NCBI RefSeq assembly: GCF_054482595.1 | Contig: NZ_CM137008.1 | DNA length: 64,000 bases | Reading direction: 5' to 3' (one strand) | In this document: piece after piece, positions 1-64,000 of the stretch | Numbering within the stretch: position 1 is the stretch's first letter | How the letters are laid out: each line of letters starts with the position of its first letter | The notes under the pieces: generated by a model | What the model was told of the DNA's origin: nothing | Databases searched by the model: none | The model's input: the letters and a program-made list of their open reading frames with translations, nothing else | Program-made: the position numbers and the translations under genes

Positions 1-743
1 TGGATAAAGACGAAGAGTTCCAGAAATTCATCTCCGTACCGGAAAACCGTGAGTATGTTTACGGTGATACCGCGACGCTGCTCGATAAAAAACTGCCGAA
101 AAGCAACTGGCTGGCAATGTGGATTTTCCTCGGGGCAATCGCTGTAGTCGCCCTTCTTGGTGCTGATTCGGACCTGCGTCCATCCTTCGGCGGCAAACCG
201 CTGTCGATGGTACTGGTTATTCAGATGTTTATGCTGCTGACCGGGGCGCTGATTATTATCCTGACCAAAACCAATCCCGCGTCTATCTCAAAAAACGAAG
301 TCTTCCGTTCCGGTATGATCGCCATCGTGGCGGTGTACGGTATCGCATGGATGGCAGAAACCATGTTCGGTGCGCATATGTCTGAAATTCAGGGCGTACT
401 GGGTGAAATGGTGAAAGAGTATCCGTGGGCGTATGCCATTGTTCTGCTGCTGGTTTCCAAGTTTGTAAACTCTCAGGCTGCGGCGCTGGCGGCGATTGTT
501 CCGGTCGCGCTGGCGATCGGCGTTGATCCGGCATACATCGTGGCTTCAGCACCGGCTTGCTACGGTTATTACATCCTGCCGACTTATCCGAGCGATCTGG
601 CAGCGATTCAGTTTGACCGTTCCGGCACCACCCACATCGGTCGCTTCGTCATCAACCACAGCTTTATTCTGCCGGGGTTGATTGGTGTGAGCGTATCGTG
701 CGTCTTCGGCTGGATCTTCGCCGCGATGTACGGGTTCTTATAA
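1..743 (+). CDS. dcuB: anaerobic C4-dicarboxylate transporter DcuB, 3' portion (5' end outside window)
   Basis: Frame 3 is open from the window edge ([27 protein letters not shown]...) to the stop at 741-743; hydrophobic membrane protein; sits directly upstream of fumB as in the dcuB-fumB operon. Confidence 0.85.
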
Positions 744-820
744 ATGCACTTTGCGTGCCGCCCGTGACTACGCGGCACGCCATTTTCGAATAACAAATAC
801 AGAGTTACAGGCTGGAAGCT

Positions 821-2467
821 ATGTCAAACAAACCCTTTATCTACCAGGCACCTTTCCCGATGGGGAAAGACAATACCGAATACTATCTACTCACTTCCGA
901 TTACGTTAGCGTTGCCGACTTCGACGGCGAAACCATCCTGAAAGTGGAACCAGAAGCCCTGACCCTGCTGGCGCAGCAAGCCTTTCACGACGCTTCTTTT
1001 ATGCTCCGCCCGGCACACCAGAAACAGGTTGCGGCTATTCTTCACGATCCAGAAGCCAGCGAAAACGACAAGTACGTGGCGCTGCAATTCTTAAGAAACT
1101 CCGAAATCGCCGCCAAAGGCGTGCTGCCGACCTGCCAGGATACCGGCACCGCGATCATCGTCGGTAAAAAAGGCCAGCGCGTGTGGACCGGTGGCGGTGA
1201 TGAAGAAGCGCTGTCGAAAGGCGTCTATAACACCTATATCGAAGATAACCTGCGCTACTCGCAAAACGCGGCGCTGGACATGTACAAAGAGGTCAACACC
1301 GGCACTAACCTGCCTGCGCAAATCGACCTGTACGCGGTAGATGGCGATGAGTACAAATTCCTTTGCGTTGCGAAAGGCGGCGGCTCTGCCAACAAAACGT
1401 ATCTCTACCAGGAAACCAAAGCCCTGCTGACTCCCGGCAAACTGAAAAACTTCCTCGTCGAGAAAATGCGTACCCTCGGTACTGCAGCCTGCCCGCCGTA
1501 CCATATCGCGTTTGTGATTGGCGGTACGTCTGCGGAAACCAACCTGAAAACCGTCAAGTTAGCAAGCGCTCACTATTACGATGAACTGCCGACGGAAGGG
1601 AACGAACATGGTCAGGCGTTCCGCGATGTCCAGCTGGAACAGGAACTGCTGGAAGAGGCCCAGAAACTCGGTCTTGGCGCGCAGTTTGGCGGTAAATACT
1701 TCGCGCACGACATTCGCGTTATCCGTCTGCCACGTCACGGCGCATCCTGCCCGGTCGGCATGGGCGTCTCCTGCTCCGCTGACCGTAACATTAAAGCGAA
1801 AATCAACCGCGAAGGTATCTGGATCGAAAAACTGGAACACAACCCAGGCCAGTACATTCCACAAGAACTGCGCCAGGCCGGTGAAGGCGAAGCGGTGAAA
1901 GTTGACCTTAACCGCCCGATGAAAGAGATCCTCGCCCAGCTTTCGCAATATCCGGTTTCCACTCGTTTGTCGCTCACCGGCACCATTATCGTGGGCCGAG
2001 ATATTGCACACGCCAAGCTGAAAGAGCTGATTGACGCCGGTAAAGAACTTCCGCAGTACATCAAAGATCACCCGATCTACTACGCGGGTCCGGCGAAAAC
2101 CCCTGCCGGTTATCCATCAGGTTCACTTGGCCCAACCACCGCAGGTCGTATGGACTCCTATGTGGATCTGCTGCAATCCCACGGCGGCAGCATGATCATG
2201 CTAGCGAAAGGTAACCGCAGTCAGCAGGTTACCGACGCGTGTCATAAACACGGCGGCTTCTACCTCGGTAGCATCGGCGGTCCGGCGGCGGTACTGGCGC
2301 AGCAGAGCATCAAGCATCTGGAATGCGTCGCTTATCCGGAGCTGGGTATGGAAGCTATCTGGAAAATCGAAGTAGAAGATTTCCCGGCGTTTATCCTGGT
2401 CGATGACAAAGGTAACGACTTCTTCCAGCAGATCGTCAACAAACAGTGCGCGAACTGCACTAAGTAA
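821..2467 (+). CDS. fumB: class I (Fe-S) fumarate hydratase, anaerobic isozyme
   Basis: 548 aa ORF; matches remembered FumB sequence and length; position next to dcuB. Confidence 0.93.
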
Positions 2468-2589
2468 CCTCTTCGGCCCAGCGCCTGGCAGCATGCTGCC
2501 AGGTGATCCCCCTGGGCCACCTCTTTTGCGATTGTAATTTCACGCTTGCTGGTGAATAGTCAGTATTTTCCCTGACTTGCGAACTCACC

Positions 2590-3219
2590 ATGACCCGCAC
2601 ACTCAAGCCGTTAATTCTTAACACCGGCGCACTGGCGCTAACGTTAATCCTGATTTATACCGGCATTTCGGCCCATGACAAACTCACCTGGCTGATGGAA
2701 GTGACACCGGTGATTATTGTCGTGCCGCTACTGCTTGCCACCGCTAAACGTTATCCGTTAACGCCGCTGCTCTATACGCTCATTTTCTTTCACGCCATCA
2801 TCCTGATGGTCGGCGGGCAATACACCTACGCGAAAGTCCCCATCGGTTTTGAGGTGCAGGAATGGCTGGGGTTGAGCCGTAATCCGTATGACAAGCTGGG
2901 GCATTTTTTCCAGGGGCTGGTGCCTGCACTGGTGGCACGAGAAATTCTCGTGCGCGGGATGTACGTGCGCGGACGTAAAATGGTGGCGTTCCTGGTCTGC
3001 TGCGTGGCGCTGGCGATAAGCGCGATGTATGAATTAATCGAGTGGTGGGCGGCGCTGGCAATGGGCCAGGGAGCGGATGATTTTCTCGGCACCCAGGGCG
3101 ACCAGTGGGACACGCAATCCGATATGTTCTGCGCGCTGCTTGGCGCATTAACGACGGTGATATTCCTCGCTCGCTTTCATTGCCGCCAGCTACGGCGCTT
3201 TGGCTTGATAACCGGATAA
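2590..3219 (+). CDS. yjdF: inner membrane protein YjdF
   Basis: 209 aa multi-pass hydrophobic ORF between fumB and melB, as in K-12. Confidence 0.8.
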   Translation: MTRTLKPLILNTGALALTLILIYTGISAHDKLTWLMEVTPVIIVVPLLLATAKRYPLTPLLYTLIFFHAIILMVGGQYTYAKVPIGFEVQEWLGLSRNPYDKLGHFFQGLVPALVAREILVRGMYVRGRKMVAFLVCCVALAISAMYELIEWWAALAMGQGADDFLGTQGDQWDTQSDMFCALLGALTTVIFLARFHCRQLRRFGLITG

Positions 3220-3233
3220 CAACGTGCGCTTTG

Positions 3234-3272
3234 TTGATGCCGGATGCGGCGTGAATTCCTTATCCGGTCTAC
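3234..3272. repeat. REP (repetitive extragenic palindromic) element
   Basis: gccggatgcggcgtgaa...ccttatccggtctaca motif between convergent yjdF and melB. Confidence 0.7.
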
Positions 3273-3357
3273 AAAATTTGCAAATCCAAAGCATTACATT
3301 AAGACGTGGCCTGATAAACATATCGCATCAGGCCATTTTCGTTAGCTATTGTCCACG

Positions 3358-4779
3358 TCAGGCTTTCACATCACTCACTGCACCGACCGGAATATCAGCA
3401 TGAACAGGCTCGGGCGGTACTTTGCGATATTTATCCAGCAGATGAATCTGGATCCTGCGCAGCGTGTCGCCATTGAGGCGATAGAAACGGAAGTAGAGAA
3501 TCAGCGTTACCATGAAAAACAGAGTTGGTAGAGCAATCATAATAAACTGCATACCTAATAGGGCTTGCGTAGACTGTTCAACATTCGGTACATAGCCAAT
3601 CATCCCTAACACAACCGCAATGAAAAAAGCCGCAAAGGCTGAACCGCCCTTCACCACCATAGTCTGCACGGAGTAAGCGATACTTTCACAGCGTACGTGC
3701 AGTTTATATTCACCGTAATCAACGGTATCTGCCACCATGATGACCTGTAATACCCAGAAAAGCGCCGTTCCCACATTCAGCAAAATACCCGCAATCACAA
3801 TGAGGACGACGTTGTGATAGCTCATTAATGCCATTAACAGGAGAACACCACAGCTTAACACCGGAAGAATAGATGCTCCGGCCCATAAAATGCGTCGGGA
3901 TAATGATTTAACTAAGCGTGGGAAGAATACTAACGTCACCAGGTTAGCAGCTCCCGCATACGACAGATAATAGGGGAACAAATCCGCATCACCAATAACA
4001 TATGAGAAATAATAGATAGCAAATCCGGTAATAATGTTGCTGGCTACATTATAAGCAAGAGCCATACCCAAGAGGCATGAAAGCTGATCGTTTTTATAAA
4101 TTAGCGCAACGATGGCTTTAAGTGTCAGATGGCTTCCTTCAGCAGACGGTTGATTGTCTGACGAAAAGACTTCATGCACATTGCGCAAAGTGATGATGGT
4201 TGAAACAATAAAAAAGGCGATTAGTACCAGAGTGAACATCTGAAAGCCAAATCCCCGATCGCCACCGCCGACATAATTAACAAATGGTAGCGTCACACCT
4301 GCCGTAACAAAGCCTGCCAGACTGGCAAAAAAACGCGGATAAGGAACCAGTTGTTCGCGCTCACGTTTATCGAGCGTGATGGTTGGAACCAGCGACCAGA
4401 AGGGAATATCCATAATGGTGTAAGTCATGCCCCAGAGGATGTAGGTCACGCAAACAAAGACAATCTGAGTAGTACCTTCAAACAGATGCGCACTAAAGAG
4501 GAGAAATAAGATTACAGAGTTTGCCAACGTACCGATCAGGATCCAGGGTTTGAACTTACCCCATCGCGATCGCGTAGCATTTACAATCCATCCCATAATC
4601 GGATCGTTAATAGCATCCCAGATCCTCGCCACCAGAAACAAAGTACCGACCAAACCCACAGACAGCCCAACGACATCGGTGTAGTAATACATGAGGTACA
4701 TATACACAATGCCGATCGCAAAATCCTTCCCGAACGCTCCAAATCCATAACTGAGTTTTGTAGTCATTGAAATGCTCAT
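3358..4779 (-). CDS. melB: melibiose:Na+/H+ symporter
   Basis: Translation from the ATG at 4779 begins [20 protein letters not shown] and gives 473 aa; the track ORF starts 8 codons further upstream. Confidence 0.93.
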
Positions 4780-4881
4780 AGGGTATCGGGTCGCTGTTAC
4801 CAACGCCCGCCTTCTGTTATTGGTATCGTCAGAGGTGTGCGCCGGAATAATTCCCCCGGCGCAGTAGCGTTTAGTCGCGTT

Positions 4882-6237
4882 TTAACGGTGCAACCAGCCT
4901 GGCAGCCAGTCGCCGTGGGCGGCAATCAGGTCGTCAACAAGAGCATATATTTCGTCAATGCCCAGCACGGCGGCAGTATGCGGGTCCATCATCGCGGCGT
5001 GGTAAACACGGTCGCGATTTTCCGTAAGAATAGCTTCGGTCAGCAGCGTCTGTACGTTGATGTTGGTTTGCATCAGGGCGGCCAGATGCGAAGGTAGCGT
5101 ACCGACTTTGGTTGGCTGAATGCCATTAGCATCAACCAGACAGGCTACTTCCACGCAACATCCTTGTGGCAGGTTATCAATCAAACCATCGTTACGGACG
5201 TTGCCGTAAATCACACTCGGCTCGCCAGTCCAGATAGCGTTCATGATTGTGCTGGCATATTCCCGTGACGGTTTAATATCAATCCGGGAGGCGTTTTTAT
5301 ACTCCTCCAGCTCTTTATGCCAGTTCGCCAGCTGCTCGACGCAGCGTTTCGGGTACTCATCCAGCGGTACTTTATAACGCTCAATCAAATCCTCACGACC
5401 TGGCTTAATAAACCACGGCGTATATTCGGCAAAATGTTCTGACGATTCCGTGACGAAGTAGCCCAGCTTTTTGAACATTTCGTAGCGCACAATATTCTGG
5501 CAGCGAGTATTACCATGAATATTCGGCTTCGGTGCCTGCCCTGCTTCATAAGCCGCCAGCAGTTCCGGGTAGAGATTCACATAACTGCCGTCGGCGGTTT
5601 TGCGCTCCAGCTCCAGGTAAAACGCCATATGGTTGATACCTGCGCAACGGTAACGCAGCGTAGCTGGGTCGATATTGAGGTCACGCGCCAGCTCTTCCGC
5701 CGTTCCCTGCACCGAATGGCACAGCCCGACCTGTTTGATATGCGGATAGCGGGCATACATCGCCCAGGTATTCATCGCCATTGGGTTAACATAGTTGAGC
5801 ATGGTGGCATCGGGGCAGACTTCCGTCATGTCCTCGCAAATTTGCCACAGATGCGGAATGGTACGTAGCGCGCGCATAATACCGCCCGGCCCCAACGTAT
5901 CGGCAATGGTTTGTTCCAGACCATGCCGCTTACAGACCTCGAAATCAGTCACCGTGCAAGGTTCATAACCGCCAATCTGAAATGCCACCACGACAAAATC
6001 GGCATCCTCTAAGGCTTCTTTCTGTTGGGTGTGGCAGGTGATTTTGCCGCTGGCCCCTGCTGAATCCATCAGCTTACGCACCACAATATGCGACTCTTCC
6101 AGGCGGGTGGGATCAATGTCCATCAGGGCAATATGCGCCGTTTTCAGCGCCTCGCGATGGAACACATCACCAAGAATATTTTTAACGAAAATCGTCGAAC
6201 CAGCGCCGATAAATGTAATTTTGGGTGCAGTCATCAT
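4882..6237 (-). CDS. melA: alpha-galactosidase (NAD/Mn-dependent, GH4)
   Basis: 451 aa; N-terminal GAGS Rossmann motif (KITFIGAGSTIF); upstream of melB. Confidence 0.93.
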   Translation of the reverse strand: MMTAPKITFIGAGSTIFVKNILGDVFHREALKTAHIALMDIDPTRLEESHIVVRKLMDSAGASGKITCHTQQKEALEDADFVVVAFQIGGYEPCTVTDFEVCKRHGLEQTIADTLGPGGIMRALRTIPHLWQICEDMTEVCPDATMLNYVNPMAMNTWAMYARYPHIKQVGLCHSVQGTAEELARDLNIDPATLRYRCAGINHMAFYLELERKTADGSYVNLYPELLAAYEAGQAPKPNIHGNTRCQNIVRYEMFKKLGYFVTESSEHFAEYTPWFIKPGREDLIERYKVPLDEYPKRCVEQLANWHKELEEYKNASRIDIKPSREYASTIMNAIWTGEPSVIYGNVRNDGLIDNLPQGCCVEVACLVDANGIQPTKVGTLPSHLAALMQTNINVQTLLTEAILTENRDRVYHAAMMDPHTAAVLGIDEIYALVDDLIAAHGDWLPGWLHR

Positions 6238-6519
6238 GCAGATCTCCTGGCTTGCTTGAATAACTTCATCATGGCAGGCGAATCTGCAGAAAACCTCCGG
6301 CTTCCAGGTTGAGCATTCCCATAAACTCAGATCCTGCGTGAAGCAGCAGTAAATCTGAGTTTATGGTAATAAGTTACCTGAAAAGCAGAGTTTTCGGCCT
6401 CATGATGCTCGGACGCTCCCCTCGCCTCTCTGGGAAGAGGGTGAAAACCGTGCTCCCACTCGCAGTCATCCTCCCTCACTCCTGCCATAATTCTGATATT
6501 CCAGGAAAGAGAGCCATCC
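6238..6519. promoter_or_regulatory. divergent melAB / melR promoter region
   Basis: Intergenic region between divergent melA and melR; established that MelR and CRP act here; individual sites not mapped by me. Confidence 0.5.
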
Positions 6520-7428
6520 ATGAATACAGATACGTTTATGTGCAGCAGCGACGAAAAACAGACCCGCAGCCCGCTGTCGCTGTATTCGGAATACCAGCGG
6601 ATGGAGATTGAGTTTCGCGCACCGCATATCATGCCCACCAGCCACTGGCATGGTCAGGTCGAAGTGAATGTGCCTTTCGATGGCGATGTGGAATACCTGA
6701 TCAACAATGAAAAAGTGAATATCAATCAGGGTCATATCACGCTGTTCTGGGCCTGTACACCGCACCAACTAACAGATACCGGAACCTGTCAGAGCATGGC
6801 GATTTTTAATCTGCCGATGCATCTGTTTCTCTCCTGGCCGCTGGATAAAGACCTGATTAACCACGTCACTCACGGCATGGTGATCAAATCACTGGCCACA
6901 CAGCAACTTAGCCCGTTTGAAGTGCGCCGCTGGCAGCAGGAATTAAACAGTCCGAACGAGCAAATTCGCCAGCTCGCCATTGATGAAATTGGCCTGATGC
7001 TCAAGCGATTTAGCCTCTCTGGCTGGGAACCGATTCTGGTCAATAAAACCTCGCGCACACACAAAAACAGCGTCTCGCGCCATGCGCAATTTTATGTTAG
7101 CCAGATGCTGGGCTTTATTGCCGAAAACTATGATCAGGCGCTGACCATCAACGATGTGGCTGAGCACGTCAAACTTAACGCCAACTATGCAATGGGGATA
7201 TTCCAGCGGGTCATGCAATTGACGATGAAACAGTACATTACCGCGATGCGCATCAACCACGTTCGCGCGTTACTGAGCGATACCGATAAAAGTATTCTCG
7301 ATATTGCCCTGACGGCAGGCTTTCGTTCAAGTAGTCGTTTTTACAGCACGTTCGGCAAATATGTCGGCATGTCGCCGCAACAATACCGCAAACTTAGCCA
7401 ACAGCGCCGCCAGACGTTTCCCGGCTAA
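6520..7428 (+). CDS. melR: AraC-family melibiose operon activator
   Basis: 302 aa; C-terminal AraC-type HTH region; divergent from melAB. Confidence 0.92.
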   Translation: MNTDTFMCSSDEKQTRSPLSLYSEYQRMEIEFRAPHIMPTSHWHGQVEVNVPFDGDVEYLINNEKVNINQGHITLFWACTPHQLTDTGTCQSMAIFNLPMHLFLSWPLDKDLINHVTHGMVIKSLATQQLSPFEVRRWQQELNSPNEQIRQLAIDEIGLMLKRFSLSGWEPILVNKTSRTHKNSVSRHAQFYVSQMLGFIAENYDQALTINDVAEHVKLNANYAMGIFQRVMQLTMKQYITAMRINHVRALLSDTDKSILDIALTAGFRSSSRFYSTFGKYVGMSPQQYRKLSQQRRQTFPG

Positions 7429-7626
7429 AGACGATATCAGTATCAGCCAAAAAAATAGTTTAGCCGTCGATAATAAGCAGTGAAAATAATTTAAAATAAT
7501 CACATAACGTATTGTTTATAAAACTAAATATTTCAAAAATGTTTGTTTTTCACGCGCTTTACAGCCCGAAAAGGCCGGAAGATACTTGCCCGCAACGAAG
7601 ATTCCTTCATAACCGGGTAAGCAATG

Positions 7627-9894
7627 ATGAAAGTATTAATTGTTGAAAGCGAGTTTCTCCATCAAGACACCTGGGTCGGTAACGCCGTTGAGCGTCTGGC
7701 AGATGCTTTAAGCCAGCAAAATGTTACCGTGATTAAATCCACCTCCTTTGATGATGGTTTTGCCATTCTCTCTTCAAACGAAGCCATTGACTGCCTGATG
7801 TTCAGCTATCAAATGGAACATCCGGACGAACATCAAAACGTCAGACAATTGATCGGTAAGCTTCATGAGCGCCAACAAAACGTGCCGGTCTTCCTGTTGG
7901 GCGATCGGGAAAAAGCCCTCGCCGCAATGGACCGGGATCTGCTGGAGCTTGTCGATGAATTCGCCTGGATTCTGGAAGATACCGCCGACTTTATCGCCGG
8001 ACGCGCCGTTGCCGCGATGACCCGCTACCGCCAGCAGCTGTTGCCGCCACTGTTCAGCGCGCTGATGAAATATAGTGACATCCATGAATATTCCTGGGCA
8101 GCGCCAGGCCACCAGGGCGGCGTTGGTTTTACCAAAACACCCGCCGGACGTTTCTACCATGACTACTATGGTGAAAATCTGTTTCGCACCGACATGGGCA
8201 TCGAACGAACTTCCCTCGGTTCTTTGCTTGACCATACTGGCGCATTTGGCGAAAGCGAAAAATATGCCGCACGCGTATTTGGTGCCGATCGCTCCTGGTC
8301 GGTAGTCGTCGGTACTTCCGGCTCTAACCGCACCATCATGCAGGCTTGCATGACCGATAACGATGTCGTGGTCGTTGACCGTAATTGCCATAAATCCATC
8401 GAACAAGGCTTGATGCTGACAGGCGCGAAACCAGTCTACATGGTGCCAAGCCGCAACCGCTACGGCATTATCGGGCCAATCTATCCGCAGGAAATGCAAC
8501 CTGAAACCTTGCAGAAGAAAATCAGTGAAAGCCCGCTGACTAAAGACAAAGCTGGGCAAAAACCGTCTTACTGCGTGGTGACCAACTGCACCTATGACGG
8601 CGTGTGTTATAACGCTAAAGAAGCGCAGGATCTGCTGGAAAAAACCTCCGATCGTCTGCACTTTGACGAAGCCTGGTACGGCTATGCACGTTTCAACCCG
8701 ATCTATGCCGATCACTATGCCATGCGCGGCGAACCTGGCGATCACAACGGTCCTACCGTTTTCGCCACCCACTCCACCCACAAACTGCTGAATGCGCTGT
8801 CACAGGCTTCTTATATTCATGTACGTGAAGGTCGTGGGGCGATTAACTTCTCCCGCTTCAACCAGGCCTACATGATGCATGCCACCACCTCCCCGCTGTA
8901 TGCCATCTGCGCATCCAACGACGTGGCGGTGTCGATGATGGACGGCAACAGCGGCCTGTCACTGACACAAGAAGTGATTGACGAAGCGGTTGATTTTCGT
9001 CAGGCGATGGCGCGGCTGTATAAAGAGTTCACCGCTGACGGTAGCTGGTTCTTCAAACCGTGGAACAAAGAAGTCGTCACCGACCCACAAACCGGCAAAA
9101 CCTATGACTTTGCTGACGCACCAACCAAACTGCTGACCACCGTTCAGGACTGCTGGGTAATGCATCCGGGCGAAAGCTGGCACGGCTTCAAAGATATTCC
9201 GGATAACTGGAGTATGCTCGACCCAATTAAAGTCAGCATCCTTGCTCCGGGAATGGGTGAAGATGGTGAACTGGAAGAAACCGGTGTTCCGGCGGCGCTG
9301 GTCACTGCCTGGCTTGGTCGCCACGGCATTGTGCCTACCCGCACCACTGACTTCCAAATTATGTTCCTGTTCTCTATGGGCGTAACCCGTGGGAAATGGG
9401 GGACTCTGGTTAACACCCTTTGCTCCTTCAAACGCCACTATGACGCCAACACACCGCTGGCGCAGGTGATGCCGGAACTTGTTGAACAATATCCTGACAC
9501 TTACGCGAACATGGGGATTCACGATCTGGGTGACACCATGTTTGCCTGGCTGAAAGAAAACAACCCTGGCGCACGGTTGAACGAAGCCTATTCCGGCCTG
9601 CCGATGGCGGAAATCACCCCGCGTGAAGCGTACAACGCGATTGTCGACAACAATGTCGAACTGGTATCCATTGAAAATCTGCCAGGACGCATCGCGGCAA
9701 ACTCAGTTATCCCGTATCCGCCAGGAATCCCGATGCTGCTGTCTGGTGAAAACTTCGGCGATAAAAACAGTCCGCAAGTAAGTTATTTACGCTCGCTGCA
9801 ATCCTGGGACCACCATTTCCCTGGATTTGAACACGAAACTGAAGGGACTGAAATTATTGACGGTATTTACCACGTTATGTGCGTGAAAGCGTAA
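7627..9894 (+). CDS. adiA: biodegradative (acid-inducible) arginine decarboxylase
   Basis: 755 aa from the second ATG (MKVLIVESEF...); PLP-dependent Orn/Lys/Arg decarboxylase family. Confidence 0.93.
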   Translation: MKVLIVESEFLHQDTWVGNAVERLADALSQQNVTVIKSTSFDDGFAILSSNEAIDCLMFSYQMEHPDEHQNVRQLIGKLHERQQNVPVFLLGDREKALAAMDRDLLELVDEFAWILEDTADFIAGRAVAAMTRYRQQLLPPLFSALMKYSDIHEYSWAAPGHQGGVGFTKTPAGRFYHDYYGENLFRTDMGIERTSLGSLLDHTGAFGESEKYAARVFGADRSWSVVVGTSGSNRTIMQACMTDNDVVVVDRNCHKSIEQGLMLTGAKPVYMVPSRNRYGIIGPIYPQEMQPETLQKKISESPLTKDKAGQKPSYCVVTNCTYDGVCYNAKEAQDLLEKTSDRLHFDEAWYGYARFNPIYADHYAMRGEPGDHNGPTVFATHSTHKLLNALSQASYIHVREGRGAINFSRFNQAYMMHATTSPLYAICASNDVAVSMMDGNSGLSLTQEVIDEAVDFRQAMARLYKEFTADGSWFFKPWNKEVVTDPQTGKTYDFADAPTKLLTTVQDCWVMHPGESWHGFKDIPDNWSMLDPIKVSILAPGMGEDGELEETGVPAALVTAWLGRHGIVPTRTTDFQIMFLFSMGVTRGKWGTLVNTLCSFKRHYDANTPLAQVMPELVEQYPDTYANMGIHDLGDTMFAWLKENNPGARLNEAYSGLPMAEITPREAYNAIVDNNVELVSIENLPGRIAANSVIPYPPGIPMLLSGENFGDKNSPQVSYLRSLQSWDHHFPGFEHETEGTEIIDGIYHVMCVKA

Positions 9895-10011
9895 CCACTA
9901 TTCCGCTGAAGGCGTAATTGTTTAAATAACATTACGCCGCCTGGCCTTAGGCCTTTTGAGTATGGCAACGTTTTCATAAAAATTGCTGCAAACAAAAATG
10001 TCATACTTTTT

Positions 10012-10038
10012 GCGCGGCCCCACCCCGCGCTTTTTTTT
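10012..10038 (+). terminator. rho-independent terminator downstream of adiA
   Basis: Stem gcgcgg / ccgcgc with loop ccccacc, followed by an 8-T run. Confidence 0.8.
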
Positions 10039-10218
10039 GCCTGTTATTTATCCTGTAAAAAAATATGTACATGAAAAATTACTATAAAAATTTGTAATAT
10101 TAGTAAAACTCGTTATTTTTATGCATGTTTATATTCATCATACAATTATATAACCATTTCCCGGTATCGCTTTGCTTTAGCGAGAACTGGTCTTTTATTT
10201 GCACTCAGGAGTACATGT

Positions 10219-10980
10219 ATGAGGATTTGCAGCGACCAACCTTGTATTGTTTTATTGACTGAAAAAGATGTCTGGATAAGGGTGAATGGGAAAGAACCTA
10301 TTAGCCTTAAAGCTAACCATATGGCGTTATTAAATTGTGAAAATAATATTATCGACGTCTCCTCTCTTAACAACACTTTGGTTGCTCATATTAGTCACGA
10401 CATCATCAAAGATTACCTCCGGTTTCTGAATAAAGATCTCTCGCAAATACCAGTATGGCAACGTAGCGCTACGCCCATACTCACCCTGCCATGCCTGACG
10501 CCAGACGTCTTTCGCGTTGCCGCGCAACACAGCATGATGCCCGCAGAAACTGAGTCAGAAAAGGAACGAACACGCGCATTATTATTCACGGTGCTATCCC
10601 GTTTTCTCGACAGTAAAAAATTCCTTTCATTAATGATGTATATGTTACGTAATTGTGTAAGTGACAGCGTTTATCAAATTATTGAAAGCGATATTCACAA
10701 AGACTGGAATCTTAGTATGGTAGCCAGTTGTTTATGTCTTAGCCCAAGTCTGTTAAAGAAAAAGTTGAAAAGCGAAAACACCAGTTATAGCCAAATAATC
10801 ACCACCTGCCGCATGCGTTATGCCGTAAATGAATTAATGATGGACGGTAAAAATATCTCTCAGGTATCACAGTCCTGCGGCTACAACAGTACGTCGTACT
10901 TTATTTCTGTCTTTAAAGACTTCTACGGTATGACGCCGCTGCATTATGTTAGTCAGCACAGAGAACGCACTGTCGCCTGA
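10219..10980 (+). CDS. adiY: AraC-family regulator of the arginine-dependent acid resistance genes
   Basis: 253 aa; AraC-type C-terminal HTH; located between adiA and adiC; visibly AT-rich coding sequence. Confidence 0.9.
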   Translation: MRICSDQPCIVLLTEKDVWIRVNGKEPISLKANHMALLNCENNIIDVSSLNNTLVAHISHDIIKDYLRFLNKDLSQIPVWQRSATPILTLPCLTPDVFRVAAQHSMMPAETESEKERTRALLFTVLSRFLDSKKFLSLMMYMLRNCVSDSVYQIIESDIHKDWNLSMVASCLCLSPSLLKKKLKSENTSYSQIITTCRMRYAVNELMMDGKNISQVSQSCGYNSTSYFISVFKDFYGMTPLHYVSQHRERTVA

Positions 10981-11116
10981 TTTTTAACCTTAACGAAGAG
11001 CTATATTAATAACGGCATCAGCGATAACCCGGTCGATAATAATTCAACTATCGAATGCAGGCGTATGATATGACGTAATTTATTGTCACGAAGCTCGCCT
11101 TCGCAGGAGTTTAATT

Positions 11117-12454
11117 ATGTCTTCGGATGCTGATGCTCACAAAGTGGGCTTAATCCCCGTCACCCTGATGGTGTCGGGGAATATTATGGGGTCAGGTGTT
11201 TTTCTGTTACCTGCAAACCTGGCCTCCACCGGCGGGATTGCCATTTATGGATGGTTGGTGACGATTATCGGTGCGCTGGGGCTCTCGATGGTATACGCCA
11301 AAATGTCGTTCCTCGACCCAAGTCCTGGTGGTTCTTACGCTTACGCCCGCCGCTGCTTTGGCCCGTTTCTCGGTTATCAAACCAACGTCCTCTACTGGCT
11401 GGCCTGCTGGATCGGCAATATCGCCATGGTGGTCATTGGCGTAGGATATTTAAGTTACTTCTTCCCGATTCTGAAAGATCCATTGGTATTAACCATCACC
11501 TGCGTCGTGGTGCTGTGGATCTTCGTCCTGCTGAACATTGTCGGTCCGAAAATGATCACCCGTGTGCAGGCCGTTGCCACCGTGCTGGCGCTGATCCCCA
11601 TCGTCGGGATTGCCGTATTTGGCTGGTTCTGGTTCCGTGGTGAAACCTATATGGCGGCATGGAACGTCAGCGGCCTGGGCACTTTCGGTGCAATTCAAAG
11701 TACCCTTAACGTTACGCTGTGGTCGTTCATCGGTGTGGAAAGTGCCTCCGTTGCCGCAGGTGTGGTGAAAAACCCGAAACGCAATGTCCCTATCGCCACC
11801 ATCGGTGGGGTATTGATTGCCGCCGTTTGCTATGTGCTCTCCACCACCGCGATTATGGGGATGATCCCTAATGCCGCACTGCGCGTTTCTGCCTCGCCAT
11901 TCGGTGATGCCGCACGGATGGCGTTGGGTGACACCGCCGGGGCCATTGTTTCCTTCTGCGCAGCTGCGGGTTGCTTAGGTTCACTGGGCGGCTGGACATT
12001 GCTGGCGGGTCAAACGGCGAAAGCCGCTGCCGATGACGGACTGTTCCCACCGATTTTTGCCCGTGTAAATAAAGCGGGTACGCCAGTGGCGGGGCTGATT
12101 ATCGTCGGTATTTTGATGACCATCTTCCAGCTCAGCAGCATTTCACCAAACGCGACCAAAGAATTCGGTCTGGTTTCTTCCGTCTCGGTCATCTTTACAC
12201 TGGTGCCATATCTTTACACCTGTGCGGCATTACTGCTGCTCGGACACGGTCACTTTGGTAAAGCACGCCCGGCATATCTGGCAGTTACTACCATTGCCTT
12301 CCTCTACTGCATCTGGGCCGTGGTGGGGTCCGGGGCGAAAGAGGTTATGTGGTCATTTGTCACCCTGATGGTCATCACCGCCATGTATGCGCTGAATTAC
12401 AACCGGCTGCATAAAAACCCGTATCCCTTAGATGCACCAATAAGCAAAGATTAA
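11117..12454 (+). CDS. adiC: arginine:agmatine antiporter
   Basis: 445 aa, APC-family 12-TM transporter; gene order adiA-adiY-adiC. Confidence 0.93.
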
Positions 12455-12480
12455 TTCCCCTTAATCCAGCAAAGATAAAA

Positions 12481-12519
12481 GCCAACCTTAAGAACTTAAG
12501 GTTGGCTTAATTTTGCTTT
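12481..12519 (+). terminator. rho-independent terminator downstream of adiC
   Basis: Perfect inverted repeat gccaaccttaag / cttaaggttggc followed by ttaattttgcttt. Confidence 0.75.
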
Positions 12520-12557
12520 GCGAGCATATGCGCACTTTGTTCGATGGAAACACCGTG

Positions 12558-14201
12558 ATGTTGAAGTGCCTACTAAAAAGACCCTCTTTGAATTTACTCG
12601 CCTGGCTATTGTTAGCCGCTTTTTATATCTCTATCTGCCTGAATATTGCCTTTTTTAAACAGGTGTTGCAGGCGCTGCCGCTGGACTCGCTGCATAACGT
12701 ACTGGTTTTCTTGTCGATGCCGGTCGTCGCCTTCAGCGTGATTAATATTGTCCTGACACTAAGCTCTTTCTTATGGCTTAATCGACCGCTGGCCTGCCTG
12801 TTTATTCTGGTTGGCGCGGCTGCACAATATTTCATAATGACTTACGGCATCGTCATCGACCGCTCGATGATTGCCAATATTATTGATACCACTCCGGCAG
12901 AAAGCTATGCGCTGATGACACCGCAAATGTTATTAACGCTGGGATTCAGCGGCGTGCTTGCTGCGCTGATTGCCTGCTGGATTAAAATCAAACCTGCCAC
13001 CTCGCGTCTGCGCAGTGTTCTTTTCCGTGGAGCCAATATTCTGGTTTCTGTACTGCTGATTTTGCTGGTCGCCGCACTATTTTATAAAGACTACGCCTCG
13101 TTGTTCCGCAACAACAAAGAGCTGGTGAAGTCCTTAAGCCCCTCTAACAGCATTGTTGCCAGCTGGTCATGGTACTCCCATCAGCGACTGGCAAATCTGC
13201 CGCTGGTGCGAATTGGTGAAGACGCGCACCGCAACCCGTTAATGCAGAACGAAAAACGTAAAAATTTGACCATCCTGATTGTCGGCGAAACCTCGCGGGC
13301 GGAGAACTTCTCCCTCAACGGCTACCCGCGTGAAACTAACCCGCGGTTGGCGAAAGATAACGTGGTCTATTTCCCTAATACCGCATCTTGCGGCACGGCA
13401 ACGGCAGTTTCAGTACCGTGCATGTTCTCGGATATGCCGCGTGAGCATTACAAAGAAGAGCTGGCACAGCACCAGGAAGGCGTGCTGGATATCATTCAGC
13501 GAGCGGGCATCAACGTGCTGTGGAATGACAACGATGGTGGCTGTAAAGGTGCCTGCGACCGCGTGCCTCACCAGAACGTCACCGCGCTGAATCTGCCTGG
13601 TCAGTGCATCAACGGCGAATGCTATGACGAAGTGCTGTTCCACGGGCTGGAAGAGTACATCAATAACCTGCAGGGTGATGGCGTGATTGTCTTACACACC
13701 ATCGGCAGCCACGGTCCGACCTATTACAACCGCTATCCGCCGCAGTTCAGGAAATTTACCCCAACCTGCGACACCAATGAGATCCAGACCTGTACCAAAG
13801 AGCAACTGGTGAACACTTACGACAACACGCTGGTTTACGTCGACTATATTGTTGATAAAGCGATTAATCTGCTGAAAGAACATCAGGATAAATTTACCAC
13901 CAGCCTGGTTTATCTTTCTGACCACGGTGAATCGTTAGGTGAAAATGGCATCTATCTGCACGGTCTGCCTTATGCCATCGCCCCGGATAGCCAAAAACAG
14001 GTGCCGATGCTGCTGTGGCTGTCGGAGGATTATCAAAAACGGTATCAGGTTGACCAGAACTGCCTGCAAAAACAGGCGCAAACGCAACACTATTCACAAG
14101 ACAATTTATTCTCCACGCTATTGGGATTAACTGGCGTTGAGACGAAGTATTACCAGGCTGCGGATGATATTCTGCAAACTTGCAGGAGAGTGAGTGAATG
14201 A
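12558..14201 (+). CDS. eptA: lipid A phosphoethanolamine transferase
   Basis: 547 aa from internal ATG ([18 protein letters not shown]...); N-terminal TM segments plus sulfatase-like domain; overlaps basR start. Confidence 0.9.
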
Positions 14202-14866
14202 AAATTCTGATTGTTGAAGACGATACGCTGTTATTGCAGGGACTGATTCTGGCGGCGCAAACCGAAGGCTACGCGTGCGATGGCGTGACAACCGCGCGGA
14301 TGGCGGAACAAAGCCTTGAGGCCGGTCATTACAGCCTGGTGGTACTGGATTTAGGGTTACCCGACGAAGATGGACTGCATTTTCTCGCCCGTATCCGGCA
14401 GAAAAAATATACCCTGCCGGTACTGATCCTCACCGCTCGCGATACGCTGACCGACAAAATCGCCGGGCTGGATGTCGGTGCCGACGACTATCTGGTGAAG
14501 CCTTTTGCGCTGGAAGAGTTACATGCCCGTATCCGCGCCCTGCTACGACGCCATAATAATCAGGGCGAAAGTGAGCTGATTGTTGGCAATCTGACGCTGA
14601 ACATGGGTCGCCGTCAGGTATGGATGGGCGGTGAAGAGTTGATTCTGACGCCCAAAGAATATGCTCTGCTGTCACGGTTAATGCTCAAAGCAGGCAGTCC
14701 GGTGCATCGGGAAATTCTCTACAACGACATCTATAACTGGGACAATGAACCCTCGACCAACACCCTGGAAGTGCATATCCACAATCTGCGCGACAAAGTG
14801 GGCAAAGCCCGTATCCGCACCGTGCGCGGCTTTGGCTATATGCTTGTCGCTAATGAGGAAAACTAA
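14198..14866 (+). CDS. basR: OmpR-family response regulator BasR (PmrA)
   Basis: 222 aa; receiver domain plus winged-helix; 4-bp overlap with eptA stop. Confidence 0.92.
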
Positions 14867-14875
14867 TTGAATCTG

Positions 14876-15967
14876 ATGCGTTTTCTGCGCCGACCAATAT
14901 CGCTGCGCCAACGGCTGATATTGACCATCGGGGCCATTTTGTTGGTGTTTGAGCTGATCAGCGTCTTCTGGCTATGGCATGAAAGTACCGAGCAGATTCA
15001 GCTGTTTGAGCAGGCGCTACGCGACAATCGCAACAACGATCGCCACATCATGCGTGAGATCCGCGAGGCGGTCGCCAGCCTGATTGTCCCCGGCGTCTTT
15101 ATGGTCAGCCTGACGCTATTTATCTGCTATCAGGCGGTACGCCGCATCACCCGCCCGCTGGCGGAGCTGCAAAAAGAGCTGGAAGCGCGCACCGCCGACA
15201 ACTTAACGCCCATTGCCATTCACAGCGCCACCCTCGAAATCGAAGCGGTGGTTTCGGCGTTAAACGATCTGGTCAGTCGCCTGACCAGCACGCTGGATAA
15301 CGAAAGGTTGTTTACCGCTGACGTCGCGCACGAACTGCGAACGCCACTGGCGGGGGTACGTTTGCATCTGGAACTGCTGGCGAAAACGCATCACATTGAT
15401 GTAGCACCGTTAGTGGCACGGCTTGATCAGATGATGGAGAGCGTCTCCCAGCTGCTGCAACTGGCGCGTGCCGGACAGTCATTTTCTTCCGGTAATTATC
15501 AACATGTAAAACTGCTGGAAGATGTCATTCTCCCCTCGTATGACGAACTCAGTACCATGCTCGACCAGCGACAGCAAACCCTGCTATTGCCAGAGAGCAC
15601 CGCCGACATCACCGTTCAGGGTGATGCAACCCTGCTGCGGATGTTATTGCGAAACCTGGTAGAAAACGCCCATCGTTACAGCCCGCAAGGCAGCAACATT
15701 ATGATTAAGCTGCAAGAAGATGGCGGAGCGGTCATGGCAGTTGAAGATGAAGGACCAGGTATTGATGAGAGTAAATGCGGGGAGTTGAGTAAAGCGTTTG
15801 TACGTATGGACAGCCGTTATGGCGGGATTGGTCTGGGGTTAAGTATTGTCAGCCGCATTACACAGTTGCATCACGGGCAGTTTTTCCTGCAAAACCGGCA
15901 AGAGACTTCTGGCACGCGCGCCTGGATACGGCTGAAGAAAGATCAGTACGTGGCAAACCAGATATAA
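14876..15967 (+). CDS. basS: sensor histidine kinase BasS (PmrB)
   Basis: ~363 aa from ATG at 14876; H-box (ADVAHELRTPL) and HATPase motifs; the track ORF begins at a TTG 3 codons upstream. Confidence 0.9.
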   Translation: MRFLRRPISLRQRLILTIGAILLVFELISVFWLWHESTEQIQLFEQALRDNRNNDRHIMREIREAVASLIVPGVFMVSLTLFICYQAVRRITRPLAELQKELEARTADNLTPIAIHSATLEIEAVVSALNDLVSRLTSTLDNERLFTADVAHELRTPLAGVRLHLELLAKTHHIDVAPLVARLDQMMESVSQLLQLARAGQSFSSGNYQHVKLLEDVILPSYDELSTMLDQRQQTLLLPESTADITVQGDATLLRMLLRNLVENAHRYSPQGSNIMIKLQEDGGAVMAVEDEGPGIDESKCGELSKAFVRMDSRYGGIGLGLSIVSRITQLHHGQFFLQNRQETSGTRAWIRLKKDQYVANQI

Positions 15968-16032
15968 AGAAAGCTGCTGACCACCAGCACGCTGAACACG
16001 GTAGTTAAACTTTCATAAACACGGTTTTTCAT
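15943..16032 (-). CDS. pmrR: small membrane peptide PmrR (29 aa)
   Basis: Reverse strand translates exactly to MKNRVYESLTTVFSVLVVSSFLYIWFATY*; overlaps the last 25 nt of basS on the opposite strand; not in the supplied ORF track. Confidence 0.8.
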   Translation of the reverse strand: MKNRVYESLTTVFSVLVVSSFLYIWFATY

Positions 16033-16146
16033 TGCACTCTCCTCCGTTAACCTGGAGGAGAGTATGCGCGGCAGAGATTAAGTGAACCTTAAGAGTTCAA
16101 TTGTTGGTCTGATAAGACAGCGTCACATCAGGCCATCCGTTTCAGC

Positions 16147-17649
16147 TTATTCATCAATTCGCGGATGTTGCTGCACCAGGCGGGTACGTTTCGCCTGCAA
16201 ATCGGCAATCTCGTGGTCAATATCATCGATTTTCTGCTCGATATTATCGTAATGCTCGACGAGAATTTCCTTCGCTTCCTGTATATCTGACGCCGCCGGT
16301 GTTGCACCTTTCAACGGACGATTTGCCGTCTCTTTCATGGTTACGCCGGTGATTAAACCAACCACCGCCACTACCATCAGGTAATAGGCTGGCATCATCA
16401 GATTCTGCGAGCTTTCGACCAGCCAGGCCGCCAGTGTTGGCGTCAGACCGGCAACCAACACCGAAATATTAAATGCCGCCGCCAGCGCGCTGTAACGGAT
16501 ATGCGTCGGGAACATCGCTGGCAAGGTAGAAGCCATAACGCCCGTAAAGCAGTTAAGGATCACCGCCAGCATCAGTAACCCGGCAAAAATCAGGCCGATG
16601 ACGTTACTGTTAATCAGAATAAACGCCGGGATCGCCAACACAAACAGTGCAACACTACCAAGTAGCACAAACGGACGACGGCCAAAACGGTCACTCAGCA
16701 AGCCCATCACCGGCTGGACAAACAGCATACCGATCATAATGGCGATAATAATCAGCACCCCGTGGTCTTCGGAGTAATGCAGGTTATGCGACAAATAACT
16801 CGGCATATAGGTCAGCAACATGTAGTAAGTCACGTTGGTGGCAATTACCAGACCAATACATGTCAACAGGCTGCGCCAGTATTTAGTGGCAATCTCTTTA
16901 AACGAGACTTTCGGGCCATCCTGCAAACCTTCGCGGTCGCCCTGTTCCAGTTTATCAACATGCTGCTGGAACGCCGGAGTTTCTTCCAGCGCATGGCGCA
17001 GGTAAAGCCCGATAATCCCTAACGGCAGAGCAATAAAGAACGGAATACGCCAGCCCCAGTCGAGGAAGTTCGCTTCGCCGACAATGGTCGAAATTAACAC
17101 CACCACGCCCGCACCCAGCACAAACCCGGCAATAGAACCGAAGTCCAGCCAGCTGCCCATAAAGCCACGTTTACGGTCAGGGGAGTATTCCGCAACAAAT
17201 ATCGACGCCCCGGTATATTCACCGCCGACCGAGAAACCTTGTGCCATCTTACAGATCAACAGCAGAATCGGTGCCCAAATACCAATCGTGTCGTAGGACG
17301 GTATTAAGCCAATACAGAACGTACTGATCGACATAATCACAATAGTGATAGCGAGGATCTTCTGGCGACCATATTTATCGCCCAACATACCAAAGAAGAG
17401 TCCGCCAAGCGGTCGAATCAGAAAGGGAACGGAGAAAGTGGCAAGTGCAGCAACCATCTGCACGCTGGGGTCAGCCCCCGGGAAAAAAACTTTACCTAAT
17501 GCGTAAGCAACAAAACCATAAACACCAAAATCAAACCATTCCATTGCATTACCCAGTGATGCTGCGGTAATGGCTTTACGCAGTTTACCGTCATCAATAA
17601 TGGTGACATCACGAAGGGTAATCGGTTTTACTTTTTTCCTTTTCAGCAT
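16147..17649 (-). CDS. proP: proline/glycine betaine:H+ symporter (osmosensor)
   Basis: 500 aa from internal ATG (MLKRKKVKPITLRDVTIIDDG...); MFS transporter with C-terminal coiled-coil region. Confidence 0.92.
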   Translation of the reverse strand: MLKRKKVKPITLRDVTIIDDGKLRKAITAASLGNAMEWFDFGVYGFVAYALGKVFFPGADPSVQMVAALATFSVPFLIRPLGGLFFGMLGDKYGRQKILAITIVIMSISTFCIGLIPSYDTIGIWAPILLLICKMAQGFSVGGEYTGASIFVAEYSPDRKRGFMGSWLDFGSIAGFVLGAGVVVLISTIVGEANFLDWGWRIPFFIALPLGIIGLYLRHALEETPAFQQHVDKLEQGDREGLQDGPKVSFKEIATKYWRSLLTCIGLVIATNVTYYMLLTYMPSYLSHNLHYSEDHGVLIIIAIMIGMLFVQPVMGLLSDRFGRRPFVLLGSVALFVLAIPAFILINSNVIGLIFAGLLMLAVILNCFTGVMASTLPAMFPTHIRYSALAAAFNISVLVAGLTPTLAAWLVESSQNLMMPAYYLMVVAVVGLITGVTMKETANRPLKGATPAASDIQEAKEILVEHYDNIEQKIDDIDHEIADLQAKRTRLVQQHPRIDE

Positions 17650-17912
17650 AGCTTTCCTCGCAGAGTTGGCCCATTTCCGCAAACGCCAGAAAAATCAGCG
17701 CGACGGCCGCAAAAGGGGAGCGGGAATTGCAGGATGCAATCTCTGTAACAAGCGTAGCGGGTTTGCTTACACCCTCCGGTTAAGGAATGTACAATCAAAC
17801 CAGTTGACGCCTGAATTGGGCAGTTAATGACCTTTTTACCCTACCAGCGTTTAAATTTGTGATCAACTTCACACATGAATTTCGTTTAGGACTCATTGAT
17901 GTAACTGATTAT

Positions 17913-18791
17913 TTACACCAAATTTACAGAGAAGATTTCCTCGAGCATTGCCCCCGCCAGACGCTGCGCTGAACAGAGTCGTGGCATCCCCAGCGCGACA
18001 GTTTGCCAGCGTTGGGTCACTGACCAGCAAACGGGTTGTTTATCTGCCGTGGTCCACTTTCCCAGCCAACTTAAAAAATCAGCATGATCCCCGCCCGTCG
18101 GAACGGTCGAAGAGGCAAACCACTGATGGTAATAGTGACGCGTGGTCGGGGCCGCATTGATACTCTCTGCCAGATGTTGTGTCGCTTTCACGCGCAAATC
18201 ACCCAGCAACAACGCCACCGCTTGCGGGCTTCCCAGACGACAGGCATCGCCAAATGCCCCCCAACGCAACTCTTCGAGAACGATAAAACAGCGCCCAGGC
18301 AACGACCAGGCGTTATACGCCCCAGCACGCCAGCGGGTAAAAATTTGCTCGCTCTGTTCACCCGCCTGCACCAGTAGGCCTCGTTGCGTTAACGCCTTTT
18401 CCTTCCAGCGACAACGGGCTGAAAACCACTCATACAAGGCGGCAATTTGCTGGGGGAGCTCCGGGAAAGCAGAGTGCTGGCGGTGATCCATTTTTTGCAG
18501 CAGCGCCAGATGCTGCGCGATCTGCGTCAGTGCCAGATGACCGGGATCCAGCATCGACGCCAGTTTTTCCACCAATGTCAAACGCAGGCTAAGCGGCGCA
18601 TTTAACATTCCGCCGTTCGTCCATGTCTGAAGCTGCACGCGCGCAAGAAGTTCCTGCATCAGTCGTTCACGAAACTGCTGCTGATGGGCTTGTGGAAGGC
18701 GGGCATCATCGCCCTGCGCCAGATCCACTAAAAAGCGGGGATAAACCGACTCCAGCACGCGACCGGGGCCGTCAAGTAACGTCTTGGTCAA
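17913..18791 (-). CDS. yjcZ: uncharacterised protein YjcZ
   Basis: 292 aa; position downstream of crfC as in K-12; 4-bp overlap with crfC stop. Confidence 0.8.
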   Translation of the reverse strand: MTKTLLDGPGRVLESVYPRFLVDLAQGDDARLPQAHQQQFRERLMQELLARVQLQTWTNGGMLNAPLSLRLTLVEKLASMLDPGHLALTQIAQHLALLQKMDHRQHSAFPELPQQIAALYEWFSARCRWKEKALTQRGLLVQAGEQSEQIFTRWRAGAYNAWSLPGRCFIVLEELRWGAFGDACRLGSPQAVALLLGDLRVKATQHLAESINAAPTTRHYYHQWFASSTVPTGGDHADFLSWLGKWTTADKQPVCWSVTQRWQTVALGMPRLCSAQRLAGAMLEEIFSVNLV

Positions 18792-21016
18792 TATCGTTCT
18801 GCCGTGAAAAGTGTTTGAATATCATCGCGTAACAGCTGGGCGTCGGTGTAAATCCAGCCGTGAGTCATCACAGTCTGCTGCAATTGCTGCTGCATCAGCC
18901 TGACCACCGATTCATTTTGTTGACGCAGAGCCAGACTTTCGCGTAAACGCGTCTGTAATTCCGTCAAACATGAAGCGAACTCAGCGAAAAAAGTATTCAT
19001 GCCTGCCGTAACAGATTCATCGACCTGCTCTGCCAGAACTTTAGCCATTTGTTGGCAATAGAGATCGACTTCTGCACTTAATGCTCGTTGCAACACACTG
19101 TAATCAACCGTTTCTGTCGGGGATTTCTCATTCCCCCGTCCCCAGTCGGGCTGATTCAACCAGCGCGAAAAAGTCTCACGCACAACGCCTAAACGCGTGC
19201 TCTGCTCGTCCGTTGCTTCCTGGCGCGAAATGACTTCACTGAACAGCTGGCGAGTGTTGAAGTGGGGAACTACGCCGTGAAAAACAGGAAAATGAAACCC
19301 AGGACGAAACCCTGACTCGCTCAATTCCATTTTGACTTGTTGTTCAATGGGGCGAATAACATCGGTTAACACCCGGCAAAGAGTGGATTCAAGCTCGGCA
19401 AAACGCAGCGTAAAGTCGCGACTGATGGTGTTCTGCGCCGTCTGTAACAGTGTCTCACAGCGGGTACGAATCTCGCTTAACGGCTCCGAATCATCCTGAA
19501 ACAAGGCGGCTAACTGCGCCTTCAGCGCATCTTGCTGTTGACGCAGAAAGTGGTTGGCGGAGGTCAGGGCCAGCTCGATTTCATGTTTAATCTCGCCGCT
19601 CACCTGCGCCTGATTGAGTTGCAATAGCTGCAAACTTTCTTCGATCTGGTGGATATTTTGCCGCAATTGTTCACAAGCGACGTTTAACCCGTGCGCACGA
19701 AAATCCAGGTATTCCCGCGCCTGCTGCGCGTAATTCAACAGTTTATGCGCGGCAGATCGCAGAGCATACAACGAGGCGTTAGCGTAAGCGGCATGAAGCA
19801 ACATCTGAATTGGCTGGGCGAACAGCGAATCTTCCCACAGCTGATCGGCAGCATGACGAATATGTTCGAGGTCCGCCAGATCGGCATGACGCCAGCGCCT
19901 GCCGAGCGCGGCATGGGCAAAATCTTCTACCCAGCGTTGTTGCTCTGGCGCTGGTAACTTACCGTTGTTGGCTAACTCATGGCGCGCCCGATTCGCCAGG
20001 TAGCCCCACATCGACGACACCGGAAATATCTGCTGTGGCGTAATACAGCCTTTCATCAGCGTCCCGGAAATCAGTGCCCGCACCTGGTCGGCGTCGTCAC
20101 TGTTACGATCCTGTTGATCGAACTTATTGACCAGCACATACAGCGGCACCGATTGCCCCACCGCCAAAATCGCCTCACGGACCTCTTCATCGGAGATCGA
20201 TTTCAGTTGCGTATAATCCAGCACCGCCAGTACCGCCGAGGCGCGTGCCAGCTGCTGGTTAAGCATTTTTTGCAGATGCGGTTGCCCGGCTTCATTTGGC
20301 CCGGGGGTATCCAGTAACGTCAACTGACCGGGATAACTCTCCAGCCCCGCCAGATGGACAAACTCCACTTCAATCACGGGAATATGCTCAATGGCGGCGT
20401 AAGCAGAAAAAGGAAAATCGACGTCCAGCGCCTTCGCCAGTCGCACCAAATCATTCAAACTTTTCAGACAATGAAAAATAGGCTGGGCACCCAGATAATA
20501 TTTTTCGAAAGCGACGCCATTTTCGATCCGCTGCATAAGCGCACGCATATCTTTATCTATTTCCAGCACATCGGTCAGATGCTTAATATCGCAATCACGC
20601 AGGCGTTGTTGTAATTGTTGAATTAAACAATCGATTGGCGCGACATGTGAAAAATGCAGTACCGGTTCTTTTTGCCCGGGTGTATGGCGAATAAGCGTCG
20701 GCAGGGCAGTCATTGGGCGATTGCGATTAGGCAGAACCTCCGTACCAACAATGGCATTAATGGTGGTTGATTTCCCTGCTTTCATAGTACCGACAATCGC
20801 CAGCACCATTTCCAGTTGGGAAATTTTACGCAACTCATTATTCAGCATCGCGTGACGCTCGGCGATATTAGGCTGACTCCAGGGTAAAGCCAGTTGTGGC
20901 GCATCGTCTCCGGGTACAGAGAGAGGCATTTTTTCCAGTAACTGCAACTGTTGGCGAGAAAGCTGTAACAGGCGTTCAGCCTCCTGACTTAACTCATACA
21001 GGGTCTGTGTGTACAT
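18788..21016 (-). CDS. crfC: dynamin-like GTPase CrfC (YjdA)
   Basis: 742 aa; P-loop GTPase motif GTMKAGKST near N-terminus; long coiled-coil C-terminal part. Confidence 0.85.
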   Translation of the reverse strand: MYTQTLYELSQEAERLLQLSRQQLQLLEKMPLSVPGDDAPQLALPWSQPNIAERHAMLNNELRKISQLEMVLAIVGTMKAGKSTTINAIVGTEVLPNRNRPMTALPTLIRHTPGQKEPVLHFSHVAPIDCLIQQLQQRLRDCDIKHLTDVLEIDKDMRALMQRIENGVAFEKYYLGAQPIFHCLKSLNDLVRLAKALDVDFPFSAYAAIEHIPVIEVEFVHLAGLESYPGQLTLLDTPGPNEAGQPHLQKMLNQQLARASAVLAVLDYTQLKSISDEEVREAILAVGQSVPLYVLVNKFDQQDRNSDDADQVRALISGTLMKGCITPQQIFPVSSMWGYLANRARHELANNGKLPAPEQQRWVEDFAHAALGRRWRHADLADLEHIRHAADQLWEDSLFAQPIQMLLHAAYANASLYALRSAAHKLLNYAQQAREYLDFRAHGLNVACEQLRQNIHQIEESLQLLQLNQAQVSGEIKHEIELALTSANHFLRQQQDALKAQLAALFQDDSEPLSEIRTRCETLLQTAQNTISRDFTLRFAELESTLCRVLTDVIRPIEQQVKMELSESGFRPGFHFPVFHGVVPHFNTRQLFSEVISRQEATDEQSTRLGVVRETFSRWLNQPDWGRGNEKSPTETVDYSVLQRALSAEVDLYCQQMAKVLAEQVDESVTAGMNTFFAEFASCLTELQTRLRESLALRQQNESVVRLMQQQLQQTVMTHGWIYTDAQLLRDDIQTLFTAERY

Positions 21017-21417
21017 AGAAAATTCTTCCTTAAAGCAAATTTTATTACTTTTATTTAGCCAGATTGTTTTTGAGTTCTGTTTTCGGCTTTTATAATTACT
21101 GCAAGAAATAATTTTATATTTAGAGCGTTGTTTTTTATTAGAATAAATAACATCTTCCGATACGTTTAAAACGTCAGAAAGATAAAAATATCATGTGAAT
21201 TAAAAAAAGAACAAGTAGAGCATTAACCTTATCTTAAATAATAAATGGAGGCAAAAAGATTATTTTCTTTTTGCGTTTCCTTTCAAATGAAAACGATCGT
21301 CGTCTAAAATCAGCAGTACCCCCGACAAACTCAGGGATTTTGTGTATAATTGCGGCCTTTTTCGGCAATCTGCCGTTTTTTGGCGCTTTTGCCCTGCTGA
21401 CTTTTGAGGAAATCCAC

Positions 21418-21753
21418 ATGTCATTACCACACTGCCCAAAATGCAACTCCGAATACACTTACGAAGATAACGGCATGTACATCTGCCCGGAATGTGCCTA
21501 CGAATGGAACGACGCAGAACCTGCACAGGAAAGCGACGAGCTGATCGTTAAAGATGCTAACGGCAATCTGCTGGCTGACGGCGACAGCGTTACCATCATT
21601 AAAGATCTGAAGGTGAAAGGTAGCTCTTCGATGCTGAAAATTGGCACCAAAGTGAAAAACATCCGCCTGGTTGAAGGCGACCATAACATCGATTGCAAAA
21701 TCGACGGTTTTGGTCCGATGAAACTGAAATCTGAGTTTGTGAAAAAGAACTGA
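21418..21753 (+). CDS. phnA: zinc-ribbon protein PhnA (YjdM)
   Basis: 111 aa from ATG at 21418 ([30 protein letters not shown]...); CxxC...CxxC zinc ribbon; the track ORF is extended upstream. Confidence 0.88.
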
Positions 21754-21771
21754 TTGTATTGTGATCGGTAA

Positions 21772-22247
<476 letters not shown>

Positions 22248-22310
22248 GCCTCTCATCTGTATAAATTTCGAACTACACTTAACTGGCTTCTCTTAACTGA
22301 GGTCACCATC

Positions 22311-22754
22311 ATGCCGTTAAGTCCCTACCTCTCTTTTGCCGGTAACTGTGCCGACGCAATTGCTTATTATCAACGTACGTTGGGCGCGGAACTGCTCTAT
22401 AAAATCAGCTTCGGCGAAATGCCAAAATCAGCGCAGGACAGCGCCGAGAACTGCCCTTCCGGAATGCAATTTCCCGATACCGCCATCGCCCACGCCAATG
22501 TGCGTATTGCCGGAAGCGATATCATGATGAGCGATGCTATACCGTCAGGAAAAGCCAGCTACTCCGGCTTTACGCTGGTGCTCGATTCGCAACAGGTCGA
22601 AGAAGGAAAACGCTGGTTTGATAACCTTGCCGCTAACGGAAAAATCGAAATGGCCTGGCAGGAAACTTTCTGGGCGCATGGCTTCGGCAAAGTCACCGAT
22701 AAATTTGGCGTACCGTGGATGATTAATGTCGTCAAACAACAACCAACGCAATAA
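22311..22754 (+). CDS. phnB: glyoxalase/bleomycin-resistance-fold protein PhnB (YjdN)
   Basis: 147 aa; position between phnA and phnC. Confidence 0.85.
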   Translation: MPLSPYLSFAGNCADAIAYYQRTLGAELLYKISFGEMPKSAQDSAENCPSGMQFPDTAIAHANVRIAGSDIMMSDAIPSGKASYSGFTLVLDSQQVEEGKRWFDNLAANGKIEMAWQETFWAHGFGKVTDKFGVPWMINVVKQQPTQ

Positions 22755-22809
22755 TCCGCCGGGAGGCCCGCCCTCCCGCACTGTCATCGAATTCCCGTTA
22801 ACTCTTCAT

Positions 22810-22847
22810 CTGTTAGTCACTTTTCATTAACCAAACCGTCACAATAA
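22810..22847 (+). promoter_or_regulatory. candidate Pho box (PhoB binding) of the phnC promoter
   Basis: 7-bp elements separated by 4-bp spacers (ctgttag-tcac-ttttcat-taac-caaaccg-tcac-aataatc) 40-80 bp upstream of phnC; phn operon is an established Pho regulon member. Confidence 0.55.
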
Positions 22848-22886
22848 TCCGCCACGATGGAGCCACTTTTTTAGGGAGGCTGCATC

Positions 22887-23675
22887 ATGCAAACGATTAT
22901 CCGCGTCGAGAAGCTCGCCAAAACCTTCAATCAGCATCAGGCGCTGCATGCGGTTGATCTGAACATTCATCACGGTGAAATGGTGGCTCTGCTTGGGCCG
23001 TCGGGTTCCGGCAAATCCACCCTTTTACGTCACTTAAGCGGCCTGATTGTCGGCGATAAAAAGCCAGAATGCCGCGTCGAACTGCTGGGCCGTACCGTCC
23101 AGCAAAATGGCCGTCTGGCCCGCGATATCCGCAAAAGCCGCGCCCATACCGGCTACATCTTCCAACAATTCAACCTGGTGAACCGCCTGAGCGTACTGGA
23201 GAACGTGCTGATTGGCGCGCTCGGCAGCACGCCGTTCTGGCGCACCTGTTTTAGTTGGTTCACCCGCGAGCAGAAACAGCGCGCGTTACAGGCGCTGACC
23301 CGCGTTGGCATGGTGCATTTTGCCCATCAGCGCGTTTCCACCCTCTCCGGCGGCCAGCAGCAGCGTGTAGCGATTGCCCGCGCGCTGATGCAGCAGGCGA
23401 AGGTGATTCTCGCCGACGAACCGATCGCCTCGCTGGACCCGGAATCGGCGCGCATCGTGATGGACACCCTGCGCGACATCAACCAGAACGACGGCATCAC
23501 CGTGGTCGTCACGCTGCATCAGGTGGATTACGCCCTGCGCTACTGCGAGCGCATCGTCGCCCTGCGTCAGGGGCACGTCTTCTACGACGGCAGCAGCCAA
23601 TTGTTTGATAACGATCGTTTTGACCATCTCTACCGCAGCATTAACCGCGTCGAAGAGAACGCGAAAGCTGCCTGA
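22887..23675 (+). CDS. phnC: phosphonate ABC transporter ATP-binding protein
   Basis: 262 aa; Walker [13 protein letters not shown] signature LSGGQQQR. Confidence 0.93.
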
Positions 23676-23699
23676 CATCCCCATCATTGAGGAAAACGA

Positions 23700-24716
23700 A
23701 TGAACGCTAAGATAATTGCCTCGCTGGCCTTCACCAGCATGTTCAGCCTCAGCACCCTGTTTAGCCCGGCGCACGCCGAAGAGCAGGAAAAGGCGCTGAA
23801 TTTCGGCATTATTTCAACGGAATCACAGCAAAACCTGAAACCGCAATGGACGCCGTTTTTACAGGATATGGAGAAGAAGCTGGGCGTGAAGGTCAACGCC
23901 TTCTTTGCCCCGGACTACGCGGGCATTATCCAGGGAATGCGCTTCAACAAAGTGGATATCGCCTGGTACGGCAACCTGTCGGCAATGGAAGCGGTGGATC
24001 GCGCCAACGGCCAGGTCTTCGCCCAGACGGTCGCGGCGGATGGATCGCCGGGTTACTGGAGCGTGTTGATCGTCAACAAAGACAGTCCGATCAACAACCT
24101 GAGCGATCTGCTGGCGAAGCGGAAAGATCTCACCTTCGGCAATGGCGATCCTAACTCCACCTCTGGCTTCCTCGTCCCCGGTTACTACGTCTTTGCCAAA
24201 AACAATATCTCCGCTAACGACTTTAAGCGCACCGTCAACGCCGGGCATGAAACCAACGCGCTGGCCGTCGCCAACAAGCAGGTGGATGTGGCGACCAACA
24301 ACACCGAAAACCTCGACAAACTGAAAACCTCCGCGCCGGAGAAGCTCAAAGAGCTGAAGGTGATCTGGAAGTCGCCGCTAATCCCAGGCGATCCGATCGT
24401 CTGGCGCAAGAATCTGTCCGAAACCACCAAAGACAAGATCTACGACTTCTTTATGAATTACGGCAAGACGCCGGAAGAGAAAGCGGTGCTGGAACGCCTG
24501 GGCTGGGCGCCGTTCCGCGCCTCCAGCGACCTGCAACTGGTGCCGATTCGCCAGCTCGCGCTGTTTAAAGAGATGCAGGGCGTGAAAAGCAATAAAGGAC
24601 TGAATGAGCAGGACAAGCTGGCAAAAACCACCGAGATTCAGGCGCAGCTGGATGACCTGGACCGCCTGAACAACGCGTTAAGCGCGATGAGTTCGGTGAG
24701 TAAAGCGGTGCAGTAA
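23700..24716 (+). CDS. phnD: phosphonate ABC transporter periplasmic binding protein
   Basis: 338 aa with N-terminal signal peptide. Confidence 0.93.
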   Translation: MNAKIIASLAFTSMFSLSTLFSPAHAEEQEKALNFGIISTESQQNLKPQWTPFLQDMEKKLGVKVNAFFAPDYAGIIQGMRFNKVDIAWYGNLSAMEAVDRANGQVFAQTVAADGSPGYWSVLIVNKDSPINNLSDLLAKRKDLTFGNGDPNSTSGFLVPGYYVFAKNNISANDFKRTVNAGHETNALAVANKQVDVATNNTENLDKLKTSAPEKLKELKVIWKSPLIPGDPIVWRKNLSETTKDKIYDFFMNYGKTPEEKAVLERLGWAPFRASSDLQLVPIRQLALFKEMQGVKSNKGLNEQDKLAKTTEIQAQLDDLDRLNNALSAMSSVSKAVQ

Positions 24717-24720
24717 ATCG

Positions 24721-24808
24721 TAGGTCGGATAAGACGCCCCGGCGTCGCATCCGACAATGTGCAGGCGTTGATGCCGGATGCGGTGCAAGCACCTTATCCG
24801 GCCTACAG
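24721..24808. repeat. REP element pair between phnD and phnE
   Basis: ggtcggataagacgccccggcgtcgcatccgaca ... gatgccggatgcggtg...ccttatccggcctaca. Confidence 0.8.
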
Positions 24809-24821
24809 ACCGGAGCCAAAC

Positions 24822-25601
24822 ATGCAAACCATCACCATCGCCCCACCCAAGCGCAGCTGGTTCTCGCTTCTGAGCTGGGCCGTTGTACTCGCCGTGTTGG
24901 TCGTCTCGTGGCAGGGCGCGGAAATGGCCCCGCTTACGCTGATCAAAGACGGCGGCAACATGGCAACCTTCGCCGCCGACTTCTTCCCGCCCGATTTCAG
25001 CCAGTGGCAGGATTACCTCACCGAAATGGCCGTCACGCTGCAAATCGCCGTCTGGGGCACCGCGCTGGCGGTGGTTCTCTCCATCCCCTTTGGCCTGATG
25101 AGCGCCGAAAACCTGGTGCCGTGGTGGGTTTACCAGCCCGTTCGCCGCCTGATGGACGCCTGCCGCGCCATTAACGAAATGGTCTTCGCCATGCTGTTCG
25201 TGGTCGCCGTCGGCCTCGGCCCGTTCGCTGGCGTGCTGGCGCTGTTTATCCACACCACCGGCGTGCTCTCCAAGCTGCTTTCCGAAGCGGTGGAAGCGAT
25301 TGAACCCGGCCCGGTGGAAGGCATTCGCGCGACCGGCGCTAACAAGCTCGAAGAGATCCTCTACGGCGTGCTGCCGCAGGTGATGCCGCTGCTGATCTCC
25401 TACTCCCTCTATCGCTTCGAATCCAACGTCCGCTCGGCGACCGTCGTCGGCATGGTCGGCGCGGGCGGGATCGGCGTCACGCTGTGGGAAGCGATTCGCG
25501 GTTTCCAGTTCCAGCAAACCTGCGCCCTGATGGTGCTCATCATCGTCACGGTCAGCCTGCTGGATTTCCTCTCTCAACGGTTGCGTAAGCACTTTATCTG
25601 A
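24822..25601 (+). CDS. phnE: phosphonate ABC transporter permease (intact reading frame)
   Basis: 259 aa from ATG at 24822 ([19 protein letters not shown]...), uninterrupted to the stop; the track ORF starts upstream inside the REP element. Confidence 0.88.
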
Positions 25602-25621
25602 TTAGCGAGGCATTGATAGCT

Positions 25622-26347
25622 ATGCACTTGTCTACACATCCGACCAGCTACCCAACACGCTATCAGGAGATAGCCGCAAAACTTGAGCAGGAGCTTCGTC
25701 AACACTACCGCTGCGGCGACTATCTTCCCGCCGAGCAGCAACTGGCGGCGCGCTTTGCGGTGAACCGCCACACCCTGCGTCGCGCCATCGACCAACTGGT
25801 GGAAAAAGGCTGGGTACAGCGCCGTCAGGGCGTCGGCGTGCTGGTGCTGATGCGCCCGTTCGATTACCCGCTCAACGCCCAGGCGCGTTTTAGCCAGAAT
25901 CTGCTGGATCAGGGCAGCCATCCCACCAGCGAAAAACTGCTGTCGGTGCTGCGCCCGGCCTCCGGTCACGTCGCTGACGCGCTGGGGATCAAGGAGGGCG
26001 AGAACGTTATCCACCTGCGCACCCTGCGCCGGGTCAACGGCATCGCGCTCTGTTTGATCGACCACTACTTCGCGGACCTCACCCTCTGGCCGACGCTGCA
26101 ACGCTTCGACAGCGGCTCGCTGCACGATTTTCTGCGCGAGCAAACGGGGATTGCACTGCGCCGCAGCCAGACGCGGATCAGCGCCCGCCGCGCCCAGGCC
26201 AAAGAGAGCCAGCGTCTTGAAATCCCGAATATGTCGCCGCTGCTGTGCGTGCGCACCCTTAACCACCGTGACGGTGAAAGCAGCCCGGCGGAGTACTCCG
26301 TCAGCCTGACGCGCGCCGACATGATTGAATTCACTATGGAGCACTGA
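25622..26347 (+). CDS. phnF: GntR-family regulator of the phn operon
   Basis: 241 aa from ATG at 25622 (MHLSTHPTSYPTRYQEIAAKLEQ...); N-terminal GntR-type HTH. Confidence 0.9.
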   Translation: MHLSTHPTSYPTRYQEIAAKLEQELRQHYRCGDYLPAEQQLAARFAVNRHTLRRAIDQLVEKGWVQRRQGVGVLVLMRPFDYPLNAQARFSQNLLDQGSHPTSEKLLSVLRPASGHVADALGIKEGENVIHLRTLRRVNGIALCLIDHYFADLTLWPTLQRFDSGSLHDFLREQTGIALRRSQTRISARRAQAKESQRLEIPNMSPLLCVRTLNHRDGESSPAEYSVSLTRADMIEFTMEH

Positions 26348-26800
26348 ATGCACGCAGATACCGCGACCCGCCAGCACTGGATGTCCGTACTGGCGCACAG
26401 CCAACCGGCAGAACTGGCAGCACGCCTGAACGCGCTGAACATCACCGCCGACTATGAGGTGATCCGCGCCGCTGAAACTGGCCTGGTACAGATTCAGGCG
26501 CGGATGGGCGGCACCGGCGAACGCTTTTTTGCCGGCGACGCCACGCTCACCCGCGCCGCCGTACGCCTGACTGACGGCACGCTCGGCTACAGCTGGGTGC
26601 TGGGGCGCGACAAACAGCACACCGAACGCTGCGCGCTGATTGACGCGCTGATGCAGCAAACCCGCCACTTTCAAAACTTATTAGAAACTCTTATTGCCCC
26701 GCTGGACGCTGACCGTATGGCACGCATTGCCGCACGCCAGGCCGAAGTGAACGCCAGCCGGGTCGACTTCTTTACGATGGTTCGCGGAGACAACGCATGA
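26348..26800 (+). CDS. phnG: C-P lyase core complex subunit PhnG
   Basis: 150 aa; operon position. Confidence 0.9.
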
Positions 26801-27381
26801 CCCTGGAAACCGCTTTTATGCTTCCCGTGCAGGATGCCCAGCACAGTTTTCGTCGCCTGTTAAAGGCCATGAGCGAGCCGGGCGTGATTGTCGCCCTGCA
26901 TCAGCTCAAACGCGGCTGGCAGCCGCTGAATATCGCCACCACCAGCGTGCTGCTGACGCTGGCCGATAACGACACGCCGGTGTGGCTTGCCGCGCCATTG
27001 AGCAACGATATCGTCAGCCAGAGCCTGCGTTTTCATACCAACGCGCCGCTGGTCAGCCAGCCGGAACAGGCGACCTTCGCGGTAACGGATGAGGCGATTT
27101 CCAGCGAACAGCTTAACGCCCTTTCCACCGGCACCGCCGTTGCGCCGGAAGCGGGCGCAACGCTGATTTTACAGGTCGCCAGCCTGAGCGGCGGGCGCAT
27201 GCTGCGTCTCACCGGCGCGGGTATTGCCGAAGAACGAATGATCGCCCCGCAGCTGCCGGAGTGCATTCTGCACGAACTCACCGAGCGCCCGCACCCGTTC
27301 CCGCTCGGCATCGACCTGATCCTGACCTGCGGCGAGCGCCTGCTGGCTGTTCCGCGAACCACTCATGTGGAGGTGTGCTGA
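26797..27381 (+). CDS. phnH: C-P lyase core complex subunit PhnH
   Basis: 194 aa; 4-bp overlap with phnG. Confidence 0.9.
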
Positions 27382-28445
27382 TGTACGTTGCCGTGAAAGG
27401 GGGCGAGAAGGCGATCGACGCCGCCCACGCCCTGCAAGAGAGCCGACGCCGGGGCGATACCGATTTGCCTGAACTGAGCGTCGCCCAGATTGAACAGCAG
27501 CTTAACCTCGCAGTAGATCGCGTGATGACCGAAGGCGGCATTGCCGACCGCGAACTGGCGGCGCTGGCGCTGAAACAGGCCAGCGGCGATAACGTCGAAG
27601 CAATTTTCCTGCTGCGCGCCTACCGCACCACGCTGGCGAAGCTCGCGGTAAGCGAGCCGCTCGACACCACGGAGATGCGCCTCGAACGGCGTATTTCGGC
27701 GGTTTATAAAGACATTCCCGGCGGCCAGCTGCTTGGCCCAACCTACGACTACACCCATCGCCTGCTCGATTTCACCCTGCTGGCAAACGGCGAAGCGCCG
27801 ACGCTGACCACCGCCGACAGCGAACAACAGCCGTCGCCGCACGTTTTCAGCCTGCTGGCGCGTCAGGGGCTGGCGAAGTTTGAAGAGGATAGCGGCGCAC
27901 AGCCGGATGACATCACCCGCACGCCACCGGTTTACCCCTGCTCACGTTCTTCCCGCCTGCAACAGCTCATGCGCGGCGACGAAGGCTATTTGCTGGCGCT
28001 GGCCTACTCCACCCAACGCGGTTACGGGCGCAATCACCCGTTCGCGGGTGAAATCCGCAGTGGTTACATCGACGTGTCGATTGTGCCGGAAGAGCTGGGA
28101 TTTGCGGTGAACGTCGGCGAACTGCTGATGACTGAGTGTGAAATGGTCAACGGTTTTATCGACCCACCGGATGAATCTCCGCACTTCACGCGCGGCTACG
28201 GGCTGGTGTTCGGCATGAGCGAGCGCAAAGCGATGGCGATGGCGCTGGTCGACCGCGCTCTGCAAGCCCCGGAGTACGGCGAGCACGCGACAGGCCCGGC
28301 GCAGGATGAAGAGTTCGTGCTGGCACATGCCGACAACGTCGAAGCCGCAGGCTTTGTCTCGCACCTCAAACTCCCGCACTACGTCGATTTCCAGGCCGAA
28401 CTGGAGCTACTCAAACGTCTGCAACAGGAGCAGAACCATGGCTAA
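27381..28445 (+). CDS. phnI: C-P lyase core complex subunit PhnI
   Basis: 354 aa from ATG at 27381 preceded by ggagg; the track ORF is extended upstream. Confidence 0.9.
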   Translation: MYVAVKGGEKAIDAAHALQESRRRGDTDLPELSVAQIEQQLNLAVDRVMTEGGIADRELAALALKQASGDNVEAIFLLRAYRTTLAKLAVSEPLDTTEMRLERRISAVYKDIPGGQLLGPTYDYTHRLLDFTLLANGEAPTLTTADSEQQPSPHVFSLLARQGLAKFEEDSGAQPDDITRTPPVYPCSRSSRLQQLMRGDEGYLLALAYSTQRGYGRNHPFAGEIRSGYIDVSIVPEELGFAVNVGELLMTECEMVNGFIDPPDESPHFTRGYGLVFGMSERKAMAMALVDRALQAPEYGEHATGPAQDEEFVLAHADNVEAAGFVSHLKLPHYVDFQAELELLKRLQQEQNHG

Positions 28446-29283
28446 TCTGAGCGGCTACAACTTTGCCTACCTCGACGAGCAGACCAAACGCATGATCCGC
28501 CGCGCCATCTTAAAAGCGGTGGCAATCCCCGGTTATCAGGTGCCGTTTGGCGGGCGCGAGATGCCAATGCCGTACGGCTGGGGAACCGGCGGCATACAGC
28601 TCACCGCCAGCGTGATTGGCGAAAGCGACGTGTTGAAGGTGATTGACCAGGGCGCGGATGACACCACCAACGCCGTGTCGATCCGCAACTTCTTTAAGCG
28701 CGTGACCGGGGTGAATACCACCGAACGCACGGATGATGCGACGGTTATCCAGACGCGTCACCGCATCCCCGAAACGCCGCTGACCGAAGATCAGATAATT
28801 ATCTTCCAGGTGCCGATCCCCGAACCGCTGCGCTTTATCGAGCCGCGCGAAACGGAAACCCGCACCATGCACGCGCTGGAGGAGTACGGCGTGATGCAGG
28901 TGAAGCTGTATGAAGATATCGCCCGCTTCGGTCATATCGCCACCACCTACGCCTATCCGGTGAAGGTAAACGGGCGCTACGTAATGGACCCGTCGCCGAT
29001 CCCGAAATTTGATAACCCGAAAATGGACATGATGCCCGCCCTGCAACTGTTCGGCGCAGGGCGCGAAAAGCGCATCTATGCGGTGCCGCCGTTTACCCGC
29101 GTGGAAAGTCTCGATTTCGACGATCACCCGTTCACCGTTCAGCAGTGGGATGAGCCATGCGCCATCTGCGGAACGACCCACAGCTATCTTGATGAAGTGG
29201 TGCTGGATGACGCCGGAAACCGCATGTTTGTCTGCTCCGATACCGATTATTGCCGCCAACAGAGCGAGGCAAAAAGCCAATGA
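28438..29283 (+). CDS. phnJ: C-P lyase catalytic subunit PhnJ
   Basis: 281 aa from ATG at 28438 (MANLSGYNFAYLDEQTKRMIRR...); C-terminal cysteine cluster (CAICGTTHSYLDE...FVCSDTDYC). Confidence 0.9.
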   Translation: MANLSGYNFAYLDEQTKRMIRRAILKAVAIPGYQVPFGGREMPMPYGWGTGGIQLTASVIGESDVLKVIDQGADDTTNAVSIRNFFKRVTGVNTTERTDDATVIQTRHRIPETPLTEDQIIIFQVPIPEPLRFIEPRETETRTMHALEEYGVMQVKLYEDIARFGHIATTYAYPVKVNGRYVMDPSPIPKFDNPKMDMMPALQLFGAGREKRIYAVPPFTRVESLDFDDHPFTVQQWDEPCAICGTTHSYLDEVVLDDAGNRMFVCSDTDYCRQQSEAKSQ

Positions 29284-30038
29284 ATCAACCGTTACTTTCG
29301 GTCAATAACCTGACCCACCTTTACGCGCCGGGCAAAGGTTTTAGCGATGTCTCTTTTGATTTATGGCCGGGAGAAGTGCTGGGCATTGTCGGGGAATCCG
29401 GCTCCGGGAAGACCACGCTGCTGAAATCAATCTCCGCGCGTCTGACGCCGCAACTGGGGGAGATTCACTATGAAAACCGTTCCCTCTATGGCATGAGCGA
29501 GGCCGACCGCCGTCGCCTGCTGCGCACCGAATGGGGCGTAGTGCATCAGCATCCGCTCGACGGCCTGCGCCGCCAGGTGTCGGCAGGCGGCAATATCGGC
29601 GAGCGGCTGATGGCAACCGGGGCGCGTCATTACGGCGACATTCGCGCTACCGCGCAGAAGTGGCTGGAAGAGGTGGAAATTCCCGCCAACCGGATCGACG
29701 ACCTGCCGACCACCTTTTCCGGCGGTATGCAGCAGCGTTTGCAGATTGCCCGCAACCTGGTGACGCATCCGAAGCTGGTGTTTATGGACGAGCCAACCGG
29801 TGGGCTGGATGTGTCGGTGCAGGCGCGCCTGCTCGATCTGCTGCGCGGCCTGGTGGTGGAGCTGAACCTGGCGGTGGTGATTGTCACCCACGATTTAGGC
29901 GTCGCCCGCCTGCTGGCGGACCGTTTGCTGGTGATGAAGCAGGGGCAAGTGGTGGAGAGTGGGTTAACCGACCGCGTGCTCGACGACCCGCATCATCCGT
30001 ATACACAGCTGCTGGTGTCATCGGTTTTGCAGAATTGA
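29280..30038 (+). CDS. phnK: C-P lyase system ABC-type ATPase PhnK
   Basis: 252 aa from ATG at 29280 ([15 protein letters not shown]...); Walker [10 protein letters not shown]. Confidence 0.9.
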
Positions 30039-30039
30039 G

Positions 30040-30129
<90 letters not shown>

Positions 30130-30148
30130 CCGAACCACGAGGCGAAAA

Positions 30149-30829
30149 ATGATTAACGTACAAAACGTCAGTAAAACCTTCATCCTGCACCAGCAAAACG
30201 GCGTGCGCCTGCCCGTCCTCAACCGCGCCTCGCTCATCGTCAACGCGGGCGAATGCGTGGTGCTCCACGGCCATTCCGGCAGCGGAAAATCAACCCTGCT
30301 ACGCTCGCTGTACGCCAACTATCTGCCCGACGAAGGGCAAATCCAGATCAAACACGGCGACGAATGGGTCGATCTGGTCACCGCGCCAGCGCGCAAAGTG
30401 GTGGAGATCCGCAAAACCACCGTCGGCTGGGTGAGCCAGTTTCTGCGCGTCATCCCGCGTATTTCAGCACTGGAAGTGGTGATGCAGCCGCTGCTCGATA
30501 CCGGCGTACCGCGTGAAGCCTGCGCCGCTAAAGCCGCGCGTCTGCTCACCCGCCTGAACGTGCCGGAACGCCTGTGGCACCTGGCGCCATCGACCTTCTC
30601 CGGCGGCGAACAGCAGCGCGTCAACATCGCCCGCGGCTTTATCGTCGACTACCCCATTCTGCTGCTCGACGAACCTACCGCCTCGCTGGACGCTAAAAAC
30701 AGCGCCGCCGTAGTGGAACTGATCCGCGAAGCAAAAGCCCGTGGCGCGGCCATCGTCGGCATTTTCCATGACGAAGCCGTACGCAATGACGTCGCCGACC
30801 GCCTGCACCCAATGGGAGCCTCTGCATGA
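30149..30829 (+). CDS. phnL: C-P lyase system ABC-type ATPase PhnL
   Basis: 226 aa from ATG at 30149 ([15 protein letters not shown]...); Walker [10 protein letters not shown]. Confidence 0.9.
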
Positions 30830-31962
30830 TTATCAATAACGTCAAACTGGTGCTGGAAAACGAAGTGGTAAACGGTTCGCTGGAGATGCAGGACGGCGAA
30901 ATCCGCGCCTTTGCCGAAAGCCAGAGCCGCCTACCGGAGGCGATGGACGGCGAAGGCGGCTGGCTGCTGCCGGGGCTGATTGAGCTGCATACCGATAATC
31001 TGGATAAATTCTTCACCCCGCGCCCGAAAGTTGACTGGCCTGCCCACTCGGCGATGAGCAGCCACGACGCGCTGATGGTGGCGAGCGGCATCACCACCGT
31101 ACTGGACGCCGTGGCAATTGGCGACGTGCGCGACGGCGGCGATCGGCTGGAGAATCTGGAGAAGATGATCAACGCCATCGAAGAGACGCAGAAACGCGGC
31201 GTCAACCGCGCCGAGCACCGTCTGCATCTGCGCTGCGAACTGCCGCATCACACCACGCTGCCGCTGTTTGAAAAACTGGTGCAGCGCGAGCCGGTGACGC
31301 TGGTGTCGCTGATGGACCACTCACCGGGCCAGCGCCAGTTCGCCAACCGCGAGAAGTATCGCGAATATTATCAGGGCAAATACTCGCTCACCGACGCGCA
31401 GATGCAGCAGTATGAAGAGGAACAGCTGGCGCTTGCTGCACGCTGGTCGCAGCCAAATCGCGAATCCATCGCCGCAATGTGCCGCGCGCGACACATTGCG
31501 CTCGCCAGCCACGATGACGCCACCCACGCCCATGTTGCCGAATCCCACCAGCTTGGCAGCGTGATCGCCGAATTTCCCACTACGTTCGAAGCGGCGGAAG
31601 CCTCGCGCAAGCATGGCATGAACGTGCTGATGGGCGCGCCGAATATTGTGCGCGGCGGTTCGCACTCCGGCAACGTGGCGGCCAGTGAACTGGCGCAGCT
31701 TGGCCTGCTGGATATCCTCTCTTCCGACTACTACCCCGCCAGCCTGCTGGATGCGGCGTTCCGCGTCGCCGATGACGAGAGCAACCGCTTTACGCTGCCG
31801 CAGGCGGTGAAGCTGGTGACTAAAAATCCAGCGCAGGCGCTTAATCTCCAGGATCGCGGGGTGATTGGCGAGGGCAAACGCGCCGACCTGGTGCTGGCGC
31901 ATCGCAAGGGCAACCACATTCATATCGACCACGTCTGGCGTCAGGGTAAAAGGGTGTTCTGA
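30826..31962 (+). CDS. phnM: amidohydrolase-family phosphonate pathway enzyme PhnM
   Basis: 378 aa; 4-bp overlap with phnL. Confidence 0.9.
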
Positions 31963-32519
31963 TGACGGGAAAACTGATTTGGTTAATGGGGCCGTCCGGC
32001 TCCGGGAAAGATAGCCTGCTGGCGGAACTCCGCCTGCGGGAACAAACTCAGTTACTGGTGGCGCATCGCTACATCACGCGCGACGCCAGCGCTGGAAGCG
32101 AAAACCATATCGCCCTGAGCGAGCAGGAGTTTTTTACCCGCGCGGGGCAAAACCTACTGGCCTTAAGCTGGCACGCTAACGGTCTGTATTATGGCGTCGG
32201 CGTCGAGATCGACCTCTGGCTGCACGCCGGATTCGACGTGCTGGTCAACGGCTCACGCGCCCATCTGCCGCAGGCGCGGGCGCGCTATGCATCGGCGCTG
32301 CTGCCCATCTGCTTACAGGTGTCGCCGGAGATCCTGCGCCAGCGCCTGGAAAACCGTGGTCGTGAAAACGCCAGTGAAATTAACGCCCGGCTGGCGCGCG
32401 CTGCCCGCTATACTCCACAGGATTGCCATACGCTCAATAATGACGGCAGCCTGCGCCAGTCGGTCGACACGCTGCTGACGCTGATTCATCAGAAGGAGAA
32501 ACACCATGCCTGCTTGTGA
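31962..32519 (+). CDS. phnN: ribose 1,5-bisphosphate phosphokinase PhnN
   Basis: 185 aa; P-loop GPSGSGKDS; 1-bp overlap with phnM stop. Confidence 0.9.
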
Positions 32520-32940
32520 GCTTCGCCCGGCCACGCAGTACGACACCGACGCGGTTTACGCGCTGATTTGTGAGCTAAAACAGGCGGAGTTTGACCATCA
32601 CGCGTTTCGCGTGGGCTTTAACGCCAACCTGCGTGACCCAAACATGCGCTACCATCTGGCGCTGCTGGATGGCGAAGTTGTTGGCATGATCGGCCTGCAT
32701 TTGCAGTTTCATCTGCATCATGTCAACTGGATCGGCGAAATTCAGGAGCTGGTGGTGATGCCGCAGGCGCGCGGTCTGAACGTCGGCAGTAAGTTACTGG
32801 CGTGGGCAGAAGAAGAAGCCCGCCAGGCCGGGGCCGAAATGACCGAGCTTTCCACCAACGTGAAGCGCCACGACGCGCACCGTTTCTATCTGCGCGAAGG
32901 CTACGAGCAGAGCCATTTCCGCTTCACCAAGGCGCTGTAA
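32506..32940 (+). CDS. phnO: aminoalkylphosphonate N-acetyltransferase PhnO
   Basis: 144 aa GNAT-type; overlaps phnN 3' end. Confidence 0.88.
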
Positions 32941-32941
32941 C

Positions 32942-33700
32942 ATGAGCCTGACCCTCACGCTCACGGGCACCGGCGGCGCACAGGGCGTTCCGGCATGGGG
33001 CTGCGAGTGCGCGGCCTGCGCACGAGCGCGACGCTCGCCGCAGTATCGCCGCCAGCCGTGCAGCGGCGTAGTGAAGTTTAACGAGGCTGTCACCCTGATC
33101 GACGCCGGGCTGCACGATCTCACCGATCGCTGGTCGCCAGGATCGTTCCAGCAGTTTTTGCTGACGCATTATCATATGGATCACGTTCAGGGACTGTTTC
33201 CGCTGCGCTGGGGCGTGGGCGATTCGATCCCGGTCTACGGCCCGCCGGATGAACAGGGCTGCGACGATCTGTTTAAACATCCGGGCCTGCTTGATTTCAG
33301 CCACACGGTGGAACCGTTTGTGGTGTTCGATTTGCAGGGGTTGCAGGTGACACCGCTGCCGCTAAACCACTCAAAACTGACCTTCGGTTATCTGCTGGAA
33401 ACGGCACACAGCCGGGTGGCGTGGCTGTCTGACACCGCAGGCCTGCCGGAAAAAACGCTGAAATTTTTACACAATAATCAGCTACAGGTAATGGTGATTG
33501 ATTGCAGCCACCCGCCGCGCGAGGATGCACCGCGTAATCACTGTGATTTAAATACCGTGCTTGCGCTGAATCAGGTTATCCGCTCGCCACGGGTGATTCT
33601 GACCCATATCAGCCACCAGTTTGATGCGTGGCTGATGGAGAACGCGCTGCCGTCAGGGTTTGAGGCGGGGTTTGATGGGATGGAGATTGGGGTGGCGTGA
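32942..33700 (+). CDS. phnP: metallo-beta-lactamase-fold phosphodiesterase PhnP
   Basis: 252 aa; HxHxDH motif ([10 protein letters not shown]). Confidence 0.9.
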
Positions 33701-33732
33701 TGGGGGAGAATGTGCGCGCTGATGCCCTCATC

Positions 33733-33820
33733 CCGGCCCTCTCCCACAGGGAGAGGGAGAAAATCACCCCGTGCACCATCGGTCCCCTCGCCCCTTTGGG
33801 GAGAGGGTTAGGGTGAGGGG
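33733..33820. repeat. GC-rich palindromic intergenic element (family uncertain, possibly Box C-like)
   Basis: ccctctccc-aca-gggagaggg followed by cccctcgcccctttggggagagggttagggtgagggg between convergent phnP and yjdP. Confidence 0.5.
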
Positions 33821-33843
33821 CGATGCCAGCACCCGAGCCTACC

Positions 33844-34173
33844 TCACCGCCCATACTCATCTTCCATTCTCCGCTCTTCATCCTCCAGTTGCCGACGCTC
33901 CTGATCAAGCTGACGTTGGCGATCGTCCAGCTGCCTGCGGCGATCTTCAAACTGGCGGCGGCGGTCGTCATATTGTCTGCGCCGATCGTCGCTCACTTCA
34001 CGCTGCCAGCCGTCGTCGCGCGAATCTTCATAATCTCGCCCACGGTCAGGGTTATAAGCATCGTTAATCGCCTGCTGAATATTGCCAATGGTGTCGTCGA
34101 TAATATCGGCCTGGGCCGGTACGGTGGTCAGCGTGAGCAGGGTGAAAAAAAAGAGCGTGGAGTGGCGTTTCAT
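33844..34173 (-). CDS. yjdP: small secreted low-complexity protein YjdP
   Basis: 109 aa; N-terminal signal peptide; C-terminal DDRRRQ/ERRQ repeats; convergent with phnP as in K-12. Confidence 0.75.
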   Translation of the reverse strand: MKRHSTLFFFTLLTLTTVPAQADIIDDTIGNIQQAINDAYNPDRGRDYEDSRDDGWQREVSDDRRRQYDDRRRQFEDRRRQLDDRQRQLDQERRQLEDEERRMEDEYGR

Positions 34174-34241
34174 AAACTCGGCCTCGCAACAAAGTTAATA
34201 CAAGGTAGGCAAAGGTGCCTGTTACGAGTAGAGGAGGATTC

Positions 34242-36503
34242 TCAATTCTCTTGCCCCAGCGCCTGCGCCAACTGCGCACGGGTAAAGGGTTTGCGCAACA
34301 GCGCCACGTCTGGCAGCGCGGGGTTATGGCTGGGGCGTAAATCCTGACCGCTGATGAGTAGCAGCGTCAGGTGCGGGTAAAGTTTGCGGGCCGCATTGAC
34401 CACTTCTGCGCCGCTCATGCCGCCGGGGAGCATTAAATCGCTGATAAAAATATCGATTTCTGCTGATGCCGCCAGCAGATCCAGCGCCTGTTCGCCGCTG
34501 CTTGCTTCCAGCGTCAAATAGCCCAGCAGGTGCAACTGTTCGCAGATGGTCTGGCGCACCGCGGCTTCATCTTCCAGCACTAACACCAGTTTATCGCCGC
34601 TGACAGAAGCCTGTTCTACTGCCGCTGGCGATAGGTTTTTCGCCGCCGTCAGCGCGCGGGGAAGCTGTAATCTGACCGTTGTCCCCTGCCCCGGCGCGCT
34701 TTCAATTTCAACGCGCCCACCGGACTGGCGCACAAAACCATAGACCATCGACAAACCCAGCCCGCTGCCGCTGCCCGTCTGTTTGGTGGTAAAGAATGGC
34801 TCAAATACCTGGCTTTTCACCGCCTGCGACATACCGCTGCCATGATCGATGACCTCCAGTGCCACCATGTCCTGACGCTGCCCACTGCTGCGAGTAACGC
34901 GCTGATTCCAGGTACGAATTTTGATGATTCCCGTCTGCCCTTCCATCGCGTCACGGGCGTTCATCACCAGGTTGATGATGGCATTTTCCAGTTGGCTGAC
35001 GTCAATCCACGCGGGCCACGCCGGAGACTGCGCTTCAATCTCCAGCGCCAGCGTTGCCGGTAAGGAGTGGCGCATTAATTCGCTTAACTCTTCCAGCAAT
35101 GTTTTCAGTTCAACGGCTTGCGGATGTAAGGACTGCTTGCGGGAAAACGCCAGCAGTCGTTGTGTCAGTAGCGCCCCACGTTCGGCAGCTTGCAGCGCCC
35201 GCTGTATTCGCGGCGCGTCTGGCGAGTCCGGATTCACCAGCTCCAGGCTGCCAATAATCACCGCCAGCAGATTATTAAAATCATGGGCCAGCCCGCCCGT
35301 CAGTTGCCCGACCGCTTTCAGTTTCTGGCTGTGTAATAGCGCCTCTTCCAACCCCTGCCGCTCAGTTTGGGCAATCTCCATCTGCGTGGTCTTCTCTTTT
35401 AGCAGCCGTGAGGTTCGTTCGAGTGACTCGGTATTGCGGGCAAAAACGTTAAAGGCGCGCGCCAGTTCACCCAACTCATCACGCCGCTGTAACGCCGGAA
35501 AAGTGACGTCCGCTTCGCCGTACGCCAGGCGGCTCATGGCGCGGGAAATCGCCGTCAGGTTAGTGCCGAGGTTGCGATAGATATACCAGCCGGCAAACGC
35601 GGTGATCACCACCGCTAACAGGGCGAAAATCATGATCACCCTCTCGCCGGAGCGCAAATCCTGGTAACTTTGCGCCACGCGCTGACCGGAGAGCGTCGCC
35701 ACCTGTTCGGCGTAACGGTTGATGTCGCCATTGAGGATCGCCACCAGCGCTTTGATGTGAAACATATACCAGCTGATTGCCAGATCGCTTTGCTCCAGAG
35801 CGGCAGAAAGCGGCGCGAGTTTACGCATTTCATCATTGAAATCATTGAGTAACGTATTAACCAATGGCATATCGCTGTGGGTCGGCAACGCAGACATTAC
35901 CCCGACCAGTTGATGAATAATCGCCTGCGGCGCGGGGGTGGCAATAGCGGCAACAATCAGTCGGTTCATCTCGTTAAGCAAAATATCATCTTGCGCGTGA
36001 GTGACTTTTTGCAGATGCCGCAGATAACTTAAGTTTTGATACAGCGAACTTAACAGCGCGTTGCGCTCCAGATGCCGCCTTTGCCCGCGCTCCAGCATAC
36101 CGCCGACGCTGGTTTGCAGTTCGTTGCTACGCGTGATGATTCGCGTCACCAGCCCGGCTTCCTGCTGCGCTAAAGGCGCGTTCGCCAGTTGTGCAAGCGA
36201 GCTTTTTAATGCCCGCTGTGTCTCCTGCAACCGCTCGGCTTCGCCTTTATATTCCAGCGCTCCCACCACCTGCGACAATCGCACCGCCGCCGTTGCCACG
36301 TTTGCCGTGTCGCGCGCCAGATTCAGGCTGCCGGTCATATCATCCACCGTTTGCTGCTGCACCAGCTCCTGCATCTGGCTGGCATGACGAAAGCCCATTA
36401 CCGCCACGCCGCTGACCATCAACGTCACCGCCACCACCAGCAAATTCAAAAGCAGCAATCGCCCGCGCGCGCTGGCAAAAAAATGACGTCCGGGGTGCGC
36501 CAT
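34242..36503 (-). CDS. hybrid sensor histidine kinase (periplasmic sensor, HAMP, HisKA, HATPase, C-terminal receiver; no HPt domain)
   Basis: ~753 aa from ATG at 36503 (MAHPGRHFF...) with GGAG 8 nt upstream; two TM segments flank a ~300 aa periplasmic region; H-box GGLAHDFNNLL; G-boxes DHGSGM / GSGLGLSMV; receiver with ISDLMLPGG; protein ends ~25 aa after the receiver. Confidence 0.85.
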   Translation of the reverse strand: MAHPGRHFFASARGRLLLLNLLVVAVTLMVSGVAVMGFRHASQMQELVQQQTVDDMTGSLNLARDTANVATAAVRLSQVVGALEYKGEAERLQETQRALKSSLAQLANAPLAQQEAGLVTRIITRSNELQTSVGGMLERGQRRHLERNALLSSLYQNLSYLRHLQKVTHAQDDILLNEMNRLIVAAIATPAPQAIIHQLVGVMSALPTHSDMPLVNTLLNDFNDEMRKLAPLSAALEQSDLAISWYMFHIKALVAILNGDINRYAEQVATLSGQRVAQSYQDLRSGERVIMIFALLAVVITAFAGWYIYRNLGTNLTAISRAMSRLAYGEADVTFPALQRRDELGELARAFNVFARNTESLERTSRLLKEKTTQMEIAQTERQGLEEALLHSQKLKAVGQLTGGLAHDFNNLLAVIIGSLELVNPDSPDAPRIQRALQAAERGALLTQRLLAFSRKQSLHPQAVELKTLLEELSELMRHSLPATLALEIEAQSPAWPAWIDVSQLENAIINLVMNARDAMEGQTGIIKIRTWNQRVTRSSGQRQDMVALEVIDHGSGMSQAVKSQVFEPFFTTKQTGSGSGLGLSMVYGFVRQSGGRVEIESAPGQGTTVRLQLPRALTAAKNLSPAAVEQASVSGDKLVLVLEDEAAVRQTICEQLHLLGYLTLEASSGEQALDLLAASAEIDIFISDLMLPGGMSGAEVVNAARKLYPHLTLLLISGQDLRPSHNPALPDVALLRKPFTRAQLAQALGQEN

Positions 36504-36616
36504 ATCACGCTCCGTGAAGAAAAATCGCAATATGACAAATATGAACGGCTTCTGACATTTTGCATTTACTTTCCTGTGATGGAGTGCTGATATCGACAAC
36601 CTCGCAGGAGTCCACC
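36504..36616. promoter_or_regulatory. divergent promoter region between the sensor kinase gene and the ABC transporter operon
   Basis: 113-bp AT-rich spacer between divergent start codons; direct repeats tgacaaatatgaa (36533-36545) and tgacattttgcat (36553-36565) spaced 20 bp apart. Confidence 0.5.
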
Positions 36617-38137
36617 ATGAACAGCACGCCAGTTCTGGAGATGCGCAATATTGCCAAAGCCTTCGGCAAATTTTATGCACTCAAAGGGGTGGATTTGACG
36701 GTCTACCCTGGCGAGATCCATGCCCTGATGGGGGAAAACGGCGCGGGAAAAAGCACGCTGATGAAGGTGCTGGCGGGGGCGTATACCGCCACCAGCGGCG
36801 AGATCCTCATAGACGGCAAGCCCTTTCACATTCGCACGCCAAAAGATGCCTTAAGCGCCGGTATTACGCTGATTTATCAGGAGATGCAGCTGGCACCGAA
36901 TCTGTCGGTGGCAGAAAATATTTTTCTCGGCAGCGAGCTTTCCCACGGCGGGCTGGTGCAGCGTAAAGAGATGCTAGTGCAGGCGCAAAAAGTGATCGAC
37001 CGCCTCGGCGCGCAGTTTAACGCCAGCGATAAGGTCATGACGCTGACCATTGCCGAGCAACAGCAGGTCGAAATCGCCCGCGCACTACATCGCAACAGCC
37101 GCATTCTGGTGATGGACGAACCCACCGCTGCCCTCTCCTCCCGTGAAACTCACCGTCTGTTTGAACTGATTATGCGGCTGCGCGATGAAGGGATGGCGAT
37201 TATCTACATCAGCCACCGTATGGCGGAAGTGTATGAGCTTTCCGATCGCGTCAGCGTGCTGCGCGACGGGCAATACGTTGGCAGCCTGACCCGCGATAAC
37301 CTCAATGCCGGGGAGCTGGTGCGGATGATGGTCGGCAGGCCACTGAGCGATCTGTTCAATAAAGAGCGCGATATCCCGCTCGGTAAAGCCCGCCTGAATG
37401 TTCACCACCTGACCGACGGCGGCAAAGTCCAGCCGAGTAGCCTGCTGGTGCGTTCCGGCGAAATTGTTGGCCTCGCCGGACTGGTGGGTGCCGGACGTTC
37501 CGAACTGGCGCAGTTGATCTTCGGCGTGCGGAAAGCGACAGGCGGAATGATTGAAGTCGATGGTGAACCGGTGGTGATCCACTCCCCGCGCGAAGCCATC
37601 GATCTTGGCATTGGTTTTCTCACCGAAAACCGCAAAGAACAAGGCTTATTCCTTGAAATGGCAGCAGCCGAAAACATCACCATGGCAACCCTGGAGCGCG
37701 ATGCCCGCTGGGGAATGCTCAATCGCAAAAAAGCGCAAACCATTTCCGATGACGCCATTAAGTTGCTCAACATTCGCGTGCCTCACGCCCAGGTACGCGC
37801 GGGCGGGCTTTCCGGCGGCAATCAGCAAAAACTGTTGATCTCCCGCTGGGTGGCGATTGGCCCGCGCATTTTACTGCTCGATGAACCCACCCGCGGCGTG
37901 GACGTTGGCGCCAAAAGCGAGATCTACCGGATCATGAACGAGATGGCGCGCAAGGGCGTGGCGATCCTGATGATCTCCAGCGAACTGCCGGAGATAGTGG
38001 GAATGAGCGATCGCGTCTATGTGATGCGCGAAGGCAGCATTGCCGGTGAGTTAAACGGCAAAAACATCACCCAGGAAAACATTATGACCTTAGCGACTGG
38101 CGTCAACGACGCCCATTCCCAGGCGGTAACCTCATGA
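36617..38137 (+). CDS. sugar ABC transporter ATP-binding protein, tandem ABC domains (RbsA/CUT2-type)
   Basis: 506 aa from ATG at 36617 ([16 protein letters not shown]...) preceded by aggag; two Walker A motifs ([18 protein letters not shown]) and two signature motifs (LSGGNQQK in the second half). Confidence 0.88.
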
Positions 38138-39108
38138 CGACCTCTGCAAAAACCTCTGCCAAAAAAATGCTGATGAGCGATCTGATGCAAACGGTCGGCA
38201 TCTTGCCCATTTTGATTCTGATCGTGGCGGTATTTGGCTTTATCGCGCCAAACTTTTTTACCGAAAGCAACCTGCTGAATATTACCCGCCAGGCATCGAT
38301 CAACATTGTTCTGGCGGCGGGGATGACCTTCATCATTTTGACCGGCGGGATCGATCTTTCCGTGGGTTCGATCCTCGGCACCACAGCGGTGGCGGCGATG
38401 GTCGTCTCCCTTAGCCCTGAGTTCGCCATGCTGTCGATCCCGGCAGCGCTGATGCTCGGCCTGCTGCTGGGGCTGTTCAACGGCGCGCTGGTGGCCTTTG
38501 CCGGATTGCCACCGTTTATCGTCACGCTTGGCACCTATACGGCGCTGCGCGGGGCGGCGTATCTGCTGGCGGACGGCACCACGGTTATCAACTCCAACAT
38601 TAATTTCGAGTGGATAGGCAATAACTATCTCGGGCCGGTCCCGTGGCTGGTGGTGATTGCCCTCGCAGTGATTGTGCTGTGCTGGTTTATTCTGCGCCGC
38701 ACCACGCTTGGCGTTCATATCTACGCCGTCGGCGGCAATATGCAGGCGGCGCGTCTTACCGGCATTAAGGTCTGGCTGGTGCTGCTGTTTGTTTATGGTA
38801 TGAGCGGCCTGCTTTCTGGGCTTGGCGGGATTATGAGCGCCTCACGGCTGTACAGCGCCAACGGCAACTTAGGCATGGGTTACGAACTGGATGCCATTGC
38901 AGCGGTGATCCTCGGCGGCACCAGTTTTGTCGGCGGCATCGGCACCATCACCGGCACGCTGGTCGGCGCGCTAATTATCGCCACGCTCAACAATGGCATG
39001 ACCTTAATGGGCGTCTCTTACTTCTGGCAACTGGTGATCAAAGGGGCGGTGATCATCATTGCGGTGCTGATCGACAAATACCGTACCCGACACCATCAAA
39101 GTGCATAA
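38134..39108 (+). CDS. sugar ABC transporter permease (RbsC-like)
   Basis: 324 aa polytopic membrane protein; 4-bp ATGA overlap with the ATPase gene. Confidence 0.85.
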
Positions 39109-39126
39109 ACACATGAGGAATACAGC

Positions 39127-40068
39127 ATGAGATTGAAGCCCTTAGTGACCGCGCTCTATGCAGGCGCGCTGCTGACCGCAGCACCGTTCGCCCAGGCGAA
39201 AGAACTGAAATCGATAGGCGTAACGGTGGGCGATCTGGCGAACCCGTTCTTCGTGCAGATCACCAAAGGCGCGGAGCTGGAAGCACGCAAACTGGCAGGC
39301 GATAACGTCAAAGTGACGCTGGTTTCCAGCGGCTACGATCTGGGTCAGCAGGTGTCGCAGATAGACAACTTTATCGCCGCTAACGTCGATATGATTATCC
39401 TCAACGCTGCCGATTCAAAAGGGATCGGCCCAGCGGTGAAACGGGCGAAAGATGCCGGGATCGTAGTCGTCGCGGTTGACGTAGCGGCAGAAGGTGCTGA
39501 TGCCACCATCACCTCCGATAACACCCAGGCGGGCGAAATGGCCTGTAAATACATCACCGATCGCCTGAAAGGCAAAGGCAATGTGGTGATCATCAACGGC
39601 CCGCCGGTATCCGCCGTGCAAAACCGCGTCGAAGGATGCCAGACTGAATTTAAACGCCATCCTGACATCAAAGTGCTCTCTGACAACCAGAACGCGAAAG
39701 GCAGTCGTGAAGGCGGGCTGGAGGTAATGACGGGACTGCTGGCGGCAAATCCGAAGATCGACGGCGTATTTGCGATTAACGATCCCACCGCAATCGGTGC
39801 CGATCTGGCAGCAAAACAGGCGCAACGTAACGAGTTCTTTATTGTTGGTGTGGACGGAAGCCCGGACGCCGAAGAGGCGCTCAAGCGTGAGAACTCGTTG
39901 TTTGTCGCTACTCCGGCGCAAGATCCCCAGGTGATGGCAGCGAAAGCGGTGGAAATTGGCTACGACATTTTGCAGGGCAAACCTGCGCCGAAAGAGCCGG
40001 TGCTGATCCCGGTGACGATGATCGATAAAAACAACGTCGGCAATTACAAAGGCTGGACGGTGAAATAA
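39127..40068 (+). CDS. periplasmic sugar-binding protein (type I PBP, RbsB-like)
   Basis: 313 aa; signal peptide MRLKPLVTALYAGALLTAAPFAQA; RBS gagga upstream. Confidence 0.85.
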   Translation: MRLKPLVTALYAGALLTAAPFAQAKELKSIGVTVGDLANPFFVQITKGAELEARKLAGDNVKVTLVSSGYDLGQQVSQIDNFIAANVDMIILNAADSKGIGPAVKRAKDAGIVVVAVDVAAEGADATITSDNTQAGEMACKYITDRLKGKGNVVIINGPPVSAVQNRVEGCQTEFKRHPDIKVLSDNQNAKGSREGGLEVMTGLLAANPKIDGVFAINDPTAIGADLAAKQAQRNEFFIVGVDGSPDAEEALKRENSLFVATPAQDPQVMAAKAVEIGYDILQGKPAPKEPVLIPVTMIDKNNVGNYKGWTVK

Positions 40069-40122
40069 GTCCACACGCCGGGCGGCGCAGCTGCCCGGTC
40101 ACCGCTAAGGAGAACGCTTTCG

Positions 40123-40806
40123 ATGAAACGCTCCGCTATAAACGACATTCTCGGCCATACACGGCAATTCTTTTCGCAACATGACGTACATCTGCCGCCC
40201 TTTGCCAGTTTCTCGCCTGCTCAATGGCAGCAGCTCGACACCGCCGCGTGGGAGGAGGTTTTTGATCTTAAACTCGGCTGGGATGTTACCGCTTTTGGTC
40301 GCAACAACTTTGCAGCACACGGGCTGACGCTGTTTACCCTACGTAACGGCTCAGCAAAAGGAATGCCGTATGTGAAATGTTACGCCGAGAAGATCATGCA
40401 TGTGCGCGATGCGCAGGTCACGCCAATGCATTTTCACTGGCGTAAGCGTGAGGACATTATCAATCGCGGCGGCGGTAATTTAATTGTTGAACTGTGGAAT
40501 GCCGATAGTAACGAGCAAACGGCTGATAGTGACATTACGGTGGTGATCGACGGCTGCCGCCAGAAACATACTGCAGGCACTCAGTTGCGCCTGTCTCCCG
40601 GCGAAAGTATCTGCCTGCCGCCCGGCCTGTATCACAGCTTTTGGGCGGAAACCGGCTTTGGCGATGTTCTGGTTGGCGAAGTCTCTTCTGTCAATGACGA
40701 CGACCACGATAACCACTTTTTACAGCCACTGGACCGCTACAACCTGATTGACGAAGACGAACCTGCACAGTTGGTATTGTGTAACGAATACCGCCAGTTC
40801 CGCTGA
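40123..40806 (+). CDS. cupin-fold sugar isomerase, D-lyxose/D-mannose isomerase-like
   Basis: 227 aa; RBS aaggag; His-rich metal-site region (VTPMHFHWRKRE); length and context match my recollection of the characterised pathogenic E. coli D-lyxose isomerase family (not verified by search). Confidence 0.7.
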   Translation: MKRSAINDILGHTRQFFSQHDVHLPPFASFSPAQWQQLDTAAWEEVFDLKLGWDVTAFGRNNFAAHGLTLFTLRNGSAKGMPYVKCYAEKIMHVRDAQVTPMHFHWRKREDIINRGGGNLIVELWNADSNEQTADSDITVVIDGCRQKHTAGTQLRLSPGESICLPPGLYHSFWAETGFGDVLVGEVSSVNDDDHDNHFLQPLDRYNLIDEDEPAQLVLCNEYRQFR

Positions 40807-40820
40807 ATAAGGATAACGTT

Positions 40821-41681
40821 ATGCCATTGATTTCTCTCGCTGAAGGGCTGGCACATGCCCGCGAACATCACTATTCGTTAGGTGCGTTTAATGTGCTGGA
40901 CTCGCACTTTTTACGCGCCTTGTTTGCTGCTGCCAGACAAGAACGTTCGCCCTTTATTATCAACATTGCCGAAGTACATTTTAAATATATCTCGCTGGAT
41001 TCCCTGGTCGAGACAGTGAAATTTGAAGCGGCGCGTCATGCCATTCCGGTGGTGTTAAATCTCGATCACGGACTGCATTTTGAATCGGTGGTGCAAGCGT
41101 TGCGGCTGGGATTCAGCTCGGTAATGTTTGATGGCTCCACGCTGGGGTATGAAGAAAATGTCCGCCAGACGCGGGAAGTGGTGAAAATGTGCCATGCCGT
41201 TGGCGTATCGGTAGAAGCTGAACTGGGCGCGGTGGGTGGCGACGAAGGCGGTGCACTCTATGGCCATGCCGATGAATCCCTGTTTACCGATCCGCAACTG
41301 GCGCGTGATTTTGTCGACCGTACCGGCATTGACGCGTTGGCCGTGGCGATTGGCAATGCACACGGCAAATATCGCGGCGAACCGAAACTCGATTTCCCGC
41401 GCCTCGACGCTATCCGCCAGCAGGCTGCTATCCCGCTGGTATTACACGGCGGCTCAGGGATTAGCGATGCCGATTTCCGCCGCGCCATCGAACTGGGTAT
41501 CCACAAAATCAATTTCTACACTGGCATGTCGCAAGCGGCGCTGGCTGCCGTTGAGGCCCGAATGGCGTACCGTCAGCCGATGTATGACGAGTTTGCCGAG
41601 TTACTGCTGGCAGTGGAAGCCGCCATCAGCGATACGGTTGCACAACAGATGCGTATTTTTGGCAGTGCGGGGCAGGCATGA
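40821..41681 (+). CDS. class II ketose-bisphosphate aldolase family protein (GatY/KbaY/FbaA-like)
   Basis: 286 aa; alignable by eye with GatY (NLDHG, SVMFDGS, SVEAELG, ALAVAIGNAHG, LVLHGGSG motifs). Confidence 0.8.
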   Translation: MPLISLAEGLAHAREHHYSLGAFNVLDSHFLRALFAAARQERSPFIINIAEVHFKYISLDSLVETVKFEAARHAIPVVLNLDHGLHFESVVQALRLGFSSVMFDGSTLGYEENVRQTREVVKMCHAVGVSVEAELGAVGGDEGGALYGHADESLFTDPQLARDFVDRTGIDALAVAIGNAHGKYRGEPKLDFPRLDAIRQQAAIPLVLHGGSGISDADFRRAIELGIHKINFYTGMSQAALAAVEARMAYRQPMYDEFAELLLAVEAAISDTVAQQMRIFGSAGQA

Positions 41682-42679
41682 TGGAGCGTAAAGGAATTAT
41701 CGCCGCAGGCAATATGTTGGTTGACCACGTCCATCAGATTATCCAGTGGCCAGAGCGCGGCTGGCTGGCGGAGATCACCCACAGCGAACGCTCCACCGGC
41801 GGTGCGCCGCTTAACGTCCTGCTGACGCTGGCGAAAATGCGCACCGGGCTGCCGTTACAGGCGGTTGGGCTAATCGGTCAGGACAGCGACGGCGATTACA
41901 TCATGGCGATGCTTGAGCAATATCACGTCAATCGTCAGCATGTGCAGCGCACTACCTTTGCCCCGACGTCGATGTCGCAGGTGATGACAGACCCAAGCGG
42001 GCAGCGGACGTTTTTCCATTCGCCGGGTGCAAACAGACTTTTGGATCTTCCGGCGTTCGATCAGCTCGATAACACCATGAAGATTTTCCATCTCGGCTAT
42101 TTACTGTTGCTCGACAGCCTGGATATGCCGGACGATGTTTACGGCACCCGTAGCGCACGCCTGCTGGCGCAAATGCGTGATACTGGCTTTGAAACCTCAC
42201 TCGACCTGGTCTCCCGTAAGGGCGATCCGCGTTATCAGCCGCTGGTGCTGTCCGCGTTGCGCCATCTGGATTATCTGGTAATTAACGAACTGGAGGCCGG
42301 GGAGTTTAGCGGGCTGGAAATTCGGTTACCCAACGGCGAACCGCATATCGCGCATATTGCTGCCGCCGCGCGTGAACTGTTAGATGCGGGCGTGCGCCAG
42401 CGGGTGGTGATCCACTGCCCGGAAGGGGCGTGGGGAGAGACCCCAGAACAGGGCGGCGTGTGGATCCCTTCGCAAAAGTTAGAACAACGGGAAATTATCG
42501 GCAGCGTCGGCGCGGGCGATGCATTTTGTGCCGGATTTTTATATGGCTGCCATGAACGCTGGACGCTTACCGAGAGCATCAAACTGGCACACGCCTGCGC
42601 GCGGGCAAGCCTGTTATGCGCCAATGCCATCGACGGGGCGAAAACGCTGGAAGAGCTGCAAACAGAAATGTCGGATTAA
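41678..42679 (+). CDS. pfkB/ribokinase-family sugar kinase
   Basis: 333 aa; C-terminal GAGDAF motif (GSVGAGDAFCAGFLYG); 4-bp overlap with the aldolase gene. Confidence 0.8.
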   Translation: MMERKGIIAAGNMLVDHVHQIIQWPERGWLAEITHSERSTGGAPLNVLLTLAKMRTGLPLQAVGLIGQDSDGDYIMAMLEQYHVNRQHVQRTTFAPTSMSQVMTDPSGQRTFFHSPGANRLLDLPAFDQLDNTMKIFHLGYLLLLDSLDMPDDVYGTRSARLLAQMRDTGFETSLDLVSRKGDPRYQPLVLSALRHLDYLVINELEAGEFSGLEIRLPNGEPHIAHIAAAARELLDAGVRQRVVIHCPEGAWGETPEQGGVWIPSQKLEQREIIGSVGAGDAFCAGFLYGCHERWTLTESIKLAHACARASLLCANAIDGAKTLEELQTEMSD

Positions 42680-43383
42680 TGCACGTCGGCAGCGAAGACA
42701 TACCCCAGACCGCGCAGAGTTTTAATCAACATCGGCTGATGCGGGTTGAGTTCGATTTTGCGTCGTAAGCGCATGATTAATACGTCGATGGTGCGATCAA
42801 ACACCTCCACGCTGTCGCTGTGGGTGAACGCCAGCAACTGCTCGCGGCTCAATACCCGACGCGCGTTTTGCGCCAGAGCCAGTAACAAGCCATATTCGCC
42901 CTGAGTTAACTCGACATGTTGCTGAAGCGGATTGTGCAACTGGCAGCGCATGGTATCGAGATACCAGCCATTGAATGACAGCCCGGCGCTTTTCTCGTCA
43001 TTAACCGCCAGCGCACCAACCCGTCGCAACACCGCTTTCAGTCGTGCGACCACCACCCGCGGGGTGAACGGTTTGCAGATGTAATCATCCGCGCCCATTT
43101 CCAGCCCGACCACCACATCAGACTCACTGCCCATGCCGGTCAACATCACCACCGGCAATGTCGGACGCAGTTTCTGGATTTGCTGCAATACCCTCAGGCC
43201 GTTGGTATCGGGTAGCATCATATCCAGCACCACCAGCGCAATGTCAGGATCGCCCTCAATACGCAATATGGCCTCCTGTCCGGTATGGCAGACTGAAACC
43301 GTAAAGACATGTTCACTTAACACGTCCTGCAACAGTGCGCAGATAGCCGTGTCATCATCCACCACCAGCACGACGGGTTTCAT
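42676..43383 (-). CDS. OmpR/PhoB-family response regulator
   Basis: 235 aa from ATG at 43383 (MKPVVLVVDDD...) with GGAG upstream; the track ORF starts 6 codons earlier at 43401; receiver plus winged-helix (LRGLGYVF); 3' end overlaps the kinase gene stop convergently. Confidence 0.85.
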   Translation of the reverse strand: MKPVVLVVDDDTAICALLQDVLSEHVFTVSVCHTGQEAILRIEGDPDIALVVLDMMLPDTNGLRVLQQIQKLRPTLPVVMLTGMGSESDVVVGLEMGADDYICKPFTPRVVVARLKAVLRRVGALAVNDEKSAGLSFNGWYLDTMRCQLHNPLQQHVELTQGEYGLLLALAQNARRVLSREQLLAFTHSDSVEVFDRTIDVLIMRLRRKIELNPHQPMLIKTLRGLGYVFAADVH

Positions 43384-43673
43384 GGTTACACTCCGCATCA
43401 TTCATCTGATTAATCATTGTGCGTACTTCTTGTCGAAGTGAAAGCTGAAAGTAATATAAATAATAAAAATATAAGTCAGGTCACATTATTGATGATAGTA
43501 ATAAATATGCCGTACTTTTCCCTCTTCAGCACAAATGCCTAATAAAATGGATCGTTCCGCTCACACTTCCACTTATTAAAGTCGCAATTTCCCAATTATG
43601 ATAACGCCAGCTTTAAATGACGTATTTTGCATGGATTACATATTTACGACATAAATGATAAATGGAGATTTAT

Positions 43674-45659
43674 ATGAATAACTCTCGGTTATTCCGTTTG
43701 AGCAGGATTGTTATTGCGTTAACCGCCGTCAGCGGCATGATGGTAAATACCGCTAACGCGAAAGAGGAAGCGAAAGCCGCCACTCAATATACCCAACAGG
43801 TTAATCAGAATTACGCCAAATCATTACCGTTTAGCGATCGTCAGGATTTTGACGATGCCCAGCGTGGATTTATCGCCCCGCTGCTGGATGAAGGTATTCT
43901 GCGTGATGCGAACGGTAAAGTTTACTACCGCGCAGACGATTACAAATTTGATATTAATGCCGCTGCGCCGGAAACCGTAAACCCCAGCCTGTGGCGTCAG
44001 TCGCAGATCAACGGCATATCTGGCCTGTTCAAAGTCACCGATAAAATGTATCAGGTGCGCGGCCAGGATATCTCTAACATTACGTTCGTTGAGGGCGAGA
44101 AAGGCATTATTGTCATCGACCCGCTGGTGACGCCGCCTGCCGCAAAAGCCGCACTTGACCTTTACTTCCAGCATCGTCCGCAAAAACCGATTGTTGCCGT
44201 TATTTACACTCACAGCCACACTGACCACTATGGTGGCGTGAAAGGTATTATCTCTGAAGCCGATGTTAAATCCGGCAAAGTTCAGGTGATTGCCCCTGCT
44301 GGCTTTATGGACGAAGCCATCAGCGAAAACGTGCTGGCGGGTAACATCATGAGCCGCCGTGCGCTCTACTCTTACGGTCTGTTACTGCCGCACAACGCGC
44401 AAGGCAACGTGGGTAATGGCCTTGGCGTGACGCTGGCAACCGGCGACCCGAGCATTATTGCGCCAACCAAAACTATCGTCAGAACTGGCGAGAAGATGAT
44501 TATCGACGGCCTGGAGTTTGACTTCCTGATGACCCCAGGCAGCGAAGCCCCAGCCGAAATGCACTTCTATATTCCGGCCCTGAAAGCCCTGTGTACCGCC
44601 GAGAACGCCACGCATACCCTGCACAACTTCTACACTCTGCGCGGCGCGAAAACCCGCGATACCAGCAAGTGGACAGAGTACCTGAACGAAACGCTGGATA
44701 TGTGGGGTAACGACGCGGAAGTACTGTTTATGCCGCACACCTGGCCGGTCTGGGGCAATAAGCATATCAATGATTATATTGGTAAATATCGCGATACCAT
44801 CAAGTATATTCACGATCAAACCCTGCATCTGGCGAACCAGGGCTACACCATGAATGAAATCGGCGACATGATTAAGCTGCCGCCTGCGCTTGCCAATAAC
44901 TGGGCCAGCCGCGGTTATTACGGTTCTGTCAGCCACAACGCCCGCGCGGTGTATAACTTCTATCTTGGCTATTACGACGGTAACCCGGCTAACCTGCATC
45001 CGTATGGTCAGGTAGAGATGGGCAAACGTTACGTGAAAGCGCTGGGCGGTTCTGCCCGTGTCATCAACCTGGCGCAAGAAGCGAACAAGCAAGGTGATTA
45101 CCGCTGGTCGGCAGAACTGCTGAAACAGGTGATTGCCGCCAACCCGGGTGACCAGGTCGCGAAGAATCTGCAAGCGAATAACTTTGAACAGCTGGGCTAT
45201 CAGGCCGAGTCCGCCACATGGCGCGGTTTCTACCTGACCGGCGCGAAAGAGCTGCGCGAAGGGGTGCATAAGTTCAGCCACGGCACCACCGGTTCCCCGG
45301 ACACCATTCGCGGAATGTCGGTCGAAATGCTGTTCGACTTTATGTCCGTTCGCCTCGATAGCGAAAAAGCCGCGGGTAAAAATATCAGCCTGAACTTCAA
45401 TATGAGCAACGGCGATAACCTCAACCTGACGCTGAACGATAGCGTGCTTAACTACCGTAAAACGCTGCAATCCCAAGCTGACGCCTCTTTCTACATCAGT
45501 CGTGAAGATCTGCACGCCGTGCTGACCGGACAAGCCAAAATGGCGGATCTGGTAAAAGCGAAGAAAGCCAAAATTATTGGCAATGGTGCGAAACTGGAAG
45601 AAATTATTGCCTGTCTGGATAATTTCGATTTGTGGGTAAATATCGTAACCCCAAATTAA
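43674..45659 (+). CDS. yjcS: metallo-beta-lactamase-fold alkyl/aryl sulfatase
   Basis: 661 aa from ATG at 43674 ([21 protein letters not shown]...); signal peptide; HxHxDH motif ([10 protein letters not shown]). Confidence 0.85.
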
Positions 45660-45669
45660 TGCCACTCAC

Positions 45670-45695
45670 TTTTGGGGGCGCTTAAGCCCCCAAAA
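45670..45695 (+). terminator. hairpin terminator downstream of yjcS
   Basis: ttttgggggc / gcccccaaaa inverted repeat with 6-nt loop; A/T runs on both sides. Confidence 0.6.
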
Positions 45696-45867
45696 GCATT
45701 TACTTTAAAAATATATGCAGCCAATTAATAAATAAAACATATAAGTTATGAATGCGGTGGCTGAATAAAGCTATTTTTATTCATCAAGAAAATAGCCATA
45801 CTGACGCCTTCAATGGATAGTGATATTCACTACAGATATTGTTCGCAGCAGACAGGATGTATTTAAT

Positions 45868-46143
45868 ATGCCAACAGTTCTCTCTCGCATGGCGATGCAA
45901 CTCAAAAAAACAGCCTGGATAATTCCCGTCTTCATGGTTTCGGGATGTTCATTATCTCCGGCAATCCCGGTGATCGGCGCTTATTATCCCAGCTGGTTTT
46001 TCTGCGCCATTGCCAGCCTTATATTGACGCTCATCACGAGGCGAGTTATTCAGCGGGCAAATATCAAGCTGGCATTTGTCGGAATTATTTATACCGCCCT
46101 TTTTGCTCTCTACGCCATGCTGTTCTGGCTGGCATTTTTCTAA
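45868..46143 (+). CDS. ytcA: small lipoprotein YtcA
   Basis: 91 aa from ATG at 45868; lipobox MVSGC; upstream of mdtN. Confidence 0.75.
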   Translation: MPTVLSRMAMQLKKTAWIIPVFMVSGCSLSPAIPVIGAYYPSWFFCAIASLILTLITRRVIQRANIKLAFVGIIYTALFALYAMLFWLAFF

Positions 46144-46161
46144 TCTATTTGAGACGCGCTC

Positions 46162-47193
46162 ATGGAAAGTATGCCGAAAAAAGCTCCTCGCAGTAAATTC
46201 CCTGCTCTGTTAGTGGTTGCGTTGGCGCTGGTTGCCCTTGTTTTCGTTATCTGGCGCGTAGACAGTGCGCCATCAACTAATGACGCTTACGCGTCAGCAG
46301 ATACCATTGATGTGGTGCCGGAAGTCAGCGGTCGCATTGTAGAACTGGCGGTCACCGACAACCAAGCGGTGAAGCAGGGCGATTTGCTGTTCCGCATTGA
46401 CCCGCGCCCGTACGAAGCCAATCTGGCGAAAGCCGAAGCCTCCCTCGCGGCACTGGATAAGCAAATTATGCTCACCCAGCGTAGCGTTGACGCGCAACAG
46501 TTTGGTGCCGACTCGGTTAACGCCACGGTAGAAAAAGCCCGTGCCGCCGCTAAACAGGCCACAGATACATTACGCCGCACCGAGCCATTACTGAAAGAAG
46601 GTTTTGTCTCAGCGGAAGACGTTGACCGTGCGAGGACCGCGCAGCGCGCTGCAGAAGCGGATCTTAATGCCGTATTGTTACAGGCGCAGTCAGCCGCCAG
46701 CGCCGTCAGCGGCGTCGATGCGCTGGTGGCGCAACGTGCGGCGGTCGAAGCGGATATTGCCCTGACCAAACTGCATCTGGAAATGGCGACCGTTCGCGCA
46801 CCGTTTGATGGCCGGGTCATTTCCCTCAAAACCTCCGTCGGGCAATTTGCTTCTGCCATGCGCCCTATTTTTACCCTAATCGACACTCGTCACTGGTACG
46901 TGATCGCCAACTTCCGCGAAACCGATCTGAAAAATATTCGCTCAGGTACACCCGCAACGATTCGCCTGATGAGTGACAGCGGCAAAACTTTCGAGGGTAA
47001 AGTGGATTCGATTGGCTACGGCGTGCTACCGGATGACGGCGGCCTGGTGCTGGGCGGCCTGCCAAAAGTGTCTCGCTCTATTAACTGGGTCCGCGTTGCC
47101 CAGCGTTTTCCGGTCAAAATCATGGTCGATAAACCTGACCCGGAAATGTTCCGCATCGGCGCTTCGGCAGTCGCTAATCTTGAGCCGCAATAA
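46162..47193 (+). CDS. mdtN: membrane fusion (HlyD-family) efflux component
   Basis: 343 aa; N-terminal TM anchor; operon position. Confidence 0.88.
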   Translation: MESMPKKAPRSKFPALLVVALALVALVFVIWRVDSAPSTNDAYASADTIDVVPEVSGRIVELAVTDNQAVKQGDLLFRIDPRPYEANLAKAEASLAALDKQIMLTQRSVDAQQFGADSVNATVEKARAAAKQATDTLRRTEPLLKEGFVSAEDVDRARTAQRAAEADLNAVLLQAQSAASAVSGVDALVAQRAAVEADIALTKLHLEMATVRAPFDGRVISLKTSVGQFASAMRPIFTLIDTRHWYVIANFRETDLKNIRSGTPATIRLMSDSGKTFEGKVDSIGYGVLPDDGGLVLGGLPKVSRSINWVRVAQRFPVKIMVDKPDPEMFRIGASAVANLEPQ

Positions 47194-49244
47194 TGAGCGC
47201 GCTCAACTCCCTGCCATTACCGGTGGTCAGGCTGCTGGCGTTCTTTCATGAAGAGTTAAGCGAGCGGCGACCAGGTCGCGTGCCGCAGACCGTGCAACTC
47301 TGGGTAGGCTGCCTGCTGGTGATTCTGATCTCGATGACTTTTGAGATCCCTTTTGTGGCGTTATCGCTGGCAGTGCTGTTTTACGGTATTCAGTCGAACG
47401 CGTTTTACACCAAATTTGTCGCGATCTTGTTTGTGGTTGCCACGGTGCTGGAGATCGGCAGCCTGTTTTTGATCTACAAATGGTCATACGGCGAACCGTT
47501 GATCCGCTTGATCATCGCCGGACCGATCCTGATGGGCTGCATGTTTTTGATGCGCACCCATCGCTTGGGGCTGGTCTTTTTCGCCGTCGCCATTGTCGCT
47601 ATTTACGGGCAAACCTTCCCCGCCATGCTCGACTATCCGGAAGTGGTCGTGCGCTTAACGCTGTGGTGTATCGTTGTTGGCCTCTATCCAACCTTGCTGA
47701 TGACGTTAATCGGCGTGCTGTGGTTTCCCAGTCGTGCCATTTCGCAAATGCATCAGGTGCTTAATGATCGGCTTGATGATGCCATTAGCCACCTGACGGA
47801 CAGCCTCGCACCGCTACCCGAAACGCGGATTGAAAGAGAGGCGCTGGCGCTGCAAAAACTCAATGTCTTTTGCCTCGCGGACGATGCCAACTGGCGAACC
47901 CAGAGTGCATGGTGGCAAAGCTGCGTGGCAACGGTAACCTACATTTACTCGACGCTGAATCGCTACGATCCCACCTCTTTTGCTGATTCTCAGGCAATTA
48001 TTGAATTCCGACAAAAATTAGCTTCAGAAATCAACAAGCTGCAGCATGCCATTACCGAAGGTCAGTGCTGGCAAAGCGACTGGCGGATCAGTGAAAGTGA
48101 AGCGATGGCGGCACGGGAATGTAACCTGGAGAATATCTGCCAGACACTGTTACAGCTTGGTCAGATAGACCCGAATACGCCGCCAACGCCCGCAGCCAAA
48201 CCGCCATCAATGGCCGCCGATGCTTTTACCAATCCAGACTATATGCGCTACGCGGTAAAAACGCTGCTCGCCTGTTTGATCTGTTACACCTTCTACAGCG
48301 GCGTGGACTGGGAAGGCATTCACACCTGTATGCTGACCTGCGTGATCGTCGCTAATCCGAATGTCGGTTCATCGTACCAGAAGATGGTGCTGCGTTTTGG
48401 CGGGGCCTTTTGCGGCGCGATTCTGGCGCTGTTATTCACGCTACTGGTCATGCCCTGGCTGGACAATATTGTCGAATTGCTGTTTGTGCTGGCACCGATT
48501 TTCCTGTTGGGCGCATGGATTGCCACCAGCTCTGAACGCTCTTCTTATATCGGCACACAGATGGTGGTTACCTTCGCGCTCGCCACGCTCGAAAACGTTT
48601 TTGGCCCGGTGTACGACCTGGTGGAAATTCGCGATCGCGCCCTGGGTATCATCATTGGTACCGTGGTGTCCGCGGTGATTTACACCTTTGTCTGGCCTGA
48701 AAGTGAAGCGCGCACGCTGCCGCAAAAACTGGCTGTCGCGCTGGGTATGTTAAGTAAAGTAATGCGGATCCCACGCCAGCAGGAAGTCACGGCTCTGCGC
48801 ACTTATCTGCAAATTCGTATAGGTCTGCATGCGGCGTTTAATGCCTGTGAAGAGATGTGCCAACGCGTGGCGCTGGAGCGTCAACTGGACAGCGAAGAAC
48901 GCGCCTTACTGATTGAACGTTCGCAAACGGTTATTCGTCAGGGCCGCGATCTTCTTCACGCCTGGGATGCCACCTGGAACTCGGCGCAGGCGCTGGATAA
49001 CGCACTACAGCCGGACAGAGCAGGTCAGTTTGCCGACGCTCTGGAAAAATACGCTGCCGGTCTGGCAACCGCACTCAGCCGTTCTCCTCAAATAACGCTT
49101 GAAGAGACACCCGCCTCGCAGGCCATCCTGCCCACCTTATTAAAACAGGAGCAACACGTCTGCCAGCTTTTCGCCCGCTTGCCAGACTGGACAGCCCCGG
49201 CATTAACGCCCGCCACGGAACAGGCACAAGGAGCCACACAATGA
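47193..49244 (+). CDS. mdtO: inner-membrane efflux component (aromatic acid exporter-like)
   Basis: 683 aa polytopic protein; TAATG stop/start overlap with mdtN. Confidence 0.88.
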   Translation: MSALNSLPLPVVRLLAFFHEELSERRPGRVPQTVQLWVGCLLVILISMTFEIPFVALSLAVLFYGIQSNAFYTKFVAILFVVATVLEIGSLFLIYKWSYGEPLIRLIIAGPILMGCMFLMRTHRLGLVFFAVAIVAIYGQTFPAMLDYPEVVVRLTLWCIVVGLYPTLLMTLIGVLWFPSRAISQMHQVLNDRLDDAISHLTDSLAPLPETRIEREALALQKLNVFCLADDANWRTQSAWWQSCVATVTYIYSTLNRYDPTSFADSQAIIEFRQKLASEINKLQHAITEGQCWQSDWRISESEAMAARECNLENICQTLLQLGQIDPNTPPTPAAKPPSMAADAFTNPDYMRYAVKTLLACLICYTFYSGVDWEGIHTCMLTCVIVANPNVGSSYQKMVLRFGGAFCGAILALLFTLLVMPWLDNIVELLFVLAPIFLLGAWIATSSERSSYIGTQMVVTFALATLENVFGPVYDLVEIRDRALGIIIGTVVSAVIYTFVWPESEARTLPQKLAVALGMLSKVMRIPRQQEVTALRTYLQIRIGLHAAFNACEEMCQRVALERQLDSEERALLIERSQTVIRQGRDLLHAWDATWNSAQALDNALQPDRAGQFADALEKYAAGLATALSRSPQITLEETPASQAILPTLLKQEQHVCQLFARLPDWTAPALTPATEQAQGATQ

Positions 49245-50707
49245 TCAATCGTCAACTTTCACGTCTGCTGTTGTGCAGCATTCTCGGCAGCACGACGCTG
49301 ATTTCCGGCTGTGCCCTGGTACGCAAGGATTCTGCGCCTCATCAACAGCTCAAACCGGAACAAATCAAACTGGCCGATGATATTCATCTTGCCAGCTCCG
49401 GCTGGCCGCAGGCGCAGTGGTGGAAACAACTCAATGACCCGCAGCTGGATGCGCTGATCCAACGGACGCTAAGTGGTTCACACACCCTCGCCGAAGCGAA
49501 ACTGCGGGAAGAAAAAGCGCAGTCCCAGGCCGATTTGTTAGATGCCGGTTCACAATTACAGGTCGCAGCGTTAGGGATGCTCAACCGCCAACGCGTCTCG
49601 GCGAACGGCTTTTTAAGCCCTTATGCGATGGATGCGCCAGCACTGGGTATGGACGGGCCGTACTATACGGAAGCCACAGTAGGTTTGTTTGCCGGACTGG
49701 ATCTTGATTTGTGGGGTGTGCATCGCTCAGCGGTTGCCGCCGCCATTGGCGCGCATAATGCCGCGCTGGCAGAAACCGCAGCAGTAGAGCTATCGCTGAC
49801 CACGGGCGTAGCGCAGCTTTATTACAGTATGCAGGCCAGCTATCAGATGCTCGATCTGTTAGAACAAACTCGCGATGTGATTGATTACGCGGTGAAAGCG
49901 CACCAGAGTAAAGTGGCGCAAGGTCTGGAAGCGCAAGTGCCTTTCCACGGCGCGCGGGCACAGATTCTGGCGGTCGATAAACAAATTGCTGCCGTCAAAG
50001 GGCAAATCACCGAAACGCGAGAATCTCTGCGTGCATTGATTGGCGCGGGAGCCAGCGATATGCCGGAGATCAAACCTGTAGCATTACCACGAGTTCAGAC
50101 CGGCATTCCGGCGACACTCTCTTATGAGTTGCTCGCCAGACGCCCGGATCTGCAAGCCATGCGCTGGTATGTTCAGGCGTCATTAGATCAGGTGGATTCC
50201 GCGCGGGCGTTGTTCTACCCGAGCTTTGATATCAAAGCGTTTTTCGGCCTTGATGCCATCCACCTGGATACCTTATTCAAAAAAACCAGTCGCCAGTTCA
50301 ACTTTATCCCGGGTCTGAAATTGCCGCTGTTTGACGGTGGACGGTTGAATGCCAATCTCGAAGGCACGCGCGCCACCAGCAACATGATGATTGAACGTTA
50401 CAACCAGTCAGTACTGAACGCGGTGCGTGACGTTGCCGTCAACGGCACGCGTCTGCAAACGCTCAACGACGAGCGAGAAATGCAGGCTGAACGCGTGGAA
50501 GCCACGCGCTTCACCCAGCGCGCTGCCGAGGCCGCCTATCAGCGCGGCTTAACCAGCCGCTTACAGGCCACTGAAGCCCGGTTGCCAGTACTTGCCGAAG
50601 AGATGTCATTACTGATGCTGGACAGCCGCCGGGTGATCCAAAGCATTCAGTTGATGAAATCGCTGGGCGGCGGGTATCAGGCGGCTCCCGTCGTCGAGAA
50701 AAAATAA
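49241..50707 (+). CDS. mdtP: outer-membrane efflux channel (TolC-family lipoprotein)
   Basis: 488 aa; lipobox LISGC; 4-bp overlap with mdtO. Confidence 0.88.
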   Translation: MINRQLSRLLLCSILGSTTLISGCALVRKDSAPHQQLKPEQIKLADDIHLASSGWPQAQWWKQLNDPQLDALIQRTLSGSHTLAEAKLREEKAQSQADLLDAGSQLQVAALGMLNRQRVSANGFLSPYAMDAPALGMDGPYYTEATVGLFAGLDLDLWGVHRSAVAAAIGAHNAALAETAAVELSLTTGVAQLYYSMQASYQMLDLLEQTRDVIDYAVKAHQSKVAQGLEAQVPFHGARAQILAVDKQIAAVKGQITETRESLRALIGAGASDMPEIKPVALPRVQTGIPATLSYELLARRPDLQAMRWYVQASLDQVDSARALFYPSFDIKAFFGLDAIHLDTLFKKTSRQFNFIPGLKLPLFDGGRLNANLEGTRATSNMMIERYNQSVLNAVRDVAVNGTRLQTLNDEREMQAERVEATRFTQRAAEAAYQRGLTSRLQATEARLPVLAEEMSLLMLDSRRVIQSIQLMKSLGGGYQAAPVVEKK

Positions 50708-50715
50708 AATGTCTG

Positions 50716-50750
50716 CCGCGTGATGGCTGTCACGCGGTATTTCGTTTCGT
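50716..50750 (+). terminator. rho-independent terminator downstream of mdtP
   Basis: ccgcgtga / tcacgcgg stem with loop tggctg, followed by tatttcgtttcgt. Confidence 0.7.
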
Positions 50751-50837
50751 CACGTCAAAACTGACGACAGCCTGTTTTTCGTCAGAGTTTTGAATAAATA
50801 GTGCCCGTAATATCAGGGAATGACCCCAAATAAAATG

Positions 50838-50853
50838 TGGCATAAAAGATGCA
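50838..50853 (+). promoter_or_regulatory. sigma54 (-24/-12) promoter of fdhF
   Basis: TGGCAT-N5-ATGCA with GG-to-GC spacing of 12 nt, about 50 bp upstream of the fdhF ATG; fdhF is an established sigma54/FhlA-dependent gene. Confidence 0.8.
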
Positions 50854-50904
50854 TACTGTAGTCGAGAGCGCGTATGCGTGATTTGATTAACTGGAGCGAG
50901 ACCG

Positions 50905-53052
50905 ATGAAAAAAGTCGTCACGGTTTGCCCCTATTGCGCATCAGGTTGCAAAATCAACCTGGTCGTCGATAACGGCAAAATCGTCCGGGCGGAGGCAGCG
51001 CAGGGGAAAACCAACCAGGGTACCCTGTGTCTGAAGGGTTATTATGGCTGGGATTTCATTAACGATACCCAGATCCTGACCCCGCGCCTGAAAACCCCCA
51101 TGATCCGTCGCCAGCGTGGCGGCAAACTCGAACCTGTTTCCTGGGATGAGGCACTGAATTACGTTGCCGAGCGCCTGAGCGCCATCAAAGAGAAGTACGG
51201 TCCGGATGCCATCCAGACGACCGGCTCCTCGCGTGGTACGGGTAACGAAACCAACTATGTAATGCAAAAATTTGCGCGCGCCGTTATTGGTACCAATAAC
51301 GTTGACTGCTGCGCTCGTGTCTGACACGGCCCATCGGTTGCAGGTCTGCACCAATCGGTCGGTAATGGCGCAATGAGCAATGCTATTAACGAAATTGATA
51401 ATACCGATTTAGTGTTCGTTTTCGGGTACAACCCGGCGGATTCCCACCCAATCGTGGCGAATCACGTAATTAACGCTAAACGTAACGGGGCGAAAATTAT
51501 CGTCTGCGATCCGCGCAAAATTGAAACCGCGCGCATTGCTGACATGCACATTGCACTGAAAAACGGCTCGAACATCGCGCTGTTGAATGCGATGGGCCAT
51601 GTCATTATTGAAGAAAATCTGTACGACAAAGCGTTCGTCGCTTCACGTACAGAAGGCTTTGAAGAGTATCGTAAAATCGTTGAAGGCTACACGCCGGAGT
51701 CGGTTGAAGATATCACCGGCGTCAGCGCCAGCGAGATTCGTCAGGCGGCACGGATGTATGCCCAGGCGAAAAGCGCCGCCATCCTGTGGGGCATGGGTGT
51801 AACCCAGTTCTACCAGGGCGTGGAAACCGTGCGTTCTCTGACCAGCCTCGCGATGCTGACCGGTAACCTCGGTAAGCCGCATGCGGGTGTAAACCCGGTT
51901 CGTGGTCAGAACAACGTGCAGGGTGCCTGCGATATGGGCGCGCTGCCGGATACGTATCCGGGATACCAGTACGTGAAAGATCCGGCTAACCGCGAGAAAT
52001 TCGCCAAAGCCTGGGGTGTGGAAAGCCTGCCAGCGCATACCGGCTATCGCATCAGCGAGCTGCCGCACCGCGCAGCGCATGGCGAAGTGCGTGCCGCGTA
52101 CATTATGGGCGAAGATCCGCTGCAAACTGACGCGGAGCTGTCGGCAGTACGTAAAGCCTTTGAAGATCTGGAACTGGTTATCGTTCAGGACATCTTTATG
52201 ACCAAAACCGCGTCGGCGGCGGATGTTATTTTACCGTCAACGTCGTGGGGCGAGCATGAAGGCGTGTTTACTGCGGCTGACCGTGGCTTCCAGCGTTTCT
52301 TCAAAGCAGTTGAACCGAAATGGGATCTGAAAACGGACTGGCAAATCATCAGTGAAATCGCCACCCGTATGGGTTATCCGATGCACTACAACAACACCCA
52401 GGAGATCTGGGATGAGTTGCGTCATCTGTGCCCGGATTTCTACGGTGCGACTTACGAGAAAATGGGCGAACTGGGCTTCATTCAGTGGCCTTGCCGCGAT
52501 ACTTCAGATGCCGATCAGGGGACTTCTTATCTGTTTAAAGAGAAGTTTGATACCCCGAACGGTCTGGCGCAGTTCTTCACCTGCGACTGGGTAGCGCCAA
52601 TCGACAAACTCACCGACGAGTACCCGATGGTACTGTCAACGGTGCGTGAAGTTGGTCACTACTCTTGCCGTTCGATGACCGGTAACTGTGCGGCACTGGC
52701 GGCGCTGGCGGATGAACCTGGCTACGCACAAATCAATACCGAAGACGCCAAACGTCTGGGTATTGAAGATGAGGCATTGGTTTGGGTGCACTCGCGTAAA
52801 GGCAAAATTATCACCCGTGCGCAGGTCAGCGATCGTCCGAACAAAGGGGCGATTTACATGACCTACCAGTGGTGGATTGGTGCCTGTAACGAGCTGGTTA
52901 CCGAAAACTTAAGCCCGATTACGAAAACGCCGGAATACAAATACTGCGCCGTGCGCGTCGAGCCGATCGCCGATCAGCGCGCCGCCGAGCAGTACGTGAT
53001 TGACGAGTACAACAAGTTGAAAACTCGCCTGCGCGAAGCGGCACTGGCGTAA
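50905..53052 (+). CDS. fdhF: formate dehydrogenase H (selenocysteine-containing molybdoenzyme)
   Basis: Track ORFs 50905..51324 and 51373..53052 are in the same frame, separated only by TGA at 51322-51324; reading through gives 715 aa with ...NNVDCCARV-U-HGPSVAGLHQSVGNGAMSNAINE... Confidence 0.93.
51322..51370 (+). other. fdhF: UGA selenocysteine codon plus downstream SECIS hairpin
   Basis: In-frame TGA at 51322-51324 followed immediately by a stem-loop-forming segment (ggttgcag gtct ctgcacc core). Confidence 0.85.
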
Positions 53053-53066
53053 TACAGTCCTTTCTA

Positions 53067-53093
53067 CAGCCTCCTTTCGGAGGCTGTTTTTTT
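53067..53093 (+). terminator. rho-independent terminator downstream of fdhF
   Basis: cagcctcc tttc ggaggctg followed by a 7-T run. Confidence 0.85.
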
Positions 53094-53145
53094 ATCCATT
53101 CGAACTCTTTATACTGGTTACTCCCTACCCAATCGTATTATCAAA

Positions 53146-53835
53146 ATGAAAAAAATTATCGCATTGATGTTGTTTTTGACATTCTTTGCCCACGCCAACG
53201 ACTCCGAGCCTGGCAGCCAGTATTTAAAGGCAGCAGAGGCCGGGGACCGACGCGCACAATATTTTCTTGCCGACAGCTGGTTTAGCTCCGGCGATTTGAG
53301 CAAAGCCGAATATTGGGCACAGAAAGCCGCCGACAGCGGTGATGCTGATGCCTGCGCGCTGTTGGCGCAGATCAAAATCACCAATCCGGTCAGTCTGGAC
53401 TATCCACAAGCAAAAGTTCTTGCAGAGAAAGCGGCGCAAGCGGGCAGTAAAGAAGGTGAAGTAACGCTGGCGCATATTCTGGTAAATACTCAAGCGGGCA
53501 AACCGGATTATCCAAAGGCGATTTCGCTGTTAGAAAACGCCTCGGAAGATCTGGAGAACGACTCTGCCGTCGATGCCCAAATGCTGCTTGGTTTGATTTA
53601 CGCCAACGGCGTGGGCATTAAGGCCGACGATGACAAGGCAACCTGGTATTTCAAACGCAGCTCTGCAATTTCCCGAACCGGTTATTCCGAGTACTGGGCG
53701 GGAATGATGTTCTTAAACGGTGAAGAAGGTTTTATCGAGAAGAATAAACAAAAGGCGCTGCACTGGTTGAACCTGAGCTGTATGGAAGGGTTTGATACCG
53801 GGTGTGAAGAGTTTGAAAAATTAACCAACGGTTAA
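53146..53835 (+). CDS. yjcO: Sel1-like repeat (TPR-like) periplasmic protein
   Basis: 229 aa; signal peptide; repeated A-x-x-W-Y-x-K-A-A-x-x-G motifs. Confidence 0.8.
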   Translation: MKKIIALMLFLTFFAHANDSEPGSQYLKAAEAGDRRAQYFLADSWFSSGDLSKAEYWAQKAADSGDADACALLAQIKITNPVSLDYPQAKVLAEKAAQAGSKEGEVTLAHILVNTQAGKPDYPKAISLLENASEDLENDSAVDAQMLLGLIYANGVGIKADDDKATWYFKRSSAISRTGYSEYWAGMMFLNGEEGFIEKNKQKALHWLNLSCMEGFDTGCEEFEKLTNG

Positions 53836-53837
53836 GG

Positions 53838-54100
53838 TAGGCCTGATAAGACGCGTTAAGCGTCGCATCAGGCGTTGATGTCGGATGCGGCGTAAACGCC
53901 TTATCCGACCTACAAAATCACGCTAAATCAGGCTATTGCGCTGTCTGGCGTAGGCCTGATAAGACGCGGCAAGCGTCGCATCAGGCGTTGATGTCGGATG
54001 CGGCGTAAACGCCTTATCCGACCTACAAAATCACGCTAAATCAGGCTATTGCGCTGTCTGGCGTAGGCCTGATAAGACGCACCAGCGTCGCATCAGGCAT
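53838..54100. repeat. BIME/REP array, ~2.3 units of ~112-115 bp
   Basis: ggcctgataagacgcg...cgtcgcatcaggcg...gatgtcggatgcggcgtaaacgccttatccgacctacaaa units starting at about 53838, 53953 and 54065. Confidence 0.9.
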
Positions 54101-54137
54101 CCACACATTGCCGGGGGATAACCCCGGCAATCTTCAA

Positions 54138-55451
54138 TTATTGATCCGCAGTTTTATCAAATTTGCCCAGCACTTCACGCTCATAAGCCAGCGCCTTTTT
54201 GCGGTCAAATTTGTGTTCCCACTTGGCAATCACCAGCACCGCCAGCGCATTACCCACCACGTTCAGCGCAGTACGCGCCATGTCGAGGATACGGTCAACA
54301 CCGGCAATAAACGCCAGACCTTCCAGCGGAATACCTACGCTACCCAGCGTTGCCAGCAACACCACAAACGACACGCCAGGCACGCCAGCAATCCCTTTCG
54401 AGGTCACCATCAGCGTCAGCACCAGAATGATTTCCTGCCAGATGGACAGGTCAATGCCATACAGCTGAGCGATGAAAATAGCGGCAATACTTTGGTACAG
54501 CGTCGAACCATCAAGGTTAAAAGAGTAACCGGTTGGCACCACGAAGCTGGTGATCGACGCCGGTGCTCCGTAGGCTTCCATCTTCTCAATAATTCGCGGC
54601 AGTACGCTTTCAGAGCTGGCAGTGGAGTACGCCAGAATCAGCTCATCTTTCAGAATACGAATCAGGATCCAGACGCTTAACCCGCACAGGTGCGCCACAA
54701 TGCCCAGCACTACCAGCGCGAAGAACAGAATGGCGAAATGCACCAGCAGCACCAGTTTCGCCAGTGGCCACAGAGAAGAGAAACCAAAGTTAGCCACCGT
54801 CACCGCAATCAGCGCAAACACACCCACCGGCGCATAACGCATCACCATGTGAGTCACTTTAAACATGGTTTCAGAGATGGAGCGGAACACGGTCACCAGC
54901 GGTTCACGATGCGTCGCGGGCAGGGAAGAAAGCCCCAGACCAAACAGCACCGAGAAGAAGATGATCGGCAGCATTTCGCCTTTCGCCATCGACGCCACAA
55001 TGTTCGTCGGCACCAGCGACAAAATCGTGCCCATAATGCCGTGGGAACTGCTTTGTACCGCTTCCGTAGTGCTCTGATATTTCGAGATATCGACGGTCGC
55101 CAGCTGCGACATATCCACCCCGGCACCGGGCTGGAAGACGTTCGCCAGAGTGATCCCCAAAATGATGGCGACGGTGGTGATCACCTCGAAGTAGATAATG
55201 GTTTTCGCGCCAATACGCCCGAGCTGTTTGGCATCACCAACACCCGCGATACCCACCACCAGCGTGGAGATCACAATCGGCACAACAATCATTTTGATCA
55301 AATGGATGAAGATATCACCCGCCGGAGAGAGCAAATTGACGACCAGCCAGTCGCGGCTGTCGCTATGGTAGTGCAGGTAGCTTCCCAGGAGAATGCCCAG
55401 CACCATAGCAAACAGAATCTGCCAGGCCAGGCTGAATTTTATATTTTTCAT
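54138..55451 (-). CDS. gltP: glutamate/aspartate:proton symporter
   Basis: 437 aa DAACS-family transporter. Confidence 0.92.
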   Translation of the reverse strand: MKNIKFSLAWQILFAMVLGILLGSYLHYHSDSRDWLVVNLLSPAGDIFIHLIKMIVVPIVISTLVVGIAGVGDAKQLGRIGAKTIIYFEVITTVAIILGITLANVFQPGAGVDMSQLATVDISKYQSTTEAVQSSSHGIMGTILSLVPTNIVASMAKGEMLPIIFFSVLFGLGLSSLPATHREPLVTVFRSISETMFKVTHMVMRYAPVGVFALIAVTVANFGFSSLWPLAKLVLLVHFAILFFALVVLGIVAHLCGLSVWILIRILKDELILAYSTASSESVLPRIIEKMEAYGAPASITSFVVPTGYSFNLDGSTLYQSIAAIFIAQLYGIDLSIWQEIILVLTLMVTSKGIAGVPGVSFVVLLATLGSVGIPLEGLAFIAGVDRILDMARTALNVVGNALAVLVIAKWEHKFDRKKALAYEREVLGKFDKTADQ

Positions 55452-55792
55452 CAGAATAACTTCCTCAATGGAGCGCCGTTCCCCGTTCAGAAACGCGAGA
55501 ACGTGACATACTGCCAGGGCATGAATTGTGTTGCGTTGGTTTGTAGATTTTTTTAACGCTTATGATCAGTATCATTTGCGCGGTATGTTGCGCAACCCTT
55601 TAACAACAGAGCTTTTCGCTGCATTAATGCATAATAACGCGAGTTTATGGCAGGATTAATGAATAACCATTTGTTATGGAAAGATTTTTATTTGTTTAAT
55701 CTGCAATAATACTGATTAGTGATTATTTTTGACATATGTTCATTCGATTATTTTTTATGCAGCTCAATAACATAATCTTCATCACCAGATGA

Positions 55793-56389
55793 TTAATCCG
55801 ATCTCCGCTGCAACAGTTTCGCCATATTAATCGACTCGACCAGCTGTGTCCGGTTGATCCGGGGTGAGTTGAGATCCATCACTTTTTGCCATAGTTCGAT
55901 GGCTTGCGCGTAATTCGCCTGCATAAACGCATCGGAAGCCAGCAGCATCAGAGCGGTGATTTCGTTAGAGTCCAGCGCGAGGGCTTTGTCGATCATTGCG
56001 CGAGTCTGGGCGGTCATATGCTGGCTGGCCTGGTAATAAAGCACCGTCGCCAGCGCCGCATACAGTTCAGCGTTCTCACCACGTAGTTGCAACGCCTGAC
56101 GGTACGCCAGCAGCGAATTGCTGTAATCGTTTTGCCACAGATAGTACTCGCCCAGTAGCGCCCATTGTTCGCTGTTTTGTGGATTAGCGCGGATTTTATC
56201 CTGCAATGCCTGAAGCTGCGCTTCCGGGGTTTGCTGGCTGGCAAACTGATGTAGCGGATCGCGCTGACGCTGGTACTCCGCACGTACCGCCTGCCATTTT
56301 GGGCTTAACAGATAACTGCCGACACAGAGGAATACCATCAATATCGTGAGTGTTGTCAGCATTTTCACCGGTATTTGAGGCCGTTTCAT
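55793..56389 (-). CDS. nrfG: TPR-repeat heme lyase accessory protein NrfG
   Basis: 198 aa from ATG at 56389 ([20 protein letters not shown]...); TPR repeats. Confidence 0.88.
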
Positions 56390-56769
56390 CGCTTCGCCCT
56401 CACTCGCCAGAGGATCAGTGCCATCAGCAGTAACAACACCACTGGCAGCGCCCACAACACCAGCGTCTGACCCGTTAACGGTGGGTTATAGCGAACAAAA
56501 TCTCCGTAGCGTTCGGTCATCCAGCCAATGATTTCGACTTCACTTTTCCCCTCCGCCACCATGCTGTAAACCTGATGGCGCATACTGACTGCCACCGGCG
56601 CGTTGGATTCCAGTAAGTTTTGATTCTGGCACTGCGGACAACGTAACTGGCTGGCAATATTTAACGCCTGTTGCTGTTGTTGCGGATTGGCGAATTGCCA
56701 GGTGTCTACAACCTGAGCGCGCGCAAAACAGGTAAATAACAGCAGTAGCGTGAGAAGTCCTTTATTCAT
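56386..56769 (-). CDS. nrfF: cytochrome c-type biogenesis protein NrfF (CcmH-like)
   Basis: 127 aa; CPQC motif ([10 protein letters not shown]). Confidence 0.88.
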
Positions 56770-58420
56770 CGCGCTTCCTCCCCCGCCATCCGCTTAACAA
56801 TGCGCCCGCAATCATCAACAATCCTCCCCCCCAGATCCAGCGCACACCGCTTTGTACATACAAACGAAAAGCGTAACGATCCGGCCCAGTTTTCTCCCCC
56901 ATGACCGCATACCAGTCATGGATGCCGTTCCAGCGAATTGACGGTTCCATCATTTGCTGACGGCGTGCTTCATAAAAACGCCGCTCCGGCGTCAGTTCAC
57001 CAATACGTTGCTGATGGTCAAACAGTGCCACTATCGCTTTTTCGCTGGTGTAATTGCCTCTGGCTTGCAGATCGAGGCGCTCAAAACGGAAGGTGTATCC
57101 TGCCAGCGTCACCTGCTGACCCGGCTGTAAATTCAGGCTGATTTCCTGACGGCTGACGCTGGAAACCACGACCCCAGCGGCAAATAACAGCACGCCCGCA
57201 TGAGCTACCAGCGCCGGAAGCTGCACGCGTTTGCCAGAGACAAACGTCGCCAGCACAATCACCACCAACATCAACAGACCAAACGGTAACGTCGCGCGGT
57301 TAAAATACGGTGCGCCAACGGAGAGGCGTCCCCAGCCCAGCAGGCCGTAAATCATCGGATAAAGCGTTCCCACCAGCACGATCAGTAGCACTGCGCAAAA
57401 CAGCAACAGCGTAGCGAGGATTAACATTTCCCGCGATAACCCCGAAAAACGCACCGCCGGGCCACCGTCCCGCGCTCGCCAGCCATACAGAGCCAGAGAC
57501 GCAAGGCTAATCAGTACAAACAGACTGAACAACGGCACGGCGCGGACGTTATCCAGCGCGAACGCATGAACCGAAACCAGAATGCCAGAACGGACAATTA
57601 AGGTGCCCAGCAGCGACAGCATCAGAGTAACTATCGCCAGTAACAGCGACCAGTGGCGAAAAATCCCCCGCTGGCGTGTCAGGGATAAACTGTGCAGCAG
57701 CGCAGTGGCAGAAAGCCAGGGTAATAAAGAGGCGTTTTCCACCGGATCCCAGAACCACCAGCCGCCCCAGCCCAGTTCGCAATAGGCCCACCAGGAACCG
57801 AGGATGATCCCCGCCGTTAATGCGCTCCAGCCAGGTAGTGCCCAACGCCAGCAAATTCGGGCGCAGGCCGCATCAAACTCGCCGCGCAGTAAACTCGCCA
57901 GCACCACGCTCGCCGCTACCATCAAACCGCCATAGCCAAGGTAAAGCAGCGGTGGATGAAAGATAAGACCGGGATGTTGCAGCATCGGATTGAGATCGCG
58001 GCCTTCGATTGCTGGTGGAAATATCCGCACGAAGGGATCGGACCACAGCACCACAAACAGTAGCAGTGCGGCGAGCATGAGAGATAAAACGGCTAACGTC
58101 AGCGGAAATAGCGGATCGGTTTGCTGCCGATAATGCCAGGCAAACAGCGCGCTCCAGGCGGAAAGCAGCAGCACCCAAAGCAGCAGCGAACCTTCATGGC
58201 CGCCCCACACCGCTGCCAGCTTGAGTTCCCACGACAGCAGGCTGTAGCTATGTTGCGCGACATAAATGACCGAGAAATCGCTGATGAGAAAACAATACGT
58301 CAGTACGCCAAAGGCGAGCAGCTGGAGCGCGAACTGCGCCAGAATGCCGACGCAAGTGAGTCGCATCATGGCAGGCCAGCGCAACCGCACTCCCGCAAAG
58401 GCCGTCAACGGGGTCAACAC
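56762..58420 (-). CDS. nrfE: heme lyase NrfE (CcmF-like)
   Basis: Large polytopic CcmF-type protein; the track ORF starts at a TTG at 58441; a GTG at 58420 gives the 552 aa length I recall for NrfE; start uncertain. Confidence 0.8.
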   Translation of the reverse strand: MLTPLTAFAGVRLRWPAMMRLTCVGILAQFALQLLAFGVLTYCFLISDFSVIYVAQHSYSLLSWELKLAAVWGGHEGSLLLWVLLLSAWSALFAWHYRQQTDPLFPLTLAVLSLMLAALLLFVVLWSDPFVRIFPPAIEGRDLNPMLQHPGLIFHPPLLYLGYGGLMVAASVVLASLLRGEFDAACARICWRWALPGWSALTAGIILGSWWAYCELGWGGWWFWDPVENASLLPWLSATALLHSLSLTRQRGIFRHWSLLLAIVTLMLSLLGTLIVRSGILVSVHAFALDNVRAVPLFSLFVLISLASLALYGWRARDGGPAVRFSGLSREMLILATLLLFCAVLLIVLVGTLYPMIYGLLGWGRLSVGAPYFNRATLPFGLLMLVVIVLATFVSGKRVQLPALVAHAGVLLFAAGVVVSSVSRQEISLNLQPGQQVTLAGYTFRFERLDLQARGNYTSEKAIVALFDHQQRIGELTPERRFYEARRQQMMEPSIRWNGIHDWYAVMGEKTGPDRYAFRLYVQSGVRWIWGGGLLMIAGALLSGWRGRKRDE

Positions 58421-58499
58421 ATTGACCCCGAGACTTAACAACAGCGCCAGAAAACCGACTTCAGGAAGGAATACGTCCAGAAACCACCTCTGTTCTGGC

Positions 58500-59456
58500 T
58501 TACGCCACCGTTAACTGCCCGGCGTAGAGAATGAAAAATCGCAACATCAACACGCCGACCAGACTGGCCCCACACGCCGCCAGCACGGCAGGAATGCCGG
58601 AACTGCGATTGACCCACGGTTTGAGCAACATTGGCACAATCAGCCCCAGCCCGGCGACACCAAGCCAGAACCACCACGTCCAGAAACCGCCGCCCAATGC
58701 CGCCACCAGCGCACGCACTTTACCGTCATCGCCCAGCGCCAGACCGACAAAAAACGCCACCAGCAGGAAGATTTCACCCCATACCACGGGGATTTCCATA
58801 CGGTGTACAAACTGCGCTTCCGTGGAATGCGGGTTACTGCGTTGGCGTATCGCCATGGCGATCAGTGCCACCGCCGCACCGGACGAGATGCCGGAGAAGA
58901 GGAACAGCACCGGCAGGATCGGGTTATTAAGGAACGGATACGATTTCAGCGCCGACAGCAGAAAACCGGTATAAGCCCCCAACAACACCGCCAGCACCAG
59001 CATCAATGTTTCCAGTCCGCGATGAACGGGCGTCAGCAGGCTCAGAACCTTTTGCACGATCCCCAGCTTCGGCAACCAGCGTTGTTGCAGGGCAAGCAAA
59101 TCATGTTCAAAGATTTTCGCCAGCCACAGCACCAGCACCACCATGTAAAGCTGAAACAGCATCACCCCCATCGACATCACCGAGGTAAAACTGTAGTGGA
59201 ACATCAGCTTCCAGAAGGTCCACGGTCTTGTCAGGTGGAAGACGAGGATCAACAGACCGAGGATCACCGCGCCCGGCCCGACAATCAGCGTGGTGCGCAG
59301 CAACGTACTGTCTGCACCGCCCGCCTGCGGGTAGAAGCGACGTAACAGCACAGCCAGCGTCACCAAACCAGCAGAAATACCAATCAAAAACAGGTAGATG
59401 GCAATCGGCCAGTCCCACACCAGCGATTCAAAATGAAATGCGGAAGTCTGCGTCAT
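58500..59456 (-). CDS. nrfD: membrane quinol dehydrogenase subunit NrfD
   Basis: 318 aa polytopic membrane protein; operon position. Confidence 0.9.
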   Translation of the reverse strand: MTQTSAFHFESLVWDWPIAIYLFLIGISAGLVTLAVLLRRFYPQAGGADSTLLRTTLIVGPGAVILGLLILVFHLTRPWTFWKLMFHYSFTSVMSMGVMLFQLYMVVLVLWLAKIFEHDLLALQQRWLPKLGIVQKVLSLLTPVHRGLETLMLVLAVLLGAYTGFLLSALKSYPFLNNPILPVLFLFSGISSGAAVALIAMAIRQRSNPHSTEAQFVHRMEIPVVWGEIFLLVAFFVGLALGDDGKVRALVAALGGGFWTWWFWLGVAGLGLIVPMLLKPWVNRSSGIPAVLAACGASLVGVLMLRFFILYAGQLTVA

Positions 59457-60124
59457 TGGCTCACCTCCCCGTATTTAAACGGTACGCGGTACAGCTTCGG
59501 TTTGGTTCCCAGCGCCAGCTTGTAGCGGTAAGTAGGCTTCTGGCGCAGCAGTTGCGAAATCTCACTGTTAGGATCGTCCAGATTGCCAAACGTCAGCGCC
59601 TTCGTCGGGCAAGCCTCAACGCACGCGGGCAGCTTACCGGCCTGCAAATTGGTCTTACGGCAGAAATCGCATTTGTCCGCCGTCTTCGTGACCGGATGGA
59701 TAAAGCGCACGCGGTACGGACAGGCGGCGATGCAGTACTGACAACCGACGCAGAGATCAGGATTAACATCGACAATCCCGCTAGCGGCATCACGAAAAGA
59801 CGCACCGGTCGGGCAGACGTCAACGCACGGCGCATGATCACAGTGCTGGCAAGACTTACGGAAGAAGCGATATTTCACATCAGGAAATTCGCCCTGCGGC
59901 TCGCTACGAATAATCGTCAGGCGCGAGACGCCTTCCGGCACCTTGTTCACTTCCCGACAAGCATCCATACAGGCGGTACAGCCGATGCATAACGACTCGT
60001 CATGCACCATGCCGTAACGTACCCCATTGATATTCAACGTTTTCGCCACCACGCGTCCTGCGGTGCCGCTGACGGCTGCCAGCACGCCGACGCCGGTGAG
60101 AAACTGGCGACGAGACCAGGTCAT
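59453..60124 (-). CDS. nrfC: 4Fe-4S ferredoxin-type subunit NrfC
   Basis: 223 aa; Tat-type RRQFL motif; several CxxCxxCxxxCP clusters. Confidence 0.9.
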
Positions 60125-60687
60125 GGCTGCTCCTTAAGCAACGGAACAGACGCCGGGTTAAAGTTCGGATTGGTGCGCTGATCGCTGTGGCAATCGACGC
60201 AAATCTTAATCCGTCCTTTGTCACTTAACGTCTGCATCGTATCTTGCTGTGGATGCAGGGAATGGCAGCTGGCGCACGCCACTTTGGTTACGTGGACATC
60301 GTGCGGCCAGAACGCTTTTTGCAACTGTTCCGGCAGATGGCAGGACATACAGACGCTGTTCTGCTCTCCAACCTTGTACATCGGCTCGTTAAAGCGCATC
60401 ACATCTTTCACCCCTTCGCGGTGTTGCGGTGATGGCTGGCCGTGACAGTTGGTGCAGGTGACCGGCAGTTTGTTATTCGGGTTGATAACGGAAGCATGTT
60501 TGCCATGCATACCTTCGGTATCTGGCTTATGACAGTCCAGACAGGCGGCATCCGGGTTACGCTGCTGGGTAACTTCGTAGCGATCATCAGATGCCTGCGC
60601 CGCAGGGGTAGCGGTAATTCCGTTCAGGCTCCACAACAGGCCCGACGCCAGCACCCCGGCAGTTAATAACGAACGTAATACGCTCAT
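60121..60687 (-). CDS. nrfB: pentaheme cytochrome c NrfB
   Basis: 188 aa from ATG at 60687; five CxxCH motifs (CLDCH, CTNCH, CMSCH, CASCH, CVDCH). Confidence 0.9.
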
Positions 60688-60731
60688 ATTCACTCCATTG
60701 TGTTTTCCGCCCCTTGCGAGGCGGAACGGGG

Positions 60732-64000
<3,269 letters not shown>

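Follow-up and report, generated by a model that had tools for sequence, protein, structure and literature searches.

What occupies the chromosomal interval that holds the D-allose locus in Escherichia coli K-12, and how did it come to be there? In the window (the whole 64,000-nucleotide stretch of DNA analysed here, from contig NZ_CM137008.1 of assembly GCF_054482595.1), a first, sequence-only reading had pointed to eight non-K-12 genes between yjdP and yjcS, seen as an accessory block that replaced rpiB/als. We consider it very probable that this block is the OI-167 sugar locus, comprising a two-component system, an importer and three enzymes, and that it is an old enterobacterial resident that appears to have moved within E. 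coli by homologous recombination.

Gene content and borders

The ORF list with translations places eight ORFs, separated by short gaps only, at 34242-43383, and the annotation of K-12 MG1655 gives rpiB-alsR-alsBACEK for the yjdP-yjcS interval. Both the eight non-K-12 genes and the K-12 order of the flanks, with rpiB/als at this site, are therefore as first proposed. The interval initially delimited, 34174-43673, runs exactly from the yjdP start codon to the annotated yjcS start, and exact mapping of the junctions against K-12 had been suggested. By blastn, K-12 homology stops at 34151, so that the 5'-most 22 nt of yjdP already lie outside it, and restarts at 43453, 209 nt before the yjcS ORF begins. 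This delimits a specific segment of 9,301 bp, in place of 7,071 bp of K-12.

34152..43452, no strand: haplotype-specific segment, 9,301 bp, OI-167 of EHEC EDL933; the K-12 equivalent is rpiB-alsRBACEK, 7,071 bp (blastn junctions; 99.3% nucleotide identity to the O157:H7 block; literature)
33844..34173, minus strand: yjdP, left flank; the haplotype-specific segment includes its initial 22 nt and the adjoining 68-nt spacer (ORF list; O157 and K-12 annotation; end of K-12 homology at 34151; alignment)
43674..45659, plus strand: yjcS (alkyl sulfatase), right flank, with K-12 homology back from 43453 (O157 and K-12 annotation; blastn)

The block is O-island 167 (OI-167) of EHEC O157:H7 EDL933, lmvK(rbfS)-lmuXYZIAK-lmvR(rbfR), and has already been published. 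Indeed, its eight genes match O157:H7 in order, orientation and chromosomal site (ORFs versus O157:H7 annotation), with 99.3% nucleotide identity over the block and 98.9-100% amino acid identity for all eight proteins, and the phospho-acceptor residues are present at their expected positions (H410 and D692 in LmvK, D54 in LmvR). The OI-167 flanks in the window differ from the O157 flanks by 2-8%. Gene family labels were assigned from NCBIfam and Pfam.

34242..36512, minus strand: lmvK (= rbfS, Z5692), hybrid sensor kinase, 756 aa (Pfam; NCBIfam; 98.9% aa identity to O157; AlphaFold model and Foldseek)
36617..38137, plus strand: lmuX, CUT2-type sugar ABC transporter ATPase with two ABC domains (NCBIfam; 99.8% aa identity to O157)
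38134..39108, plus strand: lmuY, ABC transporter permease, BPD_transp_2 (NCBIfam/Pfam; aa identity to O157)
39127..40068, plus strand: lmuZ, periplasmic sugar-binding protein (Peripla_BP_4, ribose-binding-protein-like), putative co-sensor for LmvK (NCBIfam; ~90% identical to PDB 4RWE)
40123..40806, plus strand: lmuI (Z5688), cupin D-lyxose/D-mannose isomerase, Pfam Lyx_isomer (NCBIfam equivalog NF051472; PDB 3KMH/3MPB)
40821..41681, plus strand: lmuA, class II (zinc) ketose-phosphate aldolase of the FbaA/GatY/YdjI family (NCBIfam NF005284, 575 bits versus a cut-off of 406; PDB relatives)
41678..42679, plus strand: lmuK, PfkB-family sugar kinase (weak NCBIfam/PDB matches to ribokinase, fructokinase and YdjH; published activity assay)
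42676..43383, minus strand: lmvR (= rbfR, Z5684), OmpR/PhoB-type response regulator, D54 present (NCBIfam; 100% aa identity to O157)

The K-12 als/rpiB locus resembles the block in occupying the same yjdP-yjcS interval and in combining a CUT2 ABC importer with sugar-phosphate enzymes, and it is a direct neighbour of the lmv/lmu block in many genera; it differs in its RpiR-type regulator, AlsR, and in its enzymes. At the DNA level, blastn against K-12 finds 75-80% nucleotide similarity between als and the block, confined to three short patches in the ABC genes. At the left border, comparison of the lmvK and rpiB 3' ends in ~90 loci delineated a conserved motif.

34227..34247, minus strand: conserved motif AATTGAGAATCCTCCTCTACT, ~68 nt upstream of the yjdP ATG, which holds the lmvK stop codon and may be the -35 region of the yjdP promoter (lmvK and rpiB 3' ends compared in ~90 loci)

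In als-carrying genomes, it is the rpiB stop codon that falls within this motif. The string AATTGA GAATCCTCC, which follows lmvK in the window and rpiB in K-12 and Citrobacter, was considered as the scar of an rpiB-als deletion and rejected, since in the ~90 loci it proved to be the conserved yjdP-upstream motif, into which either upstream gene reads. Judged from the loci compared, this motif cannot tell deletion from insertion.

Importer, enzymes and substrate

LmuXYZ has the composition of a CUT2 importer (RbsABC-like), with a fused double ABC ATPase, a BPD_transp_2 permease and a Peripla_BP_4 binding protein (NCBIfam, Pfam). LmuX matches the NCBIfam AraG, XylG and RbsA models, each below its equivalog cut-off; because all equivalog scores fall below the cut-offs, LmuXYZ is none of the named transporters (RbsA, AraG, XylG, AlsA and others). 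LmuZ is conserved at 92-99%. LmuI scores 438 bits against NF051472 (cut-off 350) and 534 bits against PDB 3KMH over its full length (residues 1-227), and the expectation that this isomerase had already been characterised was borne out by PDB 3KMH/3MPB.

The sequence-only reading had taken substrate, pathway and regulation to be open, a view that is outdated. The sensor pair was published as the riboflavin sensor RbfS/RbfR (PNAS 2022; PMC9860305) and again as LmvK/LmvR, a mannose/lyxose regulator that acts on both the lmu operon and LEE (mBio 2023; PMC10128022). The functional experiments on the locus all come from EDL933. In that strain, LmvK and LmvR are required for lmuXYZIAK activation when D-lyxose or D-mannose is present, and deletion of lmuZYX or of lmuI impairs growth on lyxose (PMC10128022). 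According to the same study, LmuI converts lyxose to xylulose and mannose to fructose, with a Km for mannose quoted as 19.8 mM, LmuK has fructokinase activity in vitro, and LmuXYZ is ~60% identical to a Herbaspirillum mannose importer. The mannose phenotype is weak, a manA mutant growing only with LmvR over-expressed, and lmuK and lmuA are not needed for growth on lyxose (PMC10128022), so that any physiological substrate assigned to LmuK and LmuA is tentative.

A pathway built on these data would start with LmvK/LmvR switching on lmuXYZIAK in response to D-lyxose or D-mannose, through LmvR at ATATGA-N3-ATATGA upstream of lmuX, as in EDL933. LmuXYZ would import the sugar, as suggested by homology and by the lmuZYX deletion phenotype in EDL933, LmuI would isomerize lyxose to xylulose and mannose to fructose, LmuK would act as a PfkB ketose kinase, and LmuA may split the resulting ketose phosphate.

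Alternatively, D-lyxose and D-mannose could be side substrates, the real one being another sugar that is degraded by way of a ketose 1-phosphate, with LmuK adding phosphate at C1 and LmuA splitting the resulting monophosphate, like E. coli YdjH/YdjI. The high Km for mannose, the weak mannose phenotype and the dispensability of lmuK and lmuA on lyxose agree with this proposal. Moreover, classical class II aldolases require a 1,6-bisphosphate, which a single kinase would be unable to make from an unphosphorylated imported sugar. The pairing of a PfkB kinase with a class II aldolase is that of YdjH/YdjI, and LmuA matches YdjI at 188 bits (6OFU) while LmuK matches YdjH weakly, at 35 bits (3H49/3IN1), a likeness no closer than that to ordinary FBP and tagatose-bisphosphate aldolases. 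The enzyme set also differs among species (I+A+K, K only, I only or none), the sensor and importer being constant. Against it, both lyxose and mannose induce the operon, growth on lyxose needs lmuI and lmuZYX, and the importer resembles a mannose importer (PMC10128022). In addition, distant sensor relatives adjoin an ABC importer of this type, along with either Lyx_isomer and a ROK kinase or a ROK and an FGGY (xylulokinase-like) kinase, and this recurrence of Lyx_isomer or the FGGY kinase points to the lyxose/mannose class. We therefore regard a different principal substrate as rather unlikely and retain lyxose/mannose use as the working assignment.

Distribution and origin

Both PMC9860305 and PMC10128022 call the locus an acquired island, and the sequence-only reading partly shared the view that a horizontally acquired, EHEC-associated genomic island displaced the allose locus. 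Within E. coli, the replacement part of that reading holds. The block is carried by only 421 of 5,426 complete genomes, and a chimeric alsK+lmvK query found the two genes adjacent in none of the 5,426, so that als and the block are alternatives at this site. An island would also be consistent with the very low diversity of the block among carriers relative to the flanks and with a G+C content of 56-57%, above the E. coli average. When G+C alone is compared along the region, however, the block ranges over 52-59%, the left (phn) flank over 58-62% and the right flank over 47-54%, the neighbouring phn genes (~60%) being equally rich.

The borders themselves are devoid of island hallmarks, as had been noted at the outset. 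No tRNA genes were found at the block borders, nor any meaningful direct or inverted repeats flanking it, and there is no integrase or transposase gene, the ORFs leaving no unassigned space for one (34242-43383). Rfam returned zero matches in 33000-46500, and a scan for consensus promoters and terminators gave no enrichment over shuffled sequences.

The distribution beyond E. coli also argues against acquisition. More than 70 enterobacterial species have an LmvK orthologue at 73-83% identity, most of the loci concerned adjoining yjdP and/or phnP, and als sits between yjdP and lmvK in 14 species representatives. In Citrobacter, Enterobacter, Kosakonia, Raoultella, Cedecea and other genera (more than 10 in all), an orthologous block is found next to yjdP-phn, frequently with als in tandem. 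The Citrobacter lmvR directly adjoins fdhF, a gene located at 50905-53049 in the window. The same site is occupied by the block in cryptic Escherichia clades, in E. ruysiae and in an E. marmotae/ruysiae-type genome, with a divergence that matches the flanks; indeed, in comparisons across Escherichia species and across genera, the block genes and the flanks show parallel levels of nucleotide identity. Because orthologous blocks stand at yjdP-phn across genera and their divergence follows the flanks, the locus appears to be an enterobacterial resident and not an EHEC-specific acquisition, ancestral residence being deduced here from synteny and divergence. Nor is the distribution that of one pathotype, since many carriers bear no EHEC label; among them are O169:H41 F6326-C1, O157:H16, an isolate called APEC37, as well as isolates from chickens, pigs and humans (genomes of 4.7-5.2 Mb). 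Acquisition as an EHEC island is thus very unlikely, and the origin had been misread, even though the block does replace als within E. coli.

A resident locus would have stood between phn-yjdP and fdhF, often adjoining als, and would have been lost in most E. coli and kept without als by a minority. Its movement within the species by homologous recombination in the flanks, as the sequence-only reading had suggested, fits the identity profile. Among the three E. coli carriers compared, identity is 99-100% over the block but 92-97% over the flanks and changes abruptly near 34000 and 44000, a pattern compatible with allelic exchange. Re-introduction from a close Escherichia relative could also explain why the block varies so little within E. 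coli. A third allele, with neither als nor lmv, was found in EC6868; it has the K-12-type organization, with deletions within rpiB and over the stretch running from rpiB to the alsK terminator, together with 82 nt of unknown origin, and blastn found no remnant of the lmvR upstream region in it.

Sensor kinase, regulator and operator

In LmvK, two TM helices enclose a periplasmic domain predicted to be all-helical; HAMP, HisKA (H410), HATPase_c and REC (D692) come after it. Pfam found no HPt domain, and the protein ends at residue 756, right after REC. Its AlphaFold model has a pLDDT above 80 for residues 40-300, and the top real Foldseek matches of the sensor domain are TorS, McpS and PilJ, with a probability of 1.0, but E values of ~2e-3 and target TM-scores of 0.45-0.68. 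The sensor domain is thus predicted to be TorS/McpS-like.

This organization is reminiscent of TorS/TorT/TorR, which senses TMAO. Both systems have a hybrid kinase, an OmpR-type partner and a ribose-binding-protein-like periplasmic protein encoded alongside, and the periplasmic domain of LmvK is predicted to resemble the all-helical double four-helix bundle of TorS (Foldseek 3I9Y and 3O1I, probability 1.0, target TM-score up to 0.64, E only ~2e-3). However, the C-terminal HPt domain of TorS has no counterpart in LmvK, and LmuZ, which scores 42 bits against the TorT model (cut-off 200), belongs to a complete ABC importer. In the VirA/ChvE/VirG system of Agrobacterium, the sugar-binding protein of an ABC importer modulates a receiver-bearing kinase, which phosphorylates an OmpR-type regulator directly. 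LmvK scores 219 bits against a VirA-like model and LmvR 180 bits against the VirG model, far below the equivalog cut-offs of 647 and 344, and the Agrobacterium system has another sensor domain and other signals. Docking of LmuZ on LmvK as a co-sensor is plausible by analogy, and we propose it as a candidate role.

The published LmvR operator is found in the window as an exact match.

36530..36544, plus strand: LmvR operator ATATGACAAATATGA, direct repeat ATATGA-N3-ATATGA between lmvK and lmuX (exact match; published footprint)

This box, which PMC10128022 footprinted in the lmuX promoter at positions -41 to -62, has a single match in the 64-kb window. It is present as one exact copy each in 45 of 91 fetched loci, directly upstream of lmvK where lmvK coordinates are known. 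In the promoter scan, the lmuX promoter departs from the consensus, as expected for an activator-dependent promoter.

With regard to the signal, riboflavin increases RbfS autophosphorylation in vitro, RbfS transfers phosphate to RbfR in vitro, and riboflavin-induced LEE expression requires rbfSR (PMC9860305); whether phosphotransfer is direct or relayed is a point on which PMC9860305 and PMC10128022 disagree. That the locus is mainly a riboflavin-sensing virulence switch (RbfS/RbfR), with the sugar genes between the regulators incidental, is nevertheless most improbable, since kinase, regulator and ABC importer remain linked in more than 70 species, the LmvR operator before lmuX is conserved across genera, distant sensor homologues again adjoin sugar-binding proteins, and the genome of the window's strain (4.88 Mb, small for an EHEC) suggests a non-EHEC. 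The genera that carry the linked kinase, regulator and importer are not known to have LEE.

Discussion

The block itself adds nothing new, since the isomerase structure (2010), the two-component system (2022, 2023) and the operon, operator and substrates (2023) have been published. Judging by its genome size, the window's strain is probably not an EHEC, and the LEE output known from EDL933 may have no target in it; there, the locus should serve sugar use, the activation of LEE virulence genes by LmvR being a further use in EHEC.

More tentatively, we put forward a fuller reading that we hold to be possible, if somewhat short of probable. OI-167 would be a vertically inherited enterobacterial sugar-sensing locus, lost by most E. 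coli and rewired in EHEC onto the ler promoter. Its kinase would sense sugar indirectly, via LmuZ on the TorS-like helical sensor domain, and the attached receiver would be an internal regulator, not a relay step. If true, LmuZ-mediated sensing and an internal-regulator receiver would reconcile the "riboflavin" and "mannose" reports and the absence of an HPt domain.

For the literature, the distribution described here is a correction: the locus extends beyond O157:H7, O145:H28 and O55:H7, it has no mobile-island hallmarks, and it is syntenic across Enterobacteriaceae beside als. Accordingly, what has been described as a step in EHEC evolution, the acquisition of rbfSR/lmvKR, is to be reread as the retention or allelic exchange of an old locus, together with its regulatory co-option.

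The locus and its published function

The interval between yjdP and yjcS is filled from 34242 to 43383 by eight genes separated by gaps of at most 104 nt. The coordinates given by the sequence-only reading, 34174-43673, are the exact yjdP-yjcS intergenic interval, and the ORF list together with NCBIfam and Pfam families confirms its eight-gene block:

Minus strand: hybrid histidine kinase of 756 aa (lmvK)
Plus strand: ABC ATPase, permease and binding protein (lmuX, lmuY, lmuZ)
Plus strand: cupin isomerase, class II aldolase and PfkB kinase (lmuI, lmuA, lmuK)
Minus strand: OmpR-type regulator (lmvR)

As that reading stated, rpiB-alsR-alsBACEK, the D-allose locus, occupy this site in K-12 MG1655. 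Using blastn against K-12, we placed the last homologous position at 34151, 22 nt inside yjdP, and the resumption of homology at 43453, 209 nt ahead of the yjcS ORF start; 9,301 bp in the window thus take the place of 7,071 bp in K-12. The borders are unmarked, as had been noticed, with no tRNA, border repeat or Rfam family and no ORF room left over. Over 14 kb the window shows 100% identity to the 4.88-Mb chromosome of XH990, an E. coli strain isolated from a human.

The block is an already known locus, described as O-island 167 in two papers. O157:H7 carries the identical set of eight genes at the matching site (99.3% nucleotide and 98.9-100% protein identity to the window), the operator ATATGA-N3-ATATGA lies at 36530-36544, its sole occurrence within the 64 kb, and residues H410 and D692 of LmvK and D54 of LmvR are all kept. 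Liu et al. (2022) named Z5692/Z5684 RbfS/RbfR; in their hands riboflavin increased the autophosphorylation of RbfS, RbfS passed its phosphate on to RbfR in vitro, and RbfR was found to activate ler (PMC9860305). Yang et al. (2023) called this pair LmvK/LmvR and gave the name lmuXYZIAK to the six intervening genes; deletion of lmvK, lmvR, lmuI or lmuZYX impaired growth on D-lyxose (PMC10128022). In EDL933, induction of the operon by lyxose and mannose requires LmvK and LmvR, and LmvR binds the direct repeat, its 22-nt footprint including ATATGA-N3-ATATGA and spanning -41 to -62 of the lmuX promoter (PMC10128022). The earlier view of substrate, pathway and regulation as open questions is therefore out of date, while that reading was right that the isomerase family has been characterized: the lmuI product matches the solved O157:H7 D-lyxose isomerase (PDB 3KMH/3MPB) and scores above the NCBI equivalog cut-off for D-lyxose/D-mannose isomerase.

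The two groups thus gave one kinase-regulator pair different names and different signals (riboflavin, PMC9860305, versus mannose/lyxose, PMC10128022). Their phosphotransfer models also conflict, being direct in vitro in the former and via an unknown Hpt protein in the latter. The riboflavin study makes no mention of the ABC transporter; six sugar genes separate its two genes.

Work on EDL933 showed that LmuI makes xylulose from lyxose and fructose from mannose, that LmuK has fructokinase activity, and that lmuK and lmuA are dispensable on lyxose (PMC10128022). LmuA would cleave a ketose phosphate. Since an unphosphorylated imported sugar and a single kinase would yield no 1,6-bisphosphate, it is possible that the pathway runs via a ketose-1-phosphate, for which the YdjH/YdjI pair of PfkB kinase and class II aldolase offers a precedent. 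Such a route would make lmuK and lmuA redundant with host enzymes, in keeping with their dispensability on lyxose.

Distribution and movement within E. coli

The block is present in 421 of 5,426 complete E. coli genomes, in single copy and always on the chromosome, and is essentially complete in 410. The als locus is carried by ~3,370 genomes, and ~1,640 have neither, exemplified by EC6868, a K-type locus with deletions. A chimeric query joining the 3' halves of alsK and lmvK matched by one half in 3,790 genomes and by both halves in one place in none of the 5,426, so als and lmv/lmu are adjacent in none of these genomes. In the EC6868 allele, what remains of the alsK terminator is separated from the region upstream of yjcS by 82 nt (L003 3402-3483) with no match in K-12 or the window.

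The system has been said to be confined to O157:H7, O145:H28 and O55:H7 (PMC9860305, PMC10128022). This restriction does not hold: many isolates from humans, chickens, pigs and the environment (rivers included), with genomes of 4.7-5.2 Mb, carry blocks 99.3-100% identical to that of the window, as do O157:H16 Santai and O169:H41 F6326-C1 (the latter at the same site), and many carriers are not labelled EHEC. The goat isolate R32_14_1F has a block of 93.7% identity, with a lmuA-lmuK deletion annotated as pseudogenes. In the neighboring phn operon, phnO is annotated as frameshifted in the compared O157:H7 strain (L001:1507-1942) and is intact in the window (32506-32940).

Compared with O157:H7 and with F6326-C1, the window is 92-97% identical in phn and yjdP, 99-100% from ~34000 to ~44000, and 96-98% inside yjcS. 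This profile indicates that the lmv haplotype was exchanged by homologous recombination with breakpoints near the block, and the earlier proposal of recombination in the conserved flanks holds. The first 22 nt of yjdP and the adjoining 68-nt spacer (34152-34241) are equal in length and only ~58% identical between lmv-type and als-type haplotypes, against ~95-97% for the remainder of yjdP; the YjdP signal peptide reads MKRHSTLFFF in the window and MKRFPLFLLF in K-12. The yjdP 5' end marks an old haplotype boundary within a gene. Taken with the 99-100% identity of the block, this divergence indicates that the two haplotypes are old and that the lmv haplotype now in E. coli shares a recent common ancestor.

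A probable resident locus of Enterobacteriaceae

Outside E. coli, the identity of LmvK homologs falls stepwise, from 99% in E. coli to 96-98% in cryptic Escherichia, 94% in E. ruysiae/E. marmotae and 82% in Citrobacter. With one genome per species, relatives at 73-83% were found in Citrobacter, Enterobacter, Leclercia, Lelliottia, Kosakonia, Phytobacter, Raoultella, Buttiauxella, Atlantibacter, Cedecea, Franconibacter and Pseudescherichia. At the nucleotide level the block genes diverge from the window in step with the flanking genes.

Nucleotide identity to the window (block genes; flanking genes)
E. ruysiae and a second genome of that type (LmvK named E. marmotae by NCBI): 89-94%; 92-94%
Cryptic clade (E14V7): 93-96%; 94-98%
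Citrobacter/Enterobacter: 72-88%; 67-78% (phnN-P, yjdP)

Scoring all fetched loci by tblastn with window and K-12 proteins, we found that the block adjoins yjdP and/or phnP in most. In 14 species representatives, among them E. soli, Lelliottia, Kosakonia oryziphila, Phytobacter ursingii, several Raoultella, Cedecea and C. koseri, the als operon and rpiB lie between yjdP and lmvK, in the order phn-yjdP-rpiB-alsRBACEK-lmvK-lmuXYZ...-lmvR; C. freundii is arranged likewise. In C. freundii, lmvR is directly followed by fdhF (95% identical to window 50905-53049), so both flanks are syntenic, and yjcS-ytcA-mdtNOP (43674-50900), an extra segment in Escherichia, is itself a lineage-specific insertion or loss. 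Of 91 loci, 45 contain the exact LmvR box, each in a single copy, which lies directly upstream of lmvK wherever the position of lmvK is known. In E. ruysiae and the second genome of that type (L004, L011), the whole phnC-P operon is absent and yjdP directly adjoins yjdN and phnA (yjdM).

The junction between lmvK and the motif upstream of yjdP varies by genus, which is better explained by als having been lost several times independently from a tandem ancestor than by recurrent insertion at a single spot. Under either scenario, lmv/lmu would be a resident locus. The motif, (A)ATTTGAGATTCCTCCGCTAC (34227-34247, minus strand), is conserved across genera in ~90 related loci, ~68 nt before yjdP, whose promoter may have its -35 region there. 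It contains the stop codon of the upstream gene, whether rpiB or lmvK, so that the LmvK C-terminal tail differs by genus (…ALGQEN, …ALRHPRN, …ALRKVMVI).

An extra segment of ~800 bp lies between lmvK and yjdP in cryptic Escherichia clades and in one E. marmotae/ruysiae-type genome (L011). Its 210-aa ORF in L011 (L011:12378-13010) has no NCBIfam match; a remnant in R32_14_1F (L093:2059-2376) is annotated by PGAP as a GNAT acetyltransferase. With als, this ORF or nothing found there, the lmvK-yjdP gap is a hotspot. On the other side of yjdP, the phnP-yjdP spacer (33701-33843) is a variable palindromic repeat region of 143 nt in the window, 76 nt in O157, 146 nt in K-12 and 34 nt in EC6868. Its inverted matches to K-12 include CCCTCTCCC...GGGAGAGGG and GGGGAGAGGGTTAGGGTGAGGGG, which resemble boxC/REP-type elements.

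Signal sensing and the variable enzymes

Kinase, regulator and importer co-occur in all loci not cut by a contig end except that of Citrobacter sp. On2M (L021), which has no lmvR match. The enzymes between them vary.

Operon enzymes by species
Most species: lmuI, lmuA and lmuK
E. ruysiae and the second genome of that type: lmuK only (lmuI and lmuA missing)
Cedecea: lmuI only (lmuA and lmuK missing)
Raoultella, Phytobacter massiliensis: lmuI, lmuA and lmuK all missing

Pfam identifies HAMP, HisKA, HATPase_c and receiver domains in LmvK and no HPt domain; the periplasmic domain covers residues ~38-285. AlphaFold models residues 1-370 as all-helical (pLDDT >80 over residues 40-300); among genuine structural matches the TorS sensor domain (alone or complexed with TorT), the ligand-binding domain of McpS and PilJ rank highest, with probability 1.0 but E values of only ~2e-3 and target TM-scores of 0.45-0.68. 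Searching 1.84 billion representatives with a profile of the sensor region gave distant full-length relatives, and we inspected the neighborhoods of five. Three adjoin a CUT2 ABC importer whose binding protein is of the Peripla_BP_4 family; of these, one also has Lyx_isomer and a ROK kinase beside it and another a ROK and an FGGY kinase. A fourth lies beside a regulator and an isolated binding protein, a layout resembling TorS/TorR/TorT, and the fifth a phosphonate-type ABC importer. LmuZ is ~90% identical to PDB 4RWE. The recurrent sensor-importer linkage and the constant sensor-importer core make it plausible that LmvK senses via LmuZ.

The remaining value of the finding lies in two corrections to the literature, namely the non-EHEC carriers and a resident rather than acquired origin, and in a testable idea on how the kinase may sense its signal.

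Follow-up and report, generated by a model that had tools for sequence, protein, structure and literature searches.

By its sequence, the kinase gene that we analyzed is lmvK/rbfS of OI-167, a sugar-use island of E. coli. It lies at 34242..36503 on the minus strand of the window, the 64,000-nucleotide stretch of contig NZ_CM137008.1 (assembly GCF_054482595.1) under study, and encodes a hybrid sensor histidine kinase of 753 amino acids without an HPt domain. We lean, with moderate confidence in the explanation as a whole, towards a LmvK that would pass phosphate directly to its regulator as VirA does, with its fused receiver acting as a gate or sink and a binding protein possibly contributing to the input.

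The open reading frame starts from an ATG, and in an identical genome RefSeq places a gene at the same coordinates, under the product name 'hybrid sensor histidine kinase/response regulator'. The product matches EDL933 WP_000940958 (Z5692/EDL5436) at 748 of 756 amino acids (99%) with a single 3-aa indel: the EDL933/O157 protein carries a tandem duplication of FND in its periplasmic domain that is missing from the window copy, and the two differ at five further residues. The regulator is identical to EDL933 Z5684/EDL5428 over all 235 amino acids (100%). Kinase, regulator, island, flanks and LmvR box are the same as in the LmvKR/RbfSR system of E. coli O157:H7 EDL933 (OI-167; Z5692/Z5684, EDL5436/EDL5428), whose kinase was named RbfS by Liu 2022 (PNAS) and LmvK by Yang 2023 (mBio). 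The system is therefore not new: it is published, its hybrid architecture was described by Yang 2023, and the HPt gap is already in the literature, where the model figure of the same study shows 'an unknown Hpt'. The genome that hosts the window copy is not that of an O157 strain. A local GC of 55–62% in the window had hinted at Klebsiella or Enterobacter, a reading we rejected because 9.8 kb match E. coli chromosomes at 100% identity; the window is likewise 100% identical to urine isolate XH990 and to poultry isolates.

In the identical genome and in EDL933 alike, the island sits between yjdP and yjcS, where it replaces the allose operon, with lmuXYZIAK between the kinase and regulator genes; the description by Yang 2023 agrees with the order yjdP, island, yjcS. 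All six lmu genes are on the plus strand: lmuX (36617..38137), a sugar ABC transporter ATPase (RefSeq; NCBIfam AraG/XylG/RbsA-like matches); lmuY (38134..39108), an ABC transporter permease (RefSeq, NCBIfam); lmuZ (39127..40068), an RbsB-type periplasmic binding protein (NCBIfam RbsB, E = 1e-43) and a candidate signaling partner of the kinase; lmuI (40123..40806), a D-lyxose/D-mannose isomerase (Z5688; NCBIfam equivalog NF051472, 438 against a cutoff of 350); lmuA (40821..41681), a ketose 1,6-bisphosphate aldolase (NCBIfam NF005284, 575 against a cutoff of 406); and lmuK (41678..42679), a PfkB-family sugar kinase (RefSeq, NCBIfam) with reported fructose kinase activity (Yang 2023). The regulator gene lmvR/rbfR (42676..43383, minus strand) encodes an OmpR/PhoB-family response regulator of 235 amino acids with its acceptor at D54, and its best NCBIfam match is OmpR, with VirG second. 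The OmpR-family protein with which the kinase had been predicted to be paired is its experimentally confirmed partner, but the two genes are not adjacent; they lie 6.2 kb apart, on either side of the six-gene sugar operon.

The 113-bp divergent intergenic region between lmvK and lmuX contains an LmvR binding site at 36530..36544 (plus strand), a direct repeat ATATGA-N3-ATATGA upstream of lmuX. The motif was derived from DNase I footprinting (Yang 2023), and this is its single exact match in the window, against 0 in 100 shuffles. A scan for promoters and terminators around the kinase gene found none above shuffle expectation. The island also occurs in non-EHEC E. coli, in other Escherichia species and in Citrobacter, a wider distribution that weakens the published claim of EHEC-specific acquisition.

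All kinase domains are encoded on the minus strand. From the N-terminus, the protein consists of a first TM helix (36393..36464, ~residues 14–37; peak of 2.53 in a 19-residue Kyte-Doolittle window), a periplasmic sensor domain (35646..36392, ~residues 38–286), a second TM helix (35577..35645, ~residues 287–309; hydropathy peak 2.39), a HAMP domain (35430..35579, residues 309–358; Pfam PF00672, E = 2.7e-07), a HisKA/DHp domain (35130..35309, residues 399–458; PF00512), HATPase_c (34656..35003, residues 501–616; PF02518, E = 2.1e-21) and the fused receiver (34257..34586, residues 640–749; PF00072, E = 1.9e-10). The catalytic residues are in place: H407 (H410 in EDL933) in the H-box LAHDFNNLL, and E644-D645, D689 (D692 in EDL933), S718 and K738 in the receiver. 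With a phospho-acceptor His in HisKA, HATPase_c and an acceptor Asp in the receiver, the protein is a hybrid histidine kinase. Pfam and hydropathy upheld the predicted order of two TM helices, HAMP, HisKA, HATPase and receiver, while two lengths needed correction: the periplasmic domain spans ~250 rather than ~300 residues, and the chain ends 4 residues past the Pfam receiver model (15 past the conserved Lys) rather than ~25 past the receiver. The claim that no room is left there for an HPt held. No Pfam match to Hpt (PF01627) was found in the 753-aa kinase even at E ≤ 10, and the protein lacks a C-terminal HPt of the TorS/ArcB/BarA/EvgS type.

The sensor domain had no match in Pfam, and a profile search against the PDB returned just designed coiled coils and similar noise. 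Because sequence searches of the PDB were uninformative, we took the fold from structure prediction. The AlphaFold2 model (mean pLDDT 90.5) is helical throughout, and its top Foldseek matches in the PDB were the periplasmic region of PilJ, the TorS sensor domain, TorS-TorT complexes and the ligand-binding domain of McpS. Against TorS 3i9y the match (E = 8e-4, TM 0.64/0.70) places the domain in the fold of the TorS periplasmic region, although PilJ and McpS are equally good matches, so that it identifies the fold class only. The model thus predicts an all-helical double four-helix bundle of the TorS/McpS (HBM) type.

Could an HPt have been lost, or be hidden? A truncated TorS-type kinase, deprived of its HPt by a frameshift, a sequencing error or a recent deletion, would suit the sensor fold and the TorS-like label (43% similarity) given to the kinase by Liu 2022. 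The gene, however, has the same length and the same stop codon in all 410 complete E. coli genomes with a copy, the Citrobacter homologues are of similar length (750–754 aa), and the gene is functional in vivo in published work. The conserved gene yjdP begins only 68 nt downstream of the TGA, and all three frames close soon after that stop, so the downstream check proposed with the original prediction turned up no hidden, frameshifted HPt. The kinase core is also nearer to those of CckA and VirA than to that of TorS, and the end point is shared by 18 distant relatives, a comparison that refutes truncation; we regard it as highly improbable. We think it equally improbable that a cryptic HPt lies in the helical N-terminal region or in the linker between HAMP and DHp. 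HPt domains are helical bundles, and so is the N-terminal domain, but the latter is flanked by the two TM helices and hence periplasmic, and in fold it corresponds to the ligand-binding domains of PilJ, TorS and McpS. The linker is only ~40 residues long, because the PAS domain that relatives have at this point is deleted in LmvK. The search at E ≤ 10 revealed nothing in these regions or in the C-terminal tail, the places where a cryptic HPt was to be sought.

All 18 receiver-bearing relatives (29–63% identity) end 14–51 residues past the receiver Lys, which leaves no space for an HPt; the absence of the domain is thus ancestral and stable. H407 is invariant in 20 family members, DHp helix 1 is nearly invariant, and E-D, D689, S/T and K738 are kept in 18 of 19 relatives; the set contains seven orthologous triplets. 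Such family-wide conservation of the receiver's catalytic residues is as expected for a domain that is truly phosphorylated, and fits a relay and a sink alike. Some relatives are longer (~860–890 aa), and we considered whether they carry an HPt; their ~100 extra residues turned out to form a PAS_7 domain that separates HAMP from DHp, and the C-termini fall at the same place.

Of eight genomic contexts of family members, on compositionally diverse contigs (41–59% GC), none has an Hpt gene (PF01627) at a distance of 10 kb or less. An orthologous OmpR-type regulator (39–73% identity) is next to the kinase wherever the contig reaches far enough; the two genes touch or overlap in L010, L012 and L014, and in L009 they belong to one operon. 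Binding proteins encoded within the kinase-regulator operons of distant relatives are 40–50% identical to LmuZ, whereas the transporter binding proteins beside them are only 28–31% identical. By this measure LmuZ is the ortholog of the operon-encoded proteins.

Four characterized systems bear on how such a kinase might be wired. VirA/VirG of Agrobacterium tumefaciens, with ChvE, has several features in common with LmvK: a membrane-bound hybrid kinase that has a periplasmic domain, the same type of H-box and a receiver at its C-terminus but lacks an HPt; an OmpR-family partner phosphorylated by direct His-to-Asp transfer in vitro; and the involvement or proximity of an ABC transporter's sugar-binding protein. 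VirA phosphorylates VirG directly, and its receiver has a modulating role (Wise and Binns 2016). LmvK is nevertheless not a member of the VirA-like model NCBIfam NF010411 (218.9 bits against a cutoff of 647; E = 1e-64); the match covers residues 376–750, that is, kinase and receiver only. Where VirA has a GAF-like linker, LmvK has HAMP, and its sensor fold is TorS/HBM-like. TorS/TorR/TorT of E. coli and Vibrio shares the double four-helix-bundle sensor, the HAMP-kinase-receiver order, the OmpR-family regulator and, in the LmvK relatives, a torT-like arrangement in which the gene of an RbsB-fold binding protein accompanies that of the kinase. TorS, however, uses its own HPt in a four-step relay, the LmvK core is of the CckA/FixL/VirA H-box type, and LmvK scores far below the cutoffs of the TorS models TIGR02956 (137 bits against 676.5) and NF008543 (81 against 982).

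CckA of the CckA-ChpT-CtrA system (Caulobacter, Brucella) has the closest characterized kinase core and receiver and is likewise a hybrid kinase without an HPt; its DHp-CA structure, 5idj, is the closest solved relative of the LmvK core (E = 3e-40). LmvK reaches only 300.7 and 246.3 bits against cutoffs of 1000 for the CckA models NCBIfam NF046020 and NF046026, and the sensor modules differ. CckA requires the separate phosphotransferase ChpT, whereas no additional phosphotransferase gene accompanies the LmvK family in the eight contexts. RcsC, in the E. coli core genome, is another hybrid kinase that has a fused receiver but lacks its own HPt, and works through RcsD (established, and restated in Yang 2023). 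Unlike LmvK, it has a dedicated HPt protein encoded alongside and a FixJ/NarL-type regulator, and the sequence similarity of the two is confined to the receiver (2ayx, E = 1e-5). To call the wiring of LmvK unusual for E. coli, as the original prediction did, was an overstatement: RcsC was absent from its comparison with TorS, ArcB, BarA and EvgS.

Published experiments establish that LmvK autophosphorylates, that H410A abolishes function (Yang 2023), that kinase H410 and regulator D54 are both required in vivo, and that the regulator binds the lmuX and ler promoters. The reported signals are mannose/lyxose and riboflavin, and riboflavin stimulates the purified kinase by itself in vitro. Liu 2022 observed that the purified kinase phosphorylated the purified regulator directly in vitro, with no HPt present; the regulator was in 10-fold excess and the main text gives neither a time course nor the construct, which leaves room for slow, non-physiological transfer. 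No receiver mutant (D689/D692) of LmvK is reported in the literature on the system.

The two wirings offered by the original prediction, direct transfer, in which the receiver serves as a phosphate sink or modulator, and the use of an HPt from elsewhere, turned out to be the two positions in this literature, of Liu 2022 and Yang 2023, respectively. We consider direct transfer from H407 to LmvR D54, with no obligatory relay step through the receiver, somewhat the more probable, because of the in vitro transfer, the HPt-free relatives, the absence of a nearby Hpt gene, the VirA-like match and the VirA precedent. Phosphate would then pass as from VirA to VirG, and the fused receiver (D689) would act as an intramolecular competitor or gate that sets a threshold, or would recruit the regulator. 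Against this wiring, CckA uses its receiver in a relay via ChpT, and Yang 2023 favor an unknown Hpt.

The corresponding four-step phosphorelay would run from H407 to D689, then to an HPt elsewhere (RcsD, ArcB, BarA, EvgS, TorS, or a non-canonical ChpT/Spo0B-like protein) and finally to LmvR D54. It would account for the complete set of catalytic residues in the receiver, and both the reliance of CckA on a separate phosphotransferase and the split relay from RcsC to RcsD in E. coli provide precedents. Other E. coli serotypes and C. rodentium are expected to carry the core HPt domains. In published work, the system remained functional after transfer into these hosts, as a borrowed HPt would allow. 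A horizontally mobile module would, however, be expected to transfer poorly if it needed an HPt from its host, and the family module travels without an Hpt gene in all eight contexts. Together with the HPt-free transfer in vitro and with VirA, the same architecture working without a relay, this makes a borrowed HPt rather unlikely in our view.

The signal would be received by the periplasmic double four-helix bundle, and the input would probably come at least partly via sugar-loaded LmuZ, as in TorT-TorS and ChvE-VirA. We favor such an input because of the TorS-sensor/McpS fold and the orthology of LmuZ to binding proteins of kinase operons; the stimulation of purified kinase by riboflavin speaks against a binding protein being indispensable for that ligand. 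A more speculative extension, which we put forward tentatively and think may well not hold, is that LmvK, LmuZ and LmvR form a three-component unit. The bundle would read ligand-loaded LmuZ instead of, or besides, free ligand; the E. coli/Citrobacter lineage would have merged the 'sensor' binding protein with that of the transporter and lost the cytoplasmic PAS domain; and phosphate would go directly to LmvR under a VirA-like receiver gate.

In E. coli O157:H7 the system couples type III secretion to the sensing of sugars and vitamins, a link already published. Whether the receiver is a relay, a sink or a gate is a point on which the two published papers differ by implication, and the roles of the receiver and LmuZ bear on the signaling model of the EHEC virulence switch. 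VirA-style wiring, if true, would provide a second, genetically tractable example. A three-component unit, if real, would change the view of how mannose and riboflavin signals are perceived, and would define a widespread HPt-free class of sugar-sensing systems in which a hybrid kinase works with a binding protein and a regulator.

The kinase gene, lmvK (also rbfS), occupies 34242-36503 (-) and encodes 753 aa from an ATG start; the RefSeq coordinates match in an identical genome. Pfam placed HAMP at residues 309-358, HisKA at 399-458, HATPase_c at 501-616 and Response_reg at 640-749. Hydropathy gave two transmembrane segments, at residues ~14-37 and ~287-309, and a periplasmic domain of ~250 aa rather than the ~300 residues originally predicted. 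The phospho-acceptor histidine, H407, lies within LAHDFNNLL, and the receiver residues are all present (E644-D645, D689, S718 and K738). Even with the cutoff relaxed to E ≤ 10, Pfam gave no Hpt match for the 753-aa protein, which ends 4 residues past the receiver model, in agreement with the original prediction of a hybrid kinase with a fused receiver and no HPt. A frameshift truncating a longer ORF had also been raised. We found none: 3' of the stop all frames soon close and the conserved yjdP starts 68 nt on, which excludes a frameshifted HPt. Neither a truncation artefact nor a cryptic HPt domain remains as an explanation. An 812-aa version of the kinase starting at a GTG at 36680 (extension 36504-36680), taken from a mechanical ORF list, would overlap the start of lmuX; the 753-aa ATG start is the one in RefSeq, and the N-termini of every family member agree with it.

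The kinase gene belongs to an island (33700-43500) with the order yjdP, kinase, ABC ATPase, permease, binding protein, D-lyxose/D-mannose isomerase, aldolase, PfkB kinase, regulator and yjcS, the same as in O157:H7 EDL933. The local GC of the window, 55-62%, hinted at an origin outside E. coli; this was ruled out by 100% identity to several E. coli chromosomes over the 9.8-kb island. Kinase and regulator match their EDL933 counterparts at 748/756 and 235/235 residues, respectively. The island is OI-167, and two papers have already described its two-component system. Liu et al. 2022 (PMC9860305) named it RbfS/RbfR (Z5692/Z5684) and reported riboflavin sensing and activation of ler; Yang et al. 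2023 (PMC10128022) named it LmvK/LmvR (EDL5436/EDL5428), a system controlling the LEE and the lyxose/mannose operon lmuKAIZYX. In the EDL933 kinase, 9 nt of the periplasmic sensor domain are duplicated in tandem (FND-FND); the window copy lacks this duplication (~35835, residue 224). The EDL933 copy also has five substitutions, one of them in HAMP (Y328H in EDL933). Nearby, phnO is intact in the window (32506-32940) and frameshifted by annotation in EDL933 (12506-12941 of that locus).

Against both papers, the island is not EHEC-specific. Among 5,426 complete E. coli genomes, 410 carry it. Copies 100% identical to the window come from human urine isolate XH990, APEC37, and chicken and chicken-meat isolates, and identity falls to 93-98% in copies from fresh water, poultry meat, guinea fowl and goat. 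E. ruysiae, E. marmotae, cryptic Escherichia clades and Shigella boydii encode near-identical proteins, and those of Citrobacter are 82% identical.

The predicted pairing with an OmpR-family regulator held in kind. The two genes are not adjacent: LmvR (42676-43383, -), whose best NCBIfam matches are OmpR and VirG, lies across six sugar-utilisation genes from the kinase. Its operator at lmuX, ATATGA-N3-ATATGA as defined by Yang et al. 2023 (PMC10128022), has a single exact occurrence in the window (36530-36544), within the 113 bp (36504-36616) that separate the divergent kinase and lmuX genes. Because this site precedes the opposite-strand lmvK start codon by just 26 nt, LmvR binding that activates lmuX could influence lmvK transcription too. 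The papers are at odds on kinase gene induction (3-fold with riboflavin in Liu 2022, PMC9860305; none with mannose in Yang 2023, PMC10128022), and their binding motifs differ, a 21-bp motif at ler in the former and ATATGA-N3-ATATGA at lmuX in the latter.

AlphaFold2 modelled residues 36-290 as a double four-helix bundle (mean pLDDT 90.5), and the best PDB matches of the model were the PilJ periplasmic region, the TorS sensor domain (alone and with TorT) and the McpS ligand-binding domain. In McpS this fold binds a small ligand directly; in TorS-TorT it docks a binding protein. In three distant loci an RbsB-fold binding-protein gene sits within the kinase-regulator operon (L009 6879-7856, L010 7490-8419, L012 4009-4938), and a neighbouring, separate ABC transporter has its own binding protein. 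E. coli LmuZ (39127-40068) shares 40-50% identity with the operon-encoded proteins versus 28-31% with the transporter ones, so that kinase, LmuZ-type binding protein and regulator form the conserved unit. LmuZ is the ortholog of the orphan binding proteins of kinase-regulator operons and not of those of adjacent ABC transporters. Across the same loci LmuZ-type proteins are 79-88% conserved, versus 37-63% for the kinases. The conserved unit suggests signalling via a binding protein, which neither paper considered. Such a partner being obligatory is countered by the report that purified kinase alone is stimulated by riboflavin (Liu et al. 2022, PMC9860305); the main text of that paper does not state the content of its heterologous-transfer plasmid.

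A search with the N-terminal sensor and HAMP against 1.84 billion representative proteins returned 19 full-length relatives (29-63% identity). Eighteen have a complete receiver, with C-termini 14-51 residues past the conserved Lys and no space for an HPt. In 17 of the 19, including one 63% identical, ~100 extra residues between HAMP and DHp form a PAS_7 domain, which the Escherichia/Citrobacter kinase has lost by a clean in-frame deletion that left a short coiled-coil linker (35310-35429, residues 359-398).

Liu 2022 called the kinase TorS-like (43% similarity; PMC9860305). We found the DHp-CA core nearest to CckA (5idj, E = 3e-40) and FixL, with NCBIfam scores, all well under membership cutoffs, of 300 bits for CckA, 219 for a VirA-like model covering kinase and receiver, and 137 for TorS. 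Sequence searches thus group the core (residues 372-617) with CckA, FixL and VirA (H-box HDFNNLL), and the likeness of the kinase to TorS is limited to the periplasmic fold. VirA is a hybrid kinase without HPt that takes sugar input via the binding protein ChvE and transfers directly to VirG in vitro, its receiver modulating rather than relaying (Wise and Binns 2016, PMC4705274). CckA points the other way, with a receiver that feeds ChpT. An HPt relay also has an E. coli counterpart in RcsC, a core hybrid kinase that lacks its own HPt and uses RcsD, an established point that Yang et al. 2023 (PMC10128022) restate; the original prediction overlooked it in calling either wiring unusual for E. 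coli. Yang et al. 2023 presented LmvK as a hybrid kinase and named H410 and D692 (H407 and D689 here), found function lost in kinase H410A and regulator D54Q mutants, and drew LmvK as working "via an unknown Hpt" (PMC10128022).

In eight genomic contexts (contigs of 41-59% GC), no PF01627 gene lies within 10 kb of the kinase. An orthologous OmpR-type regulator (39-73% identity) adjoins the kinase wherever the contig is long enough; in three of the distant loci the two genes abut or overlap, and in the fourth they share an operon. Purified kinase autophosphorylates and passes phosphate to purified regulator without other protein, at a kinase:regulator ratio of 1:10 (Liu et al. 2022, PMC9860305). 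That paper does not mention the fused receiver; a 2024 review lists a REC domain. With somewhat better than even confidence, we favour direct transfer of the VirA type, the receiver acting as gate or sink. Relay through a core-genome HPt, the main rival, seems to us less likely. The original observation stands and its interpretation is partly supported: direct transfer and a borrowed HPt are both positions already in print (Liu 2022, Yang 2023). The kinase finding itself is already known.

Follow-up and report, generated by a model that had tools for sequence, protein, structure and literature searches.

The pho box and the related operators of M. tuberculosis PhoP, KdpE and PmrA consist of two direct-repeat half-sites that adjoin or overlap the -35 element of a weak promoter and are read by winged-helix response regulators, the domains of PhoB binding their direct repeats head-to-tail (PMC4415409). 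In the case of M. tuberculosis PhoP, the operator is described in PMC4832192 as 7-bp repeats with a 4-bp spacer, which amounts to an 11-bp period, and the period of the pho box is likewise 11 bp (7 + 4). In the tor region of E. coli K-12 (torR-torC), four decameric boxes, of which 1 and 2 are adjacent and have a 10-bp period, serve TorR, which also belongs to the OmpR/PhoB family.

The closest described system is that of E. coli island OI-167, whose two-component pair is named RbfS/RbfR (Liu et al. 2022, PMC9860305) or LmvK/LmvR, with the operon lmuKAIZYX (Yang et al. 2023, mBio, PMC10128022). Mannose and lyxose induce this operon, whose genes are cotranscribed, and lmvK and lmvR are both required (PMC10128022). 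The transcription start of lmuX has been mapped by 5' RACE, a 240-nt promoter probe is shifted by LmvR, and the DNase I footprint of LmvR, made with the acetyl-phosphate-treated protein, extends over positions -41 to -62 of the lmuX promoter, ending at -41 and holding the repeat ATATGA-N3-ATATGA; a probe from which the 22 footprinted nucleotides have been removed does not bind LmvR (PMC10128022). For lmuX, ChIP-seq puts the summit at 5215274, which is 69 nt upstream of the start codon at 5215205, and overexpression of LmvR raises lmuX 694-fold while lmvK goes to 0.26-fold (about 4-fold down; padj 2.7e-16, RNA-seq, Table S3; PMC10128022).

The window analysed here (the whole stretch of 64,000 nucleotides of contig NZ_CM137008.1) carries this lyxose/mannose-utilisation island, located between yjdP and yjcS. 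Its lmvK-lmuX spacer shows 100% identity to those of EDL933 and Sakai, and the 5.2 kb around it are 100% identical to several complete E. coli genomes, for example that of the non-O157 strain XH990. Published reagents can be placed directly: the EDL933 deletion primer edl5436-del-F is the minus strand of 36489-36538 (36538..36489), the EMSA primers of PMC10128022 delimit 36388-36626, and ChIP summit 5215274 maps to 36548. Set beside the LmvR operator of EDL933 (PMC10128022), the locus shows no sequence difference (same DNA, regulator, footprint, repeat, operon and ChIP peak), and the feature is one already known from direct experiments on identical DNA. Its parts are collected in Table 1; the kinase start codon occupies 36501-36503 (cat on the + strand) and the transporter ATG 36617-36619.

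Table 1. Positions, in the window, of the lmvK-lmuX spacer, its elements and the genes of the island
Feature	Position	Strand	Basis or remark
lmvK / rbfS (Z5692, EDL933_5436), hybrid sensor histidine kinase, 753 aa	34242..36503	-	Pfam (HAMP, HisKA, HATPase, REC); RefSeq annotation of identical locus; PMC9860305, PMC10128022
Divergent spacer lmvK-lmuX, 113 bp	36504..36616	.	Identity to EDL933/Sakai
LmvR (RbfR) site ATATGA-N3-ATATGA, half-sites 36530-35 and 36539-44, 9-bp period	36530..36544	+	Published footprint and EMSA, ChIP summit, repeat search, conservation
E1 (LmvR site as conserved element)	36531-46		15/16 positions invariant in 12 species
Linker, 5 nt, constant length	36547..36551	.	0/5 positions invariant
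E2, CTGACATTnTnCnTTTAy, holds TGACA #2	36552-69	+	14/18 positions invariant; outside the footprint
Candidate -35 of lmuX, CTGACA	36552-57	+	Inferred
Candidate -10 of lmvK, nAnAAT	36562..36557	-	Conservation
Candidate alternative lmvK promoter: -35 ATGTCA, 18 nt, -10 CATATT	36558..53 and 36534..29	-	Sequence
Candidate -10 of lmuX, TGTGAT	36575..36580	+	Sequence, cross-species table
Alternative extended -10-like TGnTnnAnT	36577-85	+	Better conserved than TGTGAT
Interval for the lmuX transcription start	36585..36592	+	Arithmetic on the published footprint
Shine-Dalgarno AGGAG of lmuX	36606..36610	+	Sequence; partly conserved
lmuX, ATPase of the sugar ABC transporter, heading the activated operon	36617..38137	+	Annotation, Pfam, expression data
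lmuY, permease	38134-39108	+	Annotation, Pfam
lmuZ, binding protein	39127-40068	+	Annotation, Pfam
lmuI, D-lyxose/D-mannose isomerase	40123-40806	+	Annotation, Pfam
lmuA, ketose-bisphosphate aldolase	40821-41681	+	Annotation, Pfam
lmuK, PfkB kinase	41678-42679	+	Annotation, Pfam
lmvR / rbfR (Z5684, EDL933_5428), OmpR/PhoB-family response regulator, 235 aa, convergent	42676-43383	-	Pfam, NCBIfam

The regulator has the receiver and winged-helix domains expected of a protein that occupies an OmpR/PhoB-type operator (Response_reg, 1.2e-25; Trans_reg_C, 1.8e-22; Pfam), and its best NCBIfam matches are OmpR, VirG and PhoB, all under the equivalog cut-offs. LmvK terminates in a receiver domain and is without an Hpt domain, yet phosphotransfer in vitro to the separate regulator has been reported. 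The periplasmic binding protein of the operon is distantly related to TorT and ChvE; by analogy with TorT-TorS, this suggests that it assists in sensing the sugar.

A sequence-only reading of this spacer had proposed that two TGACA cores, 20 bp apart, are the tandem half-sites of an OmpR/PhoB-family dimer positioned to act on either or both divergent genes. The cores are indeed present within the 113 bp: tgacaaatatgaa begins at 36533 and tgacattttgcat at 36553, with TGACA #1 at 36533-37, TGACA #2 at 36553-57 and an offset of exactly 20 bp. As a property of a single sequence, the pair carries no significance. When the spacer is shuffled 5,000 times with its dinucleotides preserved, some 5-mer direct repeat is found in 98.9%, one at 20-22 bp spacing in 18%, and one at 9-12 or 19-22 bp in 44%; the expectation of TGACA-N15-TGACA in the 64-kb window is 0.10, for a pattern that was picked post hoc. 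The longest direct repeat of the spacer, and the sole one returned by a repeat finder, is a different one, AATATGA (36529-35 and 36538-44), with its copies 9 bp apart.

The two half-sites of the published ATATGA-N3-ATATGA would lie within these copies, at the positions given in Table 1. Since a 22-nt footprint that holds both copies of ATATGA must end somewhere in 36544-36551, the lmuX start is confined to the interval listed there. TGACA #1 is the 3' part of half-site 1 (ATATGAca), which it overlaps. By the same requirement that both ATATGA copies be held, TGACA #2 is left outside the footprint; footprint arithmetic places it between about -39 and -28, in the -35 region, and at a spacing from half-site 2 of 11 bp as against the 9 bp that separate the true half-sites. 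The preferred reading, to which a probability of roughly three in four is given, is that the spacer is the known OI-167 control region, with LmvR on ATATGA-N3-ATATGA and TGACA #2 as a part of the core promoter rather than a half-site.

The proposal that the two TGACA cores are themselves the half-sites of one dimer is to be weighed against the same data. Both cores are invariant at a constant 20 bp in 12 species, the regulator is of the right family, and the ChIP summit falls between them. On the other hand, the footprint may include TGACA #1 but, with both ATATGA copies in its 22 nt, cannot reach 36553-57; the probe without the footprint keeps TGACA #2 and is not shifted; the pair is statistically ordinary in a single sequence; and dimers of this family touch half-sites 10-11 bp apart, about one helical turn, not 20. 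These considerations make the proposal highly improbable. The ATATGA pair, with its 9-bp spacing, is near one helical turn, although a half-site period of 9 bp is unusual for the OmpR/PhoB family. Thus, the earlier interpretation holds with respect to the region, the family of the regulator (by its domains), the binding of that regulator to the spacer in vitro and in vivo (PMC10128022) and an effect on both divergent genes, as seen on LmvR overexpression; its repeat unit and the logic of its spacing do not hold, and the motif is corrected from TGACA-N15-TGACA to ATATGA-N3-ATATGA.

Comparison with other species locates the constraint more precisely. One genome per species was scanned, and 11 further syntenic islands, with kinase identities of 61-83%, were found in Citrobacter sp. 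FP75, C. werkmanii, Pseudescherichia vulneris, Escherichia sp. ESNIH1, Enterobacteriaceae RIT691, Leclercia adecarboxylata, Enterobacter sp. Bisph1, Cedecea neteri, a soil MAG, Serratia plymuthica and Acerihabitans arboris. The orthologous spacers are 113-321 bp long and mostly unalignable, save for one indel-free block of 39 bp at 36531-69, TATGACAAAyATGAAC-N5-CTGACATTnTnCnTTTAy. In the 12 species 29/39 positions of this block are invariant, and 10/74 in the remaining spacer; the corresponding figures for lmuX are 14% of third codon positions and 71% and 83% of first and second ones. The block is composed of the LmvR site (E1), a short variable linker and a second element, E2. Its degenerate 39-nt pattern is found once per island locus and in 0/69 other fetched loci (nearly all with only paralogous kinases), and a search of the islands at up to 4-5 mismatches finds E1 and E2 nowhere but in the spacer.

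The block stands 45-50 nt from the lmuX ATG in all of the species and 27-232 nt from the kinase ATG, the latter distance varying because of GC-rich palindromic insertions; its fixed distance on the one side and variable distance on the other imply that the block belongs primarily to the lmuX promoter. Half-sites that are conserved in orthologous loci with fixed spacing to the core promoter are also what is expected of an OmpR/PhoB operator. The TGACA pair shares in this conservation, both cores and their 20-bp offset being kept in 12/12 orthologous spacers (E. coli and the 11 other species), and it is because it is conserved, not because it is repeated, that the pair stands above chance. Both of the outcomes on which the sequence-only reading had made itself dependent, persistence of the repeats in orthologous islands and regulator binding to the fragment (published in PMC10128022), are found. 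Cross-species conservation and E2 are not described in the main text of PMC10128022.

Within E. coli, the spacers of the window, of O157:H7 Sakai and of the three lowest-identity genomes among the matches listed differ at a single position, A/C at 36597, downstream of the inferred start. (In CP52E the kinase gene is frameshifted.) Other features of the orthologous islands are more fluid. The spacers of loci L003, L007 and L009, 186-321 bp in length, have GC-rich palindromic repeat elements (…CCCTCTCCC…GGGAGAGGG…) between the block and the kinase start. The islands of Cedecea neteri (L009) and Acerihabitans arboris (L012) are without lmuA and lmuK (about 4600-6300) but have kept transporter, isomerase, the two regulators and the promoter block, in agreement with the reported dispensability of lmuA and lmuK for growth on lyxose (PMC10128022). 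The kinases of Enterobacter sp. Bisph1, Cedecea, the soil MAG, Serratia and Acerihabitans (L008-L012; gene from about 10001) have an N-terminal sensor part that is ~100 residues longer and align well only over the transmitter half, yet the promoter block of these islands is still invariant.

The half-sites of E1 are not strictly a perfect repeat. The second one is ACATGA in Serratia and Acerihabitans, and the conserved core is thus better written as TATGAC-AAA-yATGAAC. No credible ATATGA-N3-ATATGA-like site, at up to 3 mismatches, is found upstream of lmvR in the 11 other species. A ChIP-seq 'peak' has been assigned to lmvR; its summit, 5208778, lies inside the lmvR coding sequence (EDL933 NZ_CP008957 5208439-5209146, which is 42676-43383 of the window), and it could be a copy-number artefact, the ChIP strain having lmvR on a plasmid. 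The ~200 nt upstream of lmvR in nine non-E. coli species (L002-L010) have the motifs CTGACGAAAAACA, TGACGTGnCGAA, TGTGAC-N5-GTTAAAgAT and CAGAAT in common, and in Leclercia and Cedecea (L007, L009) a related TGTGAc…GGTTAACTATTCA copy stands next to the LmvR site of the spacer. The E. coli region upstream of lmvR (43384-43675) is AT-rich and unrelated to that of the nine species; it shares with the lmvK-lmuX spacer the 9-mer ATTTTGCAT (lmvR-yjcS region, about 43626-34), within the published lmvR EMSA probe.

Among the known systems, tor resembles the locus in layout: both have direct repeats in a divergent spacer of ~110-130 bp, and in both the regulator activates one catabolic operon and appears to lower the divergent regulatory gene. 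The likeness extends to sequence. The minus-strand sequence of the LmvR site, CCGTTCATAT / TTGTCATAT, is similar to the tor boxes, and the half-site core TTCATAT is common to CCGTTCATAT and to CTGTTCATAT and CCGTTCATCC of tor. With a 9/10 match to the TorR box CTGTTCATAT, the second half-site, read as CCGTTCATAT (36539-48, minus strand), is the only sequence of the 64-kb window to reach that score or a better one (P=0.009 for the spacer), and its first 8 nt are those of tor box 3. The differences are nevertheless substantial. The LmvR site has two half-sites and a 9-bp period in place of four decamers, of which boxes 1 and 2 have a period of 10 bp; CTGTTCATAT is on the strand of the activated torC, whereas here that reading is opposite to the lmuX strand and points away; the divergently transcribed gene encodes a kinase here but, in tor, the response regulator; and LmvR, with 36% identity to TorR, scores 163 bits against the NCBIfam TorR equivalog, whose cut-off is 275. 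Membership of the TorR regulon is rejected on the grounds of box orientation, period and this failure to qualify as a TorR orthologue by NCBIfam, and a resemblance is all that is claimed. The minus-strand TGTCA units of the spacer similarly recall the pho-box core, CTGTCAT. The LmvR site differs from the pho box in its period (9 bp and not 11), in being located at -41 to -62, upstream of the -35 element and not in its place, and in an orientation to the activated gene opposite to that of the pho-box core.

TGACA #2 is most likely part of the -35 region of lmuX. CTGACA matches TTGACA at 5/6 positions and is followed after 17 nt, in 10/12 species, by TGTGAT, a 4/6 match to the -10 consensus that lacks the A at position 2; this combination predicts a start near 36587, within the interval that the footprint allows. 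The consensus promoter and terminator scan of 36300-36800 gives no matches, and a weak -10 with no consensus-like promoter fits a promoter that is near-silent without its activator. The better conserved, extended -10-like TGnTnnAnT would put CTGACA at -40 to -35, 22 nt off, too far for a -35 hexamer. Several other explanations of the spacer sequence were tried and rejected. A leader RNA or riboswitch has no Rfam match at E<=1, and the folding z-score is 0.14; a CRP site at TGTGA (36575) has, by eye, a poor second half-site; and resemblances of E2 to the motifs of CytR (GTTGCATT), FNR, Lrp, Fur and ArcA founder on the natural variants TTATCCATT and TTTTGCGTT, which disrupt the candidate cores.

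The conservation of E2 exceeds what a -35 element normally needs: all 8 nt of CTGACATT, together with a T, a C and TTTA further on, are invariant in the 12 species, and on the strength of this pattern another protein contact may be considered. That E2 is more than a -35 element is a tentative suggestion, which could take the form of overlapping back-to-back core promoters (one LmvR dimer activating lmuX and acting as a roadblock to lmvK) or of a gate on the mannose/lyxose operon, either an operator for a second regulator or a low-affinity contact of LmvR~P. The corresponding readings of E2, as lmuX -35 and constrained spacer, as leftward lmvK core promoter, and as a weak third LmvR contact or site of another factor, are mutually compatible.

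In its strongest form the promoter reading holds that E2 serves mainly as core promoter for the divergent kinase gene, or as the site of a second regulator, and that this, and not a role as lmuX -35, explains the conservation of TGACA #2; it is a possible reading, with the odds against it. Across the 12 species the minus strand has CAAAAT, GATAAT or CACAAT at 36562..36557, a pattern nAnAAT that varies only at hexamer positions 1 and 3 and keeps the most important -10 positions. The invariant bases run on into the spacer of the lmuX promoter, which would normally be free to vary. An alternative ATGTCA/18/CATATT arrangement is also available for lmvK, and with either layout the LmvR site falls inside the promoter or immediately beyond it in the downstream direction, consistent with the 4-fold decrease of lmvK on LmvR overexpression. 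Against it, nAnAAT lacks an acceptable -35, and the distance from block to kinase ATG (27-232 nt, with repeat-element insertions) is not kept; as for a second regulator, annotation and Pfam identify no second DNA-binding protein encoded in the island. A kinase promoter in E2 is in any case compatible with the preferred reading, as the two promoters may overlap.

A third LmvR unit has less to recommend it. The idea is that LmvR~P oligomerises on TGACA (36533), TGAAC (36542) and TGACA (36553), spaced by 9 and 11 bp, the weaker third unit lying over the -35 in the manner of PhoB-type class II activation. The three units are invariant in the 12 species, with no indels between them, and their minus-strand readings TGTCA / GTTCA / TGTCA resemble the PhoB core and the TorR box; the conservation of E2 beyond the -35 hexamer could be accounted for in the same way. 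However, the footprint ends at -41 even with acetyl-phosphate-treated LmvR, and the probe that lacks the footprint is not bound despite its intact unit 3. Moreover, in unit 3 (36550-55) positions 36550 and 36551 are variable, and these are equivalent to the 'AT' that is invariant in the true half-sites. The RbfR footprint on the ler promoter (Liu et al.), TCTCACATAATTTATATCATT, has its best ungapped match in the spacer on TCTGACATTTTGCATTTACTT, in E2, at 13/21, but with P=0.12 this is not significant. A contact of this kind is accordingly considered unlikely.

The ler footprint (PMC9860305), an independent one for the same protein, speaks for the ATATGA layout of the LmvR site and against TGACA as its half-site. 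The complementary strand of TCTCACATAATTTATATCATT has ATATAA-N3-ATGTGA, a 10/12 match in the same 6-N3-6 layout, and is without TGACA; a match of at least 9/12 to this operator layout arises in 6.8% of shuffles. Yang et al. predicted a ler site, ATTTTA-N3-ATTAGA, that is not the one footprinted in PMC9860305, so that the two papers give different ler sites for the same protein.

Under the preferred reading, the spacer would work as follows. With mannose or lyxose present, LmvR~P occupies the tandem repeat at -41 to -62 and turns on lmuXYZIAK several-hundred-fold, as shown in EDL933 (PMC10128022). The lmuX promoter would consist of the CTGACA -35 and the weak -10 TGTGAT, a combination that probably makes it dependent on an activator bound just upstream, and the 20-bp offset of the TGACA cores would simply follow from the constant placement of the activator site relative to the -35. 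To judge from position, the LmvR site may overlap the leftward lmvK promoter or be located a short way downstream of it, where its occupancy would hinder lmvK transcription, in the way that TorR, bound to tor boxes 1 and 2, represses torR. Liu et al. (PMC9860305) report that rbfS (lmvK) rises 3-fold with riboflavin, which does not fit simple repression of lmvK under natural conditions.

The regulator, its operator, the activated operon and the link to control of EHEC virulence were published in 2022-2023; what the present analysis adds is that the operator and E2 are deeply conserved and that the island is widespread beyond EHEC. Both papers describe the island as essentially restricted to EHEC O157:H7, O145:H28 and O55:H7 (PMC9860305, PMC10128022). 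OI-167 is carried by 410/5,426 complete E. coli genomes, among which are isolates not labelled EHEC (XH990 from urine, APEC37, ETEC6335 and O157:H16 Santai), and it is present with the same gene order in 11 other species of Enterobacterales. Its occurrence beyond EHEC bears on published claims that its acquisition was a step in the evolution of O157:H7. The near-invariance of the operator and E2 in 12 Enterobacterales indicates that the ancestral role of the two-component system is control of the neighbouring sugar operon, not of virulence.

Follow-up and report, generated by a model that had tools for sequence, protein, structure and literature searches.

The lmuI-lmuA-lmuK genes of E. coli genomic island OI-167 and a candidate fructose-1-phosphate route for D-mannose

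The catabolic half of the lmuXYZIAK operon of E. coli genomic island OI-167, namely lmuI-lmuA-lmuK, occupies positions 40123 to 42679 of the window (the whole analysed stretch of 64,000 nucleotides). The locus is not new: it is the already published lyxose/mannose utilisation island of E. coli O157:H7, described as lmvK–lmuXYZIAK–lmvR by Yang et al., mBio 2023 (PMC10128022, from which the gene names used here are mapped), with its two-component system described as rbfSR by Liu et al., PNAS 2022 (PMC9860305); a review (PMC11644481) is also among the published sources. A first-pass annotation of this DNA presented the route as non-canonical. The names and partial characterisation of the cluster date from 2010, 2022 and 2023, and the proposed order of steps (aldose to ketose, ketose phosphate, aldol cleavage) is the published model for this operon (PMC10128022, Fig. 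3A according to its legend).

The remaining interest is the chemistry of LmuK and LmuA. In the route that we propose, D-mannose would be the main physiological substrate, LmuK would phosphorylate fructose at C1, LmuA is predicted to cleave the resulting fructose-1-phosphate to DHAP and D-glyceraldehyde, and D-xylulose derived from lyxose would mainly be consumed by the host xylulokinase. Taken jointly, these four steps stand at about an even chance of being right.

The lmu locus and its setting

The trio is 99.4-99.5% identical at the nucleotide level to O157:H7 genomes; with further annotated E. coli genomes included, the range is 99.4-99.9%. The whole island reaches up to 100.0% identity with other E. 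coli genomes, and the strains matching the window allele at 100% are not labelled O157:H7. The flanks, phnP-yjdP and yjcS-mdtNOP, are the same as in annotated relatives. Gene content, gene order, the yjdP/yjcS site and near-identity thus place the region in the lmu operon of OI-167. In K-12 the slot between yjdP and yjcS carries the D-allose operon alsRBACEK-rpiB, which likewise combines an RbsB-type ABC importer with rare-sugar enzymes. These are a kinase, a 3-epimerase and a phosphosugar isomerase, however, with no aldolase, and control is by a repressor, not a two-component system. The features of the island are as follows.

34242..36503, minus strand: lmvK / rbfS (Z5692), hybrid sensor histidine kinase with receiver domain, TorS/VirA-like
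36504..36616, no strand: divergent lmvK / lmuX intergenic region, holding the lmuX promoter (sequence read)
36617..38137, plus strand: lmuX, sugar ABC transporter ATPase (RefSeq; NCBIfam AraG/XylG/RbsA-like)
38134..39108, plus strand: lmuY, ABC transporter permease (NCBIfam RbsC-like)
39127..40068, plus strand: lmuZ, periplasmic sugar-binding protein, RbsB family (PDB 4RWE; NCBIfam)
40123..40806, plus strand: lmuI (Z5688, EcSI), cupin D-lyxose/D-mannose isomerase, 227 aa (PDB 3KMH/3MPB, NF051472)
40821..41681, plus strand: lmuA, class II metal-dependent aldolase, 286 aa (PF01116, NF005284)
41678..42679, plus strand: lmuK, pfkB-family sugar kinase, 333 aa (PF00294)
42676..43383, minus strand: lmvR / rbfR (Z5684), OmpR/PhoB-family response regulator (ORF, RefSeq start, NCBIfam OmpR/VirG/TorR-like)

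The ABC importer reported upstream of the trio is therefore present. LmuZ matches PDB 4RWE ('sugar-binding transport protein') with E=3.6e-167, its RbsB-like NCBIfam match is below cutoff and its TorT match is weak; the AraG/XylG/RbsA-like matches of LmuX are also all below cutoff. lmvK is an open reading frame with NCBIfam matches to hybrid kinases, TorS and VirA-like proteins. Its start, an ATG at 36503 read from the sequence, agrees with the RefSeq annotation of the orthologue, and the gene is 9 bp shorter than its TW14359 counterpart. The names of both regulatory genes come from PMC9860305 and PMC10128022. A riboflavin-breakdown role, prompted by the name rbfSR, was set aside: the gene content offers no support for it, and the text of the PNAS paper (PMC9860305) is silent on the sugar genes.

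The trio had been described as translationally coupled. This holds for the aldolase and the kinase, whose stop and start overlap in ATGA. The isomerase is separated on both sides: the lmuZ stop and its ATG are 54 nt apart, an interval that contains a GC-rich inverted repeat and AAGGAG, and 14 nt with AAGGA lie between its stop and the aldolase ATG (all three junctions were read directly). The aldolase-kinase pair is the only strict overlap within the trio, and the remaining genes are closely spaced. Elsewhere lmuY overlaps lmuX by 4 nt, and the convergent lmvR overlaps lmuK by 4 bp. A promoter and terminator scan of 34000-43800 gave no more sites than shuffled sequence and nothing informative inside the trio.

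In published genetics lmuXYZIAK is a single transcript. LmvK/LmvR (= RbfS/RbfR) turn it on upon D-mannose or D-lyxose, induction by both sugars having been demonstrated (PMC10128022). The LmvR DNase I footprint spans -41 to -62 of the lmuX promoter as reported in that paper, and is not positioned in the window. Growth on lyxose requires oxygen, LmuXYZ and LmuI, and is impaired by deletion of lmuI or lmuZYX, while lmuK and lmuA are dispensable for it. Compared with manA, lmuKAIZYX contributes little to growth on mannose or to mouse colonisation (PMC10128022), which counts against the route proposed here.

The isomerase, the aldolase and the kinase

The three family assignments of the first-pass annotation are borne out by profile searches (NF051472, PF01116, PF00294) and by active-site residues, and all three matches lie far above chance level. 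LmuI is identical at 225 of 227 positions to the 'D-lyxose isomerase' of PDB 3KMH/3MPB (E=4e-160), the only differences being S153T and A177T, and scores 438 bits against NF051472 (D-lyxose/D-mannose isomerase; cutoff 350). By sequence it thus belongs to the cupin D-lyxose/D-mannose isomerases (EC 5.3.1.15). We take the cupin metal ligands to be His103, His105, Glu110 and His171, and all four are present in the window protein. The O157 protein is published as interconverting D-mannose with D-fructose and D-lyxose with D-xylulose. Its mannose/lyxose kcat/Km ratio is 0.75, the second highest among the eight isomerases tabulated in PMC6746899. Its affinity for mannose is low, with a Km of 19.8 mM as quoted in PMC10128022.

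LmuA matches PF01116 (E=1.4e-91) and NF005284, named 'ketose 1,6-bisphosphate aldolase' (575 bits, cutoff 406). In alignments it retains D82, H83, E134, H181, H209, S212 and T234, which are catalytic, Zn and DHAP-phosphate positions with roles as described for SqiA (PMC10665668), and it is therefore a class II metal-dependent aldolase with an intact DHAP-phosphate pocket. The superfamily pattern is a catalytic Asp, three His and a Glu as metal ligands, and a phosphate pocket made of Ser and Thr side chains and Gly backbone. The distal (C6) phosphate ligands are Ser49 and, from the partner subunit, Arg280 in H. pylori numbering (PMC10665668), and neither has its equivalent in LmuA, so that by these residues the enzyme would fall outside FBP/TBP aldolases in the strict sense. 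LmuA has Ala50 where FBAs and GatY carry Ser/Thr, and Phe258/Ala259 where they carry the arginine of 'DPR'; residues 253-275 hold no Lys or Arg at all. This comparison covers the Ser49 and Arg280 equivalents, two of three H. pylori ligands, the third being Arg259. YdjI and SqiA, the two monophosphate-cleaving PF01116 enzymes compared, likewise lack the 'DPR' arginine. With catalytic and DHAP-phosphate residues kept and the distal Ser and Arg absent, the earlier idea of a ketose-1-phosphate substrate gains support. The loss makes distal binding non-canonical but is not proof of a neutral distal group, since in SqiA this site accommodates an anionic sulfonate, held by backbone amides (PMC10665668). 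No report of LmuA activity or substrate was found in the literature searched.

The aldolase had also been set against GatY/KbaY-type enzymes, and it is not specifically of that type. LmuA is 36% identical to GatY, 41% to Bacillus and S. aureus FBAs, 39% to SqiA and 38% to YdjI, and it scores 186-257 bits against the GatY, KbaY and TBA models (cutoffs 383-543). No GatZ/KbaZ homolog is found in the 64-kb window (best tblastn E=0.22), as had been noted; with LmuA outside the subfamily, a GatY/KbaY-type enzyme missing its partner was rejected as an explanation.

LmuK belongs to the pfkB/ribokinase family (PF00294, E=2.7e-36). Its GG (41-42), NxxE (N203/E206) and GAGD (278-281, the anion hole with the catalytic Asp) motifs are present, and G41-G42, N203, E206, G278, G280 and D281 are invariant among the 36 family members of our kinase alignment. 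It reaches no NCBIfam equivalog cutoff. The best scores are to IolC (74 bits, cutoff 300), ribokinase (69, cutoff 300) and 1-PFK (52, cutoff 292), followed by the ScrK/CscK-type fructokinases of NF006957 (46, cutoff 450) and tagatose kinase (25, cutoff 420), and it is placed in none of these subfamilies. Purified LmuK phosphorylates fructose in an assay that measured ADP formation only (PMC10128022), and no report of the carbon phosphorylated was found in the literature searched. The kinase sequence itself was rejected as a guide to regiochemistry, since its matches to YihV, ribokinase, fructokinase, YdjH and KHK are uniformly weak and of similar strength. From the distal site of the aldolase and the gene linkage, LmuK is most likely a ketose 1-kinase.

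Homologous modules and known systems

Gene context was compared across phyla in 80 loci, many of them on MAG contigs, with ORFs called by a simple script. Among the 74 non-enterobacterial loci, an LmuK-like kinase is followed by a class II aldolase in 18; in another 4 it is followed by a DhnA-type class I aldolase, which is not homologous to the class II enzymes. All of the 24 aldolases linked to LmuK-like kinases (Bacteroidales, Clostridia, Enterobacteria) have Ala50 and lack the distal 'DPR' Arg, and in an NJ tree without support values they cluster apart from FBA, GatY, SqiA and YdjI. In four Bacteroidales loci (L013, L017, L031, L068) the LmuK, LmuA and LmuI homologs are found among GH92 alpha-mannosidase genes. 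This GH92 context and the distal site of LmuA favour cleavage of fructose-1-phosphate by LmuA. Mannose is proposed as the substrate because of the isomerase kcat/Km ratio, the GH92 loci and the transporter, since LmuXYZ share about 60% identity with the mannose ABC system of a Herbaspirillum (PMC10128022); the comparative context points to D-mannose. A 330-aa protein (c79) adjoining LmuI and LmuK homologs in L079/L080 was considered as another aldolase; it has no Pfam match and a weak LsrF-like one, and was not counted.

The logic of the proposed route is known from other pathways. In myo-inositol catabolism, IolB forms a ketose by isomerisation, IolC adds phosphate to the CH2OH beside the keto group, and IolJ cleaves the product to DHAP and an aldehyde. 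Of the families concerned (IolB cupin-type, IolC pfkB, IolJ PF01116), two of three are common with the lmu trio, and IolC is the top NCBIfam match of LmuK, although a weak one. The substrate is a deoxy-keto acid, however, and other iol genes are absent here. In sulfo-EMP pathways (YihS/YihV/YihT, and SqiA, PDB 8Q57-8Q5A) an isomerase, a ketose 1-kinase and a ketose-1-phosphate aldolase also lead to DHAP and an aldehyde. SqiA is a PF01116 enzyme with Ala at the distal Arg position, and YihV is the best PDB match for LmuK, a weak one (2e-10), while the isomerase is PF07221 or PF02952, not cupin. E. coli YdjH/YdjI (L-glycero-L-galacto-octuluronate) likewise pairs a pfkB kinase with a PF01116 aldolase that cleaves a ketose 1-monophosphate. 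The YdjH-LmuK match has E=7.5e-8, and the ydj cluster differs in having no cupin isomerase, no ABC importer and an acidic eight-carbon substrate.

Further examples are the L-fucose (FucI/K/A) and L-rhamnose (RhaA/B/D) pathways, also with an isomerase, a ketose 1-kinase and a ketose-1-phosphate aldolase giving DHAP and a C2/C3 aldehyde. Mammalian ketohexokinase and aldolase B show a formal likeness, KHK being a pfkB-family kinase with a weak match to LmuK (2.5e-4). FucK and RhaB are FGGY kinases, FucA and RhaD are PF00596, aldolase B is class I, and sugar configurations differ.

Competing routes and the place of LmuK and LmuA

The first-pass annotation had argued that a single kinase makes a bisphosphate hard to build. 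The argument is sound, and neither a second pfkB kinase nor a second class II aldolase was found in the 64-kb window. With FruK, PfkA/B and FbaA, E. coli possesses host enzymes that could supply the missing steps of a bisphosphate route. LmuK may be a fructose 6-kinase, with PfkA/PfkB producing fructose-1,6-bisphosphate and LmuA being an extra FBP aldolase carried with the island. No entry into glycolysis would be simpler, and the route agrees with the fructose kinase activity of LmuK (PMC10128022); the NF005284 equivalog name and the 41% identity to real FBAs support it and count against fructose-1-phosphate. We nevertheless consider it unlikely, though the least so of the alternatives. LmuA and all kinase-linked homologs carry other residues in place of the distal-phosphate ligands, LmuK is far from ScrK/CscK-type fructokinases, and a redundant FBA is not expected to stay linked to the kinase across Bacteroidales, Clostridia and Enterobacteria, nor would a class I aldolase be expected to take over its position. 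The recurrence of a dedicated aldolase beside an LmuK-like kinase is hard to square with fructose-6-phosphate as the kinase product.

In a hybrid route, which corresponds to the host-enzyme alternative of the first-pass annotation, fructose-1-phosphate from LmuK would be turned into FBP by FruK of the host, and cleavage of this FBP would fall to LmuA or FbaA. FruK belongs to the E. coli fructose PTS pathway, and such a route is consistent with the single-kinase argument and with the dispensability of LmuA on lyxose (PMC10128022). It is nonetheless improbable, as LmuA and its kinase-linked homologs are without distal-phosphate ligands and the persistence of the module in lineages as distant as Bacteroidales and Clostridia is suggestive of a kinase and an aldolase that form a self-contained pair.

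The example first put forward for this DNA was D-lyxose to D-xylulose, xylulose-1-phosphate, and DHAP plus glycolaldehyde. Lyxose induces the operon, the operon is needed for growth on it (PMC10128022), and LmuI slightly prefers it by the values in PMC6746899. The oxygen requirement would fit glycolaldehyde oxidation, and xylulose-1-phosphate is 3S,4R like fructose-1-phosphate, so that LmuA might accept both. As the physiological role, however, this example is weakened by the dispensability of lmuK and lmuA on lyxose. The kinase activity demonstrated is on fructose, the text of PMC10128022 reporting none on xylulose; D-lyxose is rare in nature; and mannosidase genes accompany the module in other phyla. 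We judge it to be just as doubtful as the FruK route.

It is very improbable that mannose and lyxose are gratuitous and that a different manno-configured sugar (such as D-rhamnose, D-glycero-D-manno-heptose or D-talose) or a sulfo- or uronic sugar is what the enzymes truly serve: the high Km of LmuI for mannose, the weak mannose phenotypes (PMC10128022) and the use of sulfofructose-1-phosphate and an octuluronate-1-phosphate by related PF01116 aldolases would suit it, while induction by mannose and lyxose, the GH92 gene context and the absence from the island of a sulfoquinovosidase, a sulfolactaldehyde enzyme and an exporter speak against it. A sulfosugar reading (LmuA SqiA-type, LmuK YihV-like) was also rejected. 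The similarity is at family level only (39%; E=2e-10), the sulfosugar genes just named are missing from the island, and the isomerase and kinase families of sulfo-EMP2 clusters differ, SqiA clusters using the unrelated PF02952 isomerase, although some hybrid clusters use a pfkB PF00294 kinase (PMC10665668).

If LmuK and LmuA do act through fructose-1-phosphate, bacteria would possess a non-PTS route dedicated to mannose and fructose in which phosphofructokinase is bypassed, and the one-kinase puzzle would be explained. The label 'ketose 1,6-bisphosphate aldolase' of NF005284 would be wrong for the LmuA family, and annotations of this module in Bacteroidales and Clostridia of the gut would have to be revised. 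More tentatively, at somewhat less than an even chance, LmuK and LmuA may represent a widespread and unrecognised bacterial fructose-1-phosphate branch fed by a cupin mannose isomerase, a 'fructolysis' resembling ketohexokinase and aldolase B. Its users would be gut Bacteroidales (beside GH92 alpha-mannosidases), gut Clostridia, and plant- and gut-associated Enterobacteria. It is speculation that in EHEC fructose-1-phosphate from mucus mannose acts on the regulator Cra, linking metabolism to virulence control, a suggestion that draws on what is established about Cra.

In some Clostridia the aldolase appears to be replaced by a pair of Gfo/Idh/MocA and mannitol-1-phosphate-dehydrogenase-like proteins, which could convert fructose-1-phosphate to fructose-6-phosphate via the symmetric mannitol-1-phosphate. 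Genes for a GlpK-like kinase and a YghZ-type aldo-keto reductase are found nearby in some loci, and these neighbours would fit a glyceraldehyde/glycerol branch.

Genes of the island and their published description

The window is part of the E. coli chromosome and has the gene order of RefSeq O157:H7 TW14359: phnP-yjdP, the island, and yjcS-ytcA-mdtNOP-fdhF. Three enzyme genes lie downstream of the genes for an ABC importer, which consists of an ATPase, a permease, and a binding protein of the RbsB type (LmuZ, near-identical to PDB 4RWE).

Enzyme genes of the island
lmuI, 40123-40806, + strand: cupin isomerase, 225/227 residues shared with D-lyxose isomerase Z5688, whose crystal structure is solved (PDB 3KMH/3MPB, E=4e-160)
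lmuA, 40821-41681, + strand: class II aldolase (PF01116, E=1.4e-91)
lmuK, 41678-42679, + strand: pfkB kinase (PF00294, E=2.7e-36)

Profile searches bear out the three reading frames, their families (cupin isomerase, PF01116 aldolase, PF00294 kinase), and the upstream ABC importer, all of which had been proposed in the first-pass annotation from sequence. LmuI is above the NCBIfam equivalog cutoff for D-lyxose/D-mannose isomerase (438 bits vs 350). LmuA is a member of NF005284, 'ketose 1,6-bisphosphate aldolase' (575 bits vs cutoff 406), and is under the NCBIfam GatY/KbaY cutoffs. LmuK is below every curated pfkB subfamily cutoff of NCBIfam, and its solved relatives are remote: the best is sulfofructose kinase YihV (2e-10), followed by ribokinases, fructokinases, and YdjH. 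The count of one kinase and one class II aldolase without a GatZ/KbaZ partner, also made earlier, holds across the 64-kb window, where no second pfkB kinase, second class II aldolase, or GatZ/KbaZ-like gene is found.

The isomerase gene is preceded by a 54 nt spacer containing a GC-rich inverted repeat, the isomerase-aldolase gap is 14 nt, and the aldolase and kinase genes overlap via ATGA. The repeat (CCGGGC...GCCCGG, 40071-40099) lies between the binding-protein gene and lmuI and has no T run; it may form a hairpin that, by mRNA stabilisation or attenuation, sets the ratio of transporter to enzymes.

While the feature is real and its family-level reading is correct, it has already been described. 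The window locus is identical with the lmu/lmv (rbf) island, and both the locus and a pathway sketch are known, since two papers (PMC9860305 and PMC10128022) cover exactly this island, OI-167, and a legend in the latter gives the scheme. Liu et al. (PNAS 2022, PMC9860305) name the flanking kinase RbfS (Z5692) and the regulator RbfR (Z5684), and report a riboflavin response and ler activation; their text does not contain the words sugar, isomerase, or ABC transporter. In Yang et al. (mBio 2023, PMC10128022) this pair appears as LmvK/LmvR, and the six genes that it flanks are lmuKAIZYX, for the kinase, aldolase, isomerase, and transporter of lyxose/mannose utilisation. It is reported that these genes are co-transcribed and induced by mannose and lyxose via LmvK/LmvR, that the lmuX promoter carries an LmvR footprint, and that LmvR overexpression lets a delta-manA strain grow on mannose only in the presence of lmuKAIZYX (PMC10128022). 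According to the Figure 3A legend of that paper, the aldose is imported, converted to a ketose by LmuI, phosphorylated by LmuK, and cleaved by LmuA. This is the same aldose to ketose to phospho-ketose to cleavage logic as in the first-pass annotation, which stands; a 2024 review repeats the scheme. The O157 isomerase, with a mannose/lyxose kcat/Km ratio of 0.75, is among the least lyxose-biased characterised enzymes (PMC6746899). Others have shown how the operon is organised and induced, the activity of the isomerase, the use of ATP with fructose, and the lyxose genetics; a gene-name search of the literature searched found no later biochemical work on the lmu genes. Purified LmuK consumes ATP with fructose (PMC10128022). 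This assay reads ADP only, and no LmuA assay is reported; the two papers do not take up the puzzle of one kinase serving a 'bisphosphate' aldolase.

Residues of LmuA and linkage of the aldolase to the kinase

LmuA was aligned with E. coli YdjI and GatY, four Bacillus/Staphylococcus fructose-1,6-bisphosphate (FBP) aldolases, and the sulfofructose-phosphate aldolase SqiA. Its catalytic residue (Asp82), its metal ligands (His83, Glu134, His181, and His209), and the Ser212/Thr234 pair of the DHAP-phosphate pocket are all retained and match those given for SqiA (PMC10665668). Class II FBP aldolases bind the distal 6-phosphate through Ser49, Arg259, and Arg280 of the partner subunit (H. pylori numbering, PMC10665668), of which Ser49 and Arg280 are compared here. 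Arg280, which is Ala257 in SqiA (PMC10665668), aligns with the arginine of a 'DPR' motif in all four FBP aldolases and GatY. The DPR position in LmuA is Phe258/Ala259, and 253-275 has no basic residue. YdjI, annotated as cleaving a ketose 1-monophosphate, likewise has no DPR arginine. The Ser49 equivalent is Ser/Thr50 in the FBP aldolases and GatY, and Ala50 in LmuA. LmuA and LmuK fall into the PF01116 and PF00294 superfamilies; LmuA lacks the tested hallmark of a bisphosphate aldolase, the distal phosphate ligands. These residues argue that distal phosphate binding of the FBP/tagatose-bisphosphate-aldolase type would be missing from LmuA. Note that such a loss is no proof of a neutral distal group, since SqiA binds its sulfonate via backbone amides at positions 51/52 (PMC10665668).

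LmuK-related proteins form 315 clusters at E<=1e-30 among 1.84 billion cluster representatives. A sample of these relatives was compared in a 36-member alignment, and neighbouring genes were compared in 80 fetched genomic loci. In the enterobacterial relatives (Citrobacter, Pseudescherichia, Enterobacter, and Pantoea) the island is complete, its two-component system included. Outside enterobacteria, a class II aldolase adjoins the LmuK-like kinase in 18 of the 74 loci and a cupin isomerase is present in 16/74; the full trio exists in Bacteroidales and Clostridia (L013, L019, L024, L027, L035, L068, L074, and L082). All 24 kinase-linked class II aldolases have Ala50 and lack the DPR arginine, and in a simple neighbour-joining tree without support values they cluster with LmuA, apart from FBP aldolases, GatY, SqiA, and YdjI. 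In four other loci the LmuK-like kinase gene has, directly upstream, genes for a class I aldolase of the DhnA type and for a Gfo/Idh/MocA oxidoreductase.

Loci with a DhnA-type aldolase
L051 7442-11005, L077 7198-10930, L066 7327-11026, and L067; Pedobacter, Flexithrix, Rhizobiaceae, Verrucomicrobiales

A short cupin isomerase lies between the DhnA/Gfo pair and the kinase in L051, L066, and L077. In these loci the DhnA-type enzyme takes the place of the class II aldolase, to which it is not homologous.

Behind the kinase, Clostridia have either the aldolase or a pair of Gfo/Idh/MocA and mannitol-1-phosphate-dehydrogenase-like genes, both together in 0/74 loci, an exclusion that by itself is non-significant at these numbers. 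In gut Clostridia MAGs (L016, L038, L058 vs L046, L057, L071), AraC, PIG-L-type deacetylase, and NagB-like genes precede the kinase, and an LmuA-like aldolase or the Gfo/Idh/MocA and dehydrogenase-like genes follow it, never both. This suggests an amino-sugar route that leads to the same phospho-ketose, which then has either of two fates. The marine alphaproteobacterial loci L079 (3797-10278) and L080 (4805-15978) encode LmuI and LmuK homologs, a GlpK-like kinase, an ABC importer, a 2-hydroxyacid dehydrogenase, a FucU-like mutarotase, and a YghZ-type aldo-keto reductase (458 bits vs cutoff 448). A further conserved protein of 330 aa in these loci matches no Pfam family.

Proposed route and its alternatives

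LmuXYZ would import D-mannose, and D-lyxose too, and LmuI would convert them to D-fructose (or D-xylulose). LmuK would phosphorylate fructose, most likely at C1, and LmuA would cleave fructose-1-phosphate to DHAP and D-glyceraldehyde. We give this mechanism as a whole about an even chance; within it, we infer the C1 regiochemistry, the substrate of LmuA, and the role of mannose as main sugar. Some loci have GlpK-like kinase and YghZ-type aldo-keto reductase genes close to the module, a weaker hint that is compatible with glyceraldehyde disposal. A second hint of this weaker kind is the exclusion seen in Clostridia.

The foremost alternative is a fructose-6-phosphate route with host phosphofructokinase, in which LmuA is a spare FBP aldolase. 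It appears unlikely. A pathway-specific aldolase that remains linked to the kinase, and is in places even exchanged for an unrelated one, would be expected with a ketose 1-phosphate as kinase product, but not with fructose-6-phosphate. A hybrid route with host FruK is decidedly improbable. Equally improbable as the main role is the earlier proposal, D-lyxose to xylulose-1-phosphate to DHAP and glycolaldehyde. Growth on lyxose is impaired by deletion of lmuI or lmuZYX, while lmuK and lmuA are both dispensable (PMC10128022), and this example is therefore weakened; on the simplest reading, host xylulokinase would take the D-xylulose formed from lyxose. The Bacteroidales module sits among GH92 genes (TIGR01180, 713 bits), an indication that D-mannose is the natural sugar. 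A different manno-configured substrate is very improbable.

Cleavage of a ketose 1-phosphate by LmuA would have several parallels. YdjH/YdjI share the chemistry (ketose 1-kinase, ketose-1-phosphate aldolase) and the aldolase family, and YdjH is a pfkB kinase. The sulfo-EMP enzymes, with pfkB kinase YihV and class II SqiA of the same aldolase family, follow a like isomerase/1-kinase/aldolase logic. Inositol catabolism (IolB/IolC/IolJ), FucIKA, and RhaABD also use an isomerase, a ketose 1-kinase, and a ketose-1-phosphate aldolase, while mammalian ketohexokinase and aldolase B are only formally alike. Left of value are a sharply testable question (fructose-1- or 6-phosphate, and the LmuA substrate) and a kinase-aldolase module widespread in gut bacteria beside mannosidases.

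Chromosomal slot, distribution, and two-component system

Between yjcS and yjdP the island takes the place of the allose genes (PMC10128022). It fills the yjdP-yjcS interval (window 33844-43662), where K-12 has alsRBACEK-rpiB for D-allose utilisation (L084, the K-12 als region, 8871-15800); thus one rare-sugar ABC cassette has been exchanged for another. The island is described as essentially confined to EHEC O157:H7, O145, and O55 (PMC9860305, PMC10128022). At least 80% of it is present in 410/5426 genomes, and at least 15 complete E. coli genomes (4.7-5.2 Mb) without an O157:H7 label carry the whole island (34242-43401) at 100.0% identity; the sources are human, chicken, pig, and duck (O157:H16 Santai, APEC37). 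The window carries this non-O157:H7 allele, the trio (40123-42679) being 99.4-99.5% identical to O157:H7 genomes.

A single two-component system (34242-36503 and 42676-43383) has two names and two reported signals in the literature, riboflavin for RbfSR and mannose/lyxose for LmvKR. The sensor kinase is TorS/VirA-like, and LmuZ (39127-40068) has a weak TorT match. By analogy with TorT-TorS or ChvE-VirA, the system may sense through the binding protein LmuZ; the word 'periplasmic' is absent from the main texts of PMC9860305 and PMC10128022. lmuK and lmvR are convergent with a 4 bp overlap (42676-42679), and no terminator-like site above chance is found between them. The sensor kinase gene (34242-36503), at 2262 nt, is 9 bp shorter than the 2271 nt copy of O157:H7 TW14359, and the reading frame is kept. 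Its longest mechanical ORF extends into lmuX, to 36680, which is probably not the true start. G+C is 0.60-0.63 at 24001-34000 vs 0.46-0.57 elsewhere in the window; by synteny with TW14359, this region includes phnM-phnP of the phn (carbon-phosphorus lyase) genes.

Follow-up and report, generated by a model that had tools for sequence, protein, structure and literature searches.

The convergent response-regulator gene lmvR and its four-base-pair overlap with lmuK at the end of an acquired sugar-utilisation island

The locus examined here raises the question of what it means that a response-regulator gene lies at the far end of a catabolic gene block, separated from its presumed partner kinase by the whole operon and sharing bases of its stop codon with the last gene of that operon on the opposite strand. 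The window, by which we mean the whole stretch of DNA that was analysed, is 64,000 nucleotides long (RefSeq assembly GCF_054482595.1, contig NZ_CM137008.1), and its features are collected in Table 1. A preliminary description made from the sequence had proposed that the convergent overlap implied shared or colliding termination and possible antisense interference. The single best explanation, which we consider very probable, is that the regulator is the known LmvR and that the overlap is incidental and without function.

Table 1. Features of the lmv/lmu island and its convergent junction, in window coordinates
Feature	Position	Strand	Basis
lmvK (= rbfS, Z5692), hybrid histidine kinase	34242..36503	-	Pfam, RefSeq
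LmvR binding site, direct repeat ATATGA-N3-ATATGA	36530..36544	+	exact match, upstream of lmuX promoter
Predicted lmuX promoter (-35 CTGACA 36552-36557, 17-nt spacer, -10 TGTGAT 36575-36580)	36552..36580	+	conservation
lmuX, ABC ATPase	36617..38137	+	Pfam/NCBIfam, RefSeq
lmuY, permease	38134..39108	+	Pfam/NCBIfam, RefSeq
lmuZ, binding protein	39127..40068	+	Pfam/NCBIfam, RefSeq
lmuI, D-lyxose/D-mannose isomerase	40123..40806	+	Pfam/NCBIfam, RefSeq
lmuA, class II ketose-bisphosphate aldolase	40821..41681	+	Pfam/NCBIfam, RefSeq
lmuK, sugar kinase of the pfkB family, final operon gene	41678..42679	+	Pfam PfkB
TTAA common to both convergent stops, 4-bp lmuK/lmvR overlap	42676..42679	.	sequence and script check
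lmvR (= rbfR, Z5684, EDL933_5428)	42676..43383	-	Pfam Response_reg and Trans_reg_C, RefSeq CDS WP_000805929.1
lmvR-yjcS divergent intergenic region, with predicted lmvR promoter	43384..43673	.	RefSeq annotation
Shine-Dalgarno GGAG	43391..43394	-	sequence; 7 nt 5' of ATG 43383
Upstream in-frame ATG (241-aa alternative)	43399..43401	-	judged unused

The minus-strand gene at 42676..43383 encodes a 235-aa response regulator of the OmpR/PhoB family. Pfam identified the domain pair that marks this family, an N-terminal receiver domain (PF00072, E = 1.2e-25), with the phospho-acceptor Asp54 located within LVVLDMMLP, and a C-terminal winged-helix Trans_reg_C domain (PF00486, E = 1.8e-22). These two domains, in agreement with the RefSeq annotation, uphold the initial call of the gene as a response regulator. 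The coordinates are exactly those of RefSeq lmvR in XH990 and EDL933, WP_000805929.1 is the same protein in XH990, RM19259 and EDL933, and the gene is 99.9% identical to that of EDL933 at the nucleotide level. Since the protein is identical to that of EDL933, the gene occupies the same site between yjdP and yjcS and the published footprint repeat is present, the regulator is LmvR/RbfR of the acquired OI-167 island, which has already been characterised. The island runs in the order lmvK, lmuX-Y-Z-I-A-K and lmvR between yjdP and yjcS, where it takes the place of the allose locus (PMC10128022), and island DNA ends at about 43452-43511, with homology to island-free genomes resuming at 43453 or 43512. 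Compared with OI-167 of O157:H7 EDL933, the regulator protein, gene order, yjdP-yjcS position, lmuX repeat and 4-bp junction are the same, whereas the window comes from a non-O157 strain and shares 12 kb at 100% identity with isolates from urine and chickens; positions 34000-46000 are 100% identical to several complete E. coli genomes, XH990 among them. Expression of lmvR is reported to depend on RpoS (15-fold; PMC2907692), and LmvR in EHEC additionally binds the ler promoter (PMC9860305). ECs5067, probably the same gene, goes up in stationary phase.

The start of lmvR had been left ambiguous at first, with a preference for 43383 over 43401. The regulator reading frame spans 42676..43401 on the minus strand with an internal ATG at 43383, and the longer 241-aa form is 100% identical to a protein of O55:H7 CB9615. 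Orthologous loci were compared using one genome per species, giving 23 loci. The N-terminus MKPxxLxxDDD was kept in 21 of the 23, and an SD-like GGAG, GGGG or GGA preceded this conserved MKP start in most of them, mostly by 7-9 nt, while the MMRSVT extension of E. coli was missing or interrupted by a stop in most orthologues. Because the MKP start and its SD-like motif are conserved and the extension is not, we infer that translation begins at ATG 43383. The start at 43401 was rejected, as its extension is not conserved and its only source is an older GenBank annotation of O55:H7 CB9615. The published D54 numbering also agrees with the 235-aa protein, and together with the 23-locus comparison it confirms the original preference, so that a start codon fixed by comparative evidence is what the present analysis adds to the description of lmvR.

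Upstream of this start, lmvR and yjcS (43674.., plus strand) diverge across a gap of 290 bp. A -10-like hexamer about 35 nt upstream of the lmvR ATG is conserved among orthologues, and lmvR would be transcribed from its own promoter inside this region. Because the two genes are divergent, the suggestion that lmvR might receive read-through from promoters on the yjcS side had to be dropped as impossible, yjcS being transcribed away from lmvR. Autoregulation by LmvR has been reported (PMC10128022). A search for the LmvR repeat upstream of lmvR did not locate the autoregulatory site of that report; the best match, at 43452-43466, had 3 mismatches and was no better than shuffles, in E. coli and in every orthologue.

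The target of the regulator at the other end of the island is well described. Yang et al. 2023 (PMC10128022) gave the names LmvR and LmvK and, for the genes in between, lmuKAIZYX; they describe the two regulatory genes as "separated by six genes" and report these six to be co-transcribed. LmuK has reported fructose kinase activity (PMC10128022), and expression of lmvR and the lmu genes, but not of lmvK, is inducible by lyxose and mannose (PMC10128022). Overexpression of LmvR raises lmuX 694-fold, and a DNase I footprint supported by EMSA placed LmvR over the ATATGA-N3-ATATGA repeat of the lmuX promoter, at -41 to -62 (PMC10128022). In the window this repeat has a sole exact match, and it was kept in 20 of 20 orthologous intergenic regions, reaching Pasteurellaceae. 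Alignment of the kinase-operon intergenic region across species picked out TATGACAAATATGAAC followed by CTGACA-17 nt-TGTGAT; this block, picked out by the alignment on its own, equals the published LmvR footprint. The predicted promoter implies a transcription start near 36587, which would put the published footprint at 36525-36546, covering the repeat. Phosphorylated LmvR binds the repeat adjoining the lmuX -35 element, and bound LmvR switches on the lmuXYZIAK transport and catabolic operon. The 21-bp ler motif of the riboflavin paper has no obvious resemblance to the lmuX repeat.

The division of kinase and regulator noted at the outset is real, as six plus-strand genes lie between lmvK and lmvR, a layout rarer than the adjacent pair. 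It is also shared widely. Orthologous loci were found in Citrobacter, Pluralibacter, Pseudescherichia, Phytobacter, Cedecea, Enterobacter, Leclercia, Pantoea, Serratia, Acerihabitans and Tolumonas, and in the Pasteurellaceae Bisgaardia and Rodentibacter. At every locus where the contig allows, the operon and the regulator gene run towards each other, and the operon and the kinase gene run apart. An invariant core of kinase, ABC ATPase, permease, binding protein and regulator is accompanied by catabolic genes that vary and are missing from Phytobacter, Bisgaardia and Rodentibacter; at three loci (L009, L020 and L023) the regulator directly faces the binding-protein gene. Conservation was 95-97% for the binding protein and permease versus 74-83% for the regulators. 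Because layout, repeat and promoter are shared across the orthologous loci, the kinase/operon/regulator arrangement is, to judge from this comparison, ancestral, with an age reaching from Pasteurellaceae to Enterobacteriaceae and a form that mirrors torS-torT-torR.

The likeness to Tor extends to several levels. In K-12, torS (minus), torT (plus) and torR (minus) have the same layout, with the kinase divergent from the binding-protein gene and the regulator convergent, so that the Tor-type gene order is present here; torT (1056261..1057289, plus) and torR (1057262..1057954, minus) overlap by 28 bp, compared with 4 bp for lmuK and lmvR. Along its whole length LmvR shares 36% identity with TorR, and AADV forms the C-terminus of both proteins. 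Read on the opposite strand, the LmvR half-site ATATGAAC becomes CTGTTCATAT, the tor box. LmvK has two TM segments, a helical periplasmic domain, HAMP, HisKA, HATPase and receiver domains according to Pfam and modelling. The modelled periplasmic domain (pLDDT 80.2) gave its best fold matches to the TorS sensor domain and the TorS-TorT complex (Foldseek top matches 3I9Y, E = 1e-3, TM 0.65 by target, and 3O1I/3O1H); the helical bimodular domains of PilJ and McpS score similarly to TorS for this model, and a sequence search of the sensor domain against the PDB returned no match, so that the predicted link to TorS comes from the fold search. There are also clear differences. Pfam found no HPt domain in LmvK, and the receiver ends the protein, unlike TorS, in which a C-terminal HPt follows the receiver; the kinase core is only 26% identical to that of TorS. 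LmuZ can hardly be aligned with TorT (E = 0.024), and the target of LmvR is a sugar operon between the regulatory genes, whereas the Tor target is a respiratory operon outside them. Scores against the Tor equivalog models stayed below the cut-offs (TorR 163 vs 275 bits, TorS 137 vs 676, TorT 42 vs 200). Because these thresholds are not reached and LmvK carries no HPt, the relation of Lmv to Tor is one of resemblance and not of membership.

A second likeness is to VirA/VirG of Agrobacterium, which like LmvK/LmvR couples an OmpR-family regulator to a hybrid kinase that ends in a receiver and lacks an HPt. In NCBIfam, the VirA-like model (219 bits) ranked among the best for the kinase core and VirG (180 bits) among the best for the regulator; both scores fall far short of the equivalog cut-offs (647 and 344 bits), and gene arrangement and regulon differ between VirA/ChvE/VirG and lmv/lmu. 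VirA, a hybrid kinase without HPt, phosphorylates its own regulator directly, and it senses sugars via the periplasmic sugar-binding protein of an ABC transporter. By analogy, this precedent could apply to LmuZ and LmvK. The universal linkage of kinase and regulator to binding protein and transporter suggests that LmuZ may deliver the sugar signal to LmvK, and the TorS-like fold, the VirA-like and VirG matches and the higher conservation of binding protein and permease point the same way. The split layout might then be functional, as a three-component sensor of the Tor or Vir type in which LmuZ presents lyxose or mannose to the periplasmic domain of LmvK, a reading that we put forward tentatively and hold to be rather unlikely. 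If true, it would explain why kinase, transporter genes and regulator are always found linked, with the regulator placed directly against the operon's 3' end as torR is against torT, and the published view, in which LmvK is itself the sensor of mannose or riboflavin, would have to be revised. Against a strict dependence on LmuZ, lmuKAIZYX is dispensable for mouse colonisation and lmvK and lmvR are not, and riboflavin stimulates the purified kinase (PMC9860305).

We turn to the junction itself. The lmuK stop is TAA at 42677-42679 and the lmvR stop is the complement of 42676-42678, and reading TTAA at 42676-42679 bears out the 4-bp tail-to-tail overlap of the regulator and pfkB-family genes that had been described. 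Misannotation as the source of a false overlap was rejected, as both ends are set by unambiguous stop codons. The junction sequence is the same in EDL933. Across orthologues the spacing between the stops of the regulator and its neighbour varied widely: it was -64 nt twice, -26, -22 twice, -13, -4 in E. coli, Leclercia and Cedecea neteri, +3 twice, +5, +11, +27 and then +54 to +99, with 11 nt or less between the stops at 13 of 20 junctions. It varies within E. coli as well, where a CAA-to-TAA change in strain PT62 shortens lmuK and leaves a 14-nt gap between the stops. E. coli LmvR is without a 7-residue tail found in other genera, and its junction is about 21-27 nt shorter.

No terminator-like site was found at the lmuK/lmvR junction in a terminator and promoter scan of 41500-44000, which returned 4 sites against 2.8 expected, that is, the level of chance. 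Two plus-strand matches at 42504-42534 were discarded as junction terminators because they fall within lmuK, some 145 nt short of its stop, and a minus-strand hairpin at about 42625-42581 (-20.6 kcal/mol) was discarded as it has no U-tract and lies within coding sequence. RNA structure predicted across the junction was no better than shuffles on either strand (z-scores +0.86 and +0.50), and Rfam gave no match in 33500-46500 at E <= 1. Strong hairpins were carried by long-spacer orthologues (Bisgaardia, z = -7.7; Pluralibacter, -6.3; Phytobacter, -4.2). A terminator can thus exist in the spacer of some orthologues, and E. coli genuinely differs in lacking one. The conservation among orthologues that would mark a cis-antisense arrangement was found neither for the overlap nor for the terminator-less junction, the spacing being variable and some spacers containing hairpins. 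Overlaps of this kind are common, with 75 annotated convergent overlapping gene pairs in K-12 (PMC4161906). Two of the five convergent junctions in the window overlap, the other being pmrB/pmrR with 25 bp at 15943-15967. The 4-bp overlap is no more than chance would give; it is commonplace, and the regulator, kinase, operon and binding site are already published. Because the spacing varies across genera and within E. coli, the overlap appears to be the current state of a drifting junction, and TTAA would be a by-product of stop-codon drift with no dedicated function. Neither PMC10128022 nor PMC9860305 discusses the overlap or the convergent junction.

Because there is no terminator between lmuK and lmvR, each transcript would end inside the opposing gene, and transcripts from both sides most likely terminate there. 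Stretches rich in C and poor in G lie 200-450 nt past each stop and are compatible with Rho ending untranslated read-through; Rho-dependent termination, once translation stops, would probably be what ends it. The proposal that the overlap brings about colliding termination or antisense control found no support, given that the spacing is not conserved, the junction has no terminator or structure and lmvR is co-induced with the operon. A more specific version is that the terminator-less junction is regulatory, with read-through of the induced lmu operon running antisense to lmvR and lowering its expression as negative feedback. Such feedback would draw on the lack of any terminator-like site or stable hairpin between or just past the stops, and on an operon inducible several hundred-fold (694-fold for lmuX), so that read-through could be substantial; short or negative spacing also recurs in many orthologues and in torT/torR, and a terminator missing in many lineages could mean that read-through is useful and not merely harmless. 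However, the length of the overlap is not conserved, some lineages have a strong intergenic hairpin, the stops are separated in E. coli PT62, and the rut-like C-rich stretches past each stop fit Rho ending the untranslated read-through. Moreover, by qPCR lmvR goes up together with the lmu genes on mannose and lyxose, the opposite of a reciprocal pattern (PMC10128022), lmvR is expressed from its own region, RpoS-dependent and autoregulated, and no antisense effects are reported in PMC10128022 or PMC9860305. Nothing in the evidence gathered favours antisense feedback on lmvR, and we regard it as improbable; if true, damping of lmvR by lmu read-through would give a system that controls EHEC type III secretion a simple feedback of its own.

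The reading of lmvR as a known regulator with an incidental overlap includes its pairing with the kinase at the far end of the island, which the preliminary description had presumed and which published genetics and in vitro phosphotransfer (PMC10128022, PMC9860305) have established; kinase and regulator also occur together at 19 of 23 orthologous loci. Liu et al. 2022 (PMC9860305), who introduced the names RbfR and RbfS, reported that RbfS transfers phosphate to RbfR in vitro and that riboflavin enhances RbfS autophosphorylation. Mutants lacking either lmvK or lmvR no longer induce lmu or grow on lyxose, H410 and D54 are both needed for lmu induction, and an unknown Hpt protein was postulated for the LmvK-LmvR relay (PMC10128022). 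The signal differs between the papers, being riboflavin in PMC9860305 and mannose/lyxose in PMC10128022. That LmvR is effectively an orphan, or is paired in vivo with another kinase or phosphorelay and LmvK is not its direct partner, is highly improbable: LmvK is indeed a hybrid kinase with a receiver and no HPt for which an Hpt protein has been postulated (PMC10128022), and lmvR is expressed separately and in an RpoS-dependent manner whereas sugars do not induce lmvK, but phosphotransfer is direct in vitro (PMC9860305), both deletions have the same phenotype and both phosphorylation sites are required (PMC10128022), the two genes co-occur, and the VirA-like and VirG families give good scores with the kinase core and regulator.

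The system has been described as confined to, or highly associated with, the EHEC lineages O157:H7, O145 and O55:H7 (PMC10128022, PMC9860305). Of 5426 complete E. coli genomes, 410 carry the island; the majority of carriers belong to these lineages, and the island is more widespread than those two papers state. The other carriers, with serotype taken from record names and with XH990, APEC37 and F6326-C1 as examples, included isolates from urine, chickens, pigs, a pigeon, a goat and wastewater.

The proteins of the island carrying lmvK (hybrid histidine kinase), the lmu operon and lmvR (OmpR-family response regulator) differed in conservation across genera. Across the orthologous loci L003-L025, protein identity was 95-97% for the permease and for LmuZ, the binding protein, 81-92% for the enzymes and only 74-83% for the regulator and kinase. 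LmuZ also differs very little from PDB entry 4RWE, whose only designation is 'sugar-binding transport protein'.

The predicted periplasmic domain of LmvK, modeled within residues 1-376, was all-helical (pLDDT 80). In fold searches of the PDB it best matched the sensor domain of TorS and the complex of TorS with TorT; the helical bimodular domains of PilJ and McpS came next. LmvK may sense its signal by way of the binding protein LmuZ. The K-12 torS-torT-torR locus and the lmv island share a kinase, binding protein and regulator layout, and in K-12 torT (+) and torR (-) also converge, with an overlap of 28 bp, while torS is divergent from torT. In family-model searches the LmvK core gave a hit to a VirA-like model and LmvR gave one to VirG; LmvK contains a receiver and lacks an HPt domain. 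In several orthologous kinases (L021, L020, L010, L012, L022 and L025), HAMP and HisKA are set apart by an insert of about 97 residues. E. coli LmvK has no such insert, and Pfam identified it as PAS_7 in both kinases scanned (L021 and L020).

The 4-bp convergent overlap of lmvR with lmuK, the last gene of the operon, was compared with other junctions. The pmrB and pmrR genes overlap convergently by 25 bp, so that of the window's five convergent junctions two overlap. The E. coli strain PT62 represents a divergent lineage (95% identity) in which a CAA-to-TAA change removes 6 codons from lmuK, and as a result a 14-nt gap replaces the overlap. Where orthologues have a long spacer between the regulator gene and its neighbour, a strong hairpin or REP-like palindrome lies inside it (z down to -7.7), and several genera have similar GGGAGAGGG/CCCTCTCCC palindromes as insertions in the intergenic region between the kinase gene and the operon.

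Coordinates of the features discussed
Feature	Sequence	Coordinates	Strand
pmrB	window	14867..15967	+
pmrR	window	15943..16032	-
pmrB/pmrR gene pair	window	14867-16032	
lmvK-lmu-lmvR island	window	34242-43383	
LmvK residues 1-376	window	35376-36503	-
Permease and LmuZ	window	38134-40068	
Shortened lmuK region	PT62 (L084)	8503-10208	
torT/torR	K-12, NC_000913.3	1056261-1057954	+/-
Spacer with hairpin or REP-like palindrome	L020	10703-10756	
Spacer with hairpin or REP-like palindrome	L006	10733-10820	
Spacer with hairpin or REP-like palindrome	L009	8512-8610	
Spacer with hairpin or REP-like palindrome	L024		
Spacer with hairpin or REP-like palindrome	L023		
Kinase with PAS_7 insert (Pfam)	L021	16993-19539	
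Kinase with PAS_7 insert (Pfam)	L020	14574-17036	

A TGTGAC-N6-GTTAAnnATTCAT-type motif recurred 5' of the regulator gene among the lmvR orthologues and, at L009, L010, L014, L015 and L025, was also present at the operon promoter, immediately 5' of the LmvR repeat. The motif is degenerate in E. coli. These candidate sites may represent additional half-sites for LmvR or a site of CRP type.

According to both PMC10128022 and PMC9860305, the island is limited to EHEC and O55:H7 or strongly linked with these groups. It was carried by 410 of the 5426 complete E. coli genomes, and carriers outside O157, O145 and O55 included the urine isolate XH990, the chicken isolates APEC37 and GF66.1, the O169:H41 strain F6326-C1 and wastewater isolates. 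Also outside these serogroups were a pigeon isolate (95% identity) and a goat isolate (92%). Alignment of the window to XH990 revealed a 1-nt offset near the window start (about position 1) and indels at about 21000-25000, net about 200 nt, an area that includes crfC, which is annotated as frameshifted in XH990. The rest of the window was nearly identical, with 1-3 mismatches elsewhere.
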